From Thermodesulfobacteriota bacterium (GTDB lineage Bacteria > Desulfobacterota_D > UBA1144 > Nemesobacterales > Mycalebacteriaceae): a stretch of 64,000 bases of DNA. Positions 1-64,000 of the stretch are shown here, piece after piece. The notes below the pieces were generated by a model. The model worked only from the letters and a program-made list of their open reading frames with translations, ran no database searches and was not told the origin of the DNA. The position numbers were made by a program, and so were the translations under genes. The stretch spans positions 1,337,275 through 1,401,274 of the forward strand of contig OZ242184.1 in assembly GCA_965205855.1 (NCBI GenBank), read 5' to 3'. Positions within the stretch are counted from its first letter, which is position 1, and every line of letters begins with the position of its first letter.

Positions 1-466
1 CAAAGATGACAAACAACGCCTTAACGACGAGACAATGAAACTCTACACAAGCCACGGAATCAACCCGCTCAGCAGCCTTGGCGGATGCCTGCCGATGCTC
101 GCCCAGATTCCCGTGTTCATAGCGCTTTACTACGGACTGCTCTATTCAATAGAGTTGCGCCACAGTTCTTTTCTGTGGATAGACGATCTGTCTGCGCCCG
201 AAGTTCTTTTCAACATACCCTGGACGTCGGCGCCTTTCAGAATTCTGCCCCTCGCCATGGGGATTTCATGGTGGCTTTCAACAAAACTCACCCCAATGAC
301 TGCGGGCGGCGACATGGCTTCAATGCAGGCGAAAATAATGCAGTTTATGCCCGTTGTATTCACTTTTGTCATGTGGGATTTTCCGTCCGGGCTTGTGCTT
401 TACTGGACGGCAAGCAATGTGCTGAGCGTCGGGCAGCAGTTATATATAAACAGGAGCACCGCCTGA
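1..466 (+). CDS. yidC: Membrane protein insertase YidC (3' part, runs off window start)
   Basis: [30 protein letters not shown] and [10 protein letters not shown] motifs; followed by jag. Confidence 0.95.
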
Positions 467-504
467 GGCGGAAACAAAAAACCGGATAGTCGGAGGAAAT
501 AAAA

Positions 505-1197
505 ATGCGAACAATTGAAAAAGAAGCGGACACGACGGAAGAAGCTTTTGAGAAAGCCCTTCTGGAACTCGGAGCCCGCAGAGACGAAGTTGAAATGGAA
601 GTTTTACAGGAAGCTTCAAGGGGAATTTTCGGAATCGGCAGCAGAAAAGCGAAGGTCAAAATCACCTTAAAAAGCGGGGTCAGCGCGCCGTCTGCGGCGA
701 GCCGTTCTTCCGAAGGGATGCTTGAGGAAGCTGGCAAAGCAACCGGGAAAATTCTGGATATGATGGGAATTGAGCATTCCATGAAAACCTTGGAAACCGA
801 TTCTGCTGTGCAAGTGGATTTGAAAGTTGAAGAGTCTCAGGGCTTGCTCATAGGAAAATACGGGGAAACGCTGAGAAATCTCGAATATGTGGTATCCAGG
901 ATAGTTTCGGTAAAGACGGGACAGCAGTCGGGACAAGGGAAAAGGGTCTCAATAGATATAAACGACTACAAGAGAGAAAGAGAGAAAGAGATTGAGAGAA
1001 AAGCCGTGGAAGCCGCGAAAAAGGTCGTGGGGTCGGGAAGGCCGTTCACCTTCCACAGGATGCAAGCTTACGAGAGAAAGGTTGTCTATACGGCGGTCAG
1101 GAACATGAAAGGAATAAAGTTTGAGACAAAAGAGGACGGTAACGCGAAAAAGATCACATTCCTGCCGGTCGGTGAAGGAAAAGACAACCGGAAGTAG
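505..1197 (+). CDS. jag: Jag/EloR/KhpB RNA-binding protein (Jag_N, KH, R3H-like)
   Basis: EVLQEASRGIFGIGSRKA Jag_N, LLIGKYGETL KH GxxG, DINDYK; position after yidC; GGAGG RBS. Confidence 0.9.
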   Translation: MRTIEKEADTTEEAFEKALLELGARRDEVEMEVLQEASRGIFGIGSRKAKVKITLKSGVSAPSAASRSSEGMLEEAGKATGKILDMMGIEHSMKTLETDSAVQVDLKVEESQGLLIGKYGETLRNLEYVVSRIVSVKTGQQSGQGKRVSIDINDYKREREKEIERKAVEAAKKVVGSGRPFTFHRMQAYERKVVYTAVRNMKGIKFETKEDGNAKKITFLPVGEGKDNRK

Positions 1198-1202
1198 CAG
1201 TT

Positions 1203-1946
1203 TTGAAACGCGAGGCGGAAATCTTCGTTGAAATTGTATCCTCGTCCCGCGGAGGTGCGGCACTTACAGGCGCGGGCATAAGCACGGAATCCGGAATCCC
1301 GGACTACAGATCTCCCGAAAAGGGACTTTGGGAAAAGATGGACCAGTCGGTTGTATCGTTGGACGGGTTTATGAAAGATCCCGCCGCCTATTATTCATAC
1401 GCTCTGGAACTCCATCCCGTGCGCAGTGCGGCAAAGCCGAACGCCGGACATTTTCTTTTTTACGAACTTGAGAACCGAGAAATGATTGGCGGAGTAATAA
1501 CTCAGAATGTGGACGGGCTTCACTTTGAGGCGGGTTCTAAAACCGTGCATGAACTTCACGGCTCTATAAGGGAAACCGTCTGTCTTGAGTGCGGCGGGTT
1601 TGTGCCGATGGACGATGTTATGCGAAGAGTTGCCGGAGGCGAAGTCGCTCCTTTGTGTGAATGCGGCGGGGTTTTGAAGCCCAACGCGGTGTTCTTCGGC
1701 GAGCCGCTGCCCCGTGAGCCGTGGAACAATGCGGTGAAACTTACCGAAAATTCCGATTTGCTCATAGTAGCTGGATCATCGCTTCAGGTAACACCGGCAA
1801 GCACAATACCCCAAATCGCTCTCAGGAAAGGAGCAAAACTGATTATTCTGAATCTTATGGAAACACCCTACGACGATGAAGCCGACCTTGTGGTGAGGGA
1901 GAAAATCGGAGAATTCGCACAGAAAGTGGTCAATATACTTATTTAG
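1203..1946 (+). CDS. cobB: NAD-dependent deacylase, sirtuin family
   Basis: GAGISTESGIPDYR, ITQNVDGLH, HGS, CxxC...CxC Zn site, GSSLQV; TTG start. Confidence 0.92.
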   Translation: MKREAEIFVEIVSSSRGGAALTGAGISTESGIPDYRSPEKGLWEKMDQSVVSLDGFMKDPAAYYSYALELHPVRSAAKPNAGHFLFYELENREMIGGVITQNVDGLHFEAGSKTVHELHGSIRETVCLECGGFVPMDDVMRRVAGGEVAPLCECGGVLKPNAVFFGEPLPREPWNNAVKLTENSDLLIVAGSSLQVTPASTIPQIALRKGAKLIILNLMETPYDDEADLVVREKIGEFAQKVVNILI

Positions 1947-2002
1947 CATATTGCCGCCCTGCTCCACAAAACTCCGTATCCACACGACTACGAATGTCAT
2001 GC

Positions 2003-2036
2003 AAAAAAAAGAGGAGACAACCGCCTCCTCTTTTTT
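2003..2036. terminator. Bidirectional intrinsic terminator between convergent cobB and MaoC genes
   Basis: A8-GAGGAG-acaaccgc-CTCCTC-T6 hairpin. Confidence 0.8.
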
Positions 2037-2060
2037 AACTGAAACCTGAGAAACTCGGGC

Positions 2061-2510
2061 TTACTTCCCGCCTTCCTTTCTTTGCACAAGAATCACCCAT
2101 TTGCCCTTCTGGACAACATCGCCATCCTGATTTACAACATCAAGTTCCCAAATCAAAAAGCCCATGTTGGGTCTTTTGTGCTCGCGTTTTTCGGCAAGGC
2201 GGCGTTTTATTTTGATTGTGTCGCCGAACTTGACCGCGCCGGAAAAGCGCCAGTCCTCAAGCCCCATAAACGCTATTGTGGCGAGTCTGGGCATTGTGAA
2301 CCAAAGCCCGGATGAGATTGAAAGAACACACAAGCCGTGCGCGACACGGGTTTTGAAAACGGTGTTTTTCGCAAACTCCTCGTCTATGTGCATATTGTTG
2401 AAATCGGCGGAAAGGCCCGCAAAATTCATAACATCGGCTTCCGTAACCGTTCTTCCGGTGCTTTCATGCTCTTCACCGACTTCTATGTCTTCATAAAAGA
2501 TCTTTGACAT
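2061..2510 (-). CDS. MaoC-family (R)-hydratase/dehydratase
   Basis: GRTVTEADVMNFAGLSADFNNMHIDEEFA...RVAHG hot-dog hydratase motif. Confidence 0.9.
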   Translation of the reverse strand: MSKIFYEDIEVGEEHESTGRTVTEADVMNFAGLSADFNNMHIDEEFAKNTVFKTRVAHGLCVLSISSGLWFTMPRLATIAFMGLEDWRFSGAVKFGDTIKIKRRLAEKREHKRPNMGFLIWELDVVNQDGDVVQKGKWVILVQRKEGGK

Positions 2511-2530
2511 GACGTTTATACCTCCTGTGT

Positions 2531-2953
2531 TTATCCGGAAACCGGGCGAAACTTCGGAAGGGTTACCTCATCGGTAACATCGTCAAAAACAACCTCAACT
2601 TCCATCCCGATTTTGACATCGTTAACATCGCACTCAACAACGTTGGACATCATCTTCACTCCCTCGTCCAGCTCTATGAGCGCGACAACATAAGCGCCGT
2701 CCTCTTTGTATGCTTTTGTGGGTCCCATGTGGTGAATGGAAAATGTCCACACCTTTCCTCTTCCCGGAGATTTCACCCACTCAATGTCGGCGCTCATATC
2801 ATCCCCCGGGGAGAACGCCCGCGGGTAAAAGAAAAACTCCCCGCTCTGCTTTGATTTAGGAAGCATAAGCGCGTGCTTTCTGCATCCATCCCAGTAGGGT
2901 TTTGTTTCCGGACGAAACTCTGGAAGCGGTTTTGCATATTTGTTTTCAGACAT
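2531..2953 (-). CDS. DUF35 / ChsH2-C-like OB-fold protein
   Basis: PETKPYWDG, GRGKVWTFS, YVVALIELDEGVKMMSNVV, IGMEVEVVF; lies next to a thiolase-like gene. Confidence 0.88.
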   Translation of the reverse strand: MSENKYAKPLPEFRPETKPYWDGCRKHALMLPKSKQSGEFFFYPRAFSPGDDMSADIEWVKSPGRGKVWTFSIHHMGPTKAYKEDGAYVVALIELDEGVKMMSNVVECDVNDVKIGMEVEVVFDDVTDEVTLPKFRPVSG

Positions 2954-2989
2954 TTTTCAAATTCCTCCTGATTAGTAAAAACACCCCTG

Positions 2990-4198
2990 TCAGTTGAGCG
3001 GCTGATTGCCCAAAAGTATGGTGCTGTGAGCGGAAACAATACCGCCGTTGCCGTGAACAAGCGCGACTTCCGCGCCGTCAATCTGCCTCTTGCCCGCCGC
3101 GCCGCGAAGTTGAAGGGTCGCCTCAACAACATGGTGCATCGCGCCGAGGTGTGCCTGAGAGAGAAGACCCCCGTGCGTGTTGACCGGCAGGTCTTTTCCT
3201 TTTTCCATTCTGCCTTCAAGTGCAAAAGGCCCGCCCTCTCCGGGTTTGACAAATCCGAGACCTTCAAGTTCAAGAAGAACCGTTATCGTAAAGCAGTCGT
3301 AAAGAAAGGCGACATCAACATCACCGGTGCCTACCCCCGCCGTGCCGAACGCTTTGTCGCCGGAAGTTTTGACCGCATTGTATATCTGGCCGAGGTCGTG
3401 AAGCGTGGTCAGATACTGGTGAGAATACCCCTGTCCCATTCCCCACATATAGGCGAGTTTGTTCTGTATGCCGAGCTCCTTCGCCTTGTCTTCGGTGGTA
3501 ACGATAAAAGCGCAACCGCCGTCCGAGATAATTGAGCAATCATACTTTGTCAGCGGCTCCGCTATGACGCGCGACTCAAGAACGTCCTCAATGGAAAGGG
3601 GCTCTTTGTTCATGGCGTTTTCCTTGTCCGCCGCGTGTTTTCTCATTGTTGTGGCAACCGCCGCGAGATGCTCCCTGCTGTTGCCGTATTCGTGCAGATA
3701 CCTCTGTGCCGCAAGCGCGTATCCGCCCGGTGTCGTAAGCCCGTATGGAAACTCAAACTCCGCGTGGCACATCTCTCTTACAAGAGCGAGCATTCCCGAA
3801 GACGATATTCCCGAAAGGGTGTTGTCTCCCCTTACGCACAGGACAACCTCCGCCTGACCCGAAGCGATTGCCATTGCCGCCTCCGCAGCCATCCAGACGG
3901 CAGTTGAGCCGCCAACGGCTATTGAAGAAAAGAATTTCGGGTTCATGCCGAAGTAGTCGGCAAAAGTGGTGCAATGCATAAAGGTCTGTTCCACAAGCGA
4001 AAACGCCGTTACAAGACCGTCAACATCATTTTTTTTAATTCCGGCGTCTTCTATTGCGAGTTTTGACGCCTCCGAGAGAAAATGGAATGAACTTTTGTCG
4101 GGAATTTTTCCCTGTTCCGTCTCGCCGACTCCAGCGATGACAATTTTGTGTTTTTTAAGAACCTCACGGGCTTCTTTCATACCGAGTTCCGCACTCAT
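2990..4198 (-). CDS. Thiolase-like protein (SCP-x/Ltp2 type)
   Basis: IAGVGET, DCSIISDGGCA, LYDCFT, VNTHGGLLS; start placed at MSAELG after a GGGGGAG RBS. Confidence 0.88.
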   Translation of the reverse strand: MSAELGMKEAREVLKKHKIVIAGVGETEQGKIPDKSSFHFLSEASKLAIEDAGIKKNDVDGLVTAFSLVEQTFMHCTTFADYFGMNPKFFSSIAVGGSTAVWMAAEAAMAIASGQAEVVLCVRGDNTLSGISSSGMLALVREMCHAEFEFPYGLTTPGGYALAAQRYLHEYGNSREHLAAVATTMRKHAADKENAMNKEPLSIEDVLESRVIAEPLTKYDCSIISDGGCAFIVTTEDKAKELGIQNKLAYMWGMGQGYSHQYLTTLHDLGQIYNAVKTSGDKAFGTAGVGTGDVDVAFLYDCFTITVLLELEGLGFVKPGEGGPFALEGRMEKGKDLPVNTHGGLLSQAHLGAMHHVVEATLQLRGAAGKRQIDGAEVALVHGNGGIVSAHSTILLGNQPLN

Positions 4199-4284
4199 AA
4201 CTCTACTCCCCCTTGTTTTGAATAAGCAGTTTTTTATACTACAATGGACGCAATGAATGTCAAACAAACGGGAGAACGCGCAAA

Positions 4285-4569
4285 ATGGCTGTTATGAACA
4301 GACTTGAAGTTCAAAAGCGGATAAAGAAACTGAGCGGCGAATGGAAAGCCGGCAAAACAAGCATTTACTCGAATTTCACTCTGGGTAACTTCTCCGAAGC
4401 CCTCGCCTTTGTAACCCGTGTGGGAATTGAGGCGGAAAAGGCAAACCACCACCCGGACATCCTTATGCACGGCTGGAAGAAGGTTAAAATCACGCTTTCC
4501 ACTCACAGCGAGGGCGGGGTTACAAAAAAAGACTTCGCGCTTGCGGAGAAAATATCAAAACTGTTGTGA
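4285..4569 (+). CDS. phhB: Pterin-4-alpha-carbinolamine dehydratase
   Basis: AEKANHHPDI and LSTHSEGGVTKKDF motifs. Confidence 0.92.
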   Translation: MAVMNRLEVQKRIKKLSGEWKAGKTSIYSNFTLGNFSEALAFVTRVGIEAEKANHHPDILMHGWKKVKITLSTHSEGGVTKKDFALAEKISKLL

Positions 4570-4579
4570 CAGAGGGCAA

Positions 4580-4864
4580 ATAAAGCTTTCATCGGTAAAC
4601 TATGTATCAATAACGGTGACAACCATAGCGACGTTTGCGCTCGGCGCAGTCTGGTATAACTGGGGCCCGGTTTGAAGTTTAAAACTATCAGAGATGCCTT
4701 CAAAACTGAGTTTCCTCATCGGAGCGGTGGTAAGAGCGGTAATAGTAAAACACCACTGGGGTGGGCTTCTGAAAATTGCAACCGCGATTGATGTGGGTTA
4801 TTCGTATGTGAGCGTTTTGATTTTCTCACTGTTTGCGTGTTTGTGGGGCAAAGCCTCCACCTGA
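4580..4864 (+). pseudogene. Degraded DUF1761-like small membrane protein
   Basis: GAGGG RBS then ATA (lost start) IKLSSVNYVSITVTTIATFALGAVWY, early stop; later fragment IDVGYSYVSVLIFSLFACLWGK resembles the family C-terminus. Confidence 0.5.
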
Positions 4865-4880
4865 TCCGCCGCAATACGAT

Positions 4881-5180
4881 ATGGTCGTTTTAAGTTTTAT
4901 TATTTTTATGGCGCTTTTCCTCGGGATAGGTCTGTTTGTGTACCTGCGCTCAAAAAACAGCGATAACGACTACTTGCTTGCGGACAGGTAGATGCCGCCT
5001 TCCCTTACCGCTCTGCCGGCCGCCTCAACCAGCCACAGCGGTTTCCGGTTCACGACGATGATAGGTTTTGTCTAAGGAGTTTATCCGAAAGTGCGCGAAA
5101 TTTCGGAAGCCGGAGTTCAGGCACCTTTTCAGACCTCCTCGCACGCTGGACGGGCGAACGATATGCCCTATTTGCAAGAG
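4881..5180 (+). pseudogene. Sodium:solute symporter (PutP-like) 5' remnant
   Basis: MVVLSFIIFMALFLGIGLFVYLRSKNSDNDYLLADR*MPPSLTALPAASTSHSGF with in-frame TAG at 4989 and TAA at 5073; later fragment TFSDLLARWTG; 3' end approximate. Confidence 0.7.
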
Positions 5181-5283
5181 AATTGGTGAAAACTTCTCTG
5201 AGCAAAAGAAACTGTACTACAGTTTGACCTTGTTTATCCTATCCATCAATAAGCCACAATCTATGGATGGGAAATAAAAAAAC

Positions 5284-8040
5284 CTAACTACCGCAACACT
5301 TCTTAAACTTCTTCCCGCTCCCGCACGGGCACGGGTCGTTTCTGCCAACTTTTTTCTCCACTCTGCGCACTGGAGTAGCGACCTGCGGAGCGGATGGAAT
5401 AGCGGATTCTCCCATCCCGCCGGATGACAACACCAAATCCTGCGGCTCCGGTATCTGGTCTTCAAGGGTCGGGATTTCCTCACTTGCCAGCTGGACACTG
5501 AAAAACTTGGAGCAAATCTCCTCTTCGTAGGTGTCAATCAGGGTTGAAAACATATCAAAACCATCGTTTTTATACTCGTAAAGCGGGTCTTTCTGAGCAT
5601 AGCCACGAAGCCCTATTCCCTCTCTCAAGTGGTCCATTGCAAGCAGGTGGTCTTTCCACAGATAGTCAATGGTTTGAAGCATTATGAATTTTTTTATATC
5701 TATAATGTTTTCCGCGCCTATGTCGGCTTCTTTTTCCGCATAACGTTCCATCACCAGATATTCAAGATTGCTCGACGGCCGCTTTTCGCCGAAATTAAAA
5801 ATGCTCTGCGCCTCTTTTATTACGGCTTCAGAGTCCTTTCCGGCGGCGGATATTTCCGCGGACAGGTCTTCGGAGAGTTTTTTCACTATTGAAAGAAAAT
5901 TCTCTTTAAGCGCTTCGCCGCCTTCAAGAATTTCCCGGCGCATTTTGTAAACGACTTCTCTCTGAGTGTTCAGCACATCATCGTAATCAAGCAGGTGCTT
6001 TCTTATGTCAAAGTTGCGGCTTTCCACCTTCTTCTGCGCGGACTCTATAACGCGGGTCATCATCCCGTGCTCCATCGGAACGCCCTCCTCCCAGCCGACC
6101 ATATCCATGATTGAAGAAATCCTTTCGGACGCGAAAATCCTCATAAGCGGGTCTTCAAGCGATATGTAGAAACGCGAAGAACCGGGGTCTCCCTGACGCC
6201 CCGAACGGCCTCTGAGCTGGTTGTCTATACGCCTTGACTCGTGCCTTTCCGAGCCGATTATGTGAAGTCCGCCGAGATCAACAACTTCTTTCCTTCCGGC
6301 TTCGGCGACCGTCTGGGCTTCGGCAATGGATTTCTCCCGTTCGTCTTCCCCGCCGTTTTTCACCATATCTGCCGCGAGAAACTCCGGATTTCCGCCAAGC
6401 ACAATGTCGGTGCCGCGTCCTGCCATGTTGGTTGCAATCGTAACCGCGCCCTTCCTTCCCGCCTGCGCCACAATCTCCGCCTCTTTCGCGTGGTTTTTCG
6501 CATTCAGAACCTTATGCGCAATTTCGTGTTTGCTGAGATGTCCCGATATTTTCTCCGACTGCTCAATGGAAGTCGTCCCGACAAGAACAGGCCTGCCGAG
6601 CGCGTTCAACTCCCTGATTTCAGAGCATATAGCCTCCGTTTTTTCACTATCGGTTTTATAGATCACATCGTCAGAATCGTCTCTCACCATATCCTTGTGT
6701 GTCGGAATGACCGTAACATTTAGTTTGTATATCTTTTGAAACTCAAACGCCTCGGTATCTGCGGTTCCGGTCATCCCCGCAAGTTTGTCATACATCCTGA
6801 AATAGTTCTGAAGCGTTATTGTCGCAAGCGTCTGATTCTCCTGCTCTATGTCCGCATTCTCTTTCGCCTCAACCGCCTGATGAAGCCCGTCGCTCCATCT
6901 TCTTCCTTCCATAAGCCGCCCCGTGAACTCGTCAACTATCACCACCTTGCCATCCCGCACCATGTAGTCTACATCCCTGTGGAACAGATGCCGAGCCCGG
7001 ATAGACTGATTGACGCAGTGCAGCATCTCAAGGTTGGCGGGGTCGTAAAGGTTTGTTATCCCGAACGCGGACTCCACCTTTGAAATCCCGCTTTCGTATA
7101 ACTCTGTCCTGCGGTTTTTTTCATCAACGGAGAAGTCCTTTCCTTTCTCAAGCGGCTCCACAATGCGGTCTGTTTTATGGTAGATATTCGTTGAGCCGCC
7201 CGACGGCCCCGAAATGATAAGCGGCGTGCGCGCCTCGTCTATGAGAATGCTGTCAACCTCGTCAACAATGGCGAAAAAATGCTCCCTCTGAACATATTCC
7301 TCAAGGGAAAACCCCATGTTGTCCCGTAGATAGTCAAAGCCGAACTCGTTGTTTGTTCCGTAGGTAATATCACAGGCATACGCCTCTTTTCTTGAACACG
7401 GGACAAGTTTCCCTTTGAAAGCCGCCGCGGCTTCGGGATTTTTCCCGCTTGAGACACCCGTCTCATCTCCGACCCAGACCGACAGGTTTTCACTCAAAGC
7501 CCGCGCTGCGTTTTCGGGGTTTTCCCACTCAACGCGGTAGGATTCCCGTGCGTTTATGACCCCGACCGCAAGACCCAGCATTTTATATGCGGGACCCATC
7601 CACAGGGCGTCTCTCCCGGCAAGGTAGTCATTGACCGTAACAAGGTGCGCTCCTTTTCCCGCAATGGCGTTCAGATACAAAGCGGGGACAGCGACAAGGG
7701 TTTTTCCCTCGCCCGTTTTCATCTCCGCGACCTCGCCTCTGTGAAGAACAAGTGCGCCGATAATCTGCACATCAAAGTGTCTCATTCCGAGAGCGCGTCG
7801 GGCCGCCTCGCGCACAAGGGCAAATGCTTCGGCAACAACGGAATCAAAGGTCTTTTTCAGGTCCGCGTCCGGGTCCTCAAACCGCGCCCGCAACTCCGCC
7901 GTTTTTTCCGCAAATTGCGCGTTTGAAAGAGCGGAGACCTCCGCCTCAAGAGCGTTCACGCTCTCCACAACGGAATACATCTTCCGCACCCGTCTGTCGT
8001 TCTGGGTTCCGACTATTTTTTTGAAGAATTTGCCAAACAC
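5284..8040 (-). CDS. secA: Preprotein translocase ATPase SecA
   Basis: MKTGEGKT, DEVDSILIDEARTPLIISG, QLRGRSGRQGDPG, C-terminal GRNDPCPCGSGKKFKKCC. Confidence 0.98.
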   Translation of the reverse strand: MFGKFFKKIVGTQNDRRVRKMYSVVESVNALEAEVSALSNAQFAEKTAELRARFEDPDADLKKTFDSVVAEAFALVREAARRALGMRHFDVQIIGALVLHRGEVAEMKTGEGKTLVAVPALYLNAIAGKGAHLVTVNDYLAGRDALWMGPAYKMLGLAVGVINARESYRVEWENPENAARALSENLSVWVGDETGVSSGKNPEAAAAFKGKLVPCSRKEAYACDITYGTNNEFGFDYLRDNMGFSLEEYVQREHFFAIVDEVDSILIDEARTPLIISGPSGGSTNIYHKTDRIVEPLEKGKDFSVDEKNRRTELYESGISKVESAFGITNLYDPANLEMLHCVNQSIRARHLFHRDVDYMVRDGKVVIVDEFTGRLMEGRRWSDGLHQAVEAKENADIEQENQTLATITLQNYFRMYDKLAGMTGTADTEAFEFQKIYKLNVTVIPTHKDMVRDDSDDVIYKTDSEKTEAICSEIRELNALGRPVLVGTTSIEQSEKISGHLSKHEIAHKVLNAKNHAKEAEIVAQAGRKGAVTIATNMAGRGTDIVLGGNPEFLAADMVKNGGEDEREKSIAEAQTVAEAGRKEVVDLGGLHIIGSERHESRRIDNQLRGRSGRQGDPGSSRFYISLEDPLMRIFASERISSIMDMVGWEEGVPMEHGMMTRVIESAQKKVESRNFDIRKHLLDYDDVLNTQREVVYKMRREILEGGEALKENFLSIVKKLSEDLSAEISAAGKDSEAVIKEAQSIFNFGEKRPSSNLEYLVMERYAEKEADIGAENIIDIKKFIMLQTIDYLWKDHLLAMDHLREGIGLRGYAQKDPLYEYKNDGFDMFSTLIDTYEEEICSKFFSVQLASEEIPTLEDQIPEPQDLVLSSGGMGESAIPSAPQVATPVRRVEKKVGRNDPCPCGSGKKFKKCCGS

Positions 8041-8157
8041 TGGGGTATTAGTTTATCACATTCGTTTAGGTCATTTCCGCGTGAAAGCGTTATTGAAACT
8101 GTCCAAGTAACCGGACTCTTGAAAACACACTGGCAACTTTACGGTTAAAGTTTTAAG

Positions 8158-10146
8158 ATGGAGAGAGCGTATTATTCAAATGGTATTTCCGAATTTATTG
8201 AAGAGAGCAAAGACTCCATTATCGGCAAACTTGCCCAGGGCGGCACATTCGACATAACTCAGCCCCAACGCAAAGCATGGAGCGAGGAGATAGACATTGT
8301 AAAAAACACGGTAAGGCATTATTACGGTAACGGAAAAGTCTATTTTGAGTATGAAATTCCAAGACTTGGCGGACGAATTGATGTCCTTGTTTTGATTCGC
8401 GGCGTTATTTTTGTAATTGAGTTTAAGGTAGGGGCAAGTGAGTTTTCAAACTCGGCGATTAACCAAGTGTGCGACTACTCTTTAGACCTCAAAAACTTTC
8501 ATAAAACAAGCCATGGGGCAATGGTTGCACCAATTTTGGTTGCAACAGAGGCAAAAAGCACAATATGTTCCACAAGCAAAAAAGTGCACGAAGACAAACT
8601 TCTGTACACGACACTTACAAACGCGGAAAATCTTCCCGATGTCATAGCCGAAACTTTGAAATTTGCGGATAATGAGCAAAAAATAGACTCCAATCTTTGG
8701 GAAGTCGGTCGTTACAGCCCAACACCCACTATTATTGAAGCAGCAACGGCGCTTTATAGAGGACATTCGGTTGAGGAGATTTCCCGTAGCGAGAGCGGAG
8801 AGAACTTGACCAGAACATCCAAAACGATTGCAAACATAATTGAGTTAGCAAGGAACAATTCGCATAAATCCATCTGCTTTGTTACGGGCGTGCCAGGGGC
8901 TGGCAAAACCCTTGTCGGACTTGATATTGCAACAAAATACATAGACAAAGAAAGCGATCTTTACAGTGTTTTTCTATCGGGAAACGGGCCTTTGGTAAAA
9001 ATACTGCGCGAGGCTCTGGCACAAGATAAGGTGAGGCACCAAAAAGAAATCGGCAATTCCAAAAGCACACTTGGTAAAGCTCGTACCCAGGTTAAAACCT
9101 TCATACAAAATGTGCATAACTTCCGCGATGAATACATAAAAGACCAAGAAGCACCTCTTGAGCATGTGGCAATTTTTGACGAAGCCCAACGCGCATGGAA
9201 TTTGCAACAAACCTCAAATTTTATGAAGCGCAGAAAAAACATTGACAATTTTGACTTTTCAGAACCGGAGTTTTTAATTTCGTGTCTGGACAGACACACA
9301 GATTGGGCGACTATTATCTGCTTGGTCGGGGGAGGACAGGAAATTAACACAGGAGAGTCGGGAATAAGCGAATGGATTGCGGCCATCTGTAATAAATTTC
9401 CAGAATGGCATATCTATATTTCCCCCCATTTGAAAGACGGCGAATATAAAGTCGCCCACCAACTTTTAAATTTGAAAGACAAAGTGAGTGTGGAGAAAAA
9501 AGACGAGTTGCATTTATCCGTATCTATGAGGTCTTTTCGCGCTGAAAATGTCTCATCACTTGTCGGGCAACTGCTGGATTTGGAAACAGACTGCGCAAAG
9601 CAAACACTTGCCGAAATAAGCCCTCATCAGTATCCAATTTTTCTGACGCGCGATCTGAATACCGCAAAAAATTGGCTTCGCGGCAAGGCGCGCGGCTCCG
9701 AACGTTATGGAATTATGGTTTCTTCACGCGCGGCAAGGCTGAAACCTTACGCCGTTGATATCAGACCCAAAGTTGACCCGATTCACTGGTTCCTTAAGTC
9801 CAAAGAAGATGTCCGTTCTTCCTATTATCTTGAGGATGTTGTAACCGAGTTTGATACTCAGGGCTTGGAAATAGATTGGACTTGTGTAGCTTGGGATGCC
9901 GATTTTCGTTATACGCCACAAGGGTGGGAAAATTGGTCGTTTAAAAAGGGGAAATGCTGGAACCGTGTAAGCAAACCCGAACTGCAAAATTACCAAAAAA
10001 ACGCATACCGTGTTCTTCTCACACGTGCACGACAAGGGATGGTAATAGTTGTCCCCGAAGGCAGTTCCGAAGACCCGACACGCGACAAATCTTACTATAA
10101 CCCCACATTTAATTACCTTCGGGAAATCGGCTTCAAGGTTATTTAG
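8158..10146 (+). CDS. DUF2075 (Schlafen group 3-like) helicase with N-terminal PD-(D/E)xK-like domain
   Basis: RIDVLV...VIEFK, Walker [36 protein letters not shown]. Confidence 0.85.
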
Positions 10147-10169
10147 TTTTACCCGGCTATTATCCAGAT

Positions 10170-10201
10170 AACCGGAAATCCATAAATATGGATTTCCGGT
10201 T
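10170..10201. terminator. Perfect 15-bp-arm inverted repeat between convergent DUF2075 and smc
   Basis: AACCGGAAATCCATA-aa-TATGGATTTCCGGTT followed by a T run. Confidence 0.7.
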
Positions 10202-10226
10202 TTGAGACAATAGCTGAAAGTAAAAA

Positions 10227-13200
10227 TTATACCGCTTCAGCCAAATCAACCGACACAACCGCAGAATTGGACGCCTTACTCGCAGTTATCCCTATAAGCG
10301 CATCCACATCGGCGATTGTTGTTTTATTATGCGTAACCACAAGCGCCTGAGAACCGCGGGAGATTTCTCTTAGAAGAGCCGCAAACCTTCCCGTGTTTGA
10401 ATCATCAAGCGGGGCATCTATCTCGTCAAGAATCAGGAACGGAAGCGGGCGCACAAGACACGAGGAAATTATGAACGCTATCGCGCTGAGTGCCTTTTCG
10501 CCGCCGGAGAGCAAACTCATGCTCTGGAATTTTTTGCCGCCGGGTTTTACAACAATGTCCACCCCCGTTTCAATTGGGTCATCGGGGTCGGTCATAACAA
10601 GTTTTCCCTCCCCTCCCTTGAAAAGGGTCGGAAGCAGCTCGCGGAATTTCATGTCCATCTCCTCAAACGCGTCCGCGAATTTCCTGGCGGACTCACGGTC
10701 AATCTGGGCGATGGATTTTCTTAAAGACGAGACATTTTTCTCAAGATCTTCAATCTGGGTTTCCAGAAAATCATGCTGCTTGCTCACTTCCTCATATTCT
10801 TCGGGCGCGAGAAGGTTCACAAGACCGAATTTGTCAATTTTTTCCCTTAAATTCAGAAACTCATTTTTTGTATCTTCAAAACCCGCCACTTTTATCTCTT
10901 CCTCTCCGGGCGGCTCCACACCGCTTTTTTCGGTAATTTCCCCCATTTTCACAGACAGGTATTCCATGTTATTTTCCATTGTTCTTAAATTTATCTGAAT
11001 ATCGCTACGCTTTGCTCTCAATTCTTCAACGCGCTTGTCGAGCCCTCCAATGCCTTCGCGTAAACCCCGCATGTCCGAGAGAACGCGCGCGCGGTTTTCC
11101 CTGATTTGCTCAACACTCTCCCGTTTTTTCTCAAGCTCCCCGGTAAGCGCCTCTATGCTCTGCCGTGCCTCTTCGGAAGATGTCTGCATTCTGGCCTTTT
11201 CATCGGTTTTGTTTTGTATTTCGGACGATACGCGCCCGATGCGGTCGGCAATATCTTTTTCTCTCAGGAGAAAACCCTCAACTGCACTTAACGCATTTTT
11301 CCGGCTCTGCTCAAGGGAGGAGAGTTTTATCTTCAGGTTGCCAAGGTTTTCCGCAAGTGCGCTTTCGCGTTTCTCAATCTCGGAGTTTTTCTGCTCAAAC
11401 CCGGAAAGCCGGTTTTTCAGCGTTTGCCTTTTTTCGCGGAGTCCCTCAAGTTTTTTGCGGCACTCGTTGAGCCGCGCGGTTTTCGCCTCAAACTCCTCGT
11501 CCGCCTCCGCCCCGGAAGACTCCAGTTCCGTAAGCTGTGCCTCTTTGCCCTCAAGAGAGAAGTTGAACCCCTTAAGGTCTCTTTCAATCGCGCCGAGTTT
11601 CACCCTGTCGGTCTGTATGCGTTCTTCCAGAACGCTCATTTTGGATTTAAAATCCTCCATGCGCACCTCGAAGCTACCCGATTTTTCAAGGGCAGATTTT
11701 ATCTTTTTGTCAAGCGCGGCAACCTCCGCCGCGAGCCGGTCAATCTCAGACTTTCTCTGAAAAACCCCGCCCGTGGTCCAGCCGCCCGTAACGGCCCCCG
11801 AACTGTCAAGAAAATCACCTCCCAACGTGGCGAACGAAAGCCCGGGCGAAGCCGCCGCGCACTTGAAAGCGTCCGAAAGGGTGTCAACAACGCATATCCC
11901 GTCAAGGAGTTTGCGCATGGAATCCCCGCCCTCACCGCGCAGACTCACCACTTCGGAAATCGGACGCGCGCCCGCGGGAGCGGAAGGGCTTTCGGTGCTT
12001 GAGGCGGAATCAACCGGCAGAAAGGTCGCCCTTCCCTCCGCGCTTCTACGCAGGCGGTCAATCGCCCGTGAAGCGTCCTTTCCCGTGCCTACGACTATCC
12101 AGCTGAGCCGCTCGCCGAGAGCCGCCTCAAACGCTTTGGCGTATTCAGGCGGAACATCGGCGTAATCGGACAAAACGCCGAGCACTCCCACGCCTTTGCC
12201 TTCAAGAAGTATCCGCCGGGACGATTCGGGGAGCCATTCAAAAGATTTCTGTATGTTGCCAAGCTCCTCAAGGCGCGAAACGCTCCGGCTTCTGAGCTCT
12301 TTGAGCGAGTTGATGTCGGCGAGCAACGCTTTGTGCTCCTCGCCGAAAGAAACGGTGTCCTCTTCAATGGTCTTTTTCTGTTTGCCGGACTCTTCCTGAG
12401 CGTTTTTGAGCCGCTCAAGCTGCGAGGCAAACTCCGCGCGCTGCGATGACAGGCTCCGTTTTTCCTCCGTAAGCGCGTCTTTCTGCTCGGACAGATAGCT
12501 CCTTCTCACGGAAACTCTCTCAACCTCTCCGGTAAGCTTCCTGTATGTAATCTCGGTTGAATCGCACTGTTCAACGGCGCCGAAAAAACTGTTCTTGAAC
12601 TCTTCAAGGCCCTCTCTGTCAACACGCGTGCCAGATTTGAAAGACTCAAGCTCCCCACCGGCAATGCCGACTTCGGAGCGCAGCCCGGAGATTTTCCCGT
12701 CAGAGCCTTCCGCTTTCGACCGCGCCTCGGCGATCTTTTCCTTTATGTCCCGCGCCTGCCGCTCAAGGGAAAGTTTTTCACTTTCAAGCCCGGCAATAAG
12801 CCCCTCAATGTCGTCTTTTCTTCCCGCGAAAATCTCTTTTGAGGAAACCTCGCCGTTGATTTTCTCCCTTGCGGCAAGTATGTCGGAGTCGGCGGACGAA
12901 ATTGCCGTTTCAAGACTTTGCGCCTCGTCTTCAAGATTTCTCAGCCGTGTCGCCATACCGTTTTTTTCCGTATCAATCTCTCTTGCGGAAATATCAATCG
13001 CGGATATTTTCTGTTTCGCCTCGCTCAGTTTCCTGTCGCTTTTCGCCTTTTGCGCTCCGAGCATCAGCAACTCAAGCCGCGCCGCATGCCCGGTAAGCTC
13101 GTTAAGTTTCTCCGCCTGTTGTGCCTGCCGCCGGAGTTTTTCCCTGCGACTGCGGGCTTCGCCACTCATCTCTCTGATCCTGTAAAGATTCTCTTCGGTC

Positions 13201-13739
13201 TGTTTGAGCCTTCCGACCGTTTCCTTTTTCCTCGCTTTGTATCTCACGATTCCGGCGACTTCCTCTATAAGTCTGCGCTTGTCTTCGGGCTTCGCCATTA
13301 TGAAACTCTCCACCTCGCCTTGACCTACAATCGAGTGGGAGCGCGCGCCCGCGCCGGTGTCCATGAAGATGTCAACAATATCTTTGAGCCTGCACGCGAC
13401 GCCGTTGATTGAGTATTCGCTTTCGCCGTCCCGGTAGTATCTGCGCGTTATTGAAATATCGCCAAAGCCGTGTCTCGGCACATCGGACAGTACAAGCTTA
13501 ACCTCCGCCATGCCAACCGGCTTCAGAGATACCGTTCCGTCCGAAATCAGGTCCTCCATGCAACCCGCGCGTAGCATCCTGGGATTCTGCTCGCCTATAA
13601 CCCAGCGCACGGCGTCTATGACATTGGATTTGCCACAACCGTTGGGACCGACTATGCCGTTCAAACCCGAATTAAACTCTATCCTTGTTTTTCTGTGGAA
13701 CGACTTGAACCCCGAAAGTTCAAGTGAGGATATTCTCAA
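10227..13739 (-). CDS. smc: Chromosome partition protein Smc
   Basis: GPNGCGKSN, long coiled coils with hinge, LSGGEKAL, ILDEIDAPLD; 1170 aa. Confidence 0.97.
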   Translation of the reverse strand: MRISSLELSGFKSFHRKTRIEFNSGLNGIVGPNGCGKSNVIDAVRWVIGEQNPRMLRAGCMEDLISDGTVSLKPVGMAEVKLVLSDVPRHGFGDISITRRYYRDGESEYSINGVACRLKDIVDIFMDTGAGARSHSIVGQGEVESFIMAKPEDKRRLIEEVAGIVRYKARKKETVGRLKQTEENLYRIREMSGEARSRREKLRRQAQQAEKLNELTGHAARLELLMLGAQKAKSDRKLSEAKQKISAIDISAREIDTEKNGMATRLRNLEDEAQSLETAISSADSDILAAREKINGEVSSKEIFAGRKDDIEGLIAGLESEKLSLERQARDIKEKIAEARSKAEGSDGKISGLRSEVGIAGGELESFKSGTRVDREGLEEFKNSFFGAVEQCDSTEITYRKLTGEVERVSVRRSYLSEQKDALTEEKRSLSSQRAEFASQLERLKNAQEESGKQKKTIEEDTVSFGEEHKALLADINSLKELRSRSVSRLEELGNIQKSFEWLPESSRRILLEGKGVGVLGVLSDYADVPPEYAKAFEAALGERLSWIVVGTGKDASRAIDRLRRSAEGRATFLPVDSASSTESPSAPAGARPISEVVSLRGEGGDSMRKLLDGICVVDTLSDAFKCAAASPGLSFATLGGDFLDSSGAVTGGWTTGGVFQRKSEIDRLAAEVAALDKKIKSALEKSGSFEVRMEDFKSKMSVLEERIQTDRVKLGAIERDLKGFNFSLEGKEAQLTELESSGAEADEEFEAKTARLNECRKKLEGLREKRQTLKNRLSGFEQKNSEIEKRESALAENLGNLKIKLSSLEQSRKNALSAVEGFLLREKDIADRIGRVSSEIQNKTDEKARMQTSSEEARQSIEALTGELEKKRESVEQIRENRARVLSDMRGLREGIGGLDKRVEELRAKRSDIQINLRTMENNMEYLSVKMGEITEKSGVEPPGEEEIKVAGFEDTKNEFLNLREKIDKFGLVNLLAPEEYEEVSKQHDFLETQIEDLEKNVSSLRKSIAQIDRESARKFADAFEEMDMKFRELLPTLFKGGEGKLVMTDPDDPIETGVDIVVKPGGKKFQSMSLLSGGEKALSAIAFIISSCLVRPLPFLILDEIDAPLDDSNTGRFAALLREISRGSQALVVTHNKTTIADVDALIGITASKASNSAVVSVDLAEAV

Positions 13740-13767
13740 CTTTTCCGCCCCTGCAAATCAGTTTCAA

Positions 13768-14748
13768 TCATCTGAGAATCTCTCCGCTTGTCTCCACATC
13801 GGCGCGCAGGTAAAGGTTGTTGACCCAGTTTCTGAGAATCTCATCCTGCGTTTTGTCCGCACCACTCATCGCTATCTGAACCTTCTTCGTCAAAGCTGCG
13901 GAATCCGCCTTTTTTCTTCCGGAAACAACGGCGAGGCTGTAAACGCCGCCGTCCGGGGAAACGGCTATCGCCGCGCCGCGGCTTTGCAGCGGGAAAGTGA
14001 ACAGCTTCGTGCCCGCAGACTCGACCGGATCGGGAATTTCAAAAGGAGTGAAAAACTGGGTTTGTTGCGGCTGTTTTGAGAATTTTTCCGCAACCGCATC
14101 TATGTCTCCCAATGCGAGAAACTCCTCAAACGCTTCCTGCGCTTCGGAAAAACTGTCAAAAGGTATGTAATCAACCTTGATTTTGGCACCTGTGAGATTG
14201 AAAAGATTTGACAGCTCCGGCTCGGACAAACGCGAAGACACACGTGAAAGGGCAACCATCTTCAAGACAAGCCCCTCGTCCCGTATGGAATTTTCAAACT
14301 GGGAAACTGTCAGTCCCATCACGCGGCGGACAACCCGTCTGTAGTACTCCGTGCCCGCAAACTCGCCATCGGGACGAAAAGCCGAGTTGCCTGTAATCGC
14401 TTTTCCTACTTCCTCGTCCGGAAACCTCAAGCCAAGAGAAAAGGCCTCCTGAGCAAGCAGTTTGCGTTCAATAAGGAAACTGAGCGCGGCTCTGTCTATC
14501 GCGTCCTGAAGCTCAACGGGAACCCTGTCCAGATTTTCCGTCTGCGCACGATGGATTTGTCTTCTGACAAACTGGTAGTAAGAAAGCGGAACGGAGTCGC
14601 CATTAATCTCCGCGGCAACGCCGGTTGCGAGACTGCTCCACGGCAGCCCGCCCGTATAGCCCAGACCGACAATGAAAGTAAGAGCGAGAAAAATTACCAC
14701 CGCTCTCACAAACCAGGAATTTAACTTTTCTTTCAGGCCCGTGCTCAT
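13768..14748 (-). CDS. SurA N-terminal domain / PpiD-like membrane-anchored chaperone (short)
   Basis: N-terminal TM helix, VAAEING, LIERKLLAQEAFSLGL, F..DGEF; no clear PPIase domain. Confidence 0.7.
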   Translation of the reverse strand: MSTGLKEKLNSWFVRAVVIFLALTFIVGLGYTGGLPWSSLATGVAAEINGDSVPLSYYQFVRRQIHRAQTENLDRVPVELQDAIDRAALSFLIERKLLAQEAFSLGLRFPDEEVGKAITGNSAFRPDGEFAGTEYYRRVVRRVMGLTVSQFENSIRDEGLVLKMVALSRVSSRLSEPELSNLFNLTGAKIKVDYIPFDSFSEAQEAFEEFLALGDIDAVAEKFSKQPQQTQFFTPFEIPDPVESAGTKLFTFPLQSRGAAIAVSPDGGVYSLAVVSGRKKADSAALTKKVQIAMSGADKTQDEILRNWVNNLYLRADVETSGEILR

Positions 14749-14842
14749 ATCAATGCGCCAAGCCCAACCTCGCCTTTATTTTACACTGAAAAGAGCGCGA
14801 AAGTCCAAAAAATCCAGACCTTTTTTCGTATATGCTGTTGCA

Positions 14843-15793
14843 ATGATAACCTGTCTCGGAGGCGGAGTCGGAGCTGGAAAATTTCTCAAAGGTCTGTCTC
14901 TGCGGATGCGCAACCGCGACCCTTCGGAAAAGCTTTCCGTTATCGTCAACAGCGCGGACGACATAAAACTGTTCGGGCTTCACATATCCCCCGACATAGA
15001 CACGATAATTTACTGGCTTTGCGGAATAGTGGACAAAAAAAAAGGCTGGGGAATCAAGGACGACACATTCAACTTCATGGACGCAGTTTCCACCCTCGGA
15101 GGGGAGGACTGGTTCAGGATAGGCGACCGAGACCTCGCGACCCATGTTGCGAGAACCATGATGACAGCGCGCGGACTCACGCCCTCGGAGGCGGCGCGGG
15201 AGATTTCCCGCAAGCTCGGAGCCGCGGACAAAGCCGATATAATGCCGATGACCGACTGCGATGTGGAAACCTGGGTGCGCACCAGACAGGGGGAAATGCA
15301 TTTTCAGCAATACTATGTCCAAAAGCGCATGGAGCCTGAGGTTTATGAAATCAACTTCCGAGGAATGGAGTCCGCGACTCCGGCTCCGGGAGTGCTTGAG
15401 TCAATAGCGGAGGCGGACACAATAGTGCTGTGTCCGAGCAACCCGGTAATAAGCATCGGCCCTATCCTGGAGGTTCCCGGCTTAAGGGATGCTCTTGTCC
15501 AATCAAAGGGAACAGTCGCCGGAGTAAGCCCGCTCATAGGGGGAAAACCGCTGAAAGGACCCGCCGACCGCCTTATGAAAGCCCTCGGACTTGAGGTTTC
15601 CTCGTTTCAGGTAGCAAAGATGTATTCGGACTTCCTCAACCTCATGGTGATAGACAACAGCGACAGCGCCGAAGCGGCGCAAATAGAGTCTCTCGGAATT
15701 GAGACTCTTGTTACGAACACGTTGATTTCAAGCACGGAAAGGGCTGGCACGCTCGCGGACGAAGTGCTTGAAAAAGTTGATATTCTCCGTTAG
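14843..15793 (+). CDS. cofD: 2-phospho-L-lactate transferase (F420 biosynthesis)
   Basis: LGGGVGAGKF, GLHISPDIDT, WFRIGDRDLATH, PSNPVISIGPIL, KGPADRLM; start placed at MITCL. Confidence 0.93.
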   Translation: MITCLGGGVGAGKFLKGLSLRMRNRDPSEKLSVIVNSADDIKLFGLHISPDIDTIIYWLCGIVDKKKGWGIKDDTFNFMDAVSTLGGEDWFRIGDRDLATHVARTMMTARGLTPSEAAREISRKLGAADKADIMPMTDCDVETWVRTRQGEMHFQQYYVQKRMEPEVYEINFRGMESATPAPGVLESIAEADTIVLCPSNPVISIGPILEVPGLRDALVQSKGTVAGVSPLIGGKPLKGPADRLMKALGLEVSSFQVAKMYSDFLNLMVIDNSDSAEAAQIESLGIETLVTNTLISSTERAGTLADEVLEKVDILR

Positions 15794-15828
15794 TCTCATA
15801 CTGACCGTTTCAAGGCAAAGGGAGCTCC

Positions 15829-16248
15829 ATGCAAGTAAGTAAAACTCTTGATTACGCGATAAGGTCATTGACCTATCTGGGTAACAATCCGAGCAGAAAA
15901 TGCGGGATGAAAGAAATTTCCGAAAACCAGCGCATACCGGACAAATATCTGGCAAAAATACTGGGACGCCTTGTAAAAAGCGGAATTGTGCGCTCGGAGC
16001 GCGGGCCCTCGGGCGGATACATGCTCTCCAGAGAGGCTTCCACGCTGAATCTCAGAAACGTCTATGAAGCGATTGAGGGAGACATACACATAATTGACTG
16101 CATGAATGAGGAAGGCCCCTGCGCACTTTACGAAAACTGCACCCAGCTCGCCGTCTGGGACAAGCTTCAGATGGCGATAATAAAAACTCTGGAAAAGGTA
16201 AGTCTTGAGAGCCTGACGGGCAAACGGGGAGCGAAAGATGAGCATTGA
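15829..16248 (+). CDS. Rrf2-family transcriptional regulator (IscR-like)
   Basis: [16 protein letters not shown], three C-terminal Cys; heads the suf operon. Confidence 0.92.
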
Positions 16249-17689
16249 CTTTGAAGAGCTTGCGAAACAGGAATACAAATACGGCTTTTCAACCAATGTT
16301 GAACAGGATATCGCGCCAAAAGGGCTCGGCGAAAATATCATCCGCTTTATATCGGGGAAAAAGGAAGAGCCGGAGTGGATGCTGGAATGGAGGCTGAAAG
16401 CCTACGAGCGATGGCTCTCAATGAAAGAGCCGAGATGGGCGAATGTGAAATATCAGCCGATAGACTACAACAACATAAGCTACTACGCAGCGCCCAAGAG
16501 CGGAGACGCGCCCAAGAGTCTTGACGAAATAGACCCTGAAATATTAAAAACATACGAAAAACTCGGCATACCGATTGAAGAACAGAAAATGCTCGCGGGC
16601 GTAAAATCCGACACGGTTGCCGTGGACGCCGTTTTTGACAGCGTTTCGCTTGTAACAACCTTCAAGGAAAAACTCGCCGAAGAAGGCGTGATATTCTGCT
16701 CAATTTCCGAAGCCATACGCGAGCATCCCGAACTTGTGAAAAAATACATCGGCTCGGTTGTTCCGCATTCGGACAACTTTTTTGCGGCTCTGAACTCTGC
16801 GGTCTTCAGCGACGGTTCCTTCGTTTATGTGCCCGAGGGCGTGCGTTGCCCGATGGAACTGTCTACGTATTTCAGAATCAATGCGGAAAATACGGGACAG
16901 TTTGAAAGAACGCTCATAATCGCCGACAAGGGAAGTTACGTAAGCTACCTTGAGGGATGCACCGCGCCGATGAGGGACGAAAACCAGCTTCATGCGGCGG
17001 TTGTCGAACTTGTGGCTCTTGATGATGCGACCATAAAATACTCCACAATCCAGAACTGGTATCCTGGAGACAACGAAGGCAAAGGCGGTATCTACAATTT
17101 TGTCACAAAACGCGGAAGGTGCGCCGGAAACGGCTCTCACATATCCTGGACTCAGGTGGAAACAGGATCAGCAATAACATGGAAATACCCCGGGTGCATA
17201 CTTGAGGGAGACAACTCGGTCGGAGAGTTCTACTCAGTCGCACTGGCAAACAGAATGCAACAGGCGGACACTGGAACAAAAATGGTGCATATAGGCAAAA
17301 ACACAAGTAGCACAATTATTTCAAAAGGCATCTCCGCGGGCAAGGGGCAAAACACCTACAGAGGGCTTGTTAACATAGGAAAATCCGCTTCGGGTTCGCG
17401 CAACTACACTCAATGCGACTCAATGCTGATAGGGGACTTGTGCGGAGCGCACACTTTTCCGTATATTGAAGTAAAAAACTCAACCGCTCATATGGAGCAT
17501 GAGGCTTCCACCTCAAAAATCGGGGAAGACCAGATATTCTACTGCCAGCAAAGGGGGCTGTCCGCCGAGGATGCCGTCTCGCTGATTGTAAACGGATTCT
17601 GCAAGGAAGTTTTCAAGGAATTGCCTTTTGAGTTCGCGGTTGAGGCGGAAAAACTCTTGAGCGTAAGCCTTGAGGGCAGTGTCGGCTGA
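16238..17689 (+). CDS. sufB: Fe-S cluster assembly protein SufB
   Basis: [37 protein letters not shown]. Confidence 0.98.
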
Positions 17690-17725
17690 CTTTGCTGGCG
17701 GCTTAAATTTCACGGGAGAAAAAAA

Positions 17726-18472
17726 ATGCTTGAAATAAAAAATCTGCATGCCGGAGTTGATGGCAAAAAAATACTGAAAGGGCTGAACCTGAAAATAGGC
17801 GCGGGAGAGGTTCACTCAATCATGGGTCCGAACGGTTCGGGTAAAAGCACCCTTTCTCAGATCCTTTCCGGAAAAGACACCTACGAGGTTACCGAAGGCA
17901 AGGTCGGGTTTGACGGCGAAGACCTGTTTAAAATGGAACCCGAAGAGCGCGCCGCGGCGGGAGTTTTCATGGCGTTTCAGTATCCGATTGAGATACCGGG
18001 AGTATCCAACTCGTACCTTCTCAGGGAGGGGCTTAACTCCATCAGGAAAAAACGCGAGCTGAAACCGGTAAAGCATGTGGAGTTTTCTAAACTCGCCAGA
18101 GAAAAAATGAAAAATCTGGGCATAGACGATTCGTTTCTTTCGCGTCCAGTCAACGAAGGTTTTTCAGGCGGAGAGAAAAAAAGGAACGAGATATTTCAGA
18201 TGCAAATCCTTGAGCCGAAACTCGCCATACTGGATGAGACCGATTCGGGGCTTGACATAGACGCCTTGAAAATCGTGGCTCAAGGGGTGAACTCAATGAG
18301 GTCCGGAGACAGGTCTTTTATCATCATAACCCACTATCAGCGGCTTCTTGAATATATTGTGCCTGATTTCGTCCATGTAATGTCGGAAGGCAGGATAGTG
18401 AAATCCGGCGGCAAAGAGCTCGCCCTTGAACTTGAAAGCAAGGGCTACGGCTGGATTGAAAAATCCGCGTAA
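17726..18472 (+). CDS. sufC: Fe-S cluster assembly ATPase SufC
   Basis: [32 protein letters not shown]. Confidence 0.98.
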
Positions 18473-18495
18473 GGCCTCATAAAACCGGAGAAAAT

Positions 18496-19818
18496 ATGTC
18501 ATCGAAAAAAAATAAAAACGGCACTCACAACTTCATGAAATTGTGCGGTTCCGCAAAAGGCACAGGGCTGCCTCTTTTTGACGATATAAGGGAAAACGCC
18601 GCGAAAGCGCTTTCTAAACTGGAGTTTCCGACCGTGCGGCATGAAGACTGGAGGTTCACAAACCTTGCTCCGGTCGCGGCGGGTTCGTATGCGCTTGCCG
18701 GAAAAAATACCGGCATAATGCAAAAAGACTTTGCGGACTCCATTATTGACGGGCTTGGCGGTCCCGCGCTTGTCTTTGTCAACGGTGTCTTCGCACCCGA
18801 ACTTTCAAATCCCCCGGACAACCGAGCAATGCCACTTGTGTGCCCGCTTTCCAAAGCCGGAAAAACCCATCCGGAAAAAACAGCGGCCCATCTCGGAAAA
18901 CTGTCCGACTGCGAAAACGAATTTTTCACCGCGCTTAACACGGCGCTTTTTGAAGACGGGGCTTTTGTTTTCATTCCCGAAAAAACTGAAGACAAAACTC
19001 CGATCTATATTGTTTATGTAACCGACTGCAGAGATGCCTCGCGAGTATGCAGTCCCAGAAATCTTATAATAGCGGAAAACAACTGTTCGGCGAGAATCGT
19101 TGAGCATTACATCTCAATCGGAGACGGCAATTGCCTTTCAAACACCCTGACCGAGGTTTCAATCGGCGCGGGTAGCACAGTTGAGCACTACATGCTTGAG
19201 TTTGAAAGTAAGGGCGGAGTCAACATCTCAACGCTGAACCTGCTTCAGGAAAAAGACTCCAACGCGCTTTCCCATTCCGTTCTGCACGGCGGCGCCATTG
19301 TGAGAAACAACGTTCATCCAAAACTTGCCGGACGGGGATGTAACTCTCTCATAAACGGTCTTTTTATGCCGACCGGGCGGCAGCACATGGACAACTTTAT
19401 GAAGGTGGAACACGCCGCTCCGCACTGCGACAGCCGTCAGCTTTACAACGGTGTTCTGAACGAAATGGGACGCGGGGTTTTTCACGGCAGAATCATAGTT
19501 CACGAAGGCGCGGTCAAAACGGACGCGAAGCAGACAAACCGCAATCTGTTGCTTTCAGACAAGGCTCAGATAGACACAAAACCCCAGCTTGAAATCTACA
19601 ACGATGATGTCAAATGCACTCACGGAGCGACCATCGGACAAATGGACGAAGACGCCGTTTTCTATCTGCGTTCGCGCGGAATACCCGAAGCGGAGGCGCG
19701 CGCGGTAATTCTGAGGGGATTCACGGCGGAGAGTTTTGCTCTTATGACCGTTGAGCCCGTGCGCGACTTTCTTGACAAGAAATCCGAACAATGGTTTGAC
19801 ACCGCGCTCGGAAGCTGA
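18496..19818 (+). CDS. sufD: Fe-S cluster assembly protein SufD
   Basis: EDWRFT, TKPQLEIYNDDVKCTHGAT, FYLRSRGI. Confidence 0.95.
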   Translation: MSSKKNKNGTHNFMKLCGSAKGTGLPLFDDIRENAAKALSKLEFPTVRHEDWRFTNLAPVAAGSYALAGKNTGIMQKDFADSIIDGLGGPALVFVNGVFAPELSNPPDNRAMPLVCPLSKAGKTHPEKTAAHLGKLSDCENEFFTALNTALFEDGAFVFIPEKTEDKTPIYIVYVTDCRDASRVCSPRNLIIAENNCSARIVEHYISIGDGNCLSNTLTEVSIGAGSTVEHYMLEFESKGGVNISTLNLLQEKDSNALSHSVLHGGAIVRNNVHPKLAGRGCNSLINGLFMPTGRQHMDNFMKVEHAAPHCDSRQLYNGVLNEMGRGVFHGRIIVHEGAVKTDAKQTNRNLLLSDKAQIDTKPQLEIYNDDVKCTHGATIGQMDEDAVFYLRSRGIPEAEARAVILRGFTAESFALMTVEPVRDFLDKKSEQWFDTALGS

Positions 19819-19826
19819 AGGCATTT

Positions 19827-20132
19827 ATGAAAAAGGTTACAAAAACCTCTGAAATCGCCCCCGGCGAAATAAAACCCTTCACGGTCGGGTTTGACACGAT
19901 TGCCATCTGCAACATCGGCGGAAAGTTCTACGCCTTCCGCGACCAGTGCAGCCATCAGGAGCTTCCCCTTTCGGACGGGGAAATTAACGGAGAGGTTGTA
20001 ACTTGCGCTTATCACGGAGCCGAGTTCAATGTGCGAACCGGCGAAGCGCTTTGTATGCCGGCTTACGAGCCGATAGAGATATTTAAGGTTAAAGTGAAAG
20101 GGGATGAGATTTTTGTGATGATGGGTGATTGA
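19827..20132 (+). CDS. Rieske [2Fe-2S] ferredoxin
   Basis: CSH...CAYHG Rieske ligands. Confidence 0.92.
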   Translation: MKKVTKTSEIAPGEIKPFTVGFDTIAICNIGGKFYAFRDQCSHQELPLSDGEINGEVVTCAYHGAEFNVRTGEALCMPAYEPIEIFKVKVKGDEIFVMMGD

Positions 20133-20405
20133 GACATCCGGGTTAAAAAACCTTGTATTTTAATTTTGTTTTCAATACCCCTGTACGCTCCCGCAGTTAC
20201 AATTGTTAGATGCGCAGATTCACTGCACTTTTTGTTAATTCATTACACTCCCAAAATTCTACTGCACTATGAATTAAGTGTTTATATGTGCGTATGTAAT
20301 ACAACGTTTTATTTATATTTCGTTTTGTATCCAATACGCGAGCTAACCGTCATCAGAGCGTAGAGTAGCAGAAAACCTTAGTTTTCGTCTTTCAGTACTG
20401 AAAAA

Positions 20406-20867
20406 CTAACCCTTAATCAACCCTTCGGGCGCTTTTGACATATCAACCGCGCCGAAGTTTGTGGCGAAAGTCCAGAGGTAACCATCGGGGTCTTTGAAAT
20501 CCGCCACACGGTCTCCCCAGAACATATCTGCCGGCTCCCTGAGAACAGTTGCGCCGTTTGCACGGGCGTTTTCGGTAAAAGCGTCAATATCCGCGCAATA
20601 CAGATAGAAAATTACGGGCATCGGGTTTTTTGTTGTCGCGGGAGATTTCATATCGGACATCTCCGCGTTTTCAGGACTGAACATCACAACGGGCCTGCCT
20701 TCAAAAAGCATGGCAACATGAACGGGCTTTCCCTCGCTGTTCTTTAATATCTCGTCTCCGCAAATTTTGAACCCGAAGGCGTTTTTGTAGAAACTGATTG
20801 ATTTTTCGGCATCCTGCACGGTGAGACACGATGTCATATTTCCGTTTTCCCTTCCGGAAAGCGGCAT
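20406..20867 (-). CDS. VOC/glyoxalase (PhnB-like) protein
   Basis: FYKNAFG, PADMFWGDR...DPDGYLW. Confidence 0.88.
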   Translation of the reverse strand: MPLSGRENGNMTSCLTVQDAEKSISFYKNAFGFKICGDEILKNSEGKPVHVAMLFEGRPVVMFSPENAEMSDMKSPATTKNPMPVIFYLYCADIDAFTENARANGATVLREPADMFWGDRVADFKDPDGYLWTFATNFGAVDMSKAPEGLIKG

Positions 20868-20868
20868 A

Positions 20869-22200
20869 TCAGGAATTCATTCCGCTGAGAAATTCTTTGT
20901 TGTTTTTTGTGCCGCGCATCTTGTCCAGAAGGAACTCCATCGCCTCAATAGTGTTCATCGGGTTAAGCACTTTGCGCAACAACCAGACCCTTGTGAGCTC
21001 CTCTTCGCTGAGTAGCAACTCCTCTTTTCTTGTGCCAGAGCGCTGAAGCTCAAAGGCGGGGAAACTCCGTCTGTCGGCAAGCTTTCTGTCAAGATAGCAT
21101 TCCATGTTGCCGGTTCCCTTGAACTCCTCAAAAATCACTTCGTCCATCCTGCTTCCGGTGTCTATAAGCGCGGTGGCAACGATCGTAAGACTTCCGCCCT
21201 GTTCGGTGTTTCTCGCCGCTCCGAAAAATCTTTTGGGCCTCTGAAGCGCATTCGCTTCAATTCCTCCCGACAAAACCCTTCCGCTCGCGGGAGTTACCGT
21301 GTTGCTTGCGCGCGCAAGCCGTGTGAGACTGTCAAGAAGCACAACCACATCCTTGCCCTGTTCAACATAACGCTTTGCCTTTTCAAGTACCATGTCCGCA
21401 ACCTGAACATGCCGTTTGGGCGGTTCGTCAAAGGTTGAACTGACAACCTCGCCGACAACCGACCTCTCCATATCGGTAACCTCTTCCGGACGCTCGTCTA
21501 TGAGCAGAACTATAAGCTGAACATCGGGATGATTTTCCGTGATTCCGTTTGCTATCCTTTGAAGAAGCATGGTCTTTCCCGTTCTCGGCGGCGCGACAAT
21601 CATGGCCCTCTGGCCAAGCCCTATGGGAACAAAAAGGTTCAAAATTCTGGTGCTGAATTCTTTCGCTTCGTATTCAAGGTTCAGCTTCTTTTCCGGATAC
21701 AGGGGAACAAGATTTTCAAAGGGCACTCTTTCGTTGGATTCGGCAGGATCTCCGCCGTTGACCGACTCTATTTTCAGAAGCGCAAGGTTCTTCTCGCCAG
21801 CTCTGGGAAGCCGTACCTGACCGCTGACGGTATCTCCGGTTTTAAGGCTGACCGAGCGAATCTGCGATTTTGAAACATATACATCGTCCGGCCCGAAGAG
21901 GTAACTGTTCTTCGGAGACCTCAAAAACCCGTATCCTTCGGACAGGATTTCAAGAACCCCGTCGGCCTGAATCAATCCGTCTTCCCGCGTGCTGCCAGCT
22001 CGCATAATTGAGTAAATCAAATCCTGACGCGACATTACAGTCGTGTCTTTAATGCCGGCTTCGGCGGCAAGGCTCGCAAGCTCGCTGTTGGCTTTTTGTC
22101 TGAGTATCTCCAGATTCAAAACTTCACCATCCAGAGAGCCGTTTCCGCCTCTCCTTGGCTTGCGGGGAGTTTCGTCCGTCTGTTCGCTGTTTTGTGACAT
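20869..22200 (-). CDS. rho: Transcription termination factor Rho
   Basis: [39 protein letters not shown]. Confidence 0.98.
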
Positions 22201-22355
22201 AAACTAAATCGGAAAATATGTTGAAGAGCCGTAAAGGCAACTTGAAAAAACTCCGTTACAAAATCCCGCGACTACTCTTTTGTTTGAACAATTAGCCACC
22301 CGCATCATGGGAAGGCAAAACGGAAAATGGTTCAGGAATTCTCTAACTTGTTTAT

Positions 22356-22384
22356 AACATATAACCACAAGTGCGGAATGTCAA
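22356..22384 (-). promoter_or_regulatory. Sigma70-type promoter for rho (about 150-nt leader)
   Basis: TTGACA-17 nt-TATGTT on the minus strand. Confidence 0.65.
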
Positions 22385-22439
22385 GAAAGGAAAACCTGAA
22401 ATTAATTCCCGGCGTAGGCAGCGGGGCGTGACTCCCTCC

Positions 22440-22468
22440 TTGCCAAAGCCCCGCCTCTGTCTTACAAT
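22440..22468 (+). promoter_or_regulatory. Sigma70-type promoter for yebC-ruvCAB
   Basis: TTGCCA-17 nt-TACAAT. Confidence 0.65.
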
Positions 22469-22524
22469 AACTTGGGTTAATTCCCGCTTTCACGGAGCGA
22501 AATCAGTAACGGAGGCTGCAAAAT

Positions 22525-23277
22525 ATGGCCGGCCATTCAAAATGGGCTAACATCAAACACAGAAAAGCCGCCGTTGACGCCAAGCGCGGAAAGGTTTTCA
22601 CAAAGGTTATACGGGAACTCACTGTCGCGGCGCGGCATGGCGGCGGAGATGTGGATTCAAACCCGCGCCTGCGCACCGCGATCGCATTTGCAAAAAACAA
22701 CAATATGCCCGGAGACACAATCGAAAGGGCAATTAAACGCGGCACCGGAGAGATTGAGGGCTCGGACTTTCAGGAGGTCTTCTACGAAGGCTACGGGCCC
22801 GGCGGAAGTGCGGTCTATGTTCAGACGCTTACTGACAACAAAAACCGTACCGTCTCCGATATAAGGCACATATTCTCCAAACACGGAGGAAATCTCGGCG
22901 AAAACGGATGCGTCGCATGGATGTTCGACATGAAAGGCAGAATTGACTTTTCAAAGGACGCCGATGAGGAAAAAATTTTTGACGTCGCCATTGAAGCGGG
23001 CGCGGAGGATGTTCTCAACGAAGACGGCGCCGCCTCGGTGATAACACCGGTTGAATTTTTCGAGGAAGTGAAAAACGCCCTTAACAACACGGGTTTCAAC
23101 TGTGAGGCCGCGGAGATAACGATGATTCCGCAAAACAGCGTCAGGATAGAAGGAAAGGAAGCGAACAAAATGATACAGCTTGTTGAAATGCTTGAAGACA
23201 GCGACGATGTGCAGAATGTCTACGCGAATTTTGACATAGACGAGGAGTTGCTTGAAGAATTGAGCAACCAGACTTAA
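22525..23277 (+). CDS. yebC: YebC/PmpR family protein
   Basis: [29 protein letters not shown]. Confidence 0.97.
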
Positions 23278-23837
23278 TGAGGGTCATAGGAATTGACCCG
23301 GGCTCAAAAGTCTGCGGATACGGGATTGTAGAGCAAGAGGGAACAGAGCTGCAATTTATAGAGAGCGGCGTGATATGCCCGAAGGCGCTGTTGTCGATTC
23401 ATAAAAGACTTTATTTGATAAGCGAGGGAATCTCACTAAAAATTCAACAGTTCGCTCCGACATGCATGGCAATAGAAAAAGTGTTTGTGGCAAAAAATTC
23501 AAAATCCGCCCTGCACCTCGGACAGGCGCGCGGAGCGTTACTGACAATAGCGGGCGGACTGGAAATGGAAGTGCATGAATACTCTTCCACAACCGTAAAA
23601 AAAACCGTTACCGGAAACGGAAGGGCTTCAAAAGAGGAAATGCAGAAGATAGTTTCAATGATTATCGGCAAAAAAACCTTTGAAAGCTCGGACGAATCCG
23701 ATGCGATTGCAATCGCCGTCTGCCACATTAACAATGTAAAAAACAGCGCGAAAATTCCCTGTCTTCCCACAAGAAAAACCACGCGAAGGAGGCGTTTCAG
23801 GCTGGATGATTTCACTGCTGAAAGGAAAAATTTTTAG
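23277..23837 (+). CDS. ruvC: Holliday junction resolvase RuvC
   Basis: IGIDPG, AIEKVF, LGQARG, DESDAIAIA. Confidence 0.96.
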   Translation: MRVIGIDPGSKVCGYGIVEQEGTELQFIESGVICPKALLSIHKRLYLISEGISLKIQQFAPTCMAIEKVFVAKNSKSALHLGQARGALLTIAGGLEMEVHEYSSTTVKKTVTGNGRASKEEMQKIVSMIIGKKTFESSDESDAIAIAVCHINNVKNSAKIPCLPTRKTTRRRRFRLDDFTAERKNF

Positions 23838-24402
23838 AAAATCACAGGAGCTGACTGTAATTGAAACCGGTGAGGGTGTGGGATACGGAGTTGTTGTGTC
23901 CTCACAGACCTACGGCAAACTACCCGATGAAGGCGGGAACACCGAACTCATCATACACACCAACCTCTCCATAAATTCAAGGGAGGGAAACCTTGAACTG
24001 TTCGGCTTTTACGAACCGGACGAGGAAAATATGTTCAAAAAACTCATCGGCATAGCGGGTATAGGCCCGCGAGCCGCGATTAAAATACTCTCCGCCATTT
24101 CCGCCACAGACCTCGCCGAAGCCATAGTTAAGGGCAATCTGGACAAAAAAAAGATTCCCGGCATGGGACAGAAAAGGGCTTTGGCAATTATGAACGAACT
24201 CAAAGGAAAGGTGTTCTCATTGAGAGAAGCGGCGGCTCCTTCAAAAGAGACGGACGAGGAAAACATCATTTCCGCGCTTAAAAACTACGGGTTCAAAAAT
24301 CCGGAGATAGAGAGCGCGATGAAAGAAATCCGGGAAATAGCAAATTCCGCAGACAGTATTGAAACCGCCGTTAAAAAGGTTTTAAGTATCATGAAAAAAT
24401 AA
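23806..24402 (+). CDS. ruvA: Holliday junction DNA-binding protein RuvA
   Basis: MISLLKG, GVGY, LFGF, GIGPRAA HhH; lies between ruvC and ruvB. Confidence 0.94.
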   Translation: MISLLKGKIFRKSQELTVIETGEGVGYGVVVSSQTYGKLPDEGGNTELIIHTNLSINSREGNLELFGFYEPDEENMFKKLIGIAGIGPRAAIKILSAISATDLAEAIVKGNLDKKKIPGMGQKRALAIMNELKGKVFSLREAAAPSKETDEENIISALKNYGFKNPEIESAMKEIREIANSADSIETAVKKVLSIMKK

Positions 24403-24424
24403 ATCGGCGGTTTTTCCCGAGAAA

Positions 24425-25459
24425 ATGAACAAAGAACAGACAGAAAGAATTATAAGTCCGCAAACCATATCGGATGACGAAACCACCCCGGAAAACGAGG
24501 AAAAACTCCGTCCCGAAGTCCTTGGTGATTTTCTTGGGCAGGAAAAAACAAAGGAAAGGATTGGAATCTTTATAGAAGCGGCGAAAAAAAGAAAAGCCGC
24601 CGCGGACCATCTGCTACTTTCCGGCCCCCCGGGGCTTGGCAAAACCACCCTAGCGCGCATTGTGGCTTCCGAGCTGGGAGCAAAACTTCACCAGACTTCC
24701 GGCCCCGTGCTGGAAAGAACGGGAGACCTCGCCGCCATTCTCACGGGACTCGGCGAAAGGGACGTGTTTTTCATAGATGAAATACACAGAACAAACAGAG
24801 TTGTTGAGGAGTATATGTATTCCGCTATGGAAGATTTCAGCATAGATCTGTTAATTGGGGAAGGCCCTTCGGCAAGGGCAATGAAGATCAATCTGGATAA
24901 ATTCACCCTTGTCGGGGCAACTACACGCACGGGTCTTATCACATCGCCGCTTCGTTCGCGCTTCGGAATGGAACTGAGGATTGAATACTACTCCGAAAAG
25001 GAAATAGAGAGGATAATCGTGCGCTCGGCAAAGATAATGAAAGTGGAGATAACCTCGGAAGCCGCCGGAGAAATCGCCTCAAGATCGCGCGGAACCCCGC
25101 GTGTGGCAAACAGGCTGCTGCGAAGGGCAAGGGATTACACGGAAGTAAGATCGGACGGGAAAATAAGCATCAAAGAGGCGAAGGAATGCCTTGCAATGCT
25201 TGAAATTGACGGCTTCGGGTTAGACGGGCTGGACAGAGCCATACTTGAGACAATCATCCTGAAATTCGGCGGTGGCCCGGTCGGGATTGAGACAATAGCG
25301 GCATCGGTTAGTGAAGACAAAGACACAGTTGAACAGGTTTATGAACCCTTCCTTTTAAGGCAGGGACTTTTGGAAAAAACACCCAAGGGAAGAAAAGCCT
25401 CCCCTCTCGCGTATGAGCATCTTGGAATGAAAAAACCGGGCGGCGGAACGCTTTTGTAG
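24425..25459 (+). CDS. ruvB: Holliday junction helicase RuvB
   Basis: GPPGLGKTT, FIDEIHR, SRGTPRVANRLL. Confidence 0.98.
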   Translation: MNKEQTERIISPQTISDDETTPENEEKLRPEVLGDFLGQEKTKERIGIFIEAAKKRKAAADHLLLSGPPGLGKTTLARIVASELGAKLHQTSGPVLERTGDLAAILTGLGERDVFFIDEIHRTNRVVEEYMYSAMEDFSIDLLIGEGPSARAMKINLDKFTLVGATTRTGLITSPLRSRFGMELRIEYYSEKEIERIIVRSAKIMKVEITSEAAGEIASRSRGTPRVANRLLRRARDYTEVRSDGKISIKEAKECLAMLEIDGFGLDGLDRAILETIILKFGGGPVGIETIAASVSEDKDTVEQVYEPFLLRQGLLEKTPKGRKASPLAYEHLGMKKPGGGTLL

Positions 25460-25470
25460 AAAAGGCAAAC

Positions 25471-25902
25471 TCAGTCTTTCAGCGGAATTTCCCTTATGAA
25501 TTCGTCCCAATGTCTGTCGTTTCTGTGGAGTACATCCACTCTTTTGCGCACCCCTTTATAACCGCCTTCTCCGGGGAAAAGACTTTCAAAAACCCTGTCA
25601 CGCACCCTGAGCCATATGTCAACCGCTTCGTAATTTGTAAAACGTACAACGGTTTTGAAAGTCCAAACCGGGTCTTTTGTGTGAAGACGCTGAGAAAACA
25701 TTCTGTATTTGCCCTTTATGATCTCCATCCTGCGCATCTCTTCCCAGAACGGGAAAAGACGGGTTTTGTAAATCGCCAGAAACTCTTCCCTGTTCTCCGA
25801 CGCGACCACATAGAAACTTTCCTCAATAACCGGCGACTTGTTCTGTGCGTGCGCGTCCGCACAAACGAAAAAAACCAGCAACAACAGGGCAATTTGTTTC
25901 AT
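25471..25902 (-). CDS. Secreted hypothetical protein
   Basis: GGAGG RBS then Sec signal MKQIALLLLVFFVCADAHA; 143 aa. Confidence 0.7.
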   Translation of the reverse strand: MKQIALLLLVFFVCADAHAQNKSPVIEESFYVVASENREEFLAIYKTRLFPFWEEMRRMEIIKGKYRMFSQRLHTKDPVWTFKTVVRFTNYEAVDIWLRVRDRVFESLFPGEGGYKGVRKRVDVLHRNDRHWDEFIREIPLKD

Positions 25903-25983
25903 AGTCCGCCTCCGGGTTTTTACGCCCGCAGATAATAGTGTAAATTGCTTGGCAAGGCACTTCAAATCGCCCCACCCCCGACA

Positions 25984-26607
25984 ATGCTGCTGATTTTGGT
26001 AAGACACGGCGAGACTGAATGGAACAGACAGCAAAGATGTCAGGGAAGCAGCGACATACCGCTCAATGAAAACGGCCGCTCGCAGGCGAAAAAACTCGCC
26101 GAATTCCTGGAAAGCGAAAATATTGATGCAATTTTTTCAAGCGGATTAAAAAGGGCGCGCGAAACAGCCCGGGAAATAGCGAAACACCACAAACTCCAAA
26201 TCCGCGTTGACGAGAACTTCAACGAGATGGACCAGGGGGATTTTGAAGGAGTTCATTTTTCTGAAATAAGGGAAAAACACTCGGATAAACTGAAAGTGTG
26301 GACAGAAAACCCCGAACACTTTTGCATACCGGGGGGAGAGTCAATGTTTGAAGTTCAGCAACGGGCGATGAAAGCGCTTATGGAACTTCAGAAAAAATGG
26401 CAGCACTCGAGGGTTATGGTTGTAAGCCACAACCTGACAATCGTAACTCTGTTGTGCCGATTCAAAGGAATGCCGATGCTGCGCTTCAGAGAATTTCAAA
26501 TAGACGAAACTTCAAGAACTGTTGTCATATGCGACGACCGGAAATACACGGTCTCTCTTTTGAACGACACTTCTCACCTCGACGCACGCCCACGGAAGAA
26601 TAAATGA
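25984..26607 (+). CDS. Histidine phosphatase (phosphoglycerate mutase-like/CobC family)
   Basis: LVRHGET, SS.LKRARETA, PGGES, VVSH. Confidence 0.92.
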   Translation: MLLILVRHGETEWNRQQRCQGSSDIPLNENGRSQAKKLAEFLESENIDAIFSSGLKRARETAREIAKHHKLQIRVDENFNEMDQGDFEGVHFSEIREKHSDKLKVWTENPEHFCIPGGESMFEVQQRAMKALMELQKKWQHSRVMVVSHNLTIVTLLCRFKGMPMLRFREFQIDETSRTVVICDDRKYTVSLLNDTSHLDARPRKNK

Positions 26608-28250
26608 AAGAAAGAATAAGAGAGGAGGTTTTGCGCTCAATACGCGCCGTTACGGGAAAAGACCCGGACGGCTGTGTGTTTGAGATTGAAACGCCGCGGC
26701 GAAAAGAGTTCGGAGATTTCTCCACCAACGCGGCAATGGCGCTTTCAAAGAAAGAGGGGCTCAACACGCGCGAGCTTGCCGGGAAGATTGCGCGGTTTGC
26801 TCAGGAAAACTGCGACATATTTGAAAAAGTGGAAGTGGCGGGCGTGGGGTTTATAAATTTTTTCATCAAGCCCGGCGCCATCGTCTCGGAACTGAGCGTG
26901 ATAAAGCGGCTCGGCGGGCGTTTCGGCTCCTCGAGACAAAAAGAGAAAAAAACCGTTCTGGTTGAGTTTGTAAGCGCAAATCCCACAGGACCTCTCCACT
27001 TCGGCCACGCGCGCAACGCCGTTGTCGGCGACGCTTTGGCAAATATTCTTGAGTTCACGGGCTGGAAGGTTACGCGGGAATTCTACATAAACGATGCCGG
27101 AAATCAGATGTCTCTGCTCGGCGAATCGGTGCGGGCAAGACTGCTTGAGATACTCGGCGAAAAAACCGAGTTTCCCGAAGACGGTTACAAAGGGGAATAC
27201 ATACGGGAAATCGCCAGAGAGATTCTTGAGCGCGACGGGGACGCAAAAGGAGCACAACATGATTTTTGCCGGCGGTTCGCTTATGAAAAACTGCTTTCGG
27301 CCATACAAGATGACCTCAAATCCGTTGGGGTTGAGTTTGACAACTGGTTCAGCGAGCAAGAACACGTTCATTGCCCAGACTCCCGCGGCGCGAATATGCT
27401 CGCCAGAGTAATGGAAAAACTGCGAGACAAAAAAGCGGTGGAAAACAGGGACGGAGCCGAGTGGTTCAAATCAACGGACTACGGGGATTCCCAGGACTGG
27501 GTTCTGATCAAAAAAGACGGCGCGCCCACATATTTTCTCGCGGACATTGCATACCATGAGGAAAAAATCTCAAGGGGTTACGACAAACTTGTGAATGTGT
27601 GGGGGGCTGATCATCACAGCCATTTTGGAAGGCTTAAATCGGCGATTGGCGCCATGGGTTTTGACGACTCCGTATTGCGGGTTCTGTTGATACAGTTCGT
27701 CCGCCTTGTTCGGAACGGCAAAGAGACTTCAATGGGCAAAAGGTCGGGCAGTTATGTAACTCTGCGCGAGGTCGCAGACAGGGTGGGAGCGGATGTAACC
27801 CGTTTTTTTCTTCTTATGAGGGCAATTGAAAGCCATCTGGACTTTGACCTTGAGCTCGCGTGCAAACATTCAAATGAAAATCCCGTTTACTATGTGCAAT
27901 ACGCACACGCGCGGGTTGAAAGCATAAAACGCAAAGCCGCGGAGAACAACATAATCTCGGATGCCGGTGAAACCGGGCTGCTAAAACTTGAATCGGAAAT
28001 TGAAATTGCCAAGCAGCTCATAGCGTTTCCCGATGTCGTGCGCGACAGCGCGCGGACTCTTGCTCCGCACAAAATAGCGTTTTACCTGCAAGGCCTCGCC
28101 TCGTCTTTTCACTCCTATTACAAAGCCAACAGGGTTGTTACCGAAGACGCAAAGCTGTCCTCCGCGCGACTTTTTCTTTGCGAATGTGTAAGAATAGTGT
28201 TAAGCAACGGCCTCGGACTTCTCGGAGTGTCCGCGCCGGAGAGAATGTGA
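26604..28250 (+). CDS. argS: Arginyl-tRNA synthetase
   Basis: FGDFSTN, EFVSANPTGPLHFGH, WGADHH, YVQYAHAR, APERM. Confidence 0.98.
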   Translation: MKERIREEVLRSIRAVTGKDPDGCVFEIETPRRKEFGDFSTNAAMALSKKEGLNTRELAGKIARFAQENCDIFEKVEVAGVGFINFFIKPGAIVSELSVIKRLGGRFGSSRQKEKKTVLVEFVSANPTGPLHFGHARNAVVGDALANILEFTGWKVTREFYINDAGNQMSLLGESVRARLLEILGEKTEFPEDGYKGEYIREIAREILERDGDAKGAQHDFCRRFAYEKLLSAIQDDLKSVGVEFDNWFSEQEHVHCPDSRGANMLARVMEKLRDKKAVENRDGAEWFKSTDYGDSQDWVLIKKDGAPTYFLADIAYHEEKISRGYDKLVNVWGADHHSHFGRLKSAIGAMGFDDSVLRVLLIQFVRLVRNGKETSMGKRSGSYVTLREVADRVGADVTRFFLLMRAIESHLDFDLELACKHSNENPVYYVQYAHARVESIKRKAAENNIISDAGETGLLKLESEIEIAKQLIAFPDVVRDSARTLAPHKIAFYLQGLASSFHSYYKANRVVTEDAKLSSARLFLCECVRIVLSNGLGLLGVSAPERM

Positions 28251-28263
28251 AAGGGAAAATAAA

Positions 28264-28962
28264 ATGAGCGGAGAAATAAACAAGGAGATATTCAGCAGAA
28301 GCAAGGACAGAAAGGGCCCGGAAGGAACAAAGATACTGGGAAGCAAAGTCAAAATACTCTGGCTCAGGCTTATCAAGCCCATTGAGGACTATCTGATAGA
28401 GAAAAAATGCCACCCGGATACGCTTACATACACCACGCTTCTCATATCGGCGCTTACCGGTTTTTTCTTCTCGCAGGGTTGGATATTTGTGGCGGGAGTT
28501 TTTCTCCTTGCCGGTTCAACTGCGGACATCTTTGACGGAAGACTTGCAAGGTCGCTCGGTGTCTCGTCGCCGAGAGGCGCGTTCCTTGACTCATGCGTTG
28601 ACAGAGTGGCTGAAATCCTTATCTATCTGGGGCTTATGAGCCATTTGCGCGACTCCTTTTTTATCTATGTGATACTTCTTGTCGCAGGTTCGTCCATTTT
28701 TGTAAGTTATATAAGGGCGCGCGCCGAAGGGCTTGGAATAAAATGCAACGTCGGGATGATGCAGAGAACGGAAAGAGTTGTCTATCTGGGAGTCGCGTCG
28801 CTTTTGAATTTTGTGATTGACGCACTCGCACAATCGGCGGGACTGAACGGCTCGGACTACGGAGTCAAGATTGCCCTTCTCGTATTGCTGGTTTTTTCGG
28901 TCTACACTTCTTTTGAGCGCGTGAAACACACGATGAAAGAGATTGAAGAGATGACGCACTGA
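28264..28962 (+). CDS. CDP-alcohol phosphatidyltransferase (PgsA/PIP synthase-like)
   Basis: DIFDGRLAR...GAFLDSCVDR motif; SYIRARAEG. Confidence 0.9.
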   Translation: MSGEINKEIFSRSKDRKGPEGTKILGSKVKILWLRLIKPIEDYLIEKKCHPDTLTYTTLLISALTGFFFSQGWIFVAGVFLLAGSTADIFDGRLARSLGVSSPRGAFLDSCVDRVAEILIYLGLMSHLRDSFFIYVILLVAGSSIFVSYIRARAEGLGIKCNVGMMQRTERVVYLGVASLLNFVIDALAQSAGLNGSDYGVKIALLVLLVFSVYTSFERVKHTMKEIEEMTH

Positions 28963-28981
28963 GGAAGTTGAAAGCTCCGCG

Positions 28982-29335
28982 CTATCCTCCCTTAACCCTT
29001 TCCTTGATTCTGCTCGCCTTTTTGGAAAGCCCACGCATATAGTAAATTTTGGATTGTCTGACCTTGCCCGGGCGTTTTACCTCAACCTTGTTTATAAGAG
29101 GCGAATTGATTGGAAAAACCCTCTCAATCCCTATTCCGTAAGAAACCTTTCTGACCGTAAAGGTGCGCCGCACACCGCCTCCTCGCAGGCCGATAACGGT
29201 TCCCTCAAACACCTGATTTCTTCTTTTGTCGCCTTCAAGAATGTTGTAGTGAACCGCGATAAGGTCTCCCGAACGAAACTCAGGGATATCGTTCCTTATC
29301 TGCGACTCTTCAAACTCTTTCATTATTTCACTCAT
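28982..29335 (-). CDS. rplS: 50S ribosomal protein L19
   Basis: FRSGD, TFTVRKVSYGIGIERVFP, GKVRQSKIYY. Confidence 0.97.
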   Translation of the reverse strand: MSEIMKEFEESQIRNDIPEFRSGDLIAVHYNILEGDKRRNQVFEGTVIGLRGGGVRRTFTVRKVSYGIGIERVFPINSPLINKVEVKRPGKVRQSKIYYMRGLSKKASRIKERVKGG

Positions 29336-29351
29336 TTTTAATCTCTCCAAT

Positions 29352-30650
29352 TCAAAACTTGCATGAAAAAAGCCTGTCCATTATAGCGGCGGCGGCACTG
29401 CGAACCGAAAGATGGTTGTAATCGCCATAACCTTTGACCGGTTTGAGCATATGGTCGGCGGAGTCAATCACCTCGCGTGCGAGACCCCAGCCCGTTCCCA
29501 GAAGAAGAAGGTAGGGGCGGTCTGCCTTCATAATTTTCTCTCTCAACTCTTCGTATCCTGTCATGTCACCTTCAAACCTCGCGTCTGTCGCCACAACATC
29601 GGGCTTCATTCCTTCAATTTTTTCTATGTCACCCATAGCCTCACCCAGCTCGGCTCTGATTTCCACAAGACCCATTGCATCGCTACGGGTCTGGTTGAGT
29701 TCCCTTCCCGCGCCTTCTGTCCAGTGCCTGACAACTCTTGCGGCAAGGGCGCGTTGCTCTCCCACGGGGTTGACCAGAAAAAACTTCTTCACTCCGTATG
29801 TCCTGCACGCTCTTGCAATATCGTGAATATCAAGATTTGTAAAAGCGGAGGCGACTGTCTCAAGGCGCCTATTGTATACGGGATAATGAAGCAAAGCAAC
29901 ATACGCCCTGTAATCCAGCACCTCATTTTTCTGAAACTCGCAAAGAATTTCGGTCTCTTTTTTTGAAAGGCTCGACCGGTCAAGAATTTCGGGTCTTTTG
30001 CGGAAAGTGTTTTTTATTCTCTCTTCCCTTCTCCACTGGTCCACTTTTTCATGGTTTCCCGAAAGCAGAACTTCGGGCGCTTGCGCGCCACGATAAACCT
30101 CCGGACGAGTATATTGCGGATGGCTCAAAAGACCGTTGTCAAGAGACTCGTTTTCAGTGGAAGCGCTGTTTCCCACAACTCCGGGAACAAGCCTTGAGAC
30201 AGAGTCAACAATCACCGCGGCGGCGTATTCCCCGCCGGAAACTATGTAATCTCCGATTGAAATCTCCATATCCGCGTGCAATTCGTTCACCCTTTCATCA
30301 ACCCCTTCGTATCTTCCGCAGACAATCACAACTTTTTCAAAATCCAGCAGTTTCCGCGCCACTTGCCCGTCAAACGGCGCGCCCTGAGCGGATGTGAGCA
30401 CAACAACCGTTTTCTCCGTCCCTTTTCTTGACTCCTCAATCGCTTTGCCAAGCGGTTCGGGAAGAAAAAGCATTCCCTCCCCGCCGCCGTAGGGCTTGTC
30501 GTCAACGGTATTGTGCTTGTCGTCCGCAAAATCTCTGAGGTTGCGCACCCCTATTTCCACAAGCCCCTTTTCCCGTGCTTTGGATAAAACCCCGCACGAA
30601 AAAACGGAGTCAAAAAATTCGGGGAAAATTGTGATGATTTCGTATTTCAT
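29352..30650 (-). CDS. trmD: tRNA (guanine-N1)-methyltransferase TrmD fused to a second SPOUT-type methyltransferase domain
   Basis: VDDKPYGGG, CGRYEGVDER, SIGDYIVSGGE; C-terminal ALLHYPV..TNLDIHDIAR..GTGWGL..YNHLSVRSA. Confidence 0.95.
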   Translation of the reverse strand: MKYEIITIFPEFFDSVFSCGVLSKAREKGLVEIGVRNLRDFADDKHNTVDDKPYGGGEGMLFLPEPLGKAIEESRKGTEKTVVVLTSAQGAPFDGQVARKLLDFEKVVIVCGRYEGVDERVNELHADMEISIGDYIVSGGEYAAAVIVDSVSRLVPGVVGNSASTENESLDNGLLSHPQYTRPEVYRGAQAPEVLLSGNHEKVDQWRREERIKNTFRKRPEILDRSSLSKKETEILCEFQKNEVLDYRAYVALLHYPVYNRRLETVASAFTNLDIHDIARACRTYGVKKFFLVNPVGEQRALAARVVRHWTEGAGRELNQTRSDAMGLVEIRAELGEAMGDIEKIEGMKPDVVATDARFEGDMTGYEELREKIMKADRPYLLLLGTGWGLAREVIDSADHMLKPVKGYGDYNHLSVRSAAAAIMDRLFSCKF

Positions 30651-30685
30651 AAAACCCGCAGCGCGGCGTTTTTCTGCACTTGCCG

Positions 30686-31192
30686 TCAGCCGAGCGATTG
30701 CATGTTGCCAACCGCAAGCGTTCCTTTTTTAACATCTATTTTTTTGACAAATTTTTCCACGAGCGGAACAAGCAACTCGCCTTGCGGTTTTGAAATCACA
30801 AGAACGGACTGAAAACCGCTTTGCAAAACCGATTCCACCCGCCCGATTTCCTCTCCGTTTCCCGCGCAAACGGCGCGCAAACCTACAAGCTGGAAGTTGT
30901 AATATTCCCCCTCACCGGTCTCCGGCAGGTCGGATACGGAAACCAGCACAAGCGAGCCGCGCAGCCTTTCCGCGCCCTCTTTTGTGTTTACACCGGAAAG
31001 CTTCACAACCGCGCTTTTATCTCCGATTCTCCTTTCGGTTATCTCAAAGTCTTCCGGCTCCGAATCGGCGGTTTTGATAAAAATACGTCCGAGGGTTTTC
31101 AACGCAGAAGCGTCTCCGCTGAAAGAAACAACCTTCAAGCCGCCGGTAAGTCCGTGGCTTTTTACAACCTTTCCGTAATCAATGAAACTCAT
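30686..31192 (-). CDS. rimM: 16S rRNA processing protein RimM
   Basis: GKVVKSHGLTG, EYY..QLVGL, LLVP; operon position. Confidence 0.93.
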   Translation of the reverse strand: MSFIDYGKVVKSHGLTGGLKVVSFSGDASALKTLGRIFIKTADSEPEDFEITERRIGDKSAVVKLSGVNTKEGAERLRGSLVLVSVSDLPETGEGEYYNFQLVGLRAVCAGNGEEIGRVESVLQSGFQSVLVISKPQGELLVPLVEKFVKKIDVKKGTLAVGNMQSLG

Positions 31193-31215
31193 TGCCTTCG
31201 CAAGAGCGCGGTTCT

Positions 31216-31455
31216 TTAGTCAACTATGTCCATTGTGAACCAGATGCCTTTTTTGGCGGCGGCGGCGGAAAGCAAAATCCGCAGCGCCTTTGCGGTTTTT
31301 CCCTGCCTTCCGATAACCTTTCCCATGTCACCCTGAGCAACTTTGAGGCGCAGAACCGTTTTTTCTTCCCCAATCGTCTCTTCTATTTCAACCTTGTCCG
31401 GTTCGTCAACAATTGAAGAAGCGAGAAAATGCAGCAGGTCCTTCAAGCTTCCCAT
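31216..31455 (-). CDS. khpA: KH-domain RNA-binding protein KhpA
   Basis: DMGKVIGRQGKTAKALR; lies between rpsP and rimM. Confidence 0.92.
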   Translation of the reverse strand: MGSLKDLLHFLASSIVDEPDKVEIEETIGEEKTVLRLKVAQGDMGKVIGRQGKTAKALRILLSAAAAKKGIWFTMDIVD

Positions 31456-31457
31456 TA

Positions 31458-31691
31458 TTATAAAAGTCCCGAAATCAGTTTCTTTACCGTGTTGGAAGGC
31501 TTTGCGCCTTTTGAAATCCAATTCCTGATTTTGTCTGCGTCAACCTTCAACTCATGGGGACGTTTGACCGGGTCGTAAAACCCCAGAATCTCCAAAAACT
31601 TCCCGTCCCTCGCGCGCCGCGAGTCCGCCGCGACTATTCTGTAAAACGGCTTTTTCTTGGCTCCCATTCTTGTAAGTCTTATTCTTACCAA
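31458..31691 (-). CDS. rpsP: 30S ribosomal protein S16
   Basis: VRIRLTRMGAKKKPFYRIV; TTG start after GGAGG. Confidence 0.97.
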   Translation of the reverse strand: MVRIRLTRMGAKKKPFYRIVAADSRRARDGKFLEILGFYDPVKRPHELKVDADKIRNWISKGAKPSNTVKKLISGLL

Positions 31692-31768
31692 ATCCAACCT
31701 CCCGCGCCGCCGTATTGTCCGCCGGCTACAATTAATGGAGTCTATACAATTCTCAAAGCAGTTCCAAC

Positions 31769-33103
31769 TCACAAAATCCCGGACATCCCGCGGGCAAGCC
31801 GTCCCATTTTGCCGGAACCGCCTTTTTTCATCATGGACTGCATTTTGACAAAGTTCTTTATAGTCCTGTTCACTTCCGCGACAGTCGTCCCGCTTCCGGC
31901 CGCTATACGCTTTCTCCTGCTTGTGTTGATAATTTTGTGGTTTCTTCTCTCCTTCGGAGTCATTGAGTCAATCACCGCAAGACTCATCTTCATCACCGCA
32001 CGCGCCTTGTCCGCGGACTGCGGGTTTTTCAAAGCCCCTCCCAATGCGGGTAGCATCCCCGCGATACTCTCCACAGAGCCTATTTTGCCCATCGCAAGCA
32101 TCGTTTCCCTGAAATCCTCAAGGGTAAAACGGTTTTTCGCCATCTTGCGGGCGATGCGCTCCGCATCCTCGTCCGTTACGGCGCGCTGAGCCTTCTCTAT
32201 AAGGGTCAGCACATCGCCCATGCCGAGTATGCGGGACGCTATTCTTTCGGGATGAAAAACCTCAATGTCCGCCGTTTTCTCGCCGGTTGAGAAAAATTTG
32301 ATAGGTTTTCCCGTTACAGCGCGCATTGAAAAGGCGGCACCGCCCCTTGAGTCGCCGTCCATTTTGGTCAGAACCACGCCGCTTATATCAAGGGCTTTGT
32401 CAAAACTTTCCGCCACATTCACAGCGTCCTGCCCGGTCATGGCATCTGCCACAAGCAGGATTTCTTCGGGAGCGACAAGGTCTTTTATCCGCCGGAGCTC
32501 TTCCATAAGCTCCAAATCAACGTGAAGCCTTCCGGCGGTGTCAAAAATTACCGTGTCAAACCCGCCCGTACGCGCGAAATGTTTTGCTTCGGAGCATATC
32601 CGCTCCGACTCCAATCCTTCGGCGGGAGTGTAAAATCCGGCTCCGCAGGATTGGGCAAGTATCTCAAGCTGCCGTGCGGCGGCGGGGCGGCGGACATCGG
32701 CGGGAACAAGCAGGGGCTTTGCCTTGAGCCCTGCGAGATGAGCGGCAAGTTTTGAACAGAAGGTGGTTTTTCCGGCCCCCTGAAGACCGACCGTCATAAC
32801 CGAGAAAAGCGAGCCGCGGCGGACGAGACCATCGCTTTTCTCACCGAGAAAGGCCGTCACCTCGTCTTTGACTATCTTTACAAAATGCTGTCCCGCGGTA
32901 AGCCCTTTGTCTTTTTCGGAATCAACCGCTTTGCGCTTTACCGACTCAACAAAATCCTTCACGACCCGGAAATTCACATCAGCCTCAAGAAGACTGAGGC
33001 GAACTTCCTTCAGCGCGGAGTCTATGTTCTGTTCCGAGAGGCGAGCGTTTCCCCTGACCCTATCAAGCGCCGCCGAGAGTTTTTCCGATATTCCTTCAAA
33101 CAT
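31769..33103 (-). CDS. ffh: Signal recognition particle protein Ffh
   Basis: GLQGAGKTT, DTAGR, TKMDGDSRGG, RILGMGD, M domain. Confidence 0.97.
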   Translation of the reverse strand: MFEGISEKLSAALDRVRGNARLSEQNIDSALKEVRLSLLEADVNFRVVKDFVESVKRKAVDSEKDKGLTAGQHFVKIVKDEVTAFLGEKSDGLVRRGSLFSVMTVGLQGAGKTTFCSKLAAHLAGLKAKPLLVPADVRRPAAARQLEILAQSCGAGFYTPAEGLESERICSEAKHFARTGGFDTVIFDTAGRLHVDLELMEELRRIKDLVAPEEILLVADAMTGQDAVNVAESFDKALDISGVVLTKMDGDSRGGAAFSMRAVTGKPIKFFSTGEKTADIEVFHPERIASRILGMGDVLTLIEKAQRAVTDEDAERIARKMAKNRFTLEDFRETMLAMGKIGSVESIAGMLPALGGALKNPQSADKARAVMKMSLAVIDSMTPKERRNHKIINTSRRKRIAAGSGTTVAEVNRTIKNFVKMQSMMKKGGSGKMGRLARGMSGIL

Positions 33104-33166
33104 CGGAACTGATTTTAACAGAAAAAAAAGTGGACAATGGGATTTTTCTTATTCAAAATAGAACGG

Positions 33167-33745
33167 ATGTCCGGATTAGGATTGTATTTGAAAAACGCTG
33201 TTTCTCACCCGCTGAAGACCGCTTCCCTAATGCCATCTTCGGAGAAACTCTGCAACATAATTCTTGATGAAGCGGATGTATCGTCCGCTGGCACGATTGT
33301 TGAGTTCGGCTCCGGCACGGGCGTGGCAACGGAAAAGATAGTTGAGCAGATGGACCCGTCCGCCTCTCTTGTGATAATTGAAATCAACTCCGATTTCGCA
33401 AAGGAAACGCAAAGACGATTTCCCCGGGCGGCCGTTTTCAACTGCTGCGCAAGTAAAACCACAAAATGTCTGGAGAGCCTCGGAATATCGGGTTGCGACC
33501 GAATTGTCTCCGGCCTGCCATGGGCGGTTTTCGGAGACGGGTTCCAGAAAAAACTTCTCTTCGCGGCGCAGCAGGCGCTTAATCCCGGCGGCATATTTGT
33601 TTCTTTCGCGTACAAATTCGCGCATATGTTCCCATCGGGAAAGGGGTTTAAAAGAAACCTTGAAGCGGCTTTCAGCGAAGTAACCAAAACCAAAACCGAG
33701 TGGAGAAACGTTCCGCCGGCATTTGTCTACCGCGCGCGGAAATAA
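33167..33745 (+). CDS. SAM-dependent methyltransferase, PmtA-like phospholipid N-methyltransferase
   Basis: PSS..L, VEFGSGTG, IVSGLPW, WRNVPPAFVY. Confidence 0.8.
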   Translation: MSGLGLYLKNAVSHPLKTASLMPSSEKLCNIILDEADVSSAGTIVEFGSGTGVATEKIVEQMDPSASLVIIEINSDFAKETQRRFPRAAVFNCCASKTTKCLESLGISGCDRIVSGLPWAVFGDGFQKKLLFAAQQALNPGGIFVSFAYKFAHMFPSGKGFKRNLEAAFSEVTKTKTEWRNVPPAFVYRARK

Positions 33746-33759
33746 CGCGCGAACCCTTT

Positions 33760-33788
33760 TTGACACCGCACGGGCAAAGCCCTACACT
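33760..33788 (+). promoter_or_regulatory. Sigma70-type promoter for polA (probably leaderless)
   Basis: TTGACA-17 nt-TACACT, ending 7 nt before the ATG. Confidence 0.7.
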
Positions 33789-33795
33789 TCCGGTT

Positions 33796-36435
33796 ATGCA
33801 ACCGCTTTACCTCATAGACGGAAGCTCCTACATCTTTCGCGCCTACTACGCGGTTGACAGAAACTTCACCACATCGTCGGGGTTTCCGACAAATGCCGTT
33901 TTCGGGTTCTCAAACATGTTGCGCAAATTTATGAAAGATGTTAAGCCGCGCTATCTGGGCGTTGTTTTTGACTCAAAGAGCGACACTTTCAGAAAAAAGA
34001 TATATCCCGAATACAAAGCGAACCGCGGAGTCGCCCCTGAAGACTTGAGCATACAGATTGTGAAAATAATGGAACTTACCAAGGCGATGGGCATAAGGGT
34101 TGTTCAAAAAGAGAGGTTTGAAGCGGACGATCTCATGGCGACACTCGCAAAGGCGGCGGAAAGTCAGGGAAAAGAAGTCGTGCTGGTTACAAAAGACAAG
34201 GATTTCTGTCAGCTGGTTTCGGAAAAAACCACCATTTTCAACACAACGGGGGGGAAAACCGGAGTGGCGGAGGTTGAAAAAAAATACGGAGTTCCACCCG
34301 GAAAATTCATCGATTTTCTCGCACTCACGGGCGACTCATCGGACAACATTCCCGGCGTTGAGGGAATAGGACCGGTAGGTGCGGCAAATCTCATCGCCGA
34401 ATACGGAAGTCTGGAAAACCTCTATAAAAACACCGGAAAACTGAAAGGAAAACAGAGGGAAAGAATTGAGCGCGACAGGGAAAAGGCGTTTATGAGCAAA
34501 GACCTCGTAACCTTGAAAACCGATGTTGACACCGAAACTGACTGCGAAAAGTTCGCGTATGACGGGGTAAACACCGAGGAACTGAGCCGTCTTTACAAAG
34601 AACTTGAGTTTGACAACGAAACAAACCTTGAACGTGGAAACTCGGGCAGCTACGAGCTTATAACGGATGAGAAGGAGCTCGACGCCCTGACAGCCGAGAT
34701 AACCGGTTGTGGCTCCTTATCAATAGACCTTGAAACGACCTCCAAACGCCCGACCCGAGCGGAGATTGTCGGCATAGCACTCACGACCCCACGTGGCAGG
34801 CACTGCTACATACCGGTCGGACACACAAGCGGGGCTCAGATAGATCGCGAAACCGCACTTGAAAAAATCAGACAGGTCGCGGAAAACGAAAAAATCGCAA
34901 AGATAGGGCAAAACCTGAAATACGAGCACATAGTGTTTTCAAAACACGGGATTGAGCTCAGAGGAATCGGTTTTGACACAATGACCGCAGCACATTTTCT
35001 GGACTCGTCACATTTGAGTTACGGGCTTGACGAACTCGCGCGCAAGCGTCTCGGGCGCATGATGACCTCATACAAAGAGGTTACCTCAGAGGGGAAAAAA
35101 CAGATCCCGTTTGCGGAAGTGCCGCTTGAAAAAGCGAAAGACTACGCATGCGAAGACTCCGATGTGTCAATGGAGCTTTACAAACAGCTGTCTGCGGAAA
35201 TTGAAAAATCAAATATGACGAAAAACTACCGCAAAGGCGTTCTCGCGCTGACGGAAGTCCTTTCGGCCATGGAGAGGAAAGGGGTGCTTGCGGACACGGT
35301 AATCCTCGCGGAAATATCACGTGATTTCGCCGGACACATAGACCGCATATCGTCTGAAATCTACGCGGTCGCGGGATTTGAACTGAACCTCAACTCCACC
35401 GCCCAGCTGAAAGACCTGCTGTTCGGAAAACTCGGACTCAAACCCTCAAAACGCACCGCAAAAGGAGAACCCTCAACCGATTCGGAGGTTCTCAGAGACC
35501 TTTCAACGCTCCATCCGATTCCGGGCATGATTCTTGAATACAGGGAAATCTCCAAACTGAAATCCACATACGTTGACGCGCTGCCGAGGCTTGTGAACCC
35601 GTCAACTGGAAGGATTCACACATCATATAGCCCGACCGGAACCTCAACCGGAAGGCTCAGCTCAAGCGACCCCAATCTTCAGAACATTCCCGTGAAAAGC
35701 GCGGAGGGAAGAAAAATCCGGCGCGCGTTTGTTCCATCACCCGGCTTTATGTTCGTTTCGGCGGACTACTCTCAAATAGAGCTGCGTCTGCTCGCCCATT
35801 TTTCCGGGGACGAAAAACTCACTGCGGCTTTCGAAAACGGCGAAGACATCCATTCCTCAACGGCGGCGGAAATTTTTGGCATACCCGCGGAGTCGGTAAC
35901 GCCGGACATGAGGCGACTTGCCAAAAATATCAACTTTGGAATCATCTACGGCATAAGCCCCTTCGGTTTGTCAAAACAGCTCGGAACCTCGGTAAAACTC
36001 GCGGGCGAATACATGGACAGATACTTCGTACGCTATCGGTGCGTAAAGGATTACATGCGCGAATACGCGGAAAAGGCAAAGGCGCGCGGCTTTGCCGAAA
36101 CCCTTCTCGGACGCAGACGTTTTATCGCAGACCTTACGTCAAAAAACAAAATCAGAATCAGAAACGGAGAAAGGGCGGCAATCAACACGCCCATACAGGG
36201 CTCCGCGGCAGACATAATAAATATAGCGATGATAAATATTCATAAGAAAATAGCGCGTAAAAAATCATCAATGATTCTTCAGGTTCATGACGAACTTATC
36301 TTTGAAGTCTCAAGGGACGAGGAGGAAGAGATTTCCTCAATAGTCCGGCACGAAATGGAAAACACGCCTTTTGACCTGAAAGTGCGAATGAAAGTGGACA
36401 TAAAAAAGGGACAAAACTGGAACGAACTCGGCTGA
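33796..36435 (+). CDS. polA: DNA polymerase I
   Basis: LIDGSSYIFRAYY, EADD, GDSSDNIPGV, DLET exo motif, ADYSQIELR, LQVHDEL. Confidence 0.97.
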   Translation: MQPLYLIDGSSYIFRAYYAVDRNFTTSSGFPTNAVFGFSNMLRKFMKDVKPRYLGVVFDSKSDTFRKKIYPEYKANRGVAPEDLSIQIVKIMELTKAMGIRVVQKERFEADDLMATLAKAAESQGKEVVLVTKDKDFCQLVSEKTTIFNTTGGKTGVAEVEKKYGVPPGKFIDFLALTGDSSDNIPGVEGIGPVGAANLIAEYGSLENLYKNTGKLKGKQRERIERDREKAFMSKDLVTLKTDVDTETDCEKFAYDGVNTEELSRLYKELEFDNETNLERGNSGSYELITDEKELDALTAEITGCGSLSIDLETTSKRPTRAEIVGIALTTPRGRHCYIPVGHTSGAQIDRETALEKIRQVAENEKIAKIGQNLKYEHIVFSKHGIELRGIGFDTMTAAHFLDSSHLSYGLDELARKRLGRMMTSYKEVTSEGKKQIPFAEVPLEKAKDYACEDSDVSMELYKQLSAEIEKSNMTKNYRKGVLALTEVLSAMERKGVLADTVILAEISRDFAGHIDRISSEIYAVAGFELNLNSTAQLKDLLFGKLGLKPSKRTAKGEPSTDSEVLRDLSTLHPIPGMILEYREISKLKSTYVDALPRLVNPSTGRIHTSYSPTGTSTGRLSSSDPNLQNIPVKSAEGRKIRRAFVPSPGFMFVSADYSQIELRLLAHFSGDEKLTAAFENGEDIHSSTAAEIFGIPAESVTPDMRRLAKNINFGIIYGISPFGLSKQLGTSVKLAGEYMDRYFVRYRCVKDYMREYAEKAKARGFAETLLGRRRFIADLTSKNKIRIRNGERAAINTPIQGSAADIINIAMINIHKKIARKKSSMILQVHDELIFEVSRDEEEEISSIVRHEMENTPFDLKVRMKVDIKKGQNWNELG

Positions 36436-36472
36436 GCCGCTTTACCGGAAATTCGGGCTATGACGCCCGCTT

Positions 36473-37945
36473 TCATCTCCGCAATATGTAGTTGACCATG
36501 GTTCTGACGCCAAAACCCGTTGCGCCTTTCGGGTAAAAGTCGCTTCCTCTTTCAAGATACGCGGGGCCCGCGATGTCTATATGCGCCCACGGAACACCTG
36601 AAACAAAATGCTCAAGGAAGAGAGCGGCGGTTATCGCCCCGCCCCAGCGGCCGCCTGAGTTTTTGATGTCCGCAAAGTTGCTTTCTATGTCTTTTCGCAA
36701 ATCCGGGTTGAGAGGAAGCTCCCACATCGGCTCTCCGGCAAGCGAGGAAGCCCTCATTATGTTGCGCGTGATTTTTGCGCTGTTGCTCATAACCCCCGCC
36801 GTGTGAGTTCCGAGAGCCACAACGCACGCGCCGGTCAGGGTGGCGAGATCTATTATCTCCTTCGCTCCGGTTTCAACCGCGTAGCTCAGGGCATCGGCAA
36901 GAACGACACGCCCCTCGGCGTCGGTGTTAACAACCTCTATCGTTTTCCCGTTCATCGCCTTCACAATATCGTCCGGCTTGTAGGCCGAGGGACCGGTCAT
37001 ATTCTCCGCCGCCGCCACAATCCCGTGAACGGTTACGCCGGGCTTTTCCTCCGCAACGGCACGCATGGTCGCTATCACCACCGCCGCACCGGACATATCC
37101 ATCTTCATGGTTCTCATCGCATCGGCGGGCTTGAGACTAAGTCCCCCCGAATCAAAAGTTATTCCCTTGCCGACAATCGCGATTGCCCGCGAACTGCGCT
37201 TCGCCCCGGAGGGAGAGTAGGTTATGTGTATGAGACGCGGCGGGTTTGAACTTCCGGCGCTGACCGCGAGCATGCCTCCCATTCCCCTTTTTTCCATATC
37301 ACCGGGGAGAATGACCGAGCAGTCAAGCCCATTTTCCGCACAGACGCTTTCCGCGCATTGAGCCAGCGCAGAAGGCGTGAGAAAAGCCGGAGGCTCGTTA
37401 ACCAGATCCCTGCAGAGAGAAACCGATCGCGCGATATTTTCAGATTGCCGCGCCGCGGTTTTGAAAGAAACTGAGGAAAGGCGCGGGGAAAAAACCGCAA
37501 TCTCAGAAATCCCGCCACACGGAGCCGAACCGCTTTTGTATTTGGAAAAAGAATACGAACCGAGAAGCGCGCCCTCCATAAGCGAGCGCACGGCTTCAGT
37601 GCTGTTTGAAACGGGAAAGTCCAGAACAAGTTTTTTGACATGGAAACCGGCGTTTTTCGCCGCAAGCGAAGCCGCTTTGAAAAAATCCGCCGGCGCGGAA
37701 AAAGATTTGGCGTCACCGAGACCAACAACCATAACCTCCGCCGCGGGAATCTGCCCGAGCGTGTCAATCCTGACAAAGGAACCGGGAGCAAGACCCCCCG
37801 TACGCGAAACGGCGCGCGAAACGGCTCCACCGAGTTTTTTGTCAATCGCAGAAATGCGCCGCGTGTCCGTGCCGTGGATTCCGACTGCAAGCATATCCGC
37901 TTTTACGCGGTAAGGGTCTTTTTTGATGAGCGTGAAATCAGCCAT
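36473..37945 (-). CDS. pepA: Leucyl aminopeptidase (M17)
   Basis: GKGITFDSGG, MKMDMSG, NTDAEGR, HIDIAG. Confidence 0.96.
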   Translation of the reverse strand: MADFTLIKKDPYRVKADMLAVGIHGTDTRRISAIDKKLGGAVSRAVSRTGGLAPGSFVRIDTLGQIPAAEVMVVGLGDAKSFSAPADFFKAASLAAKNAGFHVKKLVLDFPVSNSTEAVRSLMEGALLGSYSFSKYKSGSAPCGGISEIAVFSPRLSSVSFKTAARQSENIARSVSLCRDLVNEPPAFLTPSALAQCAESVCAENGLDCSVILPGDMEKRGMGGMLAVSAGSSNPPRLIHITYSPSGAKRSSRAIAIVGKGITFDSGGLSLKPADAMRTMKMDMSGAAVVIATMRAVAEEKPGVTVHGIVAAAENMTGPSAYKPDDIVKAMNGKTIEVVNTDAEGRVVLADALSYAVETGAKEIIDLATLTGACVVALGTHTAGVMSNSAKITRNIMRASSLAGEPMWELPLNPDLRKDIESNFADIKNSGGRWGGAITAALFLEHFVSGVPWAHIDIAGPAYLERGSDFYPKGATGFGVRTMVNYILRR

Positions 37946-37958
37946 GTGCGAACTCCGT

Positions 37959-38774
37959 TTACGGGTTTTTCTCTCCAAGCAATTCAAGTAGTCTATCCGA
38001 AATAAGGGAGAATTCTTCAATCCTCAATGTCTCGGCTCTTCTCGTGCCGTCAACCGACGCACTCTCAAGCGCGATATCAACTGCCCGCATTGGAAACACG
38101 GAGCGGAGCGAGTTTCTTAAGGTCTTTCTGCGGGTTGAGAAAGCGGCGCGAACGGTTTTGCGGTAGAAATCCTCGCTTTTGAGCGGAAACCTTGTCGTTT
38201 CAAGCGAAACAAGACGAACCACCGAAGATGTGACGGCGGGGCGCGGAAAAAAAAGCGCGGGCGAGACATCAAAAAGCTTTTCGCAATCAAACTCCATCTG
38301 AATCGTTAACGAAAGAGAGCCGGACTCCCGAGTGCCGGGAGTGGCGACAATTCTCAAGGCGACTTCCCGCTGCACCATTATAACTATGAGCGAAAAAAGC
38401 CGCCGGTGTTCGGAAAGTATTCGTAAGACCGGCGAAGAAATTCCATAGGGAAGATTGGAAACCATCTTCAGCGGACGTCCCGAATAAAATCTTTTCAGAT
38501 CCGTTTTTATCGCATCCCCCTCGATGAGGGTGAATTTCTTATCGGACATAATATCTTGCGGAAACATCTCAACGAGTCTTTTGTCTTTTTCAACCGCCCA
38601 CACCCTCGCGCTTTTTTTGAGAAGAAAACGTGTCAGGGCTCCCGTTCCGGGGCCTATTTCAACAACCTCGTCGCAACCGTCAAGACGTGCCGAAGCGCAT
38701 ATCTTCTCAATGGTTCTCTCATCGCGGAGAAAATTCTGACCGAGCTTTCTATTCGACTTAAAAGGCGAAGACAT
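37959..38774 (-). CDS. rsmA: 16S rRNA dimethyladenosine transferase
   Basis: LGQNFL, EIGPGTGALT, NLPY, RRKTLRNSL. Confidence 0.96.
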   Translation of the reverse strand: MSSPFKSNRKLGQNFLRDERTIEKICASARLDGCDEVVEIGPGTGALTRFLLKKSARVWAVEKDKRLVEMFPQDIMSDKKFTLIEGDAIKTDLKRFYSGRPLKMVSNLPYGISSPVLRILSEHRRLFSLIVIMVQREVALRIVATPGTRESGSLSLTIQMEFDCEKLFDVSPALFFPRPAVTSSVVRLVSLETTRFPLKSEDFYRKTVRAAFSTRRKTLRNSLRSVFPMRAVDIALESASVDGTRRAETLRIEEFSLISDRLLELLGEKNP

Positions 38775-38778
38775 TTCA

Positions 38779-39057
38779 TCAACGGCTGAAGATAAAAATC
38801 TTTTCGCCTTCCTTTATAAGACCGAGTTTTTCCCTTATCACTCTTTCCACGCGGACGTCGTCGGCGCCGTTCTTCTCAATCGCATCCGAAAGCGAATTCA
38901 GGTGGTCTCTGCGCACGGCAAGACCCTCTATTCTTTTATCCACCTGGGATTTCTGTTGTTTCAAGTCAAAAAACTCTTTGAGTTCAAAAGCGAACAGAAC
39001 GCCCGAAGCCGCGGCAACCGTGATAACGACACCCGTAATAATACAGCGGAATTCCAT
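38779..39057 (-). CDS. Septum formation initiator (FtsB/DivIC-like)
   Basis: TM helix, coiled coil, ERVIREKLGLIKEGE; start uncertain (39057 or 39132). Confidence 0.75.
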   Translation of the reverse strand: MEFRCIITGVVITVAAASGVLFAFELKEFFDLKQQKSQVDKRIEGLAVRRDHLNSLSDAIEKNGADDVRVERVIREKLGLIKEGEKIFIFSR

Positions 39058-39128
39058 AAAACAGACGCGCCTCCCGCAAACCAGAGAATACTTGGCACGG
39101 GCTTTGAAGCCAAAACGCGCGCGGGAAA

Positions 39129-39761
39129 TCAATAAGAAGTCAAAAACGGATTGGACTCTTTTTCTATTCCGATTGTCGTCTCCGGGCCGTGTCCGGAAAG
39201 CACCCGGAAGTTATCGGGATAAACCAGAAGTTTGTCCTTTATTGAGCTGACAAGCTCCTCCATTGTTGTCCCGCCGGTAAGGTCAACCCTACCAACGCTT
39301 CCGGCAAAAAGAGTATCGCCGGAGATAATCACATCCTCCACGACAAGACAGATACTTCCCCATGTGTGTCCCGGCACGAGGAAAACATCGGCGCTCAGTC
39401 CGCCAATCTCTATTTTATCCCCTTCCTCCACATACTCCTCAACTTCGGGTTGCTCAACATCCCCAAAAGCCGGATACCTGCCGCACGCTTCGGGAAGTAT
39501 GTCGAGAACGGGCTGCTCTTTTTCATGAATATTGAAGGGAACTTTCAGAATGTTTTTTGCGGCCTGCACGCCCGCAACATGGTCTATATGAGTATGGGTG
39601 TTGACTATGCGAGTTATCTTAAGGCCGGTTCTCTCAACCGCGGCCATTATCTCAACTATCTGCTCGCCGGGATCTATGAGAATACCCTCGCCCTTCTCCT
39701 CGTCGCCGATTATGTAGCAGTTGGTGACAAACATCCCTCCCGCAATGCATTTGACTATCAT
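39129..39761 (-). CDS. MBL-fold metallohydrolase (glyoxalase II-like)
   Basis: THTHIDH, PGHT, GDTLF, GHGPETT. Confidence 0.93.
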   Translation of the reverse strand: MIVKCIAGGMFVTNCYIIGDEEKGEGILIDPGEQIVEIMAAVERTGLKITRIVNTHTHIDHVAGVQAAKNILKVPFNIHEKEQPVLDILPEACGRYPAFGDVEQPEVEEYVEEGDKIEIGGLSADVFLVPGHTWGSICLVVEDVIISGDTLFAGSVGRVDLTGGTTMEELVSSIKDKLLVYPDNFRVLSGHGPETTIGIEKESNPFLTSY

Positions 39762-39783
39762 TATGAACGCTCCGTATCAGCCG

Positions 39784-39812
39784 AGACTACCTTCGGGCAC
39801 CGGCGGTGTCAA
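39784..39812 (-). promoter_or_regulatory. Sigma70-type promoter for the MBL hydrolase operon
   Basis: TTGACA-17 nt-TAGTCT on the minus strand, then a GGAG RBS. Confidence 0.6.
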
Positions 39813-39897
39813 AACCGCGCGGCGCGTCTGCGGACTTCAAGAGGTACCCCCTCCCGACAAGACACATCTTTTAGTCTGGAAACAGACACCTGTGAAC

Positions 39898-40554
39898 CTA
39901 TTTTTTCCAGGTTTTGTTCAGATACCCTTCCCTGCCAGAGCCTTTTTTATACATATTGTAATGTATGGGGTTTTTCTCATAGTAGTTCTGGTGGTATTCC
40001 TCGGCGCGCCAGAAACGGGTTGCTGAAACTATCTGAGTAGCAATGGGTTTTGAGAACTTGCCTGAGCCTGCAAGCTGTTTTTTTGACTCTTCCGCGAGTC
40101 TTTTTTGCTCGTCGCCGTAATAGAAAATGGCGGTTCTGTATTGCTTTCCCTTGTCCGCAAACTGCCCGGTTGGGTCGGTCGGGTCTATGTTCATCCAGAA
40201 AACCTTGAGCAAATCCTCGTATGAAACCTTTTCCGGGTCGTAGAGAACCTCAACCACTTCGGCATGTCCCGTCAAGCCGTGCGAAACCTGCTCGTAGGTC
40301 GGGTTTTCCTCTTCTCCGCCCTGATAACCGGCTTGCACAAAAACCACCCCTTCAGTGCGTTCAAACGGCGGCTCCATGCACCAGAAGCACCCGCCAGCGA
40401 AAGACGCTTTGGGGTATTTCTCGTAAAGAGCGGAAAGTTCTTTTTCCAGTTTGGTATCCATAATCGAATCAGCTTTTTTCAAATCCGCACCGCAGGAAAC
40501 GGCAAAGAACCCCGCCGCGACCGCAAAGAAGACCTTGAATAGAGAGATCTTCAA
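39898..40554 (-). CDS. msrA: Peptide methionine sulfoxide reductase A with lipoprotein signal
   Basis: AGGCFWC, GHAEVV, AEEYHQNYY; N-terminal lipobox FAVSC. Confidence 0.94.
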   Translation of the reverse strand: MKISLFKVFFAVAAGFFAVSCGADLKKADSIMDTKLEKELSALYEKYPKASFAGGCFWCMEPPFERTEGVVFVQAGYQGGEEENPTYEQVSHGLTGHAEVVEVLYDPEKVSYEDLLKVFWMNIDPTDPTGQFADKGKQYRTAIFYYGDEQKRLAEESKKQLAGSGKFSKPIATQIVSATRFWRAEEYHQNYYEKNPIHYNMYKKGSGREGYLNKTWKK

Positions 40555-40558
40555 TTTG

Positions 40559-41191
40559 TCAGCCGGGCTGCTTTACATAGCGGAGATACGGTTTTTTCGT
40601 ATCCCATCCGCCGGGAAACATTTCCCTTGCCTGCTCGTCCGAAACCGCCGGAACGATGATAACATCATCGCCCATTTTCCAGTTTGCCGGAGTTGCCACT
40701 TTATTTTTGTCAGTCATCTGCATGCTGTCTATGACGCGCAGAATTTCGTCAAAATTCCTTCCCGTGCTGGCGGGATATGTGAGTATAAGCCTTATTTTCT
40801 TGTTCGGGTCTATGATGAAAACGCTACGCACCGTCACTGTGTCGCTCGCGGACGGGTGAATCATTCCGTAAAGTTCTGCAATCTCCCTGCCGGCATCCGC
40901 AAGCATGGGGAAATTAACCGCGCTGCCTTGAGTTTCCTCAATGTCCATCTTCCATTTGTCGTGGTCTTCAACGCTGTCCACGGACAGTCCTATAACCTTG
41001 ACGCCTCTTTTGTCAAACTCCTGTTTTATACGCGCCACCTCTCCAAGCTCGGTTGTGCAAACTGGTGTAAAATCTTTCGGATGAGAAAAGAGAACCCCCC
41101 AGCTGTCTCCAAGCCATTTGTGGAATATGATTGTTCCCTCTGTTGATTCCTGAGTAAAATCCGGCGCTATATCGCCAAGTTGCAGTGCCAT
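40559..41191 (-). CDS. 1-Cys peroxiredoxin (Prx6)
   Basis: FSHPKDFTPVCTTEL, YPASTGRNFDEILR, PYLR. Confidence 0.95.
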   Translation of the reverse strand: MALQLGDIAPDFTQESTEGTIIFHKWLGDSWGVLFSHPKDFTPVCTTELGEVARIKQEFDKRGVKVIGLSVDSVEDHDKWKMDIEETQGSAVNFPMLADAGREIAELYGMIHPSASDTVTVRSVFIIDPNKKIRLILTYPASTGRNFDEILRVIDSMQMTDKNKVATPANWKMGDDVIIVPAVSDEQAREMFPGGWDTKKPYLRYVKQPG

Positions 41192-41229
41192 TTGTAAATC
41201 TCTCCTTGAAAAAAACTAAGATGATAATT

Positions 41230-42291
41230 TTAAGCGATTGTTATTTTATTTTCAAGATACACATCCTGAACCGCGTGAAGAAGAGCCACTCCCTCCTTCA
41301 TAGGTTTCTGGAACGCTTTTCTTCCCGTTATAAGGCCCATTCCGCCCGCTCTTTTGTTTATCACCGCGGTTCTGACCACCATTTGCAGGTCGTTCCCGCC
41401 CGATGTTGCGCCGCCGGAATTTATAAGCCCTATTCTTCCCATGTAGCAGTTCATAACCTGATAGCGCGCAAGGTCTATGGGGTTTTCCGATGTCAGCCGG
41501 GAATACACCCTCTGATGCGTTTTGCCGAAGCGCAGGGCGGTAAATCCGCCGTTGTTTTCGGGTTGTTTCTGTTTCACAATATCTGCTTGTATGGTCGCGG
41601 CGAGGTGGTTTGCCTGTCCGGTAACATCGGCGGAAACGTGGTAATCGGTTTTGCCCTGTTTGAAATGCGGGTTTCTCAGATACGCCCACAGGACGGTAAC
41701 AAGCCCGAGCTCGTGTGCGCGCGCGAAGGCTTGTGAAATCTCCTCAATCTGCCGCGAGCTTTCCTCCGAGCCGTAATACACGGTGGCACCGACCGCCACT
41801 GCGCCCATGTCAAACGCCTGCTCCACATCGGCAAAAAGCGTCTGGTCGTATTTTTCGGGATAGGTGAGAAGTTCGTTATGGTTGATCTTCACTATAAACG
41901 GGATTTTATGCGCGTATTTTCTTGACACCGCGCCGAGGACCCCGAGGGTTGAGGCAACCGCGTTGCATCCGCCTTCAATCGCGAGGCGCACTATGTTTTC
42001 GGGGTCAAAGTATTCGGGATTGGGCGCGAAAGACGCTCCGGCGGAATGTTCAACTCCCTGATCAACCGGCAGGATTGAAACATAACCCGTGCCGCCAAGC
42101 CGCCCTGTGTTGAGAATTTGCTGAAAGTTTCTCATAACCGCGGGCGACCTGTCTGTCAGGGAAAAAACCCTGTCCACATAATCGGGACCGGGCTTGTGGA
42201 GCATATCGCCTGAAACCACGCACTTGTGGTTGAGAAGCGCGTCCGCTTCGGCTGCGAGAAGTTGCTCTATGTTAACTTTTGACCGTGGCAT
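41230..42291 (-). CDS. fbaB: Class I fructose-bisphosphate aldolase (DhnA family)
   Basis: [42 protein letters not shown]. Confidence 0.95.
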
Positions 42292-42406
42292 TTGAGTGTA
42301 AATATGCACCCGTTTCTTTGCGAACTTGAAGGATAACCTAAACGGGGCTGGCAGTAAATATGGCAAGTTATTACACAATGCCGTATCATTTCCCTTCTTA
42401 TCCGCA

Positions 42407-42703
42407 ATGAGCCAAAACACCATTCAACGCGCCCGTTACCGCATTACCGGAAAAGTGCAGGGAGTCGGTTACAGATACTGGACTTGGGCAAAAGCCCGCG
42501 AACTCAAACTAAACGGCTGGGTGGAAAACCAGACGGACGGAAGCGTAACGGCTCTGCTGGTTGGCAAAGAAGAACGGATTGCGGAGATGGAAAAGGATTT
42601 GGGCGCGGGACCTCCGGCGTCAGAAGTACGAGAGGTTGAAAATCTGGAACTCACCGGAGAGGACAAAATGTTTGAGGCGGAGGGATTTGAAATTCGGAGG
42701 TGA
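42407..42703 (+). CDS. acyP: Acylphosphatase
   Basis: [21 protein letters not shown]. Confidence 0.93.
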
Positions 42704-42722
42704 TATATTAACGGGAACAATT

Positions 42723-45700
42723 ATGGGTTCGGTTAAAGCAAAGAAATCGGTTTTGATTGACAATCGCGGGGCGAAGATGGCTGACTACCTTGCGCGTCAT
42801 CTCGGCGGTGCTGAAATTTTCCGGCTTGTTTCCGCATATTTCTCCATATACGGCTTTGAAGCCCTGCGGGAGCAACTTTGCAAACCATCACTGAAAAACA
42901 CCAAATTTCTGTTTGGCGACCCCGGTTCGGTGGGTGAGGTAGTCAGCGGCGAAAAACAGCAACGCTCATTCAATCTCAAAGAAAACGGCTTATCTGTTAA
43001 ATACACTAAAGTATTGCAACAACGGCAACTTGCCGAGCAATGCGCGGAATGGATAAAACAAAACAACGTGGAAATCCGCACCATAACGCAAAGCAATTTT
43101 CTTCACGGCAAGATGTATCACACGACCAATCCGGACGGGAGCGGAGTTGCGACTGTTGGCAGTTCCAACTTCACCCGGCGCGGTCTGGGACTGTCGGAAA
43201 ATCCCAACCTTGAAATCAACCTCGCAACCGAAAATACGGAAACGCACGAAGAGTTAAAGAGCTGGTTTGATAAAATATGGAATGACAAGACCCTGACCGA
43301 AGATGCCAAACGGCAGGTTCTGGATGTGCTGGAAAATCTATACCGCGAAAACGCTCCGGAATTCGTCTATTACAAAACCCTTTACGAATTGTTCCGCGAC
43401 AAAATAGAAAAGCGCGCCGAGGAAGACAGTTTATTGGAAAACACTCACCTATACGACTCTGAAATCTGGAAAACCCTATATGAATTTCAAAAAGACGGAG
43501 CCAAAAGCACGATTGCCCGTTTGCAACGGCACAACGGTTGCATTCTGGCGGACAGTGTGGGCTTGGGAAAAACATACACCGCACTGGCAGTAATCAAATT
43601 TTTTGAATTAAGAAATGCGACGGTATTAGTCCTCTGTCCCAAGAAACTGGAAAACAACTGGCGGGTATATCAAGCCGTCAATAATCAAAGTGGCAACCCG
43701 TTTTTGCAAGACAAATTTTCCTACACCTTATTAACGCATACCGATCTGAGCCGTGATTCGGGAATGTCGGGCGGCACAGACCTCGCCAACTTTAAGTGGG
43801 GAAATTACGACCTGGTTGTCATTGATGAATCGCACAACTTCCGCAATAACACCAAAAGCCGCAAAGACCCGGACGGAAACATAATACGCATGAGCCGCTA
43901 TGAAAAACTGATTAAAGACATTATTCAAGACGGCGTAAAAACCAAAGTATTAATGTTATCGGCAACCCCGGTAAATACCTCGCTGCTTGATTTACGCAAT
44001 CAGATATATCTGATGACGAGAGGGCTCGATGACCATCTGCTTGACAGTTTAGGGGTCGGCAACATTGGCGCGGTAATAAAAGACGCGCAGAACAAATTCA
44101 AGCAATGGGAAGAGCGACAAGACCAAAGACTAAACAAGGAAAATCTGCTAAAGGAACTTGGCGGAGACTTCCTGCACTTATTAGATGGCGTTACCCTTGC
44201 CCGTTCGCGCAAACAGATACGCAAATTCTATAAGGGCTTTATTGAAGAAGAAGGCGACTTTCCCAAACGTAAAAAGCCGGACAACCGATACCCGCATACT
44301 GATACTGAGAAGCAACTGTCTTATGAAAATCTGCACTCCAATATCTCAGCATTAAAATTCCGATTCTATCAACCCTCTCTCTATGTCATCGGGCCGGAAG
44401 CGCAACAACGGCTGGACGCTGAAAAAGAGGAGCACAATTTCAACCAGAAAGACCGTGAAATATTTCTCGCAGCGATGATGCGGATCAATTTTCTCAAACG
44501 ACTGGAAAGCTCGGCGCATGCTTTCACTCTGACATTGGAGCGCACCGCCGGGAAAATTGATGTGTTGATCGATAAAATAAAAAAATATCAGCAAAAAAAT
44601 TCACCCGATAAACAAACAGTTGAATGTTTGCCGGACGATGAAGAAGACGATGAAGAATTTTTAGTCAACCGCAACGCCATACATCCCTACAAATTGAGCG
44701 AATTAAATGTGGAACTATGGAAACAGAACATACAAAGCGACCGCAGAGTATTACAGCAAATACTTGACAAAATACAGACCATCACTCCGCAACGTGATGG
44801 AAAATTACAACTAATCAAAAAAGAACTGGAGAAAAAAGCGGCTCAAAAGAACCGCAAACTGCTTATATTCACCGCCTTCAAAGACACTGCGGAATATCTT
44901 TATGAAAACCTTGCCGAAACGGGTGAAAAACTGGGTCTTAACCTTGCGCTTGTTTGCGGGGATTTAACCAGAACCGGATACGGTAAAAACACCTTTGGCG
45001 ATATTCTCTACAATTTCGCGCCGCAGACCCGGCCCGGAAGGTCGCCCAAGGAACAAATTGACATTTTAATTGCGACCGATTGCATTTCAGAGGGTCAGAA
45101 CCTGCAGGACTGCGACACCGTATTAAACTACGACATCCACTGGAATCCGGTGCGCCTGATACAGCGTTTCGGGCGCATAGACAGGATTGGTAGCAAAAAC
45201 CTTTCCGTGAATATGATTAACTTCTGGCCAACGAAGGACATGAATCTGTACCTGAAATTGGAAAACCGGGTCAGGGCTCGCATGGCTCTCGTGGACGCGA
45301 CCGCGACCGGAGATGACAACAGTCTTGATGAAGCCGCTTTTAAAGAGGCGGCAAAGACGGAATTAAACTTCCGCGACCGGCAGATAGAGCGCATACGGGA
45401 AGAAATTATAGATTTTGAAGAAGCGTCGGATTCCATCAGCATGAGCGATTTAACGTTGGACTATTTTATGACCCAGCTTTTGCGTTATCTGGAAGCGAAC
45501 AAAGACGCATTGGAAAAGGCGCCGCATGGAATTCACGCAGTCATCAAGTCGAATACGCAGGACTTATCTGCCAAAGAAGCAAAACCCGGCGCGATATTCT
45601 TTTTCCGTCAGAACCATGCCGCCGAAAACAACATAAATAACCCGACCCATCCGTTTTATTTTGTCTATGTGCAAGAAGACGAGGGAGTGCGTTACGGATA

Positions 45701-46010
45701 TATAAACGCGCATATAATTTTACAACGGTTTGAAAATCTCAGCCACGGAAAAACCAAGCCCGACAACGCGCTCTGCAACGCTTTTAACAGTCAGATCAAA
45801 GATAATTTGGAACACTACAATAAACTGATAGAACAAGCGGTTGACCATATCAAAAAAGCTTTTTCCGACACTGCCAACAAAAATCTTTCAAAAAGCCGGG
45901 ATACGGTATTGCCTACAAAATCCGAAAATCCCGACCTGAAAAATTTGGAATTGCTGACTTGGCTTGTGATAACGAAACCGGGTTTTAAGACAGATGCCGG
46001 AAATTCGTGA
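42723..46010 (+). CDS. PLD-nuclease domain fused to SNF2-type SF2 helicase
   Basis: FLHGKMY...GSSNFT (PLD), LADSVGLGKT, IDESHNFR, LSATP, SEGQNLQ, WNPVRLIQRFGRIDRIG. Confidence 0.9.
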   Translation: MGSVKAKKSVLIDNRGAKMADYLARHLGGAEIFRLVSAYFSIYGFEALREQLCKPSLKNTKFLFGDPGSVGEVVSGEKQQRSFNLKENGLSVKYTKVLQQRQLAEQCAEWIKQNNVEIRTITQSNFLHGKMYHTTNPDGSGVATVGSSNFTRRGLGLSENPNLEINLATENTETHEELKSWFDKIWNDKTLTEDAKRQVLDVLENLYRENAPEFVYYKTLYELFRDKIEKRAEEDSLLENTHLYDSEIWKTLYEFQKDGAKSTIARLQRHNGCILADSVGLGKTYTALAVIKFFELRNATVLVLCPKKLENNWRVYQAVNNQSGNPFLQDKFSYTLLTHTDLSRDSGMSGGTDLANFKWGNYDLVVIDESHNFRNNTKSRKDPDGNIIRMSRYEKLIKDIIQDGVKTKVLMLSATPVNTSLLDLRNQIYLMTRGLDDHLLDSLGVGNIGAVIKDAQNKFKQWEERQDQRLNKENLLKELGGDFLHLLDGVTLARSRKQIRKFYKGFIEEEGDFPKRKKPDNRYPHTDTEKQLSYENLHSNISALKFRFYQPSLYVIGPEAQQRLDAEKEEHNFNQKDREIFLAAMMRINFLKRLESSAHAFTLTLERTAGKIDVLIDKIKKYQQKNSPDKQTVECLPDDEEDDEEFLVNRNAIHPYKLSELNVELWKQNIQSDRRVLQQILDKIQTITPQRDGKLQLIKKELEKKAAQKNRKLLIFTAFKDTAEYLYENLAETGEKLGLNLALVCGDLTRTGYGKNTFGDILYNFAPQTRPGRSPKEQIDILIATDCISEGQNLQDCDTVLNYDIHWNPVRLIQRFGRIDRIGSKNLSVNMINFWPTKDMNLYLKLENRVRARMALVDATATGDDNSLDEAAFKEAAKTELNFRDRQIERIREEIIDFEEASDSISMSDLTLDYFMTQLLRYLEANKDALEKAPHGIHAVIKSNTQDLSAKEAKPGAIFFFRQNHAAENNINNPTHPFYFVYVQEDEGVRYGYINAHIILQRFENLSHGKTKPDNALCNAFNSQIKDNLEHYNKLIEQAVDHIKKAFSDTANKNLSKSRDTVLPTKSENPDLKNLELLTWLVITKPGFKTDAGNS

Positions 46011-49000
46011 AGAAATAAAAACCGCCCTTGAGCGGTTTGGCAATCACGGTCAAAATTTTGACGATGCGGTTATCGGGTTGCTGAAAACTCTCGGCTATGA
46101 AAGCGAACGCGCAAAATATTTTTCGGGAACACCGGAGGAATTTAACCGGCAATACCCGCCTGAGTCTTACAAAACGGACACCAAAAGCGGGAGACAATTC
46201 CTAAAAATCACAGAAAAAACGCATACCGTTATACAAATCACCAATGAAGAAATCAGCAAATCCCCCAGCCTGTTTTCCTCTCAAGAAAAAGATTTTCAAT
46301 CAACAGACATTAAAAGCTTTCTATTCATTGCCATAGAATTAAAAAAAGGCAACTACCCGCGTGGCGTGTATGCCGACCTGACCCGTGAAATAAACAAGCA
46401 TTTTGCTATGCCGACTGTGGTTGTTTTTCACAACCCCGAAGGAAAACAGCTGACCATCGCGTTTATAAACCGCCGTGTCAGTAAAACGGATACAGGCCGC
46501 GATGTACTGGAAAAAGTCCACTTGATTAAAGACATCAATACGAAAAAACCGCACCGGGCGCATTTGGATATTCTTGCGCAACTTTCACTCCCTGAATGCC
46601 TTAAATGGATAGCACAAGAAAAACAAACCCAAGACTTTGACGGACTACTCAAAGCATGGTTAGCCACACTGGACATTGAGGAACTGAACAAAAAGTTTTA
46701 CAAAGAGTTATTAAAATGGTTTGAATGGGCAAAGGAAACCGCCAAATTCCCGACCGGAGACTCCAAGCAACCGATTAAATGGGAAGACCAGATCATCCGC
46801 CTTATAACCCGCTTGCTTTTTGTCTGGTTCATCAAGGAAAAAGGGCTTGTAGCCGAAGATTTATTTCATAGAGCGCAAATAGAAAATCTGTTAAAAGACA
46901 AATGCAAGCCGGACGGCGGAGATTATTATCGTGCCGTTTTGCAAAACCTGTTTTTTGCTACTCTCAACACCGAAATATACAAACGGGAATTCAGCCGTAA
47001 AACAAATGCCGACCACCGCAACTTTAACCTCTATCGCTATGAAAACCTGCTCAAAGACAAATCCAAACTTTTTAAATTGATGCGACAAACCCCGTTTATC
47101 AATGGGGGTTTGTTTGACTGTTTGGATAGTTTTGAAGCAACCGGAAACGACGGCTATCGCATTGATTGTTTTACGGACAACACCAAACACGGCAGAGAAC
47201 TTTCCGTTCCCAACAAACTGTTTTTTGATACGCCCAAAGGTTTTTTCACCATATTACAACAATACAAATTCACAGTAGAGGAAAACACCCCGATTGAGCA
47301 GGAAGTCGCATTAGACCCCGAACTGTTGGGGAAAGTGTTTGAAAATCTGCTCGCGGAATACAACCCCGAAACGCAGAAAACCGCGCGCAAACAAAGCGGC
47401 AGTTACTACACTCCGCGCGAAATTGTGGATTATATGGTCAACGAGGCGCTCATCGCGCGATTGGCGGATATGGCGGAACCTTCCATAGAAGACCCCGAGT
47501 TTTGGCGCGAACGTTTGAGTTATCTTTTAGACTATGCCGATTCTTTCAATGATGCAGAACAACTTTTTGATGAAACCGAAAAAAAACGCATTGTAAAAGC
47601 AATCTCGCAAATCAAAGTATTAGACCCTGCCGTTGGTTCCGGAGCGTTCCCTATGGGGATATTACACAAACTGACACTTGCGCTAAAGAGAATTGACCCT
47701 GAAAACAAACACTGGCAAAAACTGCAAAAAGAACTTGCCACAGGAAAAGTGAAAACGGCATTTGGAACCAAAAATCAAAGAGCGCGCGACAAAGAACTAA
47801 AAGACATCAGCCACACTTTTGAAACCTACAGAGACTCCGATTTCGGGCGCAAACTTTATCTGATACAAAACAGTATCTACGGCGTGGATATTCAACCAGT
47901 CGCCTGTCAAATTTCCAAACTGCGCTTTTTTATCTCCCTTGCTATTGAACAAGAACCTAATAAAAAACAGAAGGATAATTTCGGTATCAAGCCCCTACCC
48001 AATCTGGAGACCCGTTTTGTCACCGCTAACACACTTATCGTATTTTCTAAAAAAGATAAGCAAATGTCGCTCACAGATGAAACTGTACAAGAACTGGAGA
48101 GAAAACTACATGAAAACCGAGAAAAGCACTTCAATGCCAAAACCCGCAAATCAAAATTGAGATGTATTGAGGAAGACAAAAAATTACGAAATCAACTGGT
48201 AAAACAACTAAAAAAGACCTTCGGTTTTGACAATCAAGAAGCCGACAGAATTGCCCAATGGAACCCCTACAACCAAAACGGAGTCGCCGACTGGTTTGAT
48301 GCCGAATATATGTTTGGCGTTAAAAATGGCTTTGATATTGTTATTGGTAACCCGCCGTATATTCAATTGCAAAAAGACGGCGGGCGCTTGGGAAGCCTTT
48401 ATCAGAATTGCAATTTCAAGACCTTTGCCAGATCGGGAGATATCTACCAACTGTTCTATGAACGGGGTATGCAATTGCTAACCGATGCTCAAGGTATACT
48501 GGCGTTTATCACCTCCAACAGTTGGATGCGTGCCCAATACGGTAAAAAGCTGCGTGGCTTTTTAAGAGCGGAACACAGCCCCCTGCGCCTGATAGACATG
48601 GGCAAAAATGCCTTTGAGGCGATTGTGGATACCAATATATTACTGGCCAGCACAGGCAGGGCGGAACAAGAATTCAAGGCGGTTGACATGGATTCTCTTG
48701 CCGAAAAACAGTTTCCGCCTGCCGAGCACTACTGGTCGGAAATCGAGCCCGCTGATGATGTGGCCTGGAGCATATTGTCGCCGCTTGAGAAAAAGATAAA
48801 GTCCAGGATTGAACAGTTGGGCACCCCATTAAAAGACTGGGATATTCGTATTTATCGTGGAGTATTAACAGGCTTGAACGACGCCTTTATTATTGATACC
48901 GCTAAAAGGGATGAGTTGCTTGCCGCCGACCCAAAATCCGCCGAGATTATTAAACCCATTTTACGCGGCAGGGATGTAGGGCGATATGGGTATAAGTGGG

Positions 49001-49608
49001 CGGGGAAGTGGGTTATTGCTACTTTTCCGGCATTAAAAATTGATATTGATCATTATCTAGCCATTAAGAACCACTTATTAAGTTTTGGGAAAGACCGATT
49101 GGAGCAAGCAGGAAAGGCATTATCCGATGGCACAAAATCAAGAAAGAAAACAGGCAACAAATGGTTTGAAACCCAGGACCAAATCGGTTACCACACAGAA
49201 TTTGAAAAAGAAAAATTGATTTGGATGCACATGTCAGGTGATTCAAGGTTCTCATATAGTAACGGAGAACTATATTGTAATAATAAATGTTTCATCGTCA
49301 CTGGAGGTCAATTGAAATATCTTGGAGCCCTGCTGAACTCTAAATTAGTTTCATGGCTTATGAAGGTTGTAGGGGTACCAACTGGGATGGGGCTAATTCA
49401 ATGGGACAAATTTACTGTCGAAACAATACCGTGCGTCCGATTGTCTCAACCTGAGCAACAGCCCTTTATGGATATAGTCGATCAAATCCTCACCGCCAAA
49501 CAACAAGGCAAAGACACCACCGCGCTAGAGGCGGAAATTGATAAGAGGGTCTATCAGCTCTACAATCTCATTTCTGGTGAAATCAAAATCATTGAGGCTA
49601 AAAAATGA
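45994..49608 (+). CDS. Eco57I/type IIG-like N6-adenine DNA methyltransferase with TaqI_C-like TRD
   Basis: PFINGGLF, GSYYTPREIV, LDPAVGSGAF (motif I), IGNPPY (motif IV), C-terminal EIDKRVYQLYNL..EIKIIE. Confidence 0.92.
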   Translation: MPEIREEIKTALERFGNHGQNFDDAVIGLLKTLGYESERAKYFSGTPEEFNRQYPPESYKTDTKSGRQFLKITEKTHTVIQITNEEISKSPSLFSSQEKDFQSTDIKSFLFIAIELKKGNYPRGVYADLTREINKHFAMPTVVVFHNPEGKQLTIAFINRRVSKTDTGRDVLEKVHLIKDINTKKPHRAHLDILAQLSLPECLKWIAQEKQTQDFDGLLKAWLATLDIEELNKKFYKELLKWFEWAKETAKFPTGDSKQPIKWEDQIIRLITRLLFVWFIKEKGLVAEDLFHRAQIENLLKDKCKPDGGDYYRAVLQNLFFATLNTEIYKREFSRKTNADHRNFNLYRYENLLKDKSKLFKLMRQTPFINGGLFDCLDSFEATGNDGYRIDCFTDNTKHGRELSVPNKLFFDTPKGFFTILQQYKFTVEENTPIEQEVALDPELLGKVFENLLAEYNPETQKTARKQSGSYYTPREIVDYMVNEALIARLADMAEPSIEDPEFWRERLSYLLDYADSFNDAEQLFDETEKKRIVKAISQIKVLDPAVGSGAFPMGILHKLTLALKRIDPENKHWQKLQKELATGKVKTAFGTKNQRARDKELKDISHTFETYRDSDFGRKLYLIQNSIYGVDIQPVACQISKLRFFISLAIEQEPNKKQKDNFGIKPLPNLETRFVTANTLIVFSKKDKQMSLTDETVQELERKLHENREKHFNAKTRKSKLRCIEEDKKLRNQLVKQLKKTFGFDNQEADRIAQWNPYNQNGVADWFDAEYMFGVKNGFDIVIGNPPYIQLQKDGGRLGSLYQNCNFKTFARSGDIYQLFYERGMQLLTDAQGILAFITSNSWMRAQYGKKLRGFLRAEHSPLRLIDMGKNAFEAIVDTNILLASTGRAEQEFKAVDMDSLAEKQFPPAEHYWSEIEPADDVAWSILSPLEKKIKSRIEQLGTPLKDWDIRIYRGVLTGLNDAFIIDTAKRDELLAADPKSAEIIKPILRGRDVGRYGYKWAGKWVIATFPALKIDIDHYLAIKNHLLSFGKDRLEQAGKALSDGTKSRKKTGNKWFETQDQIGYHTEFEKEKLIWMHMSGDSRFSYSNGELYCNNKCFIVTGGQLKYLGALLNSKLVSWLMKVVGVPTGMGLIQWDKFTVETIPCVRLSQPEQQPFMDIVDQILTAKQQGKDTTALEAEIDKRVYQLYNLISGEIKIIEAKK

Positions 49609-51290
49609 TTACCAAAATCAGTATTAAACGCTTTAAGCAAATCTCTGATGAAACCATCGATCTTGAACCGGTGGTGGTATTGGTCGGACCTAATAATAGC
49701 GGCAAGACCAGTCTATTGCAGGCATTTTCGCTATTAGCAATAGCAATCAAGGTATGGGCTGAAAAACGCCTTGATAATCCAACCAAACAAAATCAACGCA
49801 CGGGTATTGCGATTAATTTAAACGATATAAATATACCAGCCGCTGAGTTTAAAGAGCTATGGCAAAATACTAAAACCAGAGAAGGCAATACCACTAAAAA
49901 AGGTACAACGCCCATCAAGATAGAAATCCATGCCAAAGGAGAGAGCTATGACCAAGAGCAAAAAACAAAGTCATGGGAAGTAGGTTTTGAATTTAGTTAT
50001 CAGCGAGATAGTGTTATTTACACCAAACTCATTGATGGCTATCAGTTTGAAACTATTTTAACGAAAGAAAGTATTGGTTTTTTGCCGTCTATATCTGGTC
50101 TTACTCTTAAAGAAGACAAATTAGAGATGGGTTCTATTCTTCGCCGTATTAGTGAGGGGCAGACTGCTACGGTGCTGCGGAATATTTGTTACCATTTATA
50201 TGAAAACAACCAACAAGGCTGGAATGGTCTCGTCAAAAGTATTAAGGATTTATTTGCCATTGAGTTAAACACGCCCAGGTATTATCCGAATAGTGGCTTG
50301 TTGGAACTCAACTATAATGAAACCACTAATAAAAAAATGTCGCTTTCCGCACTCGGTAGTGGTGCAAAACAGGCCATTTTACTATTTGCCTATCTAGGTG
50401 CGTTTAAAAATACTATTAGTTTACTTGATGAGCCTGATGCCCACCTTGAAGTCATTAAACAAGCTAATGTTTATTATAGTTTGAGTGATTTTGCTAAACG
50501 GAATAATAGCCAGCTAATTATTGCCAGCCATTCAGAAAGCGTGCTTAATGCCGCTAAAGATGACTTAATAATTTCATCTATGTCGGGTAAGTTTGAAAAA
50601 GAATCCGCCAAGGATATTAAAGCTTTTTTAAAAGATTATCCTTATGAGCAATACTTGTTAGCCAAACAAAAGCCTTTTATCTTATATTATGAAGGAACTA
50701 CTGATTTGGCTTTTATACGAGCATTTTGCAAAAAATTAGGCAAACAGGAATACCTTGAGCAATTAAATACAGCTATCTATCCTTTTTCGCTGGGTGGTAA
50801 TGATATGGGTAAAGCAAAAAAACATTTTTCTGCCCTAAAGGAATACCTGCCCGAACTAAGGGGTTTTGCCTTATTTGATAATCTGGACAAGGATATTCAA
50901 GACATTCCAGAAGGTCTAAAAATGCATCAATGGCAACGTAAGGAAATAGAAAACTATATTCCCGTACCCAGCACACTGATGAACTATATCGACGCACAAT
51001 CTGGGGATTTGTTTTCTCAAACTTACCCATCAAGATTAGAGCATATTCTAAAAGAGAATATACCTCCCGCCGCCTATGATAATTTAGAAAATGATTTTTG
51101 GATGGAGACCAAAATAGGCGATTTCCTCACCAGAATTTTTGAGCAATTTTTAGATGAAACCAGTCAACCCAAAGGCACAATGGATAAATCAAAATTTTAT
51201 CTATTAGTGAATCATATTGACGATGATCAATTAGATGGTGAGTTAAAAAAAACGCTTGATAGCATATTTACTCATTTAGCAAAACCCTGA
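49605..51290 (+). CDS. ABC-type ATPase with C-terminal TOPRIM-like domain (OLD/AAA_21-like)
   Basis: GPNNSGKT, LGSGAKQ, LLDEPDAHL, ASHS; YYEGTTD, FDNLD, EIENY; AT-rich; ATGA overlap with the MTase stop. Confidence 0.82.
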   Translation: MITKISIKRFKQISDETIDLEPVVVLVGPNNSGKTSLLQAFSLLAIAIKVWAEKRLDNPTKQNQRTGIAINLNDINIPAAEFKELWQNTKTREGNTTKKGTTPIKIEIHAKGESYDQEQKTKSWEVGFEFSYQRDSVIYTKLIDGYQFETILTKESIGFLPSISGLTLKEDKLEMGSILRRISEGQTATVLRNICYHLYENNQQGWNGLVKSIKDLFAIELNTPRYYPNSGLLELNYNETTNKKMSLSALGSGAKQAILLFAYLGAFKNTISLLDEPDAHLEVIKQANVYYSLSDFAKRNNSQLIIASHSESVLNAAKDDLIISSMSGKFEKESAKDIKAFLKDYPYEQYLLAKQKPFILYYEGTTDLAFIRAFCKKLGKQEYLEQLNTAIYPFSLGGNDMGKAKKHFSALKEYLPELRGFALFDNLDKDIQDIPEGLKMHQWQRKEIENYIPVPSTLMNYIDAQSGDLFSQTYPSRLEHILKENIPPAAYDNLENDFWMETKIGDFLTRIFEQFLDETSQPKGTMDKSKFYLLVNHIDDDQLDGELKKTLDSIFTHLAKP

Positions 51291-51354
51291 AAATATCAGC
51301 TAACTGGTCTATAAACACTACAACCTCACCGCTGATGAAATCAAAATCATTGAA
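51289..51354 (+). repeat. Degenerate copy 2 of the MTase 3' tail
   Basis: Translates ENIS*LVYKHYNLTADEIKIIE versus MTase EIDKRVYQLYNLISGEIKIIE. Confidence 0.8.
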
Positions 51355-51360
51355 ATCAAG

Positions 51361-51469
51361 GTCACTCCTGCACACAAAAAACAACGTCACTCCCGAAAAA
51401 CACCGCCACTTCCAAGAAAAACCGTCATTCCCGAAAAAAACCGTCATTCCCGCGCAGGCGGGAATCCAG
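51361..51469 (+). repeat. Left REP array: degenerate half-sites plus full palindrome CGTCATTCCCGCGCAGGCGGGAATCCAG (51442-51469)
   Basis: Half-sites at 51361, 51385, 51404 and 51423; full site has an ATTCCC-N8-GGGAAT core. Confidence 0.9.
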
Positions 51470-51480
51470 CGAATAACACC

Positions 51481-51774
51481 ATGAGCCACAAACAACCTGC
51501 TGTTTATATTTTGGCAAGCCAACCTAATGGTACGTTATACACTGGCGTTACTTCTGATTTAATCAAACGTGTCTGGGAACATAAAAATCATTTGGTCAAA
51601 GGATTCAGTCAAAAATATAACGTAGACCTTTTGGTCTATTTCGAATTGCATGCAGATATGTATGTTGCAATTACGCGTGAAAAGCAAATCAAGAAATGGA
51701 AGCGGGCATGGAAGCTGAGGTTGATTGAAGATAAGAATCCACATTGGAGGGATTTATATAAAGATTTGGTTTGA
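51481..51774 (+). CDS. Stand-alone GIY-YIG nuclease, copy A
   Basis: AVYILAS..NGTLYTGVT..L.KRV.EHK, AITREKQIKKWKRAWK, NP.W.DLY. Confidence 0.92.
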   Translation: MSHKQPAVYILASQPNGTLYTGVTSDLIKRVWEHKNHLVKGFSQKYNVDLLVYFELHADMYVAITREKQIKKWKRAWKLRLIEDKNPHWRDLYKDLV

Positions 51775-52030
51775 CTGGATTCCCGCCTGCGCGGGAATGA
51801 CGTTCCAGGAGGTCTTGGCGCCCACTGAGACGGCCTGGATTCCCGCCTGCGCGGGAATGACGAATAGGAAAAGCGGGAATGACTAATAGAGAAGAAGCGG
51901 GAATGACATTCCAGGAGGTCTTGGCGCCCACTGAGGCGGCCTGGATTCCCGCCTGCGCGGGAATGACTAATAGAAGAAGCGGGAATGACTAATAGGAGAA
52001 GGGGAATGACGGACGGGGAGCGGAGATGAC
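51775..52030 (-). repeat. Right REP array A: inverted full palindromes, half-sites and 32-bp spacers
   Basis: CTGGATTCCCGCCTGCGCGGGAATGAC at 51775, 51835 and 51941; GCGGGAATGAC-type half-sites between and after. Confidence 0.92.
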
Positions 52031-52043
52031 AGACAGAGGGCAG

Positions 52044-52203
52044 AAACAACAGCCATTTATAGAAACAGTCGTTTCTAGAAGCAGCCAACAAAATCATCAA
52101 AGTCAAACAACAAGGCAAAGACACCACCGCGCTGGAAACCGAAATTGATAAGAGGGTCTATCAGCTCTACAATCTCATTTCTGGTGAAATTGGAATCATT
52201 GAA
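52044..52203 (+). repeat. Copy 3 of the MTase 3' tail
   Basis: 52105-52133 identical to 49498-49526 and 52141-52190 identical to 49534-49583; upstream KQQPFIETV resembles EQQPFMDIV. Confidence 0.92.
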
Positions 52204-52262
52204 ATCAAGGTCACTCCTGCACACAGAAAACAACGTCATTCCCGAAAAACACCGCCACTTCC

Positions 52263-52812
52263 AAAAAAACCGTCATTCCCGCGCAGGCGGGAATCCAGCG
52301 AATAACACCATGAGCTAAAAACAACCTGCTGTTTATATTTTGGCAAACCAACCTAATGGTACGTTATACACTAAAAAAACCGTCATTCCCGCGCAGGCGG
52401 GAATCCAGCGAATAACACCATGAGCCGCAAACAACCTGCTGTTTATATTTTGGCAAGCCAACCTAATGGTACGTTATGCACTAAAAAAACCGTCATTCCC
52501 GCGCAGGCGGGAATCCAGCGAATAACACCATGAGCCACAAACAACCTGCTGTTTATATTTTGGCAAGCCAACCTAATGGTACGTTATGCACTAAAAAAAC
52601 CGTCATTCCCGCGCAGGCGGGAATCCAGCGAATAACACCATGAGCCGCAAACAACCTGCTGTTTATATTTTGGCAAGTCAACCTAATGGTACGTTATGCA
52701 CTAAAAAAACCGTCATTCCCGCGCAGGCGGGAATCCAGCGAATAACACCATGAGCCACAAACAACCTGCTGTTTATATTTTGGCAAGTCAACCTAATGGT
52801 ACGTTATACACT
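52263..52812 (+). repeat. Five tandem 110-bp units (REP plus first 21 codons of the GIY-YIG gene)
   Basis: CGTC starts at 52271, 52381, 52491, 52601 and 52711; unit-specific SNPs; the fifth unit continues into the intact gene. Confidence 0.95.
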
Positions 52813-53043
52813 GGCGTTACTTCTGATTTAATCAAACGTGTCTGGGAACATAAAAATCATTTGGTCAAAGGATTTAGTCAAAAATATAACGTAGACCTTT
52901 TGGTCTATTTCGAATTGCACGCAGATATGTATGTTGCAATTACGCGTGAAAAGCAAATCAAGAAATGGAAGCGGGCATGGAAGCTGAGGTTGATTGAAGA
53001 TAAGAATCCACATTGGAGGGATTTATATAAAGATTTGGTTTGA
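52750..53043 (+). CDS. Stand-alone GIY-YIG nuclease, copy B (protein identical to copy A)
   Basis: Same 97-aa translation, a few synonymous differences, offset 1269 bp. Confidence 0.92.
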   Translation: MSHKQPAVYILASQPNGTLYTGVTSDLIKRVWEHKNHLVKGFSQKYNVDLLVYFELHADMYVAITREKQIKKWKRAWKLRLIEDKNPHWRDLYKDLV

Positions 53044-53501
53044 CTGGATTCCCGCCTGCGCGGGAATGACGTTCCAGGAGGTCTTGGCGCCCACTGAGAC
53101 GGCCTGGATTCCCGCCTGCGCGGGAATGACGAATAGGAAAAGCGGGAATGACTAATAGAGAAGAAGCGGGAATGACATTCCAGGAGGTCTTGGCGCCCAC
53201 TGAGGCGGCCTGGATTCCCGCCTGCGCGGGAATGACTAATAGAAGAAGCGGGAATGACGTTCCAGGAGGTCTTGGCGCCCACTGAGGCGGCCTGGGTTCC
53301 CGCCTGCGCGGGAATGACGAATAGGAGAAGCGGGAATGACGAATAGAGAAGAAGCGGGAATGACGTTCCAGGGGGTCTTGACGCCCACTGAGGCGGCCTG
53401 GATTCCCGCCTGCGCGGGAATGACGAATAGAAGAAACGGGAATGACGAATAGGAGAAGCGGGAATGACGTTCCGGGAGGTCTTGGCGCCCACCGAGGCGG
53501 C
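53044..53501 (-). repeat. Right REP array B (expanded)
   Basis: Full inverted palindromes at 53044, 53104, 53210, 53292 and 53398, half-sites, five 32-bp spacers. Confidence 0.92.
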
Positions 53502-53783
53502 TTGAAGATTGACGGCGGACTGCGGTTCAACAGCGACCCGGACGGCAGTAACGGGGGAAGAAACAACGAAGCGGGCTCTTTGCCAAATCATGTTGACGCG
53601 GCTTCGGTTGGACTGGGTTACGACTTCCCGTTTTACTCAACCTATCTCGGCGCGTCTTACCTGCGCCAAAATGACGCTGATAACTATGAGCGCAATTTCT
53701 TCGGCGTTGTGGGAAAAGTAAAAACCGCAGTGAACACGTTCAGCATCGGCATTCGCTTTGACTTCGAAGTTCCGATTCTTTAA
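53470..53783 (+). pseudogene. 3' remnant of an outer-membrane beta-barrel protein gene
   Basis: GGLKIDGGLRF...AASVGLGYDF...YLGASYLRQ...FSIGIRFDF amphipathic strands; no signal peptide or credible start. Confidence 0.55.
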
Positions 53784-53796
53784 TCCGCGGAAAAAC

Positions 53797-54999
53797 TTAA
53801 CAATCTTTTTCATCCAGAATGGAAATCCCCGGCAAATCCGCGCCGCTCAGGAATTTCAACGCCGCGCCGCCGCCCGTGGAAACGTGCTTCAACTCCGAAC
53901 TCAAAACCTCGGCTTTCCTTATCGCCGCTACGCTCTCGCCCCCGCCCGCGACCGTTACTGCACCGCGCCATGTTTCAAGGGCAATCGCCCTCGCCACTTG
54001 AGTCGTGCCGTTGGAAAACCCGTCCAACTCAAAAACACCCATCGGACCGTTCCAGAAAATCGTCTTTTTGCCCTTCATGCGAGATGTGAAATTAACAATC
54101 GTCTTGGGTCCTATGTCAAAACCCTTCAGATGCGGAGGTATATCCCCCTCAAGAAGAATCGGGTTTTTTGTTTTCTCCATATCCTCGGCGACAACATGGT
54201 CACACGGAAGAACTATCTTGTCCCCGTATTCCTTAATCGCACCTGCCGCCCAGTCAACCATCTCCTCCTCAACAATGGATTGCCCCACGCTGTCTCCGCG
54301 CGCTTTTAAAAATGTGTACGCAACCCCGCCGCCCACGATTATCTCATCCGCCTTCTCAAGCAGATTCTCCAAAGCGTTTATCTTGTCCTTGATTTTCGCC
54401 CCTCCGACCATGACCAGATAAGGCCTTTCGGGTTTGTCAACAAGGGTTTTGAAAAAACCTATCTCTGTGTTTACCACAAAACCCGCGATTTTTTTCTCAA
54501 AGTAATCGCCCACGCCGTAGGTTGACGAATGCATACGGTGCGAAGTTCCAAACGCATCGTTGACATAAATATCGGCAAATTCCGAAAGCCGCCTGCAAAA
54601 TTCGGGGTCGCAATTCCTCTCTTCGGGAAAAAACCTTAAATTCTCAAGAAGAAGAACCTCACCCTCGCGTAGCTTCTCAACCTCGCTGTCAACACCCTCA
54701 CCGACAACGCCGCCCGGAAATTTCACGGGCTTGCCAAGTAACTCCCCAAGCCTCTCCGCGATGGGGGCAAGCGAAAGCGATTCCACAAAATTCCCTCTCG
54801 GACGCCCGAGATGAGATGCCACAACAACCTTCGCCCCGCGCTCGGCAAGATAGGCAATCGTGGTAAAAGACCTTCTTATTCTGTAATCTTCGGTGATTTT
54901 TCCGCCCTTGAGCGGAACATTGAAATCCACTCTGACAAAAAATCTGCCGCCCTTTATCTCGGAATCGGACAGGTCTGAAACGACCATTTTTGATTTCAA
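53797..54999 (-). CDS. pgk: Phosphoglycerate kinase
   Basis: RVDFNVP, SHLGRP, LLENLRF, WNGPMGVFE, STGGGA. Confidence 0.97.
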   Translation of the reverse strand: MKSKMVVSDLSDSEIKGGRFFVRVDFNVPLKGGKITEDYRIRRSFTTIAYLAERGAKVVVASHLGRPRGNFVESLSLAPIAERLGELLGKPVKFPGGVVGEGVDSEVEKLREGEVLLLENLRFFPEERNCDPEFCRRLSEFADIYVNDAFGTSHRMHSSTYGVGDYFEKKIAGFVVNTEIGFFKTLVDKPERPYLVMVGGAKIKDKINALENLLEKADEIIVGGGVAYTFLKARGDSVGQSIVEEEMVDWAAGAIKEYGDKIVLPCDHVVAEDMEKTKNPILLEGDIPPHLKGFDIGPKTIVNFTSRMKGKKTIFWNGPMGVFELDGFSNGTTQVARAIALETWRGAVTVAGGGESVAAIRKAEVLSSELKHVSTGGGAALKFLSGADLPGISILDEKDC

Positions 55000-56006
55000 T
55001 TTGCGCGCTCCGCGATTATGGAAACAAGGTCGACGACCCTTGAGGAATAGCCGTATTCATTGTCATACCATGCGACAACTTTGACGAAATTGCCGTCCAA
55101 AACGGATGTCAGATAAGGGTCGAAAACCGCGGACTCCGAGCTCCCGATCAGGTCACAGGAGACAAGCTCCGAGTCAAGATATCCAACAAGGCCGGCAAGG
55201 GATTTGCGCGAAGCGTCCAGAAACGCGGCGTTCACTTCATCAACGGTCGCGGCGGCCTCAACTTCGCATGAAAAATCCACAAGTGAAACATTCGGTGTCG
55301 GAACCCTTATCGCCATCGCGGAAAGTTTGCCCTTGAGTTCGGGAAAAACCACCTGTATAACCTCCGCCGCGCCGGTTGAAGTCGGGATGATGGACTGCGC
55401 CGCGGCGCGCGCGCGACGCAAGTCGGAATGCGGGGCATCGTGAAGGCGCTGGTCGCTTGTGTAGGAGTGAACGGTTGTCATCTCTCCTATTTTTACGGTG
55501 AATTTTTCGTGAAGAATTTTTACAAGCATACTGAAGCAGTTTGTCGTACATGAGGCGTTTGACACAACATCATGTTTTTCGGGGTCGTAACTATCCCCGT
55601 TTACGCCAAGCACCACGGTAAGGTCTGCATCCCCTTTTGCCGGAGCGGTTATCACAACCTTGCGAACGGTGTCTCCAATGTGCGCCGCGGCTTGCTCCCG
55701 CGAGCGGAATATCCCGGTTGATTCAACGACTATGTTTGCCTCGTGCTCGCTCCAGGGTATGCGCGAGGGGTCTTTTTCGGAAAAGATGTTTATAAACCTC
55801 CCGTCCACCTCCATACCGCCGTCGTGCGCTTTCACCTCTCCGGGGTATGAGCCGAAAACCGAATCGTATTTGAAAAGATGTGCAAGTGTCCGAGGGGAGG
55901 CTATATCGTTTATGGCGACACATTCAAAGCCCGGATTGAGCAACCCGATTCTGAGAACATTACGGCCAATTCTGCCGAATCCGTTTATTCCAACCTTCGC
56001 TTTCAT
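54996..56006 (-). CDS. gap: Glyceraldehyde-3-phosphate dehydrogenase
   Basis: GINGFGRIGR, SNASCTTNC, WYDNEYGYS. Confidence 0.98.
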   Translation of the reverse strand: MKAKVGINGFGRIGRNVLRIGLLNPGFECVAINDIASPRTLAHLFKYDSVFGSYPGEVKAHDGGMEVDGRFINIFSEKDPSRIPWSEHEANIVVESTGIFRSREQAAAHIGDTVRKVVITAPAKGDADLTVVLGVNGDSYDPEKHDVVSNASCTTNCFSMLVKILHEKFTVKIGEMTTVHSYTSDQRLHDAPHSDLRRARAAAQSIIPTSTGAAEVIQVVFPELKGKLSAMAIRVPTPNVSLVDFSCEVEAAATVDEVNAAFLDASRKSLAGLVGYLDSELVSCDLIGSSESAVFDPYLTSVLDGNFVKVVAWYDNEYGYSSRVVDLVSIIAERAN

Positions 56007-56117
56007 TACAGATGTTCCGAGAACAGAGGGTAAATCATATCACCCGCCGCGCCACCGCGCAATAATCGCCCGGATCAGCATTTTCAACTTAGGGCTTGTT
56101 GTGTAATATCACTTTCC

Positions 56118-57152
56118 GTGAAGATGATAAGAACAGCAGTTTTCGGAGCAAGCGGATACGCGGGCGGGGAGTTGCTCCGCCTGCTCTCCGGACACCGGTT
56201 CGCGCGCATGGTCTGGGCTGCGGCGGAAAAAAACGCGGGAAAAAAGGTTTCCGATGTGTTCGGTGGACTCAAAGGCATTGTTGACGCAAAACTCCGCCCG
56301 TCCGACCCGAAACTGATGCCGGACGAAATTGACCTTGTTTTCACGGCTCTTCCGCACGGGAATTCGGCGCGGATAATGAAGCGGCTTTTGAAAAAGGGTG
56401 CGCGCGTGATTGACCTCGGAGCGGATTTCAGAATATCCCCCGCGGCTTACAAAAAATGGTACGGCCCCCACTCGTGTCCGGAGCTTATAAAAACCGCTCC
56501 ATACGGCATGGCGGAGTTGTGCGCGGAAAAAATCAAAACCGCAAAAATAGTGGCAAATCCCGGATGCTATCCGACCGGAGCAATCCTCGCGCTCGCCCCG
56601 TTTGCGGAAATGATGTCCGAAAAACGCGCGGTGATAGATTCAAAATCCGGCGCGAGCGGAGCGGGAAGAACCCCGCAGAGAGGAACCGTTTTCGGGGAAG
56701 TGAATGAGGCGGTAAAGCCGTATAACCCGAATGCGCACAGGCATATACCAGAGATTGAGGAAGCGCTTCTCTCAATATGCGGCTTAAAGTTCGGCGTGGA
56801 TTTCACTCCCCACCTCATCCCGATGGACAGGGGAATACTCACAACCGCATACATACGGCTTGCGAAAAAAACGGACACCGAAATGCTCACGGGGGTCGCG
56901 AAGGGGTTTTATAAAAACAACCGTTTTGTGAGGGTCTGCCTGCCGGGGAAATATCCTTCAACGGCGGATGTGCGCGGCTCAAACTACTGCGACATCGCGG
57001 TCGCCGTGTCGAGAGACGGTATGCGCGCAACCGTTATGTCGGCGATAGATAACCTCGTGAAAGGCGCGGCGGGGCAGGCGGTTCAGAATATGAACCTTAT
57101 GTTCGGTTTTGACGAAGACGAAGGCCTCAAAGGCGCTCCGGTTTTTCCGTAA
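56118..57152 (+). CDS. argC: N-acetyl-gamma-glutamyl-phosphate reductase
   Basis: GASGYAG, ANPGCYPT, IDNLVKGAAGQAVQNMN. Confidence 0.97.
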   Translation: MKMIRTAVFGASGYAGGELLRLLSGHRFARMVWAAAEKNAGKKVSDVFGGLKGIVDAKLRPSDPKLMPDEIDLVFTALPHGNSARIMKRLLKKGARVIDLGADFRISPAAYKKWYGPHSCPELIKTAPYGMAELCAEKIKTAKIVANPGCYPTGAILALAPFAEMMSEKRAVIDSKSGASGAGRTPQRGTVFGEVNEAVKPYNPNAHRHIPEIEEALLSICGLKFGVDFTPHLIPMDRGILTTAYIRLAKKTDTEMLTGVAKGFYKNNRFVRVCLPGKYPSTADVRGSNYCDIAVAVSRDGMRATVMSAIDNLVKGAAGQAVQNMNLMFGFDEDEGLKGAPVFP

Positions 57153-57168
57153 AGAGAAAAATCCCGCC

Positions 57169-58305
57169 CTAACCTTTCATCCGTTCAAGACACTTTTTGA
57201 GCGCGGTTTTGAATCTTTCAATGTCTTCAGGCGTGGAAAACCTTCCCGCGCTGACGCGCAGACACGATCCGGAGCGTTCGGGCGTCAGACCCATCGCGAG
57301 CAGAACCTTGGACGGGTCAACATTGCCCTCGGAACACGCGGAGCCGTTTGAGACCGATACTCCCTCAATATCAAGAGCCATAACAAGGGTCTCCCCGTTT
57401 ACTCCCTCAATTCCAAAATTTGTCGTGTTGGAAACCCTGTCCGAGGTTTTCGCGTTTATCCAGCTCCCTTTGATTTCGGCGAGAATAAAATTCTCAAGGT
57501 CTTCAATAAGAGCCGCTGTCTTTCTCATATCCCCGGCGCCTTCGGAGAGTGCGATTTCGCACGCCTTTCCGAAACCCGCTATCGCGGCGACATTCTCGGT
57601 GCCGCTACGCCTTCCCTTCTCCTGCCCGCCGCCGTGTATGAGAGTCTCCACCCTTACGCCCCTTCTTATGAAAACCGCCCCAGCGCCCTTGGGCCCGCAA
57701 ATTTTGTGTGATGAGACCGAAGCCAGATCAACGGGAAGATGGTTGAGGTCAACGGGTATCTTCCCAACCGACTGTGTAATGTCGGCGTGAAAAAGAGCAC
57801 CGTTCTGCCTTGCGATTTCACCAATTTCTTCAATCGGCATTACCACCCCCGTTTCGTTGTTGACATGCATGCACGAAACAAGCGCGGTTTTGCTACTTAC
57901 GCAATCCCGAAGGGCATCAAGATTCGGAACACCGCAAGAGTCAACGGGAAGACGTGTTATCTCAAAGCCCGTTTTTTCAAGAAAATCAAAAACCTCGCGG
58001 CACGAAGAATGCTCAACCGGAGTCGTTACCACGTGCCGCCTGCCCCTGTATGCAAGAGATGCTCCCTTCAAGGCAAAGTTGTTGCTCTCGCTCCCGCCAC
58101 TTGTGAACAAAAACTCCGAAGGGACGCCGCCGAGAAGGGCGGTGACGCGCGCGCGTGCGTCATCAAGGGCGGCTCTCGCCTCTCGGCCGTGAGAGTGAAC
58201 ACTTGAGGGGTTGCCGAATCCGGATTCCAGAAAGAAAACCGTTTCTTTGGCCGCACGAGGGTCAACCGGGGTCGTGGCGTTGTAGTCAAGATAGACGGCT
58301 GACAT
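57169..58305 (-). CDS. iscS: Cysteine desulfurase, IscS/NifS class
   Basis: YLDYNATT, GNPSS, SSHKICGPKG, SNGSACS. Confidence 0.92.
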   Translation of the reverse strand: MSAVYLDYNATTPVDPRAAKETVFFLESGFGNPSSVHSHGREARAALDDARARVTALLGGVPSEFLFTSGGSESNNFALKGASLAYRGRRHVVTTPVEHSSCREVFDFLEKTGFEITRLPVDSCGVPNLDALRDCVSSKTALVSCMHVNNETGVVMPIEEIGEIARQNGALFHADITQSVGKIPVDLNHLPVDLASVSSHKICGPKGAGAVFIRRGVRVETLIHGGGQEKGRRSGTENVAAIAGFGKACEIALSEGAGDMRKTAALIEDLENFILAEIKGSWINAKTSDRVSNTTNFGIEGVNGETLVMALDIEGVSVSNGSACSEGNVDPSKVLLAMGLTPERSGSCLRVSAGRFSTPEDIERFKTALKKCLERMKG

Positions 58306-58346
58306 TGCCTTTTATTCTATATGAATTGCCGCGTCGCGGAAAATTT

Positions 58347-59120
58347 TCATCTGAAAAGGTCTTCGGACGGGCTTCTCAATAACTCCCCCGCTCCGCTCCC
58401 GGCTGTGTTAAACCGGAGTCCGCGCACGACCACAACCGGGTAGCCGCCGTTTTTTTCCATTAAAATCCCTGCCGCAGCCACAATCTGGTCGGCAACCGCC
58501 ATCTCGGTCGCCACAAGTTCAACGCCGTCCATGTCCTTCTCTCCCCTGCGGTCGGCAAGCGCTTTGATTCCGTGGCATCCTATGGCTATGTCAACCAGCC
58601 CTTCCCTCCACGGCCTTCCGGCGGTGTCCGAAACAATAACGGCGACTTCCGCGCCCGTTTTCACGCGCAGGTTCGAGGCGATCACGCGCGCCGAAACATC
58701 CGAATCAACCGGAAGCAGTGTCGCAAAACCCGCGCCGCCGGTGTTTGAAACATCCACGCCGGCGTTTGCCATTATCATCCCCGAAAGGGTCTCCACTATA
58801 AGTCTTCCCTTGCCCGGCGCGACTCTGGCTTTGCGTACGATTTTTTTTGACTGCCCGAGGATTACCTCGACAAGACGGGGGTCTTTGTCAACCTCGCGCG
58901 CCACAGTTTGAGCAAGCGGCGAAGGAATAACGGAGCGGAGGTCAACGGTTCTCCCCTCGGATTTGGAAATCACCTTCTGAGCTATTACAACAACATCGCC
59001 GCTCTTAAGCGGGGTTTTAAACTCTTCGGCAGACCGCGCGACCGCCGACGCAACGCAATCGCCAGATTTTATTGCCGCAATGCCCTTGAGGGCGGAGAAA
59101 GTTATCTGCCCGGAAAACAA
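58347..59120 (-). CDS. cofE: Coenzyme F420-0:L-glutamate ligase
   Basis: AQKVISKSEGR, ANAGVDVSN, VSDTAGRPWREG, PVVVVRG, DLFR. Confidence 0.92.
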   Translation of the reverse strand: MFSGQITFSALKGIAAIKSGDCVASAVARSAEEFKTPLKSGDVVVIAQKVISKSEGRTVDLRSVIPSPLAQTVAREVDKDPRLVEVILGQSKKIVRKARVAPGKGRLIVETLSGMIMANAGVDVSNTGGAGFATLLPVDSDVSARVIASNLRVKTGAEVAVIVSDTAGRPWREGLVDIAIGCHGIKALADRRGEKDMDGVELVATEMAVADQIVAAAGILMEKNGGYPVVVVRGLRFNTAGSGAGELLRSPSEDLFR

Positions 59121-59130
59121 TTAAAGGAAA

Positions 59131-59553
59131 CTAATAATGGTATCTGTATGTCTGCACCATCGTCTCGGAGGCGCCCTTGTGCCTGCCCCAGACTATGATT
59201 TTACGCGAGCCATATTCGGTTGTGGGCCTGGGCTCTATCGCTCTGACCGTGAACACATTGCCCGTAGTCTTGTTTGCCCAGTTAGCTTCCGAGCCATCTG
59301 ACAGATTCTTTATGTGTTTTTTAAGCGTGGCGGCGTCTTCCGGACTCATAAGCGTATCAACAACATCGGCTCTTATGTCTTTTGTAGTGGATTTTCCGGA
59401 CGAGGGAAGCGCGACAAGACCCTCAAGTTTGACATTCATTGCCTCGGTTTTTTTGTCCACAAAAGGCATTCTGGAGGCGCAAGAGGCAAAAACGAAAACG
59501 CAGATCAGAACGGCGGCGATTTTTGTAACCTGTATCAGAGAAAAACTTTTCAT
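59131..59553 (-). CDS. Hypothetical lipoprotein
   Basis: GGAGG RBS, MKSFSLIQ...VFASC lipobox. Confidence 0.65.
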   Translation of the reverse strand: MKSFSLIQVTKIAAVLICVFVFASCASRMPFVDKKTEAMNVKLEGLVALPSSGKSTTKDIRADVVDTLMSPEDAATLKKHIKNLSDGSEANWANKTTGNVFTVRAIEPRPTTEYGSRKIIVWGRHKGASETMVQTYRYHY

Positions 59554-59623
59554 AACTGGCAAACCTCCTGAAAAAATCCTTTTTAATGATAGCATTCCAA
59601 GTATAAAAAATAAAGGAAGAGTT

Positions 59624-60769
59624 ATGGAAAAAAAAGAAATATATCTTGACAACAACGCGTCTTCCCGCGTTCTGCCCGAAGTTCTGAAAAAAGTGGTTGA
59701 GATTTCGGAGCTCGGCGGCAACCCTTCAAGCCTCCATTCGTTCGGGGGGAAAATCAGGGATATCGTTGAGGACGCGAGAAACAATTTCGCCACGTTTGTA
59801 GGAAGCGACCCCGGAGGGGTTGTGTTCACAAGCTCCGGAACGGAGGCAAACAACATGGCTCTTATTGTTTCGGGAAAAAATGCGCAGCGCGGAAAAAACA
59901 CAATCGTAACGACGCCCGTTGAGCATTCGTCTGTGAAAAAAATGTGCGCGCGTCTTGAGCTGGATGGAGCGGAAATCAGGCGCGTGAGAGTTGACGGGGA
60001 CGGATTTACGGACATCGGAGAGTTGGAAAAAGAGGTTCGCGCCGGAGCGGACATTGTTTCCGTTCAGTGGGTAAACAACGAAACCGGAGTTATACAGGAT
60101 ATGGAAAGCATAGCTCGGCTGTGTGCGGAAAATGGTGTTCTGTTTCACACCGACGCCGCTCAGGCGCCGGGCAAAATACCGGTTGACATAAACGCGCTCG
60201 GAGCCGACTTCGCGACATTTACGGGGCATAAATTCAACGCTCTTCAGGGTTGCGGCGCCATTTGCGCGAAAGACAAACTCGTGCTAAACCAGTTGATGTT
60301 CGGAGGTTTGCAGGAAGGCGGATTCAGACCCGGAACGCAAAACATAGCGGGCATAACGTCAATGGGCGCGGCCGCGGCGACAAGGGGACGCGACATAGAC
60401 CGGGCGGCGCGGCGCCTTGCGGAGATGAGGGATTTTTTTGAGGAAGCAATCCTCTCCGCGCTTCCCCGGACTTCAGTAAACGGAAGCAGAAAACGCAGGG
60501 TTCCCAACACGGTAAACATGATGTTCGGCGGAAAAAACGGCGCGGAAATGACCGCCGTTCTTGACTCTCTCGGACTCAAGTGCTCGCAGAGTTCGGCATG
60601 CACAAGCCTTGATCCCGCACCGTCATACGTTCTCAAAAGCATGGGGCTTTCGGACGAGGAGGCAAACTCAAGCGTAAGATTCAGCTTCGGCGTGGACAAT
60701 TCAATGGAAGAGGCGCGCAGGGCGGTGGAAATCGTAATTGAAGCGCACGGAAAATGCTCCGCCACCTGA
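59624..60769 (+). CDS. Cysteine desulfurase, IscS/NifS class (second paralog)
   Basis: YLDNNASS, GNPSS, TGHKF, SQSSACTS; start placed at MEKKEIY after AAGGA. Confidence 0.9.
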   Translation: MEKKEIYLDNNASSRVLPEVLKKVVEISELGGNPSSLHSFGGKIRDIVEDARNNFATFVGSDPGGVVFTSSGTEANNMALIVSGKNAQRGKNTIVTTPVEHSSVKKMCARLELDGAEIRRVRVDGDGFTDIGELEKEVRAGADIVSVQWVNNETGVIQDMESIARLCAENGVLFHTDAAQAPGKIPVDINALGADFATFTGHKFNALQGCGAICAKDKLVLNQLMFGGLQEGGFRPGTQNIAGITSMGAAAATRGRDIDRAARRLAEMRDFFEEAILSALPRTSVNGSRKRRVPNTVNMMFGGKNGAEMTAVLDSLGLKCSQSSACTSLDPAPSYVLKSMGLSDEEANSSVRFSFGVDNSMEEARRAVEIVIEAHGKCSAT

Positions 60770-60785
60770 CACCGCGCGGTATCTT

Positions 60786-63700
60786 TCAGCGGGAAAACAT
60801 CGCGACCGCGGAGTGCAAAGCGGATTTCACGTTTAAGCGCCGCCCGAACGCAAACTGCTTAGCGTCATCCAGTATGATATAGAGCATCGGTACGATAAAC
60901 AGCAGTATGACCGTTCCGAAAAGAAGGCCGAAACCGAGCGCGATTGCCATCGGAGCAAGAAAAGAGGTCTCACCCCTTGTCTGATGCATAAGCGAGGCAA
61001 GTCCCCCGAAAGTGGTCAACGAGGTGATTACGATAGGCCTGAAGCGGTATTTTGCCGCGACCGCAACGGCAAAAATCCTATTCATTTTCATTTTATGCCT
61101 TCTGCTGTTTATGAAATCCATTAAAACAAGACTGTCATTCACCACCACGCCCATCAAAGCCACAGTGCCAATTATCGCCGGAAGTGTGAACGGCTCGTTT
61201 CTGAGCAAAACGCCGATGAGAACCCCCACCATCGCGAAAGGCATAACGCTCATAATAATTAGCGGCTGGAAATAGGAGTTCAGAATGGAAGCGAGAATTA
61301 TGTATATGAGCATAAACGCTATGAGGGAAGCCCTTATGATATCAGCAAGCGCGGCGGCAAAATCCTCTTGCTCTCCCCCGAATTCAAAAAAGTATCCCGG
61401 ATATTTGTCCATAATCCCCGACAAAAAATCCCCCACTTGAGAATTTGCCGCATTTGAAGTTATAACCGCCTGATCAACCTCCGCCGAAACTGTCGCGGCT
61501 CTTTTGTAATTGACCCGTCTGATATCCAGAAGCGCTGGGCGGGTTTGTATGTCCGCCACGTTGCCAAGCGAAACCCAGCCAGAAGAGGATTTGATTTGAT
61601 GCGTGCTCAAAAGAGTGGAGATATCCTCCGGAGGTCCCCTGTATTTGAGCCTGATATTCGCCTCTTCCTTGTCCACCCTTGTTGTGGCGGCGTCAAGACC
61701 GCCTCCGAGAGCTTTCACTTCTCTCGCTATCTCAACCGTGTTGAGCCCGAAATCCGCCGCTTTTTTTTCGTCCACATTCAGATTCACCTCGTTTTTGCCC
61801 CACAAAAGGTCACTGCTGACGCCTGAAACTCCGGGAATTGTGGAAAGAAATTCTTCCGCCCGTGCCGCTATCTCCCTTAAAATCTCCGTATCCTCGCCGA
61901 GTATCCTGACATTGACCGGCTTTCCCACCGGCGGACCGACATCTATGACAAAATCCGTAAGTGACAGAGCGGCAACCGACCGGGAAACCTCATCCCTTAT
62001 CCTATTCATTACCTCTTTGCCGTTTTCGGAACGTTTTTCATAATCTTCATACTCAACCACAATGGTTGCCAGATGGTCCCCCGTTGTGGTTATGTCCGAG
62101 CCGGCAGAGTCTATTCCCGCAACTGAAAGGATGTTTTTCAACATATGCGGGGGAACTTCCCGCCGGGTTATGTCCTCAATCCTCCTGACCGAGCTCTCCG
62201 TATAGTCAAGGCTTGACTGCGCCGGCATTCTGACACGCACGAGAAACTCAACCGTGTCACGCACATAGAAGATGACAACCGGCATTCTTGACATCACCCA
62301 CAGCGACACAAACAGAACCCCGAGTATCACTCCCATAACCGCATAGCGCTTCCTGAGAGAGAAAACCAGCCCTTTCATATACTGCGCGCGTAAGGCGACA
62401 ACCCATTTACGCGATTTGTTCCTCGCCACGGGCTTCAGATATTCGGCGCAGTGTGAGGGCATTATCACAAACGCTTCTATCATCGAGACCGCAAGCGCGA
62501 AAATGGCGACTTGCGGAATTATGGAAAGAAACTGCCCTATTAACCCTCCGGCAACCAGAAGCGGAAGGAAAGCGGCAAGGTTTGTCAACACGGTCGCCAT
62601 GACCGGAACGGCGACTTCGCGTGTTCCCATAAGCGCGGCGCGCGCCGCGCCGACACCGGCGGTAATGTGCCTCTGCACATTCTCAACCACCACGACCGCA
62701 TCGTCCACGACAATGCCGATTACCAAAACCATTCCGAACATCGATATGAGGTTCAAGGTCACCCCGGTCAGTTTCATAAGTATCAGTGCGCCGAAAAACG
62801 AAACCGGTATGCCCGCCGCCGCAATCGCCGCAGCTCGCGGATTGAGAAAAAGCGCGAGCACAATCAGCACAAGCACAAGCCCTATGGCACCGCTTCTAAG
62901 CATTGTGGAAAACCGCTTCTGTGCATAGACGGAATTGTCGCTTGTGACAAAAACATCAATTCCTTCGGGAAACCCCGCACGCGTCTTTTCTATCTCCGCC
63001 TTTATTCTCTCAACGGTTCTTATGGCATGGACATTTTTCTGCTTGTTTATGAGAAACGAGACCGCCGGTTTTCCGTTTATCCTTGAGCGCGTAACCTCTT
63101 CTTCGGTTCCAAACCTCACAGAGGCAATCTGGCTGATGAGCACCTGCCTGTCTCCCGCGCGAACCGGAACGGCGAGGATTTCGCTCTCGGTTCTCAACTT
63201 CCCCTTTGTTCTTATAAGGTATCCAAAATCCCCCTGTGTCAGTTTTCCGCCGGGAAAATCAATGTTTCTTCCCCTGATGGCGGTTCGGACATCGTTTATT
63301 GAAATGTTGTGCTGGCGCAGTTTTAACGGGTCTACGTTCACCCAGAAAGCCGGGTCGCTCATTCCCGAAGTTGTGAGCGAGCCGACCCCCCTGACAAGAC
63401 GCAGCCTGTCTCTGAGTTTGAGGGCGTGAGACCTCAAAACCGCGGGCTCAACATTTCCGCCCATTGAAACGTTGATTAACGGGAAATTCGGCTCAAGCTC
63501 TTTTACAACGGGTGTTTCGCTGTCTTCGGGAAGACGGGAAGCTATGCTTGAAATGCGCGAATTGATGTCCTGAGCCACTCTGGCGGTGTTCTCTCCGGCG
63601 CGCAACTCAACAACAATTACAGAAACGCCTTCGGAAGAAACAGACTTCACCTTGTCTATTCCCGACAGGTCGCTTATCTCCTCCTCTATCGGAATGGTAA

Positions 63701-63887
63701 CAAGCCGCTCAACATCCTCCGCGCTCGCGCCCTGATATGAGGTTCTGACCGTAACAATTTCAAGCCCCACGGAAGGAAAAGTCTCAAGCGGCAGACCGAG
63801 GTAAATGAGAAAACCCGAAGCGATTATGCCAATCATGAGAAGATTGGCGAAAACGGGATTTCTGATTGAAAAACCTATTAGACTCAT
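60786..63887 (-). CDS. RND efflux permease (AcrB/AcrD/AcrF family)
   Basis: GIVVDDAVVVVEN, RFRPIVITSLTT; 1033 aa with RND topology. Confidence 0.95.
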   Translation of the reverse strand: MSLIGFSIRNPVFANLLMIGIIASGFLIYLGLPLETFPSVGLEIVTVRTSYQGASAEDVERLVTIPIEEEISDLSGIDKVKSVSSEGVSVIVVELRAGENTARVAQDINSRISSIASRLPEDSETPVVKELEPNFPLINVSMGGNVEPAVLRSHALKLRDRLRLVRGVGSLTTSGMSDPAFWVNVDPLKLRQHNISINDVRTAIRGRNIDFPGGKLTQGDFGYLIRTKGKLRTESEILAVPVRAGDRQVLISQIASVRFGTEEEVTRSRINGKPAVSFLINKQKNVHAIRTVERIKAEIEKTRAGFPEGIDVFVTSDNSVYAQKRFSTMLRSGAIGLVLVLIVLALFLNPRAAAIAAAGIPVSFFGALILMKLTGVTLNLISMFGMVLVIGIVVDDAVVVVENVQRHITAGVGAARAALMGTREVAVPVMATVLTNLAAFLPLLVAGGLIGQFLSIIPQVAIFALAVSMIEAFVIMPSHCAEYLKPVARNKSRKWVVALRAQYMKGLVFSLRKRYAVMGVILGVLFVSLWVMSRMPVVIFYVRDTVEFLVRVRMPAQSSLDYTESSVRRIEDITRREVPPHMLKNILSVAGIDSAGSDITTTGDHLATIVVEYEDYEKRSENGKEVMNRIRDEVSRSVAALSLTDFVIDVGPPVGKPVNVRILGEDTEILREIAARAEEFLSTIPGVSGVSSDLLWGKNEVNLNVDEKKAADFGLNTVEIAREVKALGGGLDAATTRVDKEEANIRLKYRGPPEDISTLLSTHQIKSSSGWVSLGNVADIQTRPALLDIRRVNYKRAATVSAEVDQAVITSNAANSQVGDFLSGIMDKYPGYFFEFGGEQEDFAAALADIIRASLIAFMLIYIILASILNSYFQPLIIMSVMPFAMVGVLIGVLLRNEPFTLPAIIGTVALMGVVVNDSLVLMDFINSRRHKMKMNRIFAVAVAAKYRFRPIVITSLTTFGGLASLMHQTRGETSFLAPMAIALGFGLLFGTVILLFIVPMLYIILDDAKQFAFGRRLNVKSALHSAVAMFSR

Positions 63888-63888
63888 A

Positions 63889-64000
63889 CTAACGACCGCT
63901 CAGAACTTTCACCGCACGCCCGTCGTAAAGGCGGGAATTCCCCTCGATTATTATCCGCGAGCCCATGGGAAACAGGGATGCGGGCACTGCAACGGTACGA
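63889..64000 (-). CDS. RND membrane fusion protein, C-terminus (runs off window end)
   Basis: ...GSRIIIEGNSRLYDGRAVKVLSGR* ends 1 nt before the permease ATG. Confidence 0.65.
   Translation of the reverse strand, partial: RTVAVPASLFPMGSRIIIEGNSRLYDGRAVKVLSGR

What the first reader, a model, noticed from the sequence alone, without database searches (positions are those of the whole stretch)
49455..52305. MTase 3' tail repeated three times as boundaries of a cargo cassette array
Seen: the last codons of the Eco57I-like MTase recur after the ATPase gene (51289-51354, diverged, LVYKHYNLTADEIKIIE). They recur again after GIY-YIG block A (52044-52203, with 29-bp and 50-bp blocks identical to the gene). 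The layout is MTase-tail / ATPase-TOPRIM / tail / GIY-YIG A / tail / GIY-YIG B, with no integrase in the window. The first cargo gene is coupled to the MTase by an ATGA overlap. Inference: the conserved tail downstream of the variable TRD acts as a homologous-recombination landing pad. Cargo would be gained, lost or duplicated in an integron-like way and expressed from the RM operon.
Basis: partly seen in the sequence, partly recalled or inferred. Interest (0 to 1): 0.82.

Follow-up and report, generated by a model that had tools for sequence, protein, structure and literature searches.

The report
Repeated methylase gene-ends bracket swapped defence genes
The end of a DNA-methylase gene is repeated three times in a foreign island, and comparison with related loci suggests that this conserved gene-end is where bacteria recombine to swap the enzyme's recognition module and neighbouring anti-phage genes.

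Summary
The MTase 3' tail (T1, 49426-49608) recurs at 51304-51354 (T2) and 52044-52203 (T3). The ATPase gene overlaps the MTase stop by ATGA. No integrase was found in the window.

The 11.4-kb island (42424-53796) is absent from 5 of 5 congeners. It is a mosaic shared with very distant sponge-symbiont genomes.
- 953 nt of the recognition module are 100% identical to a Halieaceae MAG, and the identity ends inside T1.
- That MAG has the same left and right flanks around a different cargo (TcmP + DUF5131).
- A Pseudohongiella MAG carries the same ATPase cassette with the same tail remnants on both sides.

Extra direct tails occur in 9 of 61 related genome loci and 14 of 80 metagenome loci. All run to the tail's end, and many sit directly on the next defence gene.

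Best reading: recombination in the conserved tail swaps recognition modules and tail-plus-cargo units and pushes older units downstream. It is not integron-like. The two GIY-YIG blocks are not captured cassettes. They are one composite (tail + flank + a 360-bp inverted-repeat element) duplicated in tandem.

The scan found the same phenomenon earlier on other DNA (e1-2413686, e1-1148408). Verdict: a new variant of known kinds, of moderate interest.

The parts
42424..53796 (.). Foreign island, inserted between a DeoC-family aldolase gene (41230-42423, -) and pgk (53797-54999, -)
   Evidence: GC is 0.37-0.46 here against about 0.50 around it. The two flanking genes lie 38-72 nt apart in G003 and G001; G002 and G005 carry other inserts there. 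The MTase was not found in 5 of 5 same-genus genomes.
42561..46010 (+). PLD (HKD) nuclease + SNF2 helicase, 1149 aa
   Evidence: Pfam PLDc_2, SNF2-rel_dom and Helicase_C. PADLOC 'HKD+Snf2' C3a139 E 2.1e-117.
45994..49608 (+). Eco57I/TaqI_C-type N6-adenine MTase, 1204 aa
   Evidence: Pfam Eco57I E 2.2e-34 and TaqI_C E 8.8e-10. PADLOC REase_MTase_IIG E 1.6e-144.
48574..49526 (+). 953-nt tract 100% identical to Halieaceae MAG locus L028. It covers the recognition module and the first part of the tail, with graded divergence on both sides.
   Evidence: Mismatch map. The wider stretch 48268-49608 is 97.3% identical. pgk of the two genomes is only 38% identical in protein.
49426..49608 (+). Tail T1, a chimera. 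49426-49526 matches L028 exactly; 49580-49608 goes with the ATPase cassette of L030. It contains GAGG 8 nt before the ATG, and the ATGA overlap.
49605..51290 (+). Cargo 1: ABC/OLD-type ATPase with a probable TOPRIM-like C-terminal domain, 561 aa (AriA/AriAB-like)
   Evidence: Pfam AAA_15 E 8.2e-19. PADLOC AriA E 7.4e-21 and AriAB E 5.6e-18, matched by 71 of 71 aligned relatives. AlphaFold model pLDDT 94. Top Foldseek hits are OLD nuclease 6p74 and GajA. Residues 1-353 match SMC/PtuA heads at Z about 20.
51304..51354 (+). Tail T2: the last 17 codons with no stop. It starts 13 nt after the ATPase stop.
51355..51441 (+). Flank shared by T2, T3 and the second tail of L028 (degenerate 19-nt repeats)
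   Evidence: (D6).
51442..51802 (+). GIY-YIG mini-element A: 28-bp inverted repeats at 51442-51469 and 51775-51802 around the 97-aa ORF 51481-51774
   Evidence: I1, 100% complementary. Pfam GIY-YIG E 7.2e-14. The element has the same ends at other loci.
51803..52043 (+). REP array A (106-nt and 22-nt units with the hairpin ATTCCCGC-CTGC-GCGGGAAT)
   Evidence: All 14 REP copies of the genome lie in this locus.
52044..52203 (+). Tail T3: about 52 codons, frameshifted, with no stop before the flank
   Evidence: (D5).
52263..52702 (+). Four tandem 110-nt units, each the left inverted repeat plus the first 24 codons of the GIY-YIG gene
   Evidence: TRF: period 110, 5.0 copies, 97% matches..
52711..53071 (+). 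GIY-YIG mini-element B (ORF 52750-53043)
53072..53500 (+). REP array B
53442..53783 (+). 113-aa ORF at the right end of the island, with no family match. By eye it looks like the C-terminal piece of a beta-barrel protein.
   Evidence: No Pfam hit at E <= 1. Host homology resumes at about 53801.

Best explanation
The last ~60 codons of this MTase family are conserved, and they act as the shared homology segment of a modular defence locus.

Recombination inside the tail has two effects:
1. It swaps the recognition module lying between the catalytic core and the tail.
2. It moves units made of the tail end, a start codon that overlaps or closely follows the tail's stop, and an accessory defence gene.

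Each gain leaves a 5'-truncated tail copy downstream, so older units are displaced distally and arrays build up.

The window shows at least three events:
1. A very recent exchange of the recognition module, with a crossover in T1.
2. Arrival of an ATPase cassette that carries its own tail remnants on both sides.
3. A tandem duplication of the tail + flank + GIY-YIG composite.

Shown: the repeats, the mosaic breakpoints, the variable cargo, and the recurrence in other genomes. Inferred: that the joints were made by RecA-type homologous recombination, that the tail actively promotes cargo gain, and that the cargo is co-translated with the MTase.
For: Breakpoints in the window:
- Window 48574-49526 is 100% identical to L028. 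Mismatches cluster at 48313-48573 and 49527-49608, so the right end of the tract lies inside T1.
- The two genomes are very distant: pgk is 38% identical in protein.

Same flanks, different cargo:
- In L028 the MTase tail overlaps (ATGA) a 367-aa TcmP-like gene followed by DUF5131. Then come a second tail (15095-15190), the same flank and a GIY-YIG 99% identical in protein.

Same cargo, different place:
- The L030 ATPase cassette is 82% identical over window 49580-51327. That span includes a decayed tail end upstream and the same junction of ATPase stop, 13 nt and tail start downstream.
- The Zeta-toxin-like cargo of L030 and L054 is 88% identical in nt. The homology begins inside a tail remnant with the same overlap junction.

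Recurrence:
- Two or more direct tails occur in 9 of 61 genome loci and 14 of 80 metagenome loci, about 10 of them non-redundant.
- Every extra tail ends at HMM position 58-61 of 61 and starts anywhere from 1 to 46.
- Of 11 direct downstream MTase fragments in 50 loci, 9 map to the last 6% of the protein.
- Orphan tails in L021 and L030 (two of its tails) keep the ATGA overlap with the next ORF. In L054 and L078 the next ORF starts 11 and 22 nt after the tail.

Cargo types include FRG-TPR, TIR-TPR, SIR2, PLD, AAA_15 and Zeta-toxin-like proteins.

Depth in public runs: the recognition module stands at about 4200 and the ATPase at 906, against about 394 and 344 for the flanking host contigs in run X1. 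The L028-type letters occur in the same runs, so the modules are shared among co-resident genomes.
Against: - No recombination event was observed directly. The laid contigs showed no T1-T2 or T1-T3 deletion joint, but they are too short to tell.
- Homology boundaries partly fall in tails by construction, because the tails are the repeated part.
- Extra tails mostly resemble the local MTase tail. The local tail ranks first or second in 21 of 28 cases, at 84-100% nt identity. In-situ target duplication fits this equally well.
- Only 9 of 42 scoreable loci have an overlapping downstream ORF.
- The GIY-YIG blocks of this window are explained by tandem duplication without any cassette capture.
- The promoter-like site in the tail is not above chance: 18 sites found against 18.4 expected.
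Confidence: 0.6

Rival explanations
1. Passive scars of 'insertion with long target duplication'. Each accessory gene was inserted once at the 3' end of the MTase by a non-homologous process that duplicates 30-200 bp of the target. This is the process described for RM genes by Furuta, Abe and Kobayashi 2010 (PMC2853133). The tails do not promote later exchange.
For: - Direct repeats longer than 30 bp flank cargo that has no mobility gene.
- Extra tails are usually closest to the local tail.
- L026 has a 59-nt stretch that is 100% identical between its tails.
- PMC2853133 (passages read) reports such insertions beside RM genes in several phyla.
Against: - It does not explain the chimeric T1 or the 953-nt identical tract that ends in the tail.
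- It does not explain the same flanks around different cargo in L028.
- It does not explain tail remnants that travel with the ATPase and Zeta-like cargo between genomes.
- Some extra tails match foreign tails best (L150, L101, L047).
Confidence: 0.22
2. Relics of serial replacement plus local duplication. T2 is the leftover end of an earlier MTase overwritten by incoming DNA, and T3 with GIY-YIG B is a REP-mediated tandem duplication. There is no cassette dynamics in this genome.
For: - GIY-YIG blocks A and B are 98% identical over 300 nt and 93% over 214 nt, at a fixed spacing of 1269 nt.
- Larger MTase remnants exist in L025 and L078.
- The island sits in a slot that is variable among congeners.
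Against: - Remnants are almost always the last 17-60 codons, not random pieces: 9 of 11.
- The tail part of T3 follows T1 (3 mismatches in 49 nt) while its flank follows T2. That requires exchange at the tail.
Confidence: 0.13
3. Assembly artefact or chimeric genome bin. The tail copies, or the Halieaceae-like tract, were joined wrongly at shared repeats.
For: - The recognition module, tails, ATPase and GIY-YIG/REP segments occur in several co-resident genomes at higher depth.
- Short-read contigs break at 48288 and resume at 53472.
Against: - The same tail-cargo-tail-flank-GIY-YIG layout stands in independent assemblies (L028, L030).
- Identity to L028 stops before its cargo and leads into an ATPase not found in that genome.
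- Window-type letters at 48357-48573 are present in the runs beside the L028-type letters.
- A 68.7-kb contig carries the host flank uninterrupted into the MTase gene as far as 48288.
Confidence: 0.05

Closest known systems
Insertion with long target duplication beside RM genes (Nobusato et al. 2000, recalled; Furuta, Abe and Kobayashi 2010, PMC2853133, passages read)
   Same: A gene block without mobility genes is flanked by direct repeats of more than 30 bp that are copies of one target sequence. It is linked to RM loci. The same paper also reports allelic diversity of Type IIG recognition domains.
   Different: Here the inserted genes are accessory defence genes, not R and M genes. The repeat is always the conserved coding end of the MTase. 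Several units stack into arrays, and the repeats carry mosaic breakpoints shared between distant genomes.
Orphan toxin/immunity cassettes behind rhs and cdiA genes (Koskiniemi et al. 2014, PMC3967940, search listing only; the rest recalled)
   Same: A main gene is followed by displaced modules. Each module is preceded by a fragment of the conserved part of the main gene, which offers homology for recombination.
   Different: There the variable part is the fused C-terminal tip of the same protein plus its immunity gene. Here the cargo is a separate gene joined by a stop/start overlap, and the conserved piece is the very end of the gene.
Recognition-domain swapping in Type I, III and IIG RM systems by recombination in conserved flanks
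   Same: The 953-nt identical tract lies between the catalytic core and the tail, which is what such an exchange leaves.
   Different: The exchange here is between genomes whose pgk is only 38% identical. The same conserved flank also brackets non-RM cargo.
Integron gene-cassette arrays
   Same: An ordered array of promoterless-looking genes sits behind a fixed entry point.
   Different: No integrase was found. There is no attC-type site, the repeat is coding sequence of variable length, and new units appear to enter next to the MTase by homology.
Earlier notes of this scan on other genomes: e1-2413686 and e1-1148408
   Same: Leftover MTase gene-ends bracket defence cassettes.
   Different: These are AI notes and not independent evidence. 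This window adds the exact-identity tract, the comparison with the same flanks around different cargo, and tail remnants shared with the cargo.

Membership tests
Integron | IntI-type tyrosine recombinase next to the array | tested here: not met
   No integrase or recombinase family was found in 43 window ORFs of 110 aa or more (Pfam E <= 1e-8) or in the four island proteins.
Integron | attC-type imperfect hairpin sites of defined structure at cassette ends | tested here: not met
   The boundaries are in-frame copies of MTase codons that start at variable HMM positions (1-46). Folding of the tails was not tested.
Insertion with long target duplication (PMC2853133) | Insert flanked by direct repeats of more than 30 bp, with no mobility gene | tested here: met
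   T1 and T2 share 48 nt at 83% around the ATPase gene. No mobility genes were found.
Insertion with long target duplication (PMC2853133) | The repeat is single-copy at an empty site in a related genome | tested here: inconclusive
   In L030 an MTase tail runs directly into the flank and GIY-YIG element with no cargo. However, no near-identical empty allele of this locus was found.
Insertion with long target duplication (PMC2853133) | The inserted segment contains R and M genes (a criterion of that paper) | tested here: not met
   The insert is an ATPase gene.
Eco57I/TaqI_C (Type IIG-like, PglX-like) adenine MTase | Eco57I methylase domain with the NPPY motif, plus a TaqI_C specificity domain | tested here: met
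   Pfam Eco57I 119.5 bits (cut-off 25.3) and TaqI_C 39.3 bits (cut-off 26.5). GNPPY is visible in the translation.
BREX PglX (NCBIfam) | Score above the curated cut-off | tested here: not met
   NF033452 scores 103 bits against a cut-off of 500.
OLD-family / PARIS (AriA-AriB) ATPase-nuclease | N-terminal ABC/SMC-type ATPase | tested here: met
   Pfam AAA_15 68.9 bits (cut-off 32.1). VIA Z 20.9, rmsd 3.6, 278 residues aligned to a retron Eco7 complex chain (9vhe_C), and Z 20.5 to Septu PtuA (8eea_B).
OLD-family / PARIS (AriA-AriB) ATPase-nuclease | C-terminal TOPRIM (DUF4435-like) nuclease domain | tested here: inconclusive
   - Pfam OLD-like_TOPRIM scores E 0.18, 12.8 bits, below the cut-off of 23.2.
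- The PADLOC AriAB match reaches residue 458.
- The best Foldseek hits are OLD 6p74 and GajA, with 639-676 aligned columns but rmsd about 17.
- The VIA rows cover only residues 1-353.
- E363, D367, D425, E447 and E449 are conserved in 71 relatives.
- The domain was not folded on its own.
GIY-YIG nuclease | GIY-YIG catalytic domain | tested here: met
   Pfam PF01541 scores 52.3 bits against a cut-off of 22.6.

The most novel reading that the evidence does not exclude
The MTase tail is a portable adaptor: conserved codons that carry a ribosome-binding GAGG and a stop/start overlap. It would support an integrase-free, RecA-driven cassette system. Through it, unrelated members of one microbial community (here sponge symbionts of different phyla) would trade both methylation specificity and accessory anti-phage genes. 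Each cassette would keep a tail copy as its entry ticket.
Probability: 0.3. Interest if true: 0.75.

Novelty: new variant of a known kind. Interest (0 to 1): 0.55.

Why it matters
If the tail really drives exchange, it gives a simple rule for how RM-type systems collect and shuffle partner defence genes without any mobile-element machinery. An example here is an OLD/PARIS-like ATPase translationally coupled to the MTase. The rule could be searched for in any genome.

The tail would also be a practical marker for finding unannotated defence genes: whatever sits between or just behind tail copies is a candidate.

The exact 953-nt identity between genomes whose pgk is 38% identical documents very recent gene flow inside a host-associated community.

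If the tails are only scars, the locus is still an unusually legible record of RM turnover, but it is ordinary.

Tried and rejected
- Deletion alleles or circles: I laid Logan contigs of four runs on 48000-54000. No T1-T2 or T1-T3 joint was listed. The joints at 51353->52256 and 51353->52106 have sides under 30 nt, and the contigs are short, so this says nothing either way. Raw long reads were not available.
- GIY-YIG homing into the tail: rejected. In six other copies of the element whose flanks I read in G042 and G043, the upstream sequence is unrelated and not tail-like.
- REP as a native genome repeat of a donor: all 14 copies in the own genome lie in this locus. G041 and G043 hold only 2 matches each. 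The REP therefore travels with the GIY-YIG element.
- Tail census in the order of G041: only 5 of 301 genomes matched, so it was uninformative.
- Promoter in the tail: TTGATA-17-TACAAT lies at 49538-49566 and again in T3, but the scan found 18 sites against 18.4 expected.
- MTase-GIY-YIG fusion: the T2 frame reads through into GIY-YIG A (156-aa open frame), but T3 does not. I treat this as coincidence.
- Literature: searches found no paper on MTase-tail-bracketed cargo arrays. That covers only the held library and those terms.
- Fold of the ATPase C-terminal domain alone: not done.

Full report
**The observation**

The window encodes a 1149-aa PLD + SNF2 helicase (42561-46010), a 1204-aa Eco57I/TaqI_C MTase (45994-49608) and a 561-aa ATPase (49605-51290). 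The ATPase start overlaps the MTase stop as ATGA.
- A whole-genome search with the MTase end found exactly three places: the gene itself, 52091-52202 (90% over 112 nt, E 2.6e-38) and 51306-51353 (83% over 48 nt, E 7.5e-8).
- T3 (52044-52203) corresponds to about 52 codons with one frameshift. It has exact blocks of 30 and 50 nt shared with T1.
- T2 (51304-51354) is the last 17 codons.
- In both T2 and T3 the stop codon is replaced by a shared flank that leads into a GIY-YIG unit.
- No integrase or transposase family was found in 43 further window ORFs of 110 aa or more.

**The setting**

The block 42424-53796 has low GC. It lies between a DeoC-type aldolase gene and pgk.
- These two genes are 38 and 72 nt apart in congeners G003 and G001. 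They are separated by other inserts of about 1 kb in G002 and 3.5 kb in G005.
- The MTase was not found in 5 of 5 same-genus genomes.
- The REP hairpin ATTCCCGCCTGCGCGGGAAT occurs 14 times in the 1.40-Mb genome, all within this block.
The block is therefore a foreign island in a variable slot.

**Relatives and mosaic structure**

A scan of one genome per species returned 53 loci. By their record titles, many are sponge-symbiont MAGs, and they come from many phyla. Three gammaproteobacterial loci are informative.

L028 (Halieaceae MAG):
- Window 48268-49608 is 97.3% identical to it, and 48574-49526 is identical at all 953 positions.
- Ten mismatches lie in 48313-48573 and thirteen in 49527-49608.
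- pgk of the two genomes is 38% identical in protein. The tract is therefore a very recent transfer whose right end lies inside T1.
- Behind the L028 tail, again with an ATGA overlap, sit a TcmP-like gene and a DUF5131 gene instead of the ATPase. Then come a second tail (15095-15190), the same flank, and a GIY-YIG 99% identical in protein.
- Window homology resumes at 51305, in T2. The flanks are the same and the cargo differs.

L030 (Pseudohongiella MAG):
- It holds the ATPase gene (80% protein, 82% nt) about 8 kb further down its array.
- The homology runs over window 49580-51327. It covers a decayed tail end before the ATG, and then the same sequence of ATPase stop, 13 nt and first ~23 nt of T2. 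After that, housekeeping DNA follows.

T1 of the window is thus a chimera. Its first part matches L028 exactly, and its last 29 nt go with the ATPase cassette.

**Arrays elsewhere**

I built an HMM from 14 tails and ran it over 61 loci: the window, seven loci from genomes of the same order, and the 53 loci above.
- Two or more direct tails were found in 9 loci (WIN, L021, L025, L026, L028, L030, L047, L054, L078).
- An inverted recognition-module-plus-tail copy was found in 6 loci.
- L030 has six tails. Two of them overlap the next ORF by ATGA: a Zeta-toxin-like gene and a 188-aa ORF. A third precedes an AAA_15 ATPase gene by 72 nt.
- In L021 an intact 67-codon orphan tail overlaps a TIR-TPR gene, while the MTase's own tail overlaps an FRG-TPR gene.
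- The Zeta-like cargo of L030 and L054 is 88% identical in nt. The homology starts inside a tail remnant with the same overlap junction.
- An independent metagenome scan gave 80 loci, of which 14 (about 10 non-redundant) have two or three direct tails. The genes between them were read by eye only and were not searched against any family library.
- Every extra tail reaches HMM position 58-61 of 61, while the starts range from 1 to 46.
- I searched each of 50 full MTases against its own locus. Of 11 direct downstream fragments, 9 fell in the last 6% of the protein.
- An overlapping downstream ORF is present at 9 of 42 scoreable MTase ends.
- Cargo families include FRG-TPR, TIR-TPR, SIR2, PLD, AAA_15, Zeta_toxin, DUF3644, DprA-like and GNAT.

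**The GIY-YIG blocks**

The GIY-YIG ORF lies between perfect 28-bp inverted repeats.
- This ~360-bp unit recurs at other places in G042 and G043. In the six copies whose flanks I read, the upstream sequence is unrelated and not tail-like.
- The composite of tail + flank + element is shared by the window (twice), L028, L030 and one further site, L088.
- Blocks A and B of the window are 98% identical over 300 nt at a fixed 1269-nt spacing. They are closer to each other than to L028 (90-91%).
- The blocks are therefore a tandem duplication, not two captures.
- The tail part of T3 follows T1 (3 mismatches in 49 nt) while its flank follows T2. This again places an exchange at the end of the tail.

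**The cargo gene**

The ATPase matches AAA_15 and the PADLOC models AriA and AriAB, as do all 71 aligned relatives.
- The model is confident, with pLDDT 94.
- Residues 1-353 match SMC, Rad50 and PtuA heads at Z about 20.
- The best Foldseek hits are the ATPase-TOPRIM proteins OLD (6p74) and GajA.
- The TOPRIM assignment of the C-terminal domain stays weak: Pfam E 0.18.

**Reads**

Only short Logan contigs were available.
- A 68.7-kb contig carrying the host flank runs uninterrupted to 48288 inside the MTase gene, and a host contig resumes at 53472.
- In run X1 the depth is about 394 and 344 on these two contigs, about 4200 on the recognition module and 906 on the ATPase.
- The L028-type letters at 48357-48573 occur beside the window's own letters.
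- The modules are therefore shared by several co-resident genomes. The long-range order of the repeats cannot be checked with these data.

**Interpretation**

The best reading (0.6) is that the conserved tail is the homology segment where recognition modules and tail-plus-cargo units are exchanged, and older units are pushed downstream.

A Campbell-type or double crossover between a resident tail and a tail-flanked cassette predicts three features that are all seen:
1. A full first tail coupled to the new gene.
2. A second tail truncated at its 5' end but complete at its 3' end.
3. A cargo-to-tail junction that is inherited with the cassette.

The main rival (0.22) is insertion with long target duplication, as described beside RM genes (PMC2853133, passages read). 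It fits the finding that the local tail is the best or second-best match for 21 of 28 extra tails. It does not explain the shared breakpoints.

The system is not an integron: there is no recombinase, no hairpin site, and the repeat length is variable.

The closest functional analogy is the orphan cassette array behind rhs and cdiA genes (PMC3967940, listing only; otherwise recalled).

The scan reached similar conclusions on other genomes (e1-2413686, e1-1148408). Those notes are not independent evidence. My literature searches found no paper describing MTase-tail cassette arrays.

Noticed in passing
window 51442-51802 and 52711-53071; L082-L087: The 97-aa GIY-YIG gene is a ~360-bp unit between perfect 28-bp inverted repeats, and REP arrays follow it in the window. 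It occurs at several places in two gammaproteobacterial MAGs but only in this island in the window's genome. The layout recalls a REPtron (recalled) with a GIY-YIG nuclease in place of the usual transposase.
   Followed up: partly
window 52263-52702; L030 13024-13133 and 20972-21070; L088 1999-2108: The 110-nt piece (left inverted repeat plus the first 24 codons of the GIY-YIG gene, always ending at the same base) is repeated four times in tandem here. It also occurs alone in other genomes. It therefore behaves as a unit of its own.
   Followed up: partly
window 51304-51774: The T2 reading frame stays open through the flank and REP into GIY-YIG A, giving a 156-aa open frame. T3 does not do this, so it is probably chance.
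   Followed up: partly
L034, L036, L048, L050, L056, L061 (just downstream of the MTase stop): An inverted spare copy of the last ~250 codons (recognition module plus tail) lies tail-to-tail with the MTase gene in 6 of 61 loci. It looks like an invertible specificity switch. An earlier scan note (e1-4383862) says this kind is published.
   Followed up: no
L033, L041, L058, L064, L076 (upstream of the MTase): A diverged copy of the first ~260 MTase residues (38-54% identity) lies directly upstream of the full gene.
   Followed up: no
window 8158-10146: A 662-aa ORF with a Schlafen group 3 helicase domain (Pfam E 1.7e-75) sits in a second low-GC patch (0.42-0.44). It may be another acquired defence gene.
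   Followed up: no
L090 (G005) and L091 (G002), same aldolase-pgk slot: Congeners carry other inserts at the same spot. G005 has a 395-aa ORF and a 351-aa ORF with a ParA-like P-loop start (read by eye, not searched). The slot is a hotspot for variable genes.
   Followed up: partly
L167 (2994-nt metagenome contig): The same tail sequence stands at both contig ends, around an 820-aa ORF whose start looks TIR-like (by eye). This is either a circle of cargo plus one tail, or an assembly-graph cycle caused by near-identical tails.
   Followed up: no
L047, L066, L068, L073, L079: One Caldilineaceae MAG holds at least five loci of this MTase family. The orphan tail in L047 matches the tail of paralog L073 best (97% over 74 nt).
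   Followed up: no
window 49538-49566 and 52145-52173: The tail codons spell TTGATA-17-TACAAT (10 of 12), among the three best promoter-like matches in the island. The scan as a whole is not above chance.
   Followed up: partly

Follow-up and report, generated by a model that had tools for sequence, protein, structure and literature searches.

The window (the whole stretch of DNA analysed, 64,000 nucleotides) contains two genes that encode identical 97-aa GIY-YIG proteins (51481-51774 and 52750-53043). Each gene, referred to here as ssnA, is bracketed by mirrored exact copies of a 28-bp hairpin sequence, the NTS: the left one ends 11 nt before the ATG and the right one begins directly after the stop. 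At copy A, the left NTS ends at 51469, the ATG lies at 51481 and the right NTS begins at 51775. This tight bracketing had been described in a first-pass annotation of the same DNA and is borne out here, as is its observation that the unit occurs twice: the stretches 51434-51989 and 52703-53258 differ at only 3 of 556 positions. The features of the locus are as follows.

42296..53800, no strand: island containing the cassette, placed from the aldolase-pgk neighbours in three same-genus relatives; genes by Pfam and PADLOC
42561-46010, island: HKD+Snf2 helicase-nuclease (Pfam, PADLOC)
45994-49608, island: type IIG-like Eco57I/TaqI_C methylase (Pfam, PADLOC)
49605-51290, island: OLD/AriA-like AAA_15 ATPase (Pfam, PADLOC)
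51306..51353, + strand: remnant of the methylase gene 3' end (83% identity over 48 nt to 49548-49595)
51385..51433, + strand: upstream half-sites, hairpin 5' arm plus A-run, decaying away from the gene (19-nt period, 51377-51452)
51442..51469, + strand: NTS hairpin to the left of copy A (fits the published consensus exactly; folds)
51481..51774, + strand: ssnA copy A, 97-aa single-domain GIY-YIG protein (PF01541)
51775..51802, - strand: right NTS hairpin of copy A (28-mer match)
51442-51802: conserved 361-bp unit (similarity to other genomes' loci ends at both limits)
51803..52011, - strand: downstream array with two further NTS (51835-51862, 51941-51968) and half-sites (106-nt and 22-nt periods)
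52091..52202, + strand: second remnant of the methylase gene 3' end (90% identity over 112 nt to 49484-49595)
52263..52812, + strand: 110-bp tandem array of 5 units, the last running into the intact copy B (TRF: period 110, 5.0 copies, 97% matches)
52750..53043, + strand: ssnA copy B, protein identical to copy A (protein search)
53044..53501, - strand: right NTS of copy B, then an array with four more NTS (53104, 53210, 53292, 53398) and half-sites (28-mer matches, periodicity)
53442-53783, right part of the island: gene fragment (Pfam, PADLOC)

The arrays around the two genes had been described as half-sites in mirror orientation. That orientation is strict: all 9 half-sites in + orientation lie to the left of a gene copy and all 19 in - orientation lie to the right (11-mer, ≤2 mismatches). 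The description overlooked the 110-bp array, each unit of which consists of an A-run, an NTS, an 11-nt spacer and the first 21 ssnA codons. Because these units carry a full hairpin and 21 codons, they are not half-sites; a protein search recovers four N-terminal ssnA fragments within the array. The number of 5.0 copies is known from the assembly alone, since no public short-read contig bridges the array. An assembly chimera is unlikely, as the same arrangement of pieces is present in three independent chromosome-level MAGs.

The hairpin and its distribution

The 28-mer hairpin, CGTCATTCCCGCGCAGGCGGGAATCCAG, has 14 matches at ≤3 mismatches in the window (11 exact, 3 with one mismatch; 6 on the + strand and 8 on the - strand), while its chance expectation, from dinucleotide-preserving shuffles, is 0. 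All 14 lie inside 51442-53425. In its single-stranded fold (-8.9 kcal/mol), the 28-mer has a stem of 8 bp closed by a 4-nt loop; only 1 of 200 shuffles is equally stable, which upholds the earlier description of each repeat as a hairpin. The sequence agrees at all positions with the published NTS consensus, CGTCATTCCCGCGMAVGCGGGAATCYRG (Chenal et al., Nat Commun 2025;16:2388, PMC11893778). Both the CGTC tag, which stays unpaired, and the 3' CCAG are kept between phyla.

The 28-mer was not found in the rest of the window, just as the first-pass annotation had said of the palindrome, nor in the remainder of the 1,401,274-bp genome. The pattern ATTCCC-N8-GGGAAT has 14 matches, 13 at the ssnA locus and one unrelated match in a coding sequence (window 34348). 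We therefore rejected the idea that the NTS is a genome-wide REP, since every copy in the 1.40-Mb genome falls within one 2-kb locus, and for this reason the term 'REP-associated', applied to the element earlier, fails. Three MAGs that contain the same cassette hold 12, 2 and 4 NTS copies, nearly all at ssnA loci.

The ssnA protein and its homologues

The 97-aa protein matches Pfam PF01541 over residues 7-79 (E 7.2e-14), and no second domain was found. An NCBIfam search with the protein gave nothing above cut-off, PADLOC had no model matching the nuclease, and a PDB sequence search returned only spurious WD40-repeat matches. Across 33 homologues, residues Y9, Y20 and E67 never vary and R30 hardly does. 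With an offset of +3, the three invariant positions correspond (by this offset, not by direct alignment) to Y6, Y17 and E64, the catalytic residues published for the 94-aa Neisseria SsnA (PMC11893778); the offset is consistent, because most homologues align from residue 4.

According to Supplementary Data 4 of PMC11893778, Oceanisphaera litoralis and Ectothiorhodospira lacustris carry an ssnA homologue (cd10448) that is >60% identical to N. meningitidis SsnA. Searching genomes of these two species with the window protein gave a single hit in each, at 65-66% identity. Through these homologues, and thus indirectly, the window protein is placed in the Ssn (SsnA/cd10448) family. The genome of N. 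lactamica NS19, reached through an exact NTS match, gave no hit with the window protein as query; the only small GIY-YIG gene there is of another type, YhbQ, and has no hairpins. Because Supplementary Data 4 lists another, complete N. lactamica genome as ssnA-positive (PMC11893778), the blank in NS19 is uninformative about the species.

To quantify the association of gene and hairpin, we surveyed the 76 homologue loci whose gene has 100 nt or more of sequence on each side. An NTS (≤3 mismatches) lies within 100 nt of a gene end at 51/76 loci, and at 18/76 it is present on both sides in mirrored orientation, while control windows 1 kb away contain one in only 1/61 cases. The homologues are thus enriched for flanking palindromes, a check that the first-pass annotation had proposed, and the published frequency of the association is 31-71% (PMC11893778). 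The left and right NTS arms of one locus are more alike than arms compared across loci (0/2000 permutations reach the observed mean), a signal that is overstated because the loci are related. A methylase C-terminus upstream of the gene was rejected as a family-wide feature: it occurs within 400 nt in only 4/75 loci, all of a single lineage.

Transfer, proposed role and possible mobility of the cassette

The 11.5-kb defence island is missing in three same-genus relatives, where the aldolase gene (window 41230-42423) lies only ~70-110 bp from pgk (window 53797-54999). Homologues of the nuclease occur in 1/5 same-genus and 7/20 same-order relatives, and the sole same-genus homologue among the 5 is only 67% identical. 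In contrast, the 361-bp unit is identical at 361/361 positions to one in a Nitrospinales MAG; the units in Nitrospinales, Halieaceae and Ca. Spongiihabitans MAGs are 361/361, 359/361, 356/361 and 351/361 identical (97-99% in the two distant MAGs besides the Nitrospinales one). Identity of this unit across phyla indicates a very recent transfer. The tract in common with other MAGs exceeds the cassette: it covers 2.3 kb at 95% identity, with the ATPase gene included, and identity at the 3' end of the methylase gene is 89-97%. Clearly, the cassette did not evolve in place: unrelated bacteria were its source, and it was transferred horizontally as part of the 11.5-kb restriction/defence island.

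We conclude, with a probability of about 0.88, that the locus holds an NTS-ssnA-NTS cassette in two copies and that this cassette belongs to the published Ssn family. Experiments with four homologues showed that SsnA recognises the NTS hairpin only when the DNA is single-stranded and that it cleaves one strand only, a few nt upstream of the hairpin (PMC11893778). By homology, the window enzyme would bind the 28-nt CGTC-tagged hairpin when it is single-stranded and would cut that strand by hydrolysis, a few nt to the 5' side of the tag, sparing duplex DNA and the complementary strand. The earlier proposal that the nuclease acts on the flanking CGTC palindrome thus probably holds, by analogy with the cleavage beside the NTS shown in those four homologues (PMC11893778). 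Given the mirror orientation of the two flanking hairpins, each strand should offer cleavable sites only at its own 5' side, and judging from the geometry of the locus the cuts would fall just outside the cassette. The surrounding arrays resemble Neisseria mosaic arrays. They contain the hairpin joined to the gene 5' end, the hairpin joined to a spacer, half-sites and methylase 3'-end copies, and were most likely generated when the repeated hairpins slipped or recombined unequally.

SsnA is reported to modulate integration at NTS-flanked chromosomal genes (PMC11893778); with no hairpin elsewhere in the window genome, this role cannot apply as described, and without further hairpin copies the enzyme cannot be organising the genome. 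Its likely role here would be to cut incoming or exposed single-stranded DNA that bears the hairpin.

A further reading, compatible with the cassette reading since it concerns the role of the cassette, makes it a working part of the defence island that restricts hairpin-bearing single-stranded DNA (conjugation, transformation, ssDNA phages) alongside the neighbouring restriction-modification genes. The other island genes (the HKD+Snf2 nuclease-helicase, the type IIG-like methylase and the OLD/AriA-like ATPase) point this way, as does the description of the Neisseria enzyme as an ssDNA restriction mechanism (PMC11893778). The nearest neighbour is a restriction-modification gene in 10/80 loci (11 if a ResIII-only helicase is included), a count set beside a background rate that is itself an estimate, and in 3 of these restriction-neighbour loci the cassette lies between hsdM and hsdS. 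Moreover, in four public runs the hairpin-bearing sequence is 100-1000 times deeper than its flanks, so that hairpin-bearing DNA is abundant around the organism; no RNA run was listed among the public runs with the locus sequence. However, at ~70/80 loci the neighbour is an ordinary metabolic or housekeeping gene, and the link with restriction genes may merely reflect recombination hot spots. We hold this reading only tentatively.

It is unlikely, in our judgement, that the 361-bp NTS-ssnA-NTS unit moves autonomously in the manner of an IS or a homing element, its nuclease setting off the spread of the unit and the amplification of the hairpin, a hypothesis also raised in the Discussion of PMC11893778. 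Its borders are sharp: similarity to six homologue loci in unrelated contexts (83-87% identity) begins at 51441-51443 and ends at 51802, at the outer hairpin ends, and two metagenome contigs span just 51442-51798 and 51442-51802. The patchy distribution, the identical or near-identical units in different phyla and the presence of more than one copy both in the window genome and in the Nitrospinales MAG fit such an element as well. Against this, the horizontally shared tracts run past the ends of the cassette, which fits a passenger better than self-mobility, and the left border of the island carries no hairpin. The only clean empty site found is that of the whole 11.5-kb island. For the cassette alone we saw neither a target-site duplication nor a clean empty site; the flanks of two of the six loci, L013 and L014, are not colinear in a related genome. 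Six Thiobacillus loci share one gene context and look like vertical inheritance. A GIY-YIG enzyme works by hydrolysis, without the covalent intermediate that would let it reseal strands on its own, and no strand-transfer chemistry is known for such hydrolytic enzymes. The mirrored hairpins would also leave just one cleavable site per strand per cassette. Of the mobile, REPtron-like element proposed by the first-pass annotation, the horizontal transfer and the sharp borders stand, within a larger island, and the empty site that it suggested looking for in relatives exists for that island.

Alternatively, the cassette might be more than a passenger, namely an active recombination-promoting module that moves between phyla in one community and carries adjacent restriction-specificity segments with it. 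The 3' part of the methylase gene, which contains the target-recognition domain, is 97% identical to that of a Halieaceae MAG, while the 5' part is only ~70% identical; methylase 3'-end remnants are repeated ahead of each cassette, and the 110-bp arrays could have been left by template switching during the repair of breaks that Ssn had initiated. We regard this as a doubtful proposition.

Finally, it is very improbable that the hairpins are only transcription or regulatory signals (terminators, attenuators) of a housekeeping nuclease gene, without recognition by the enzyme: the right hairpin does abut the stop codon, and the minus-strand upstream hairpins are followed by a terminator-like T-run (6/8 sites found in the region against 3.8 expected from shuffles), but binding and cleavage at the same hairpin sequence are published for homologues (PMC11893778), the CGTC tag and 3' CCAG kept across phyla would be needless for a plain terminator, and half-site arrays have no terminator logic.

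Taken together, what the first-pass annotation observed is confirmed and its interpretation is partly supported. The main point was already published in 2025, and the locus is a further example of it, not a discovery. In our literature searches, the link between the nuclease family and the hairpin was found in PMC11893778 alone, and a small GIY-YIG gene inside hsd operons was not found in the material covered. The main text of PMC11893778, outside its references, contains no mention of restriction-modification, hsd, methyltransferase or defence; the recurring position beside or inside restriction-modification operons may point to an Ssn role outside Neisseria. Self-mobility of the cassette is unproven, and the mobility of the NTS-ssnA-NTS arrangement is a question left by PMC11893778 on which the locus is a natural experiment. 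It combines the absence of a hairpin background, an island empty site in close relatives and cassettes that are identical base for base in unrelated phyla. The junctions of the array units and of the methylase remnants can, in addition, be compared with the mapped cut site of the enzyme.

Comparison with known systems

GIY-YIG homing endonucleases of the I-TevI type combine the nuclease with a DNA-binding domain, reside in an intron or phage setting and act on a duplex homing site. The window protein resembles them in its GIY-YIG catalytic domain and in its tie to horizontal spread. Unlike them, it has no DNA-binding domain, no intron or phage context was found at the locus, and the substrate of its family is single-stranded hairpin DNA, not a duplex site. 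Its score against TIGR01453, the NCBIfam group I intron endonuclease model, is 19.6 bits against a cut-off of 56.05.

REPtrons reportedly consist of a RAYT, an IS200/IS605-like HUH Y1 transposase, flanked by GTAG REPs. The locus shares with them a small nuclease gene between inverted copies of a hairpin recognised in single-stranded DNA, and a patchy, horizontally influenced spread. It differs in chemistry and tag (GIY-YIG hydrolysis and CGTC, rather than a covalent tyrosine intermediate of an HUH enzyme and GTAG): the GIY-YIG domain is the only one in the 97-aa protein, with no HUH/Y1 tyrosine transposase, and the palindrome is not dispersed through the window genome. As in an insertion sequence, the 361-bp unit is discrete and has fixed ends in varied contexts.

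The Neisseria dRS3 and CGTC-1 REPs (PMC3733652) have the same ATTCCC-N8-GGGAAT core and CGTC tag and form mosaic arrays interleaved with short repeats, as at the locus; they are dispersed in Neisseria, whereas the window holds a single 2-kb cluster in a non-Neisseria genome. In 2013, Di Nocera et al. wrote that no enzyme seemed to be dedicated to the CGTC repeats (PMC3733652). The earlier remark that dRS3/CGTC repeats have no known cognate enzyme was right for that paper and is now outdated, superseded because PMC11893778 reports SsnA.

The closest match is the Ssn family itself, for which the NTS-ssnA-NTS layout and the analogy with IS and RAYT elements are already discussed in PMC11893778. 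The locus shares with it a single-domain GIY-YIG protein of ~95 aa, NTS-consensus hairpins that flank the gene, the conserved Tyr/Tyr/Glu residues and an association that extends across phyla. Neisseria genomes contain hundreds of NTS (446 in N. meningitidis; Supplementary Data 4, PMC11893778), whereas the window genome has them at the ssnA locus only. The locus further differs from the published Ssn examples in its duplicated cassette, its 110-bp array of the hairpin with a truncated gene start, its restriction/defence island context and its identity across phyla.

The ssnA locus and its hairpins

Two open reading frames in the window (51481-51774 and 52750-53043) encode the same 97-aa protein, which carries a single GIY-YIG domain (Pfam PF01541, E = 7.2e-14). 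The 28-mer CGTCATTCCCGCGCAGGCGGGAATCCAG occurs in 14 copies at ≤3 mismatches (11 exact and three with one mismatch; 0 expected), six on the + strand and eight on the − strand, all within 51442-53425; folded as single-stranded DNA, it has a stem of 8 bp and a loop of 4 nt (−8.9 kcal/mol). The ATG lies 11 nt beyond the end of the left 28-mer, and the right 28-mer begins directly after the stop codon. Partial hairpin copies (half-sites) keep a strict mirror arrangement: all 9 in + orientation lie left of a gene and all 19 in − orientation lie right of one. The first-pass annotation had described this layout of ORFs, flanking 28-mers and mirrored half-sites, and our analysis confirms it, together with the two near-identical units (51434-51989 and 52703-53258), which differ at 3 of 556 positions. 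Its account of the arrays was right about the mirrored half-sites and missed one feature:

52263-52812, tandem array of five 110-bp units, 97% matches

Each unit joins a full hairpin to codons 1-21 of the gene and breaks inside the second catalytic motif (...LYT/GVT); a protein search of the genome recovered four truncated ssnA starts from this array.

The core ATTCCC-N8-GGGAAT has 14 matches in the whole 1,401,274-bp single-contig genome: 13 are at the ssnA locus, and the remaining one, at window position 34348, is unrelated and falls within a coding sequence. The palindrome is thus private to the nuclease locus, and its initial interpretation as a REP is wrong for this genome. The ssnA/hairpin feature is real and well delimited. 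A second, distant GIY-YIG gene lies outside the window (G000:C1:1003953-1004177; 35% identity over residues 9-83), and the genome-wide hairpin map places no hairpin near it. In contigs of four public runs, bins holding the hairpin are 100-1000 times deeper than unique flanks; two contigs span just the 361-bp unit, and none bridges the arrays.

Family membership and gene-hairpin association

The 28-mer agrees at every position with the NTS, the hairpin of the Ssn system, as defined by Chenal et al. 2025 (CGTCATTCCCGCGMAVGCGGGAATCYRG; PMC11893778). SsnA is reported there as a 94-aa GIY-YIG protein of cd10448 that binds the NTS hairpin in single-stranded DNA only and cleaves a few nucleotides upstream of it, with no cleavage of the reverse strand, duplex DNA or RNA; cutting is lost in the mutants Y6A, Y17A and E64A (PMC11893778). 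The alignment of 33 homologues drawn from many phyla contains 23 invariant columns, including Y9, Y20 and E67, which correspond to the published catalytic residues indirectly, by a +3 offset. O. litoralis and E. lacustris each have a homologue in cd10448 that is >60% identical to the Neisseria enzyme (Supplementary Data 4, PMC11893778), and in genomes of these species the window protein has a single match each, with 65-66% identity. The tie to Neisseria SsnA and cd10448 is an indirect chain through these two species and, judged by sequence identity, does hold. The one Neisseria genome searched, the N. lactamica NS19 draft, yielded no ssnA when queried with the window protein; it contains exact NTS copies, and its sole small GIY-YIG gene (L233:1489-1764) is of the 91-aa YhbQ type, without hairpins. 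A different N. lactamica genome is listed as ssnA-positive (PMC11893778).

To quantify the association, we took the best 80 homologue loci from public genomes, 76 of which had ≥100 nt on both sides. As the first-pass annotation had anticipated, hairpins accompany the gene: an NTS (≤3 mismatches) lies within 100 nt of a gene end in 51/76 loci and in 1/61 control windows 1 kb away. Both sides carry an NTS in mirror orientation in 18/76 loci; the published frequencies of NTS-like motifs at ssnA homologues are 31-71% for one side and 14-42% for both (PMC11893778). Inverted repeats scoring ≥30 between upstream and downstream 60-mers were found in 23/78 loci and 0/62 controls. Arms within a locus fit each other better than they fit the arms of other loci (0/2000 permutations, a figure inflated by related loci), and hairpin variants visibly co-vary: loci with ATTCCCGC...GCGGGAAT and loci with ATTCCTGC...GCAGGAAT always carry their variant on both sides. 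The exact 28-mer occurs in at least 123 stretches from genomes of many phyla.

Two same-genus relatives, G002 and G005, hold 12-13 NTS-like hairpins dispersed over several contigs; neither genome gave an ssnA homologue when searched with the window protein, and these may be orphan hairpins. At two loci (L012 and L014, about 1930-1995), a second small GC-rich hairpin is nested in the loop of the upstream NTS, and L014 has its mirror image in the downstream copy. In L014, from a Ca. Spongiihabitans MAG, ssnA is centred in a very long inverted duplication (1309-2938; arms 1309-1990 and 2294-2938, 90-98% complementary), which could be a genuine foldback duplication or have arisen in assembly.

A defence island and its putative passenger cassette

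The surroundings of the locus comprise the following features:

41230-42423, aldolase gene
42296-53800, defence island, 11.5 kb, with no counterpart in same-genus relatives, where the aldolase gene adjoins pgk
45994-49608, mosaic methylase gene
53442-53783, ORF of 113 aa starting within the hairpin array, inside the island and next to the pgk stop
53797-54999, pgk

The aldolase gene lies about 70-110 bp from pgk in three relatives (G001, G002, G003) and 11.5 kb from it here. The first-pass annotation had proposed looking for empty sites: these relatives provide one for the island, and no clean one was found for the cassette (NTS-ssnA-NTS) alone. The island encodes an HKD+Snf2 helicase-nuclease, a type IIG-like Eco57I/TaqI_C methylase, an OLD/AriA-like ATPase and the ssnA arrays. 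The 113-aa ORF has no Pfam match; by eye, its C-terminal part resembles the end of an outer-membrane beta-barrel protein. A short ORF at the left end (42410-42703) resembles, by eye, an acylphosphatase. The TTG start listed for the helicase ORF overlaps it and is probably wrong for that reason.

A Nitrospinales MAG carries an exact copy of the 361-bp unit (51442-51802; 361/361 positions) and a second one matching at 359/361; a unit in a Halieaceae MAG matches at 356/361 and one in a Ca. Spongiihabitans MAG at 351/361. Homologues were present in 1/5 same-genus and 7/20 same-order relatives searched, the sole same-genus one having 67% identity.

Is the cassette itself the mobile unit? Similarity to more distant cassettes in other contexts (83-87% identity) runs from 51441-51443 to 51802, the hairpins' outer ends. 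The tract common to the window and the Nitrospinales MAG is longer, 2.3 kb at 95%, and takes in the ATPase gene. The methylase 3' part (48268-49608, 1.34 kb, with the TaqI_C target-recognition domain) is 89-97% identical to all three MAGs (97% Halieaceae, 89-91% Nitrospinales), the 5' part about 70%, a mosaic that points to recent exchange of the specificity region. Both cassettes are preceded by copies of the final 50-110 nt of the methylase gene, and the island's left border has no hairpin. Six Thiobacillus loci (L037, L051, L052, L068, L073, L076) share one context, in which genes for pyruvate:ferredoxin oxidoreductase and a dihydroorotate dehydrogenase-like protein flank the homologue, suggesting stable vertical descent there. 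Simple self-transposition is thus disfavoured by the long shared tracts, the methylase 3' copies, the hairpin-free left border, the lack of a clean empty site for the cassette and the conserved Thiobacillus context. The tract pattern resembles that of homologous recombination in a common restriction-system backbone, the cassette being carried along.

Restriction-modification genes also adjoin ssnA elsewhere. When the nearest ORFs of the 80 loci (146 ORFs) were compared with Pfam, such genes were neighbours in 10 (11 including a ResIII-only helicase), a raw count. The cassette sits between hsdM and hsdS in L025, L046 and L070 (gene at about 2001-2290 in each); L018, L027, L035, L056, L059, L062 and L012 adjoin type I or type IIG genes. 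The main text of PMC11893778 contains no link of ssnA to restriction-modification genes.

Relation to the published Ssn system

Our literature search found no paper besides PMC11893778 on this nuclease-hairpin pairing, and the window locus is a new member of the family published in 2025. By homology, the first-pass proposal that the nuclease nicks at the palindrome should be right, such activity being already known from SsnA and three more homologues, which cleave beside their own hairpins (PMC11893778). As to mobile-element status, the evidence tilts towards a passenger or a recombination module; in their Discussion, Chenal et al. 2025 draw an analogy with insertion sequences and RAYT/REP and propose domestication (PMC11893778).
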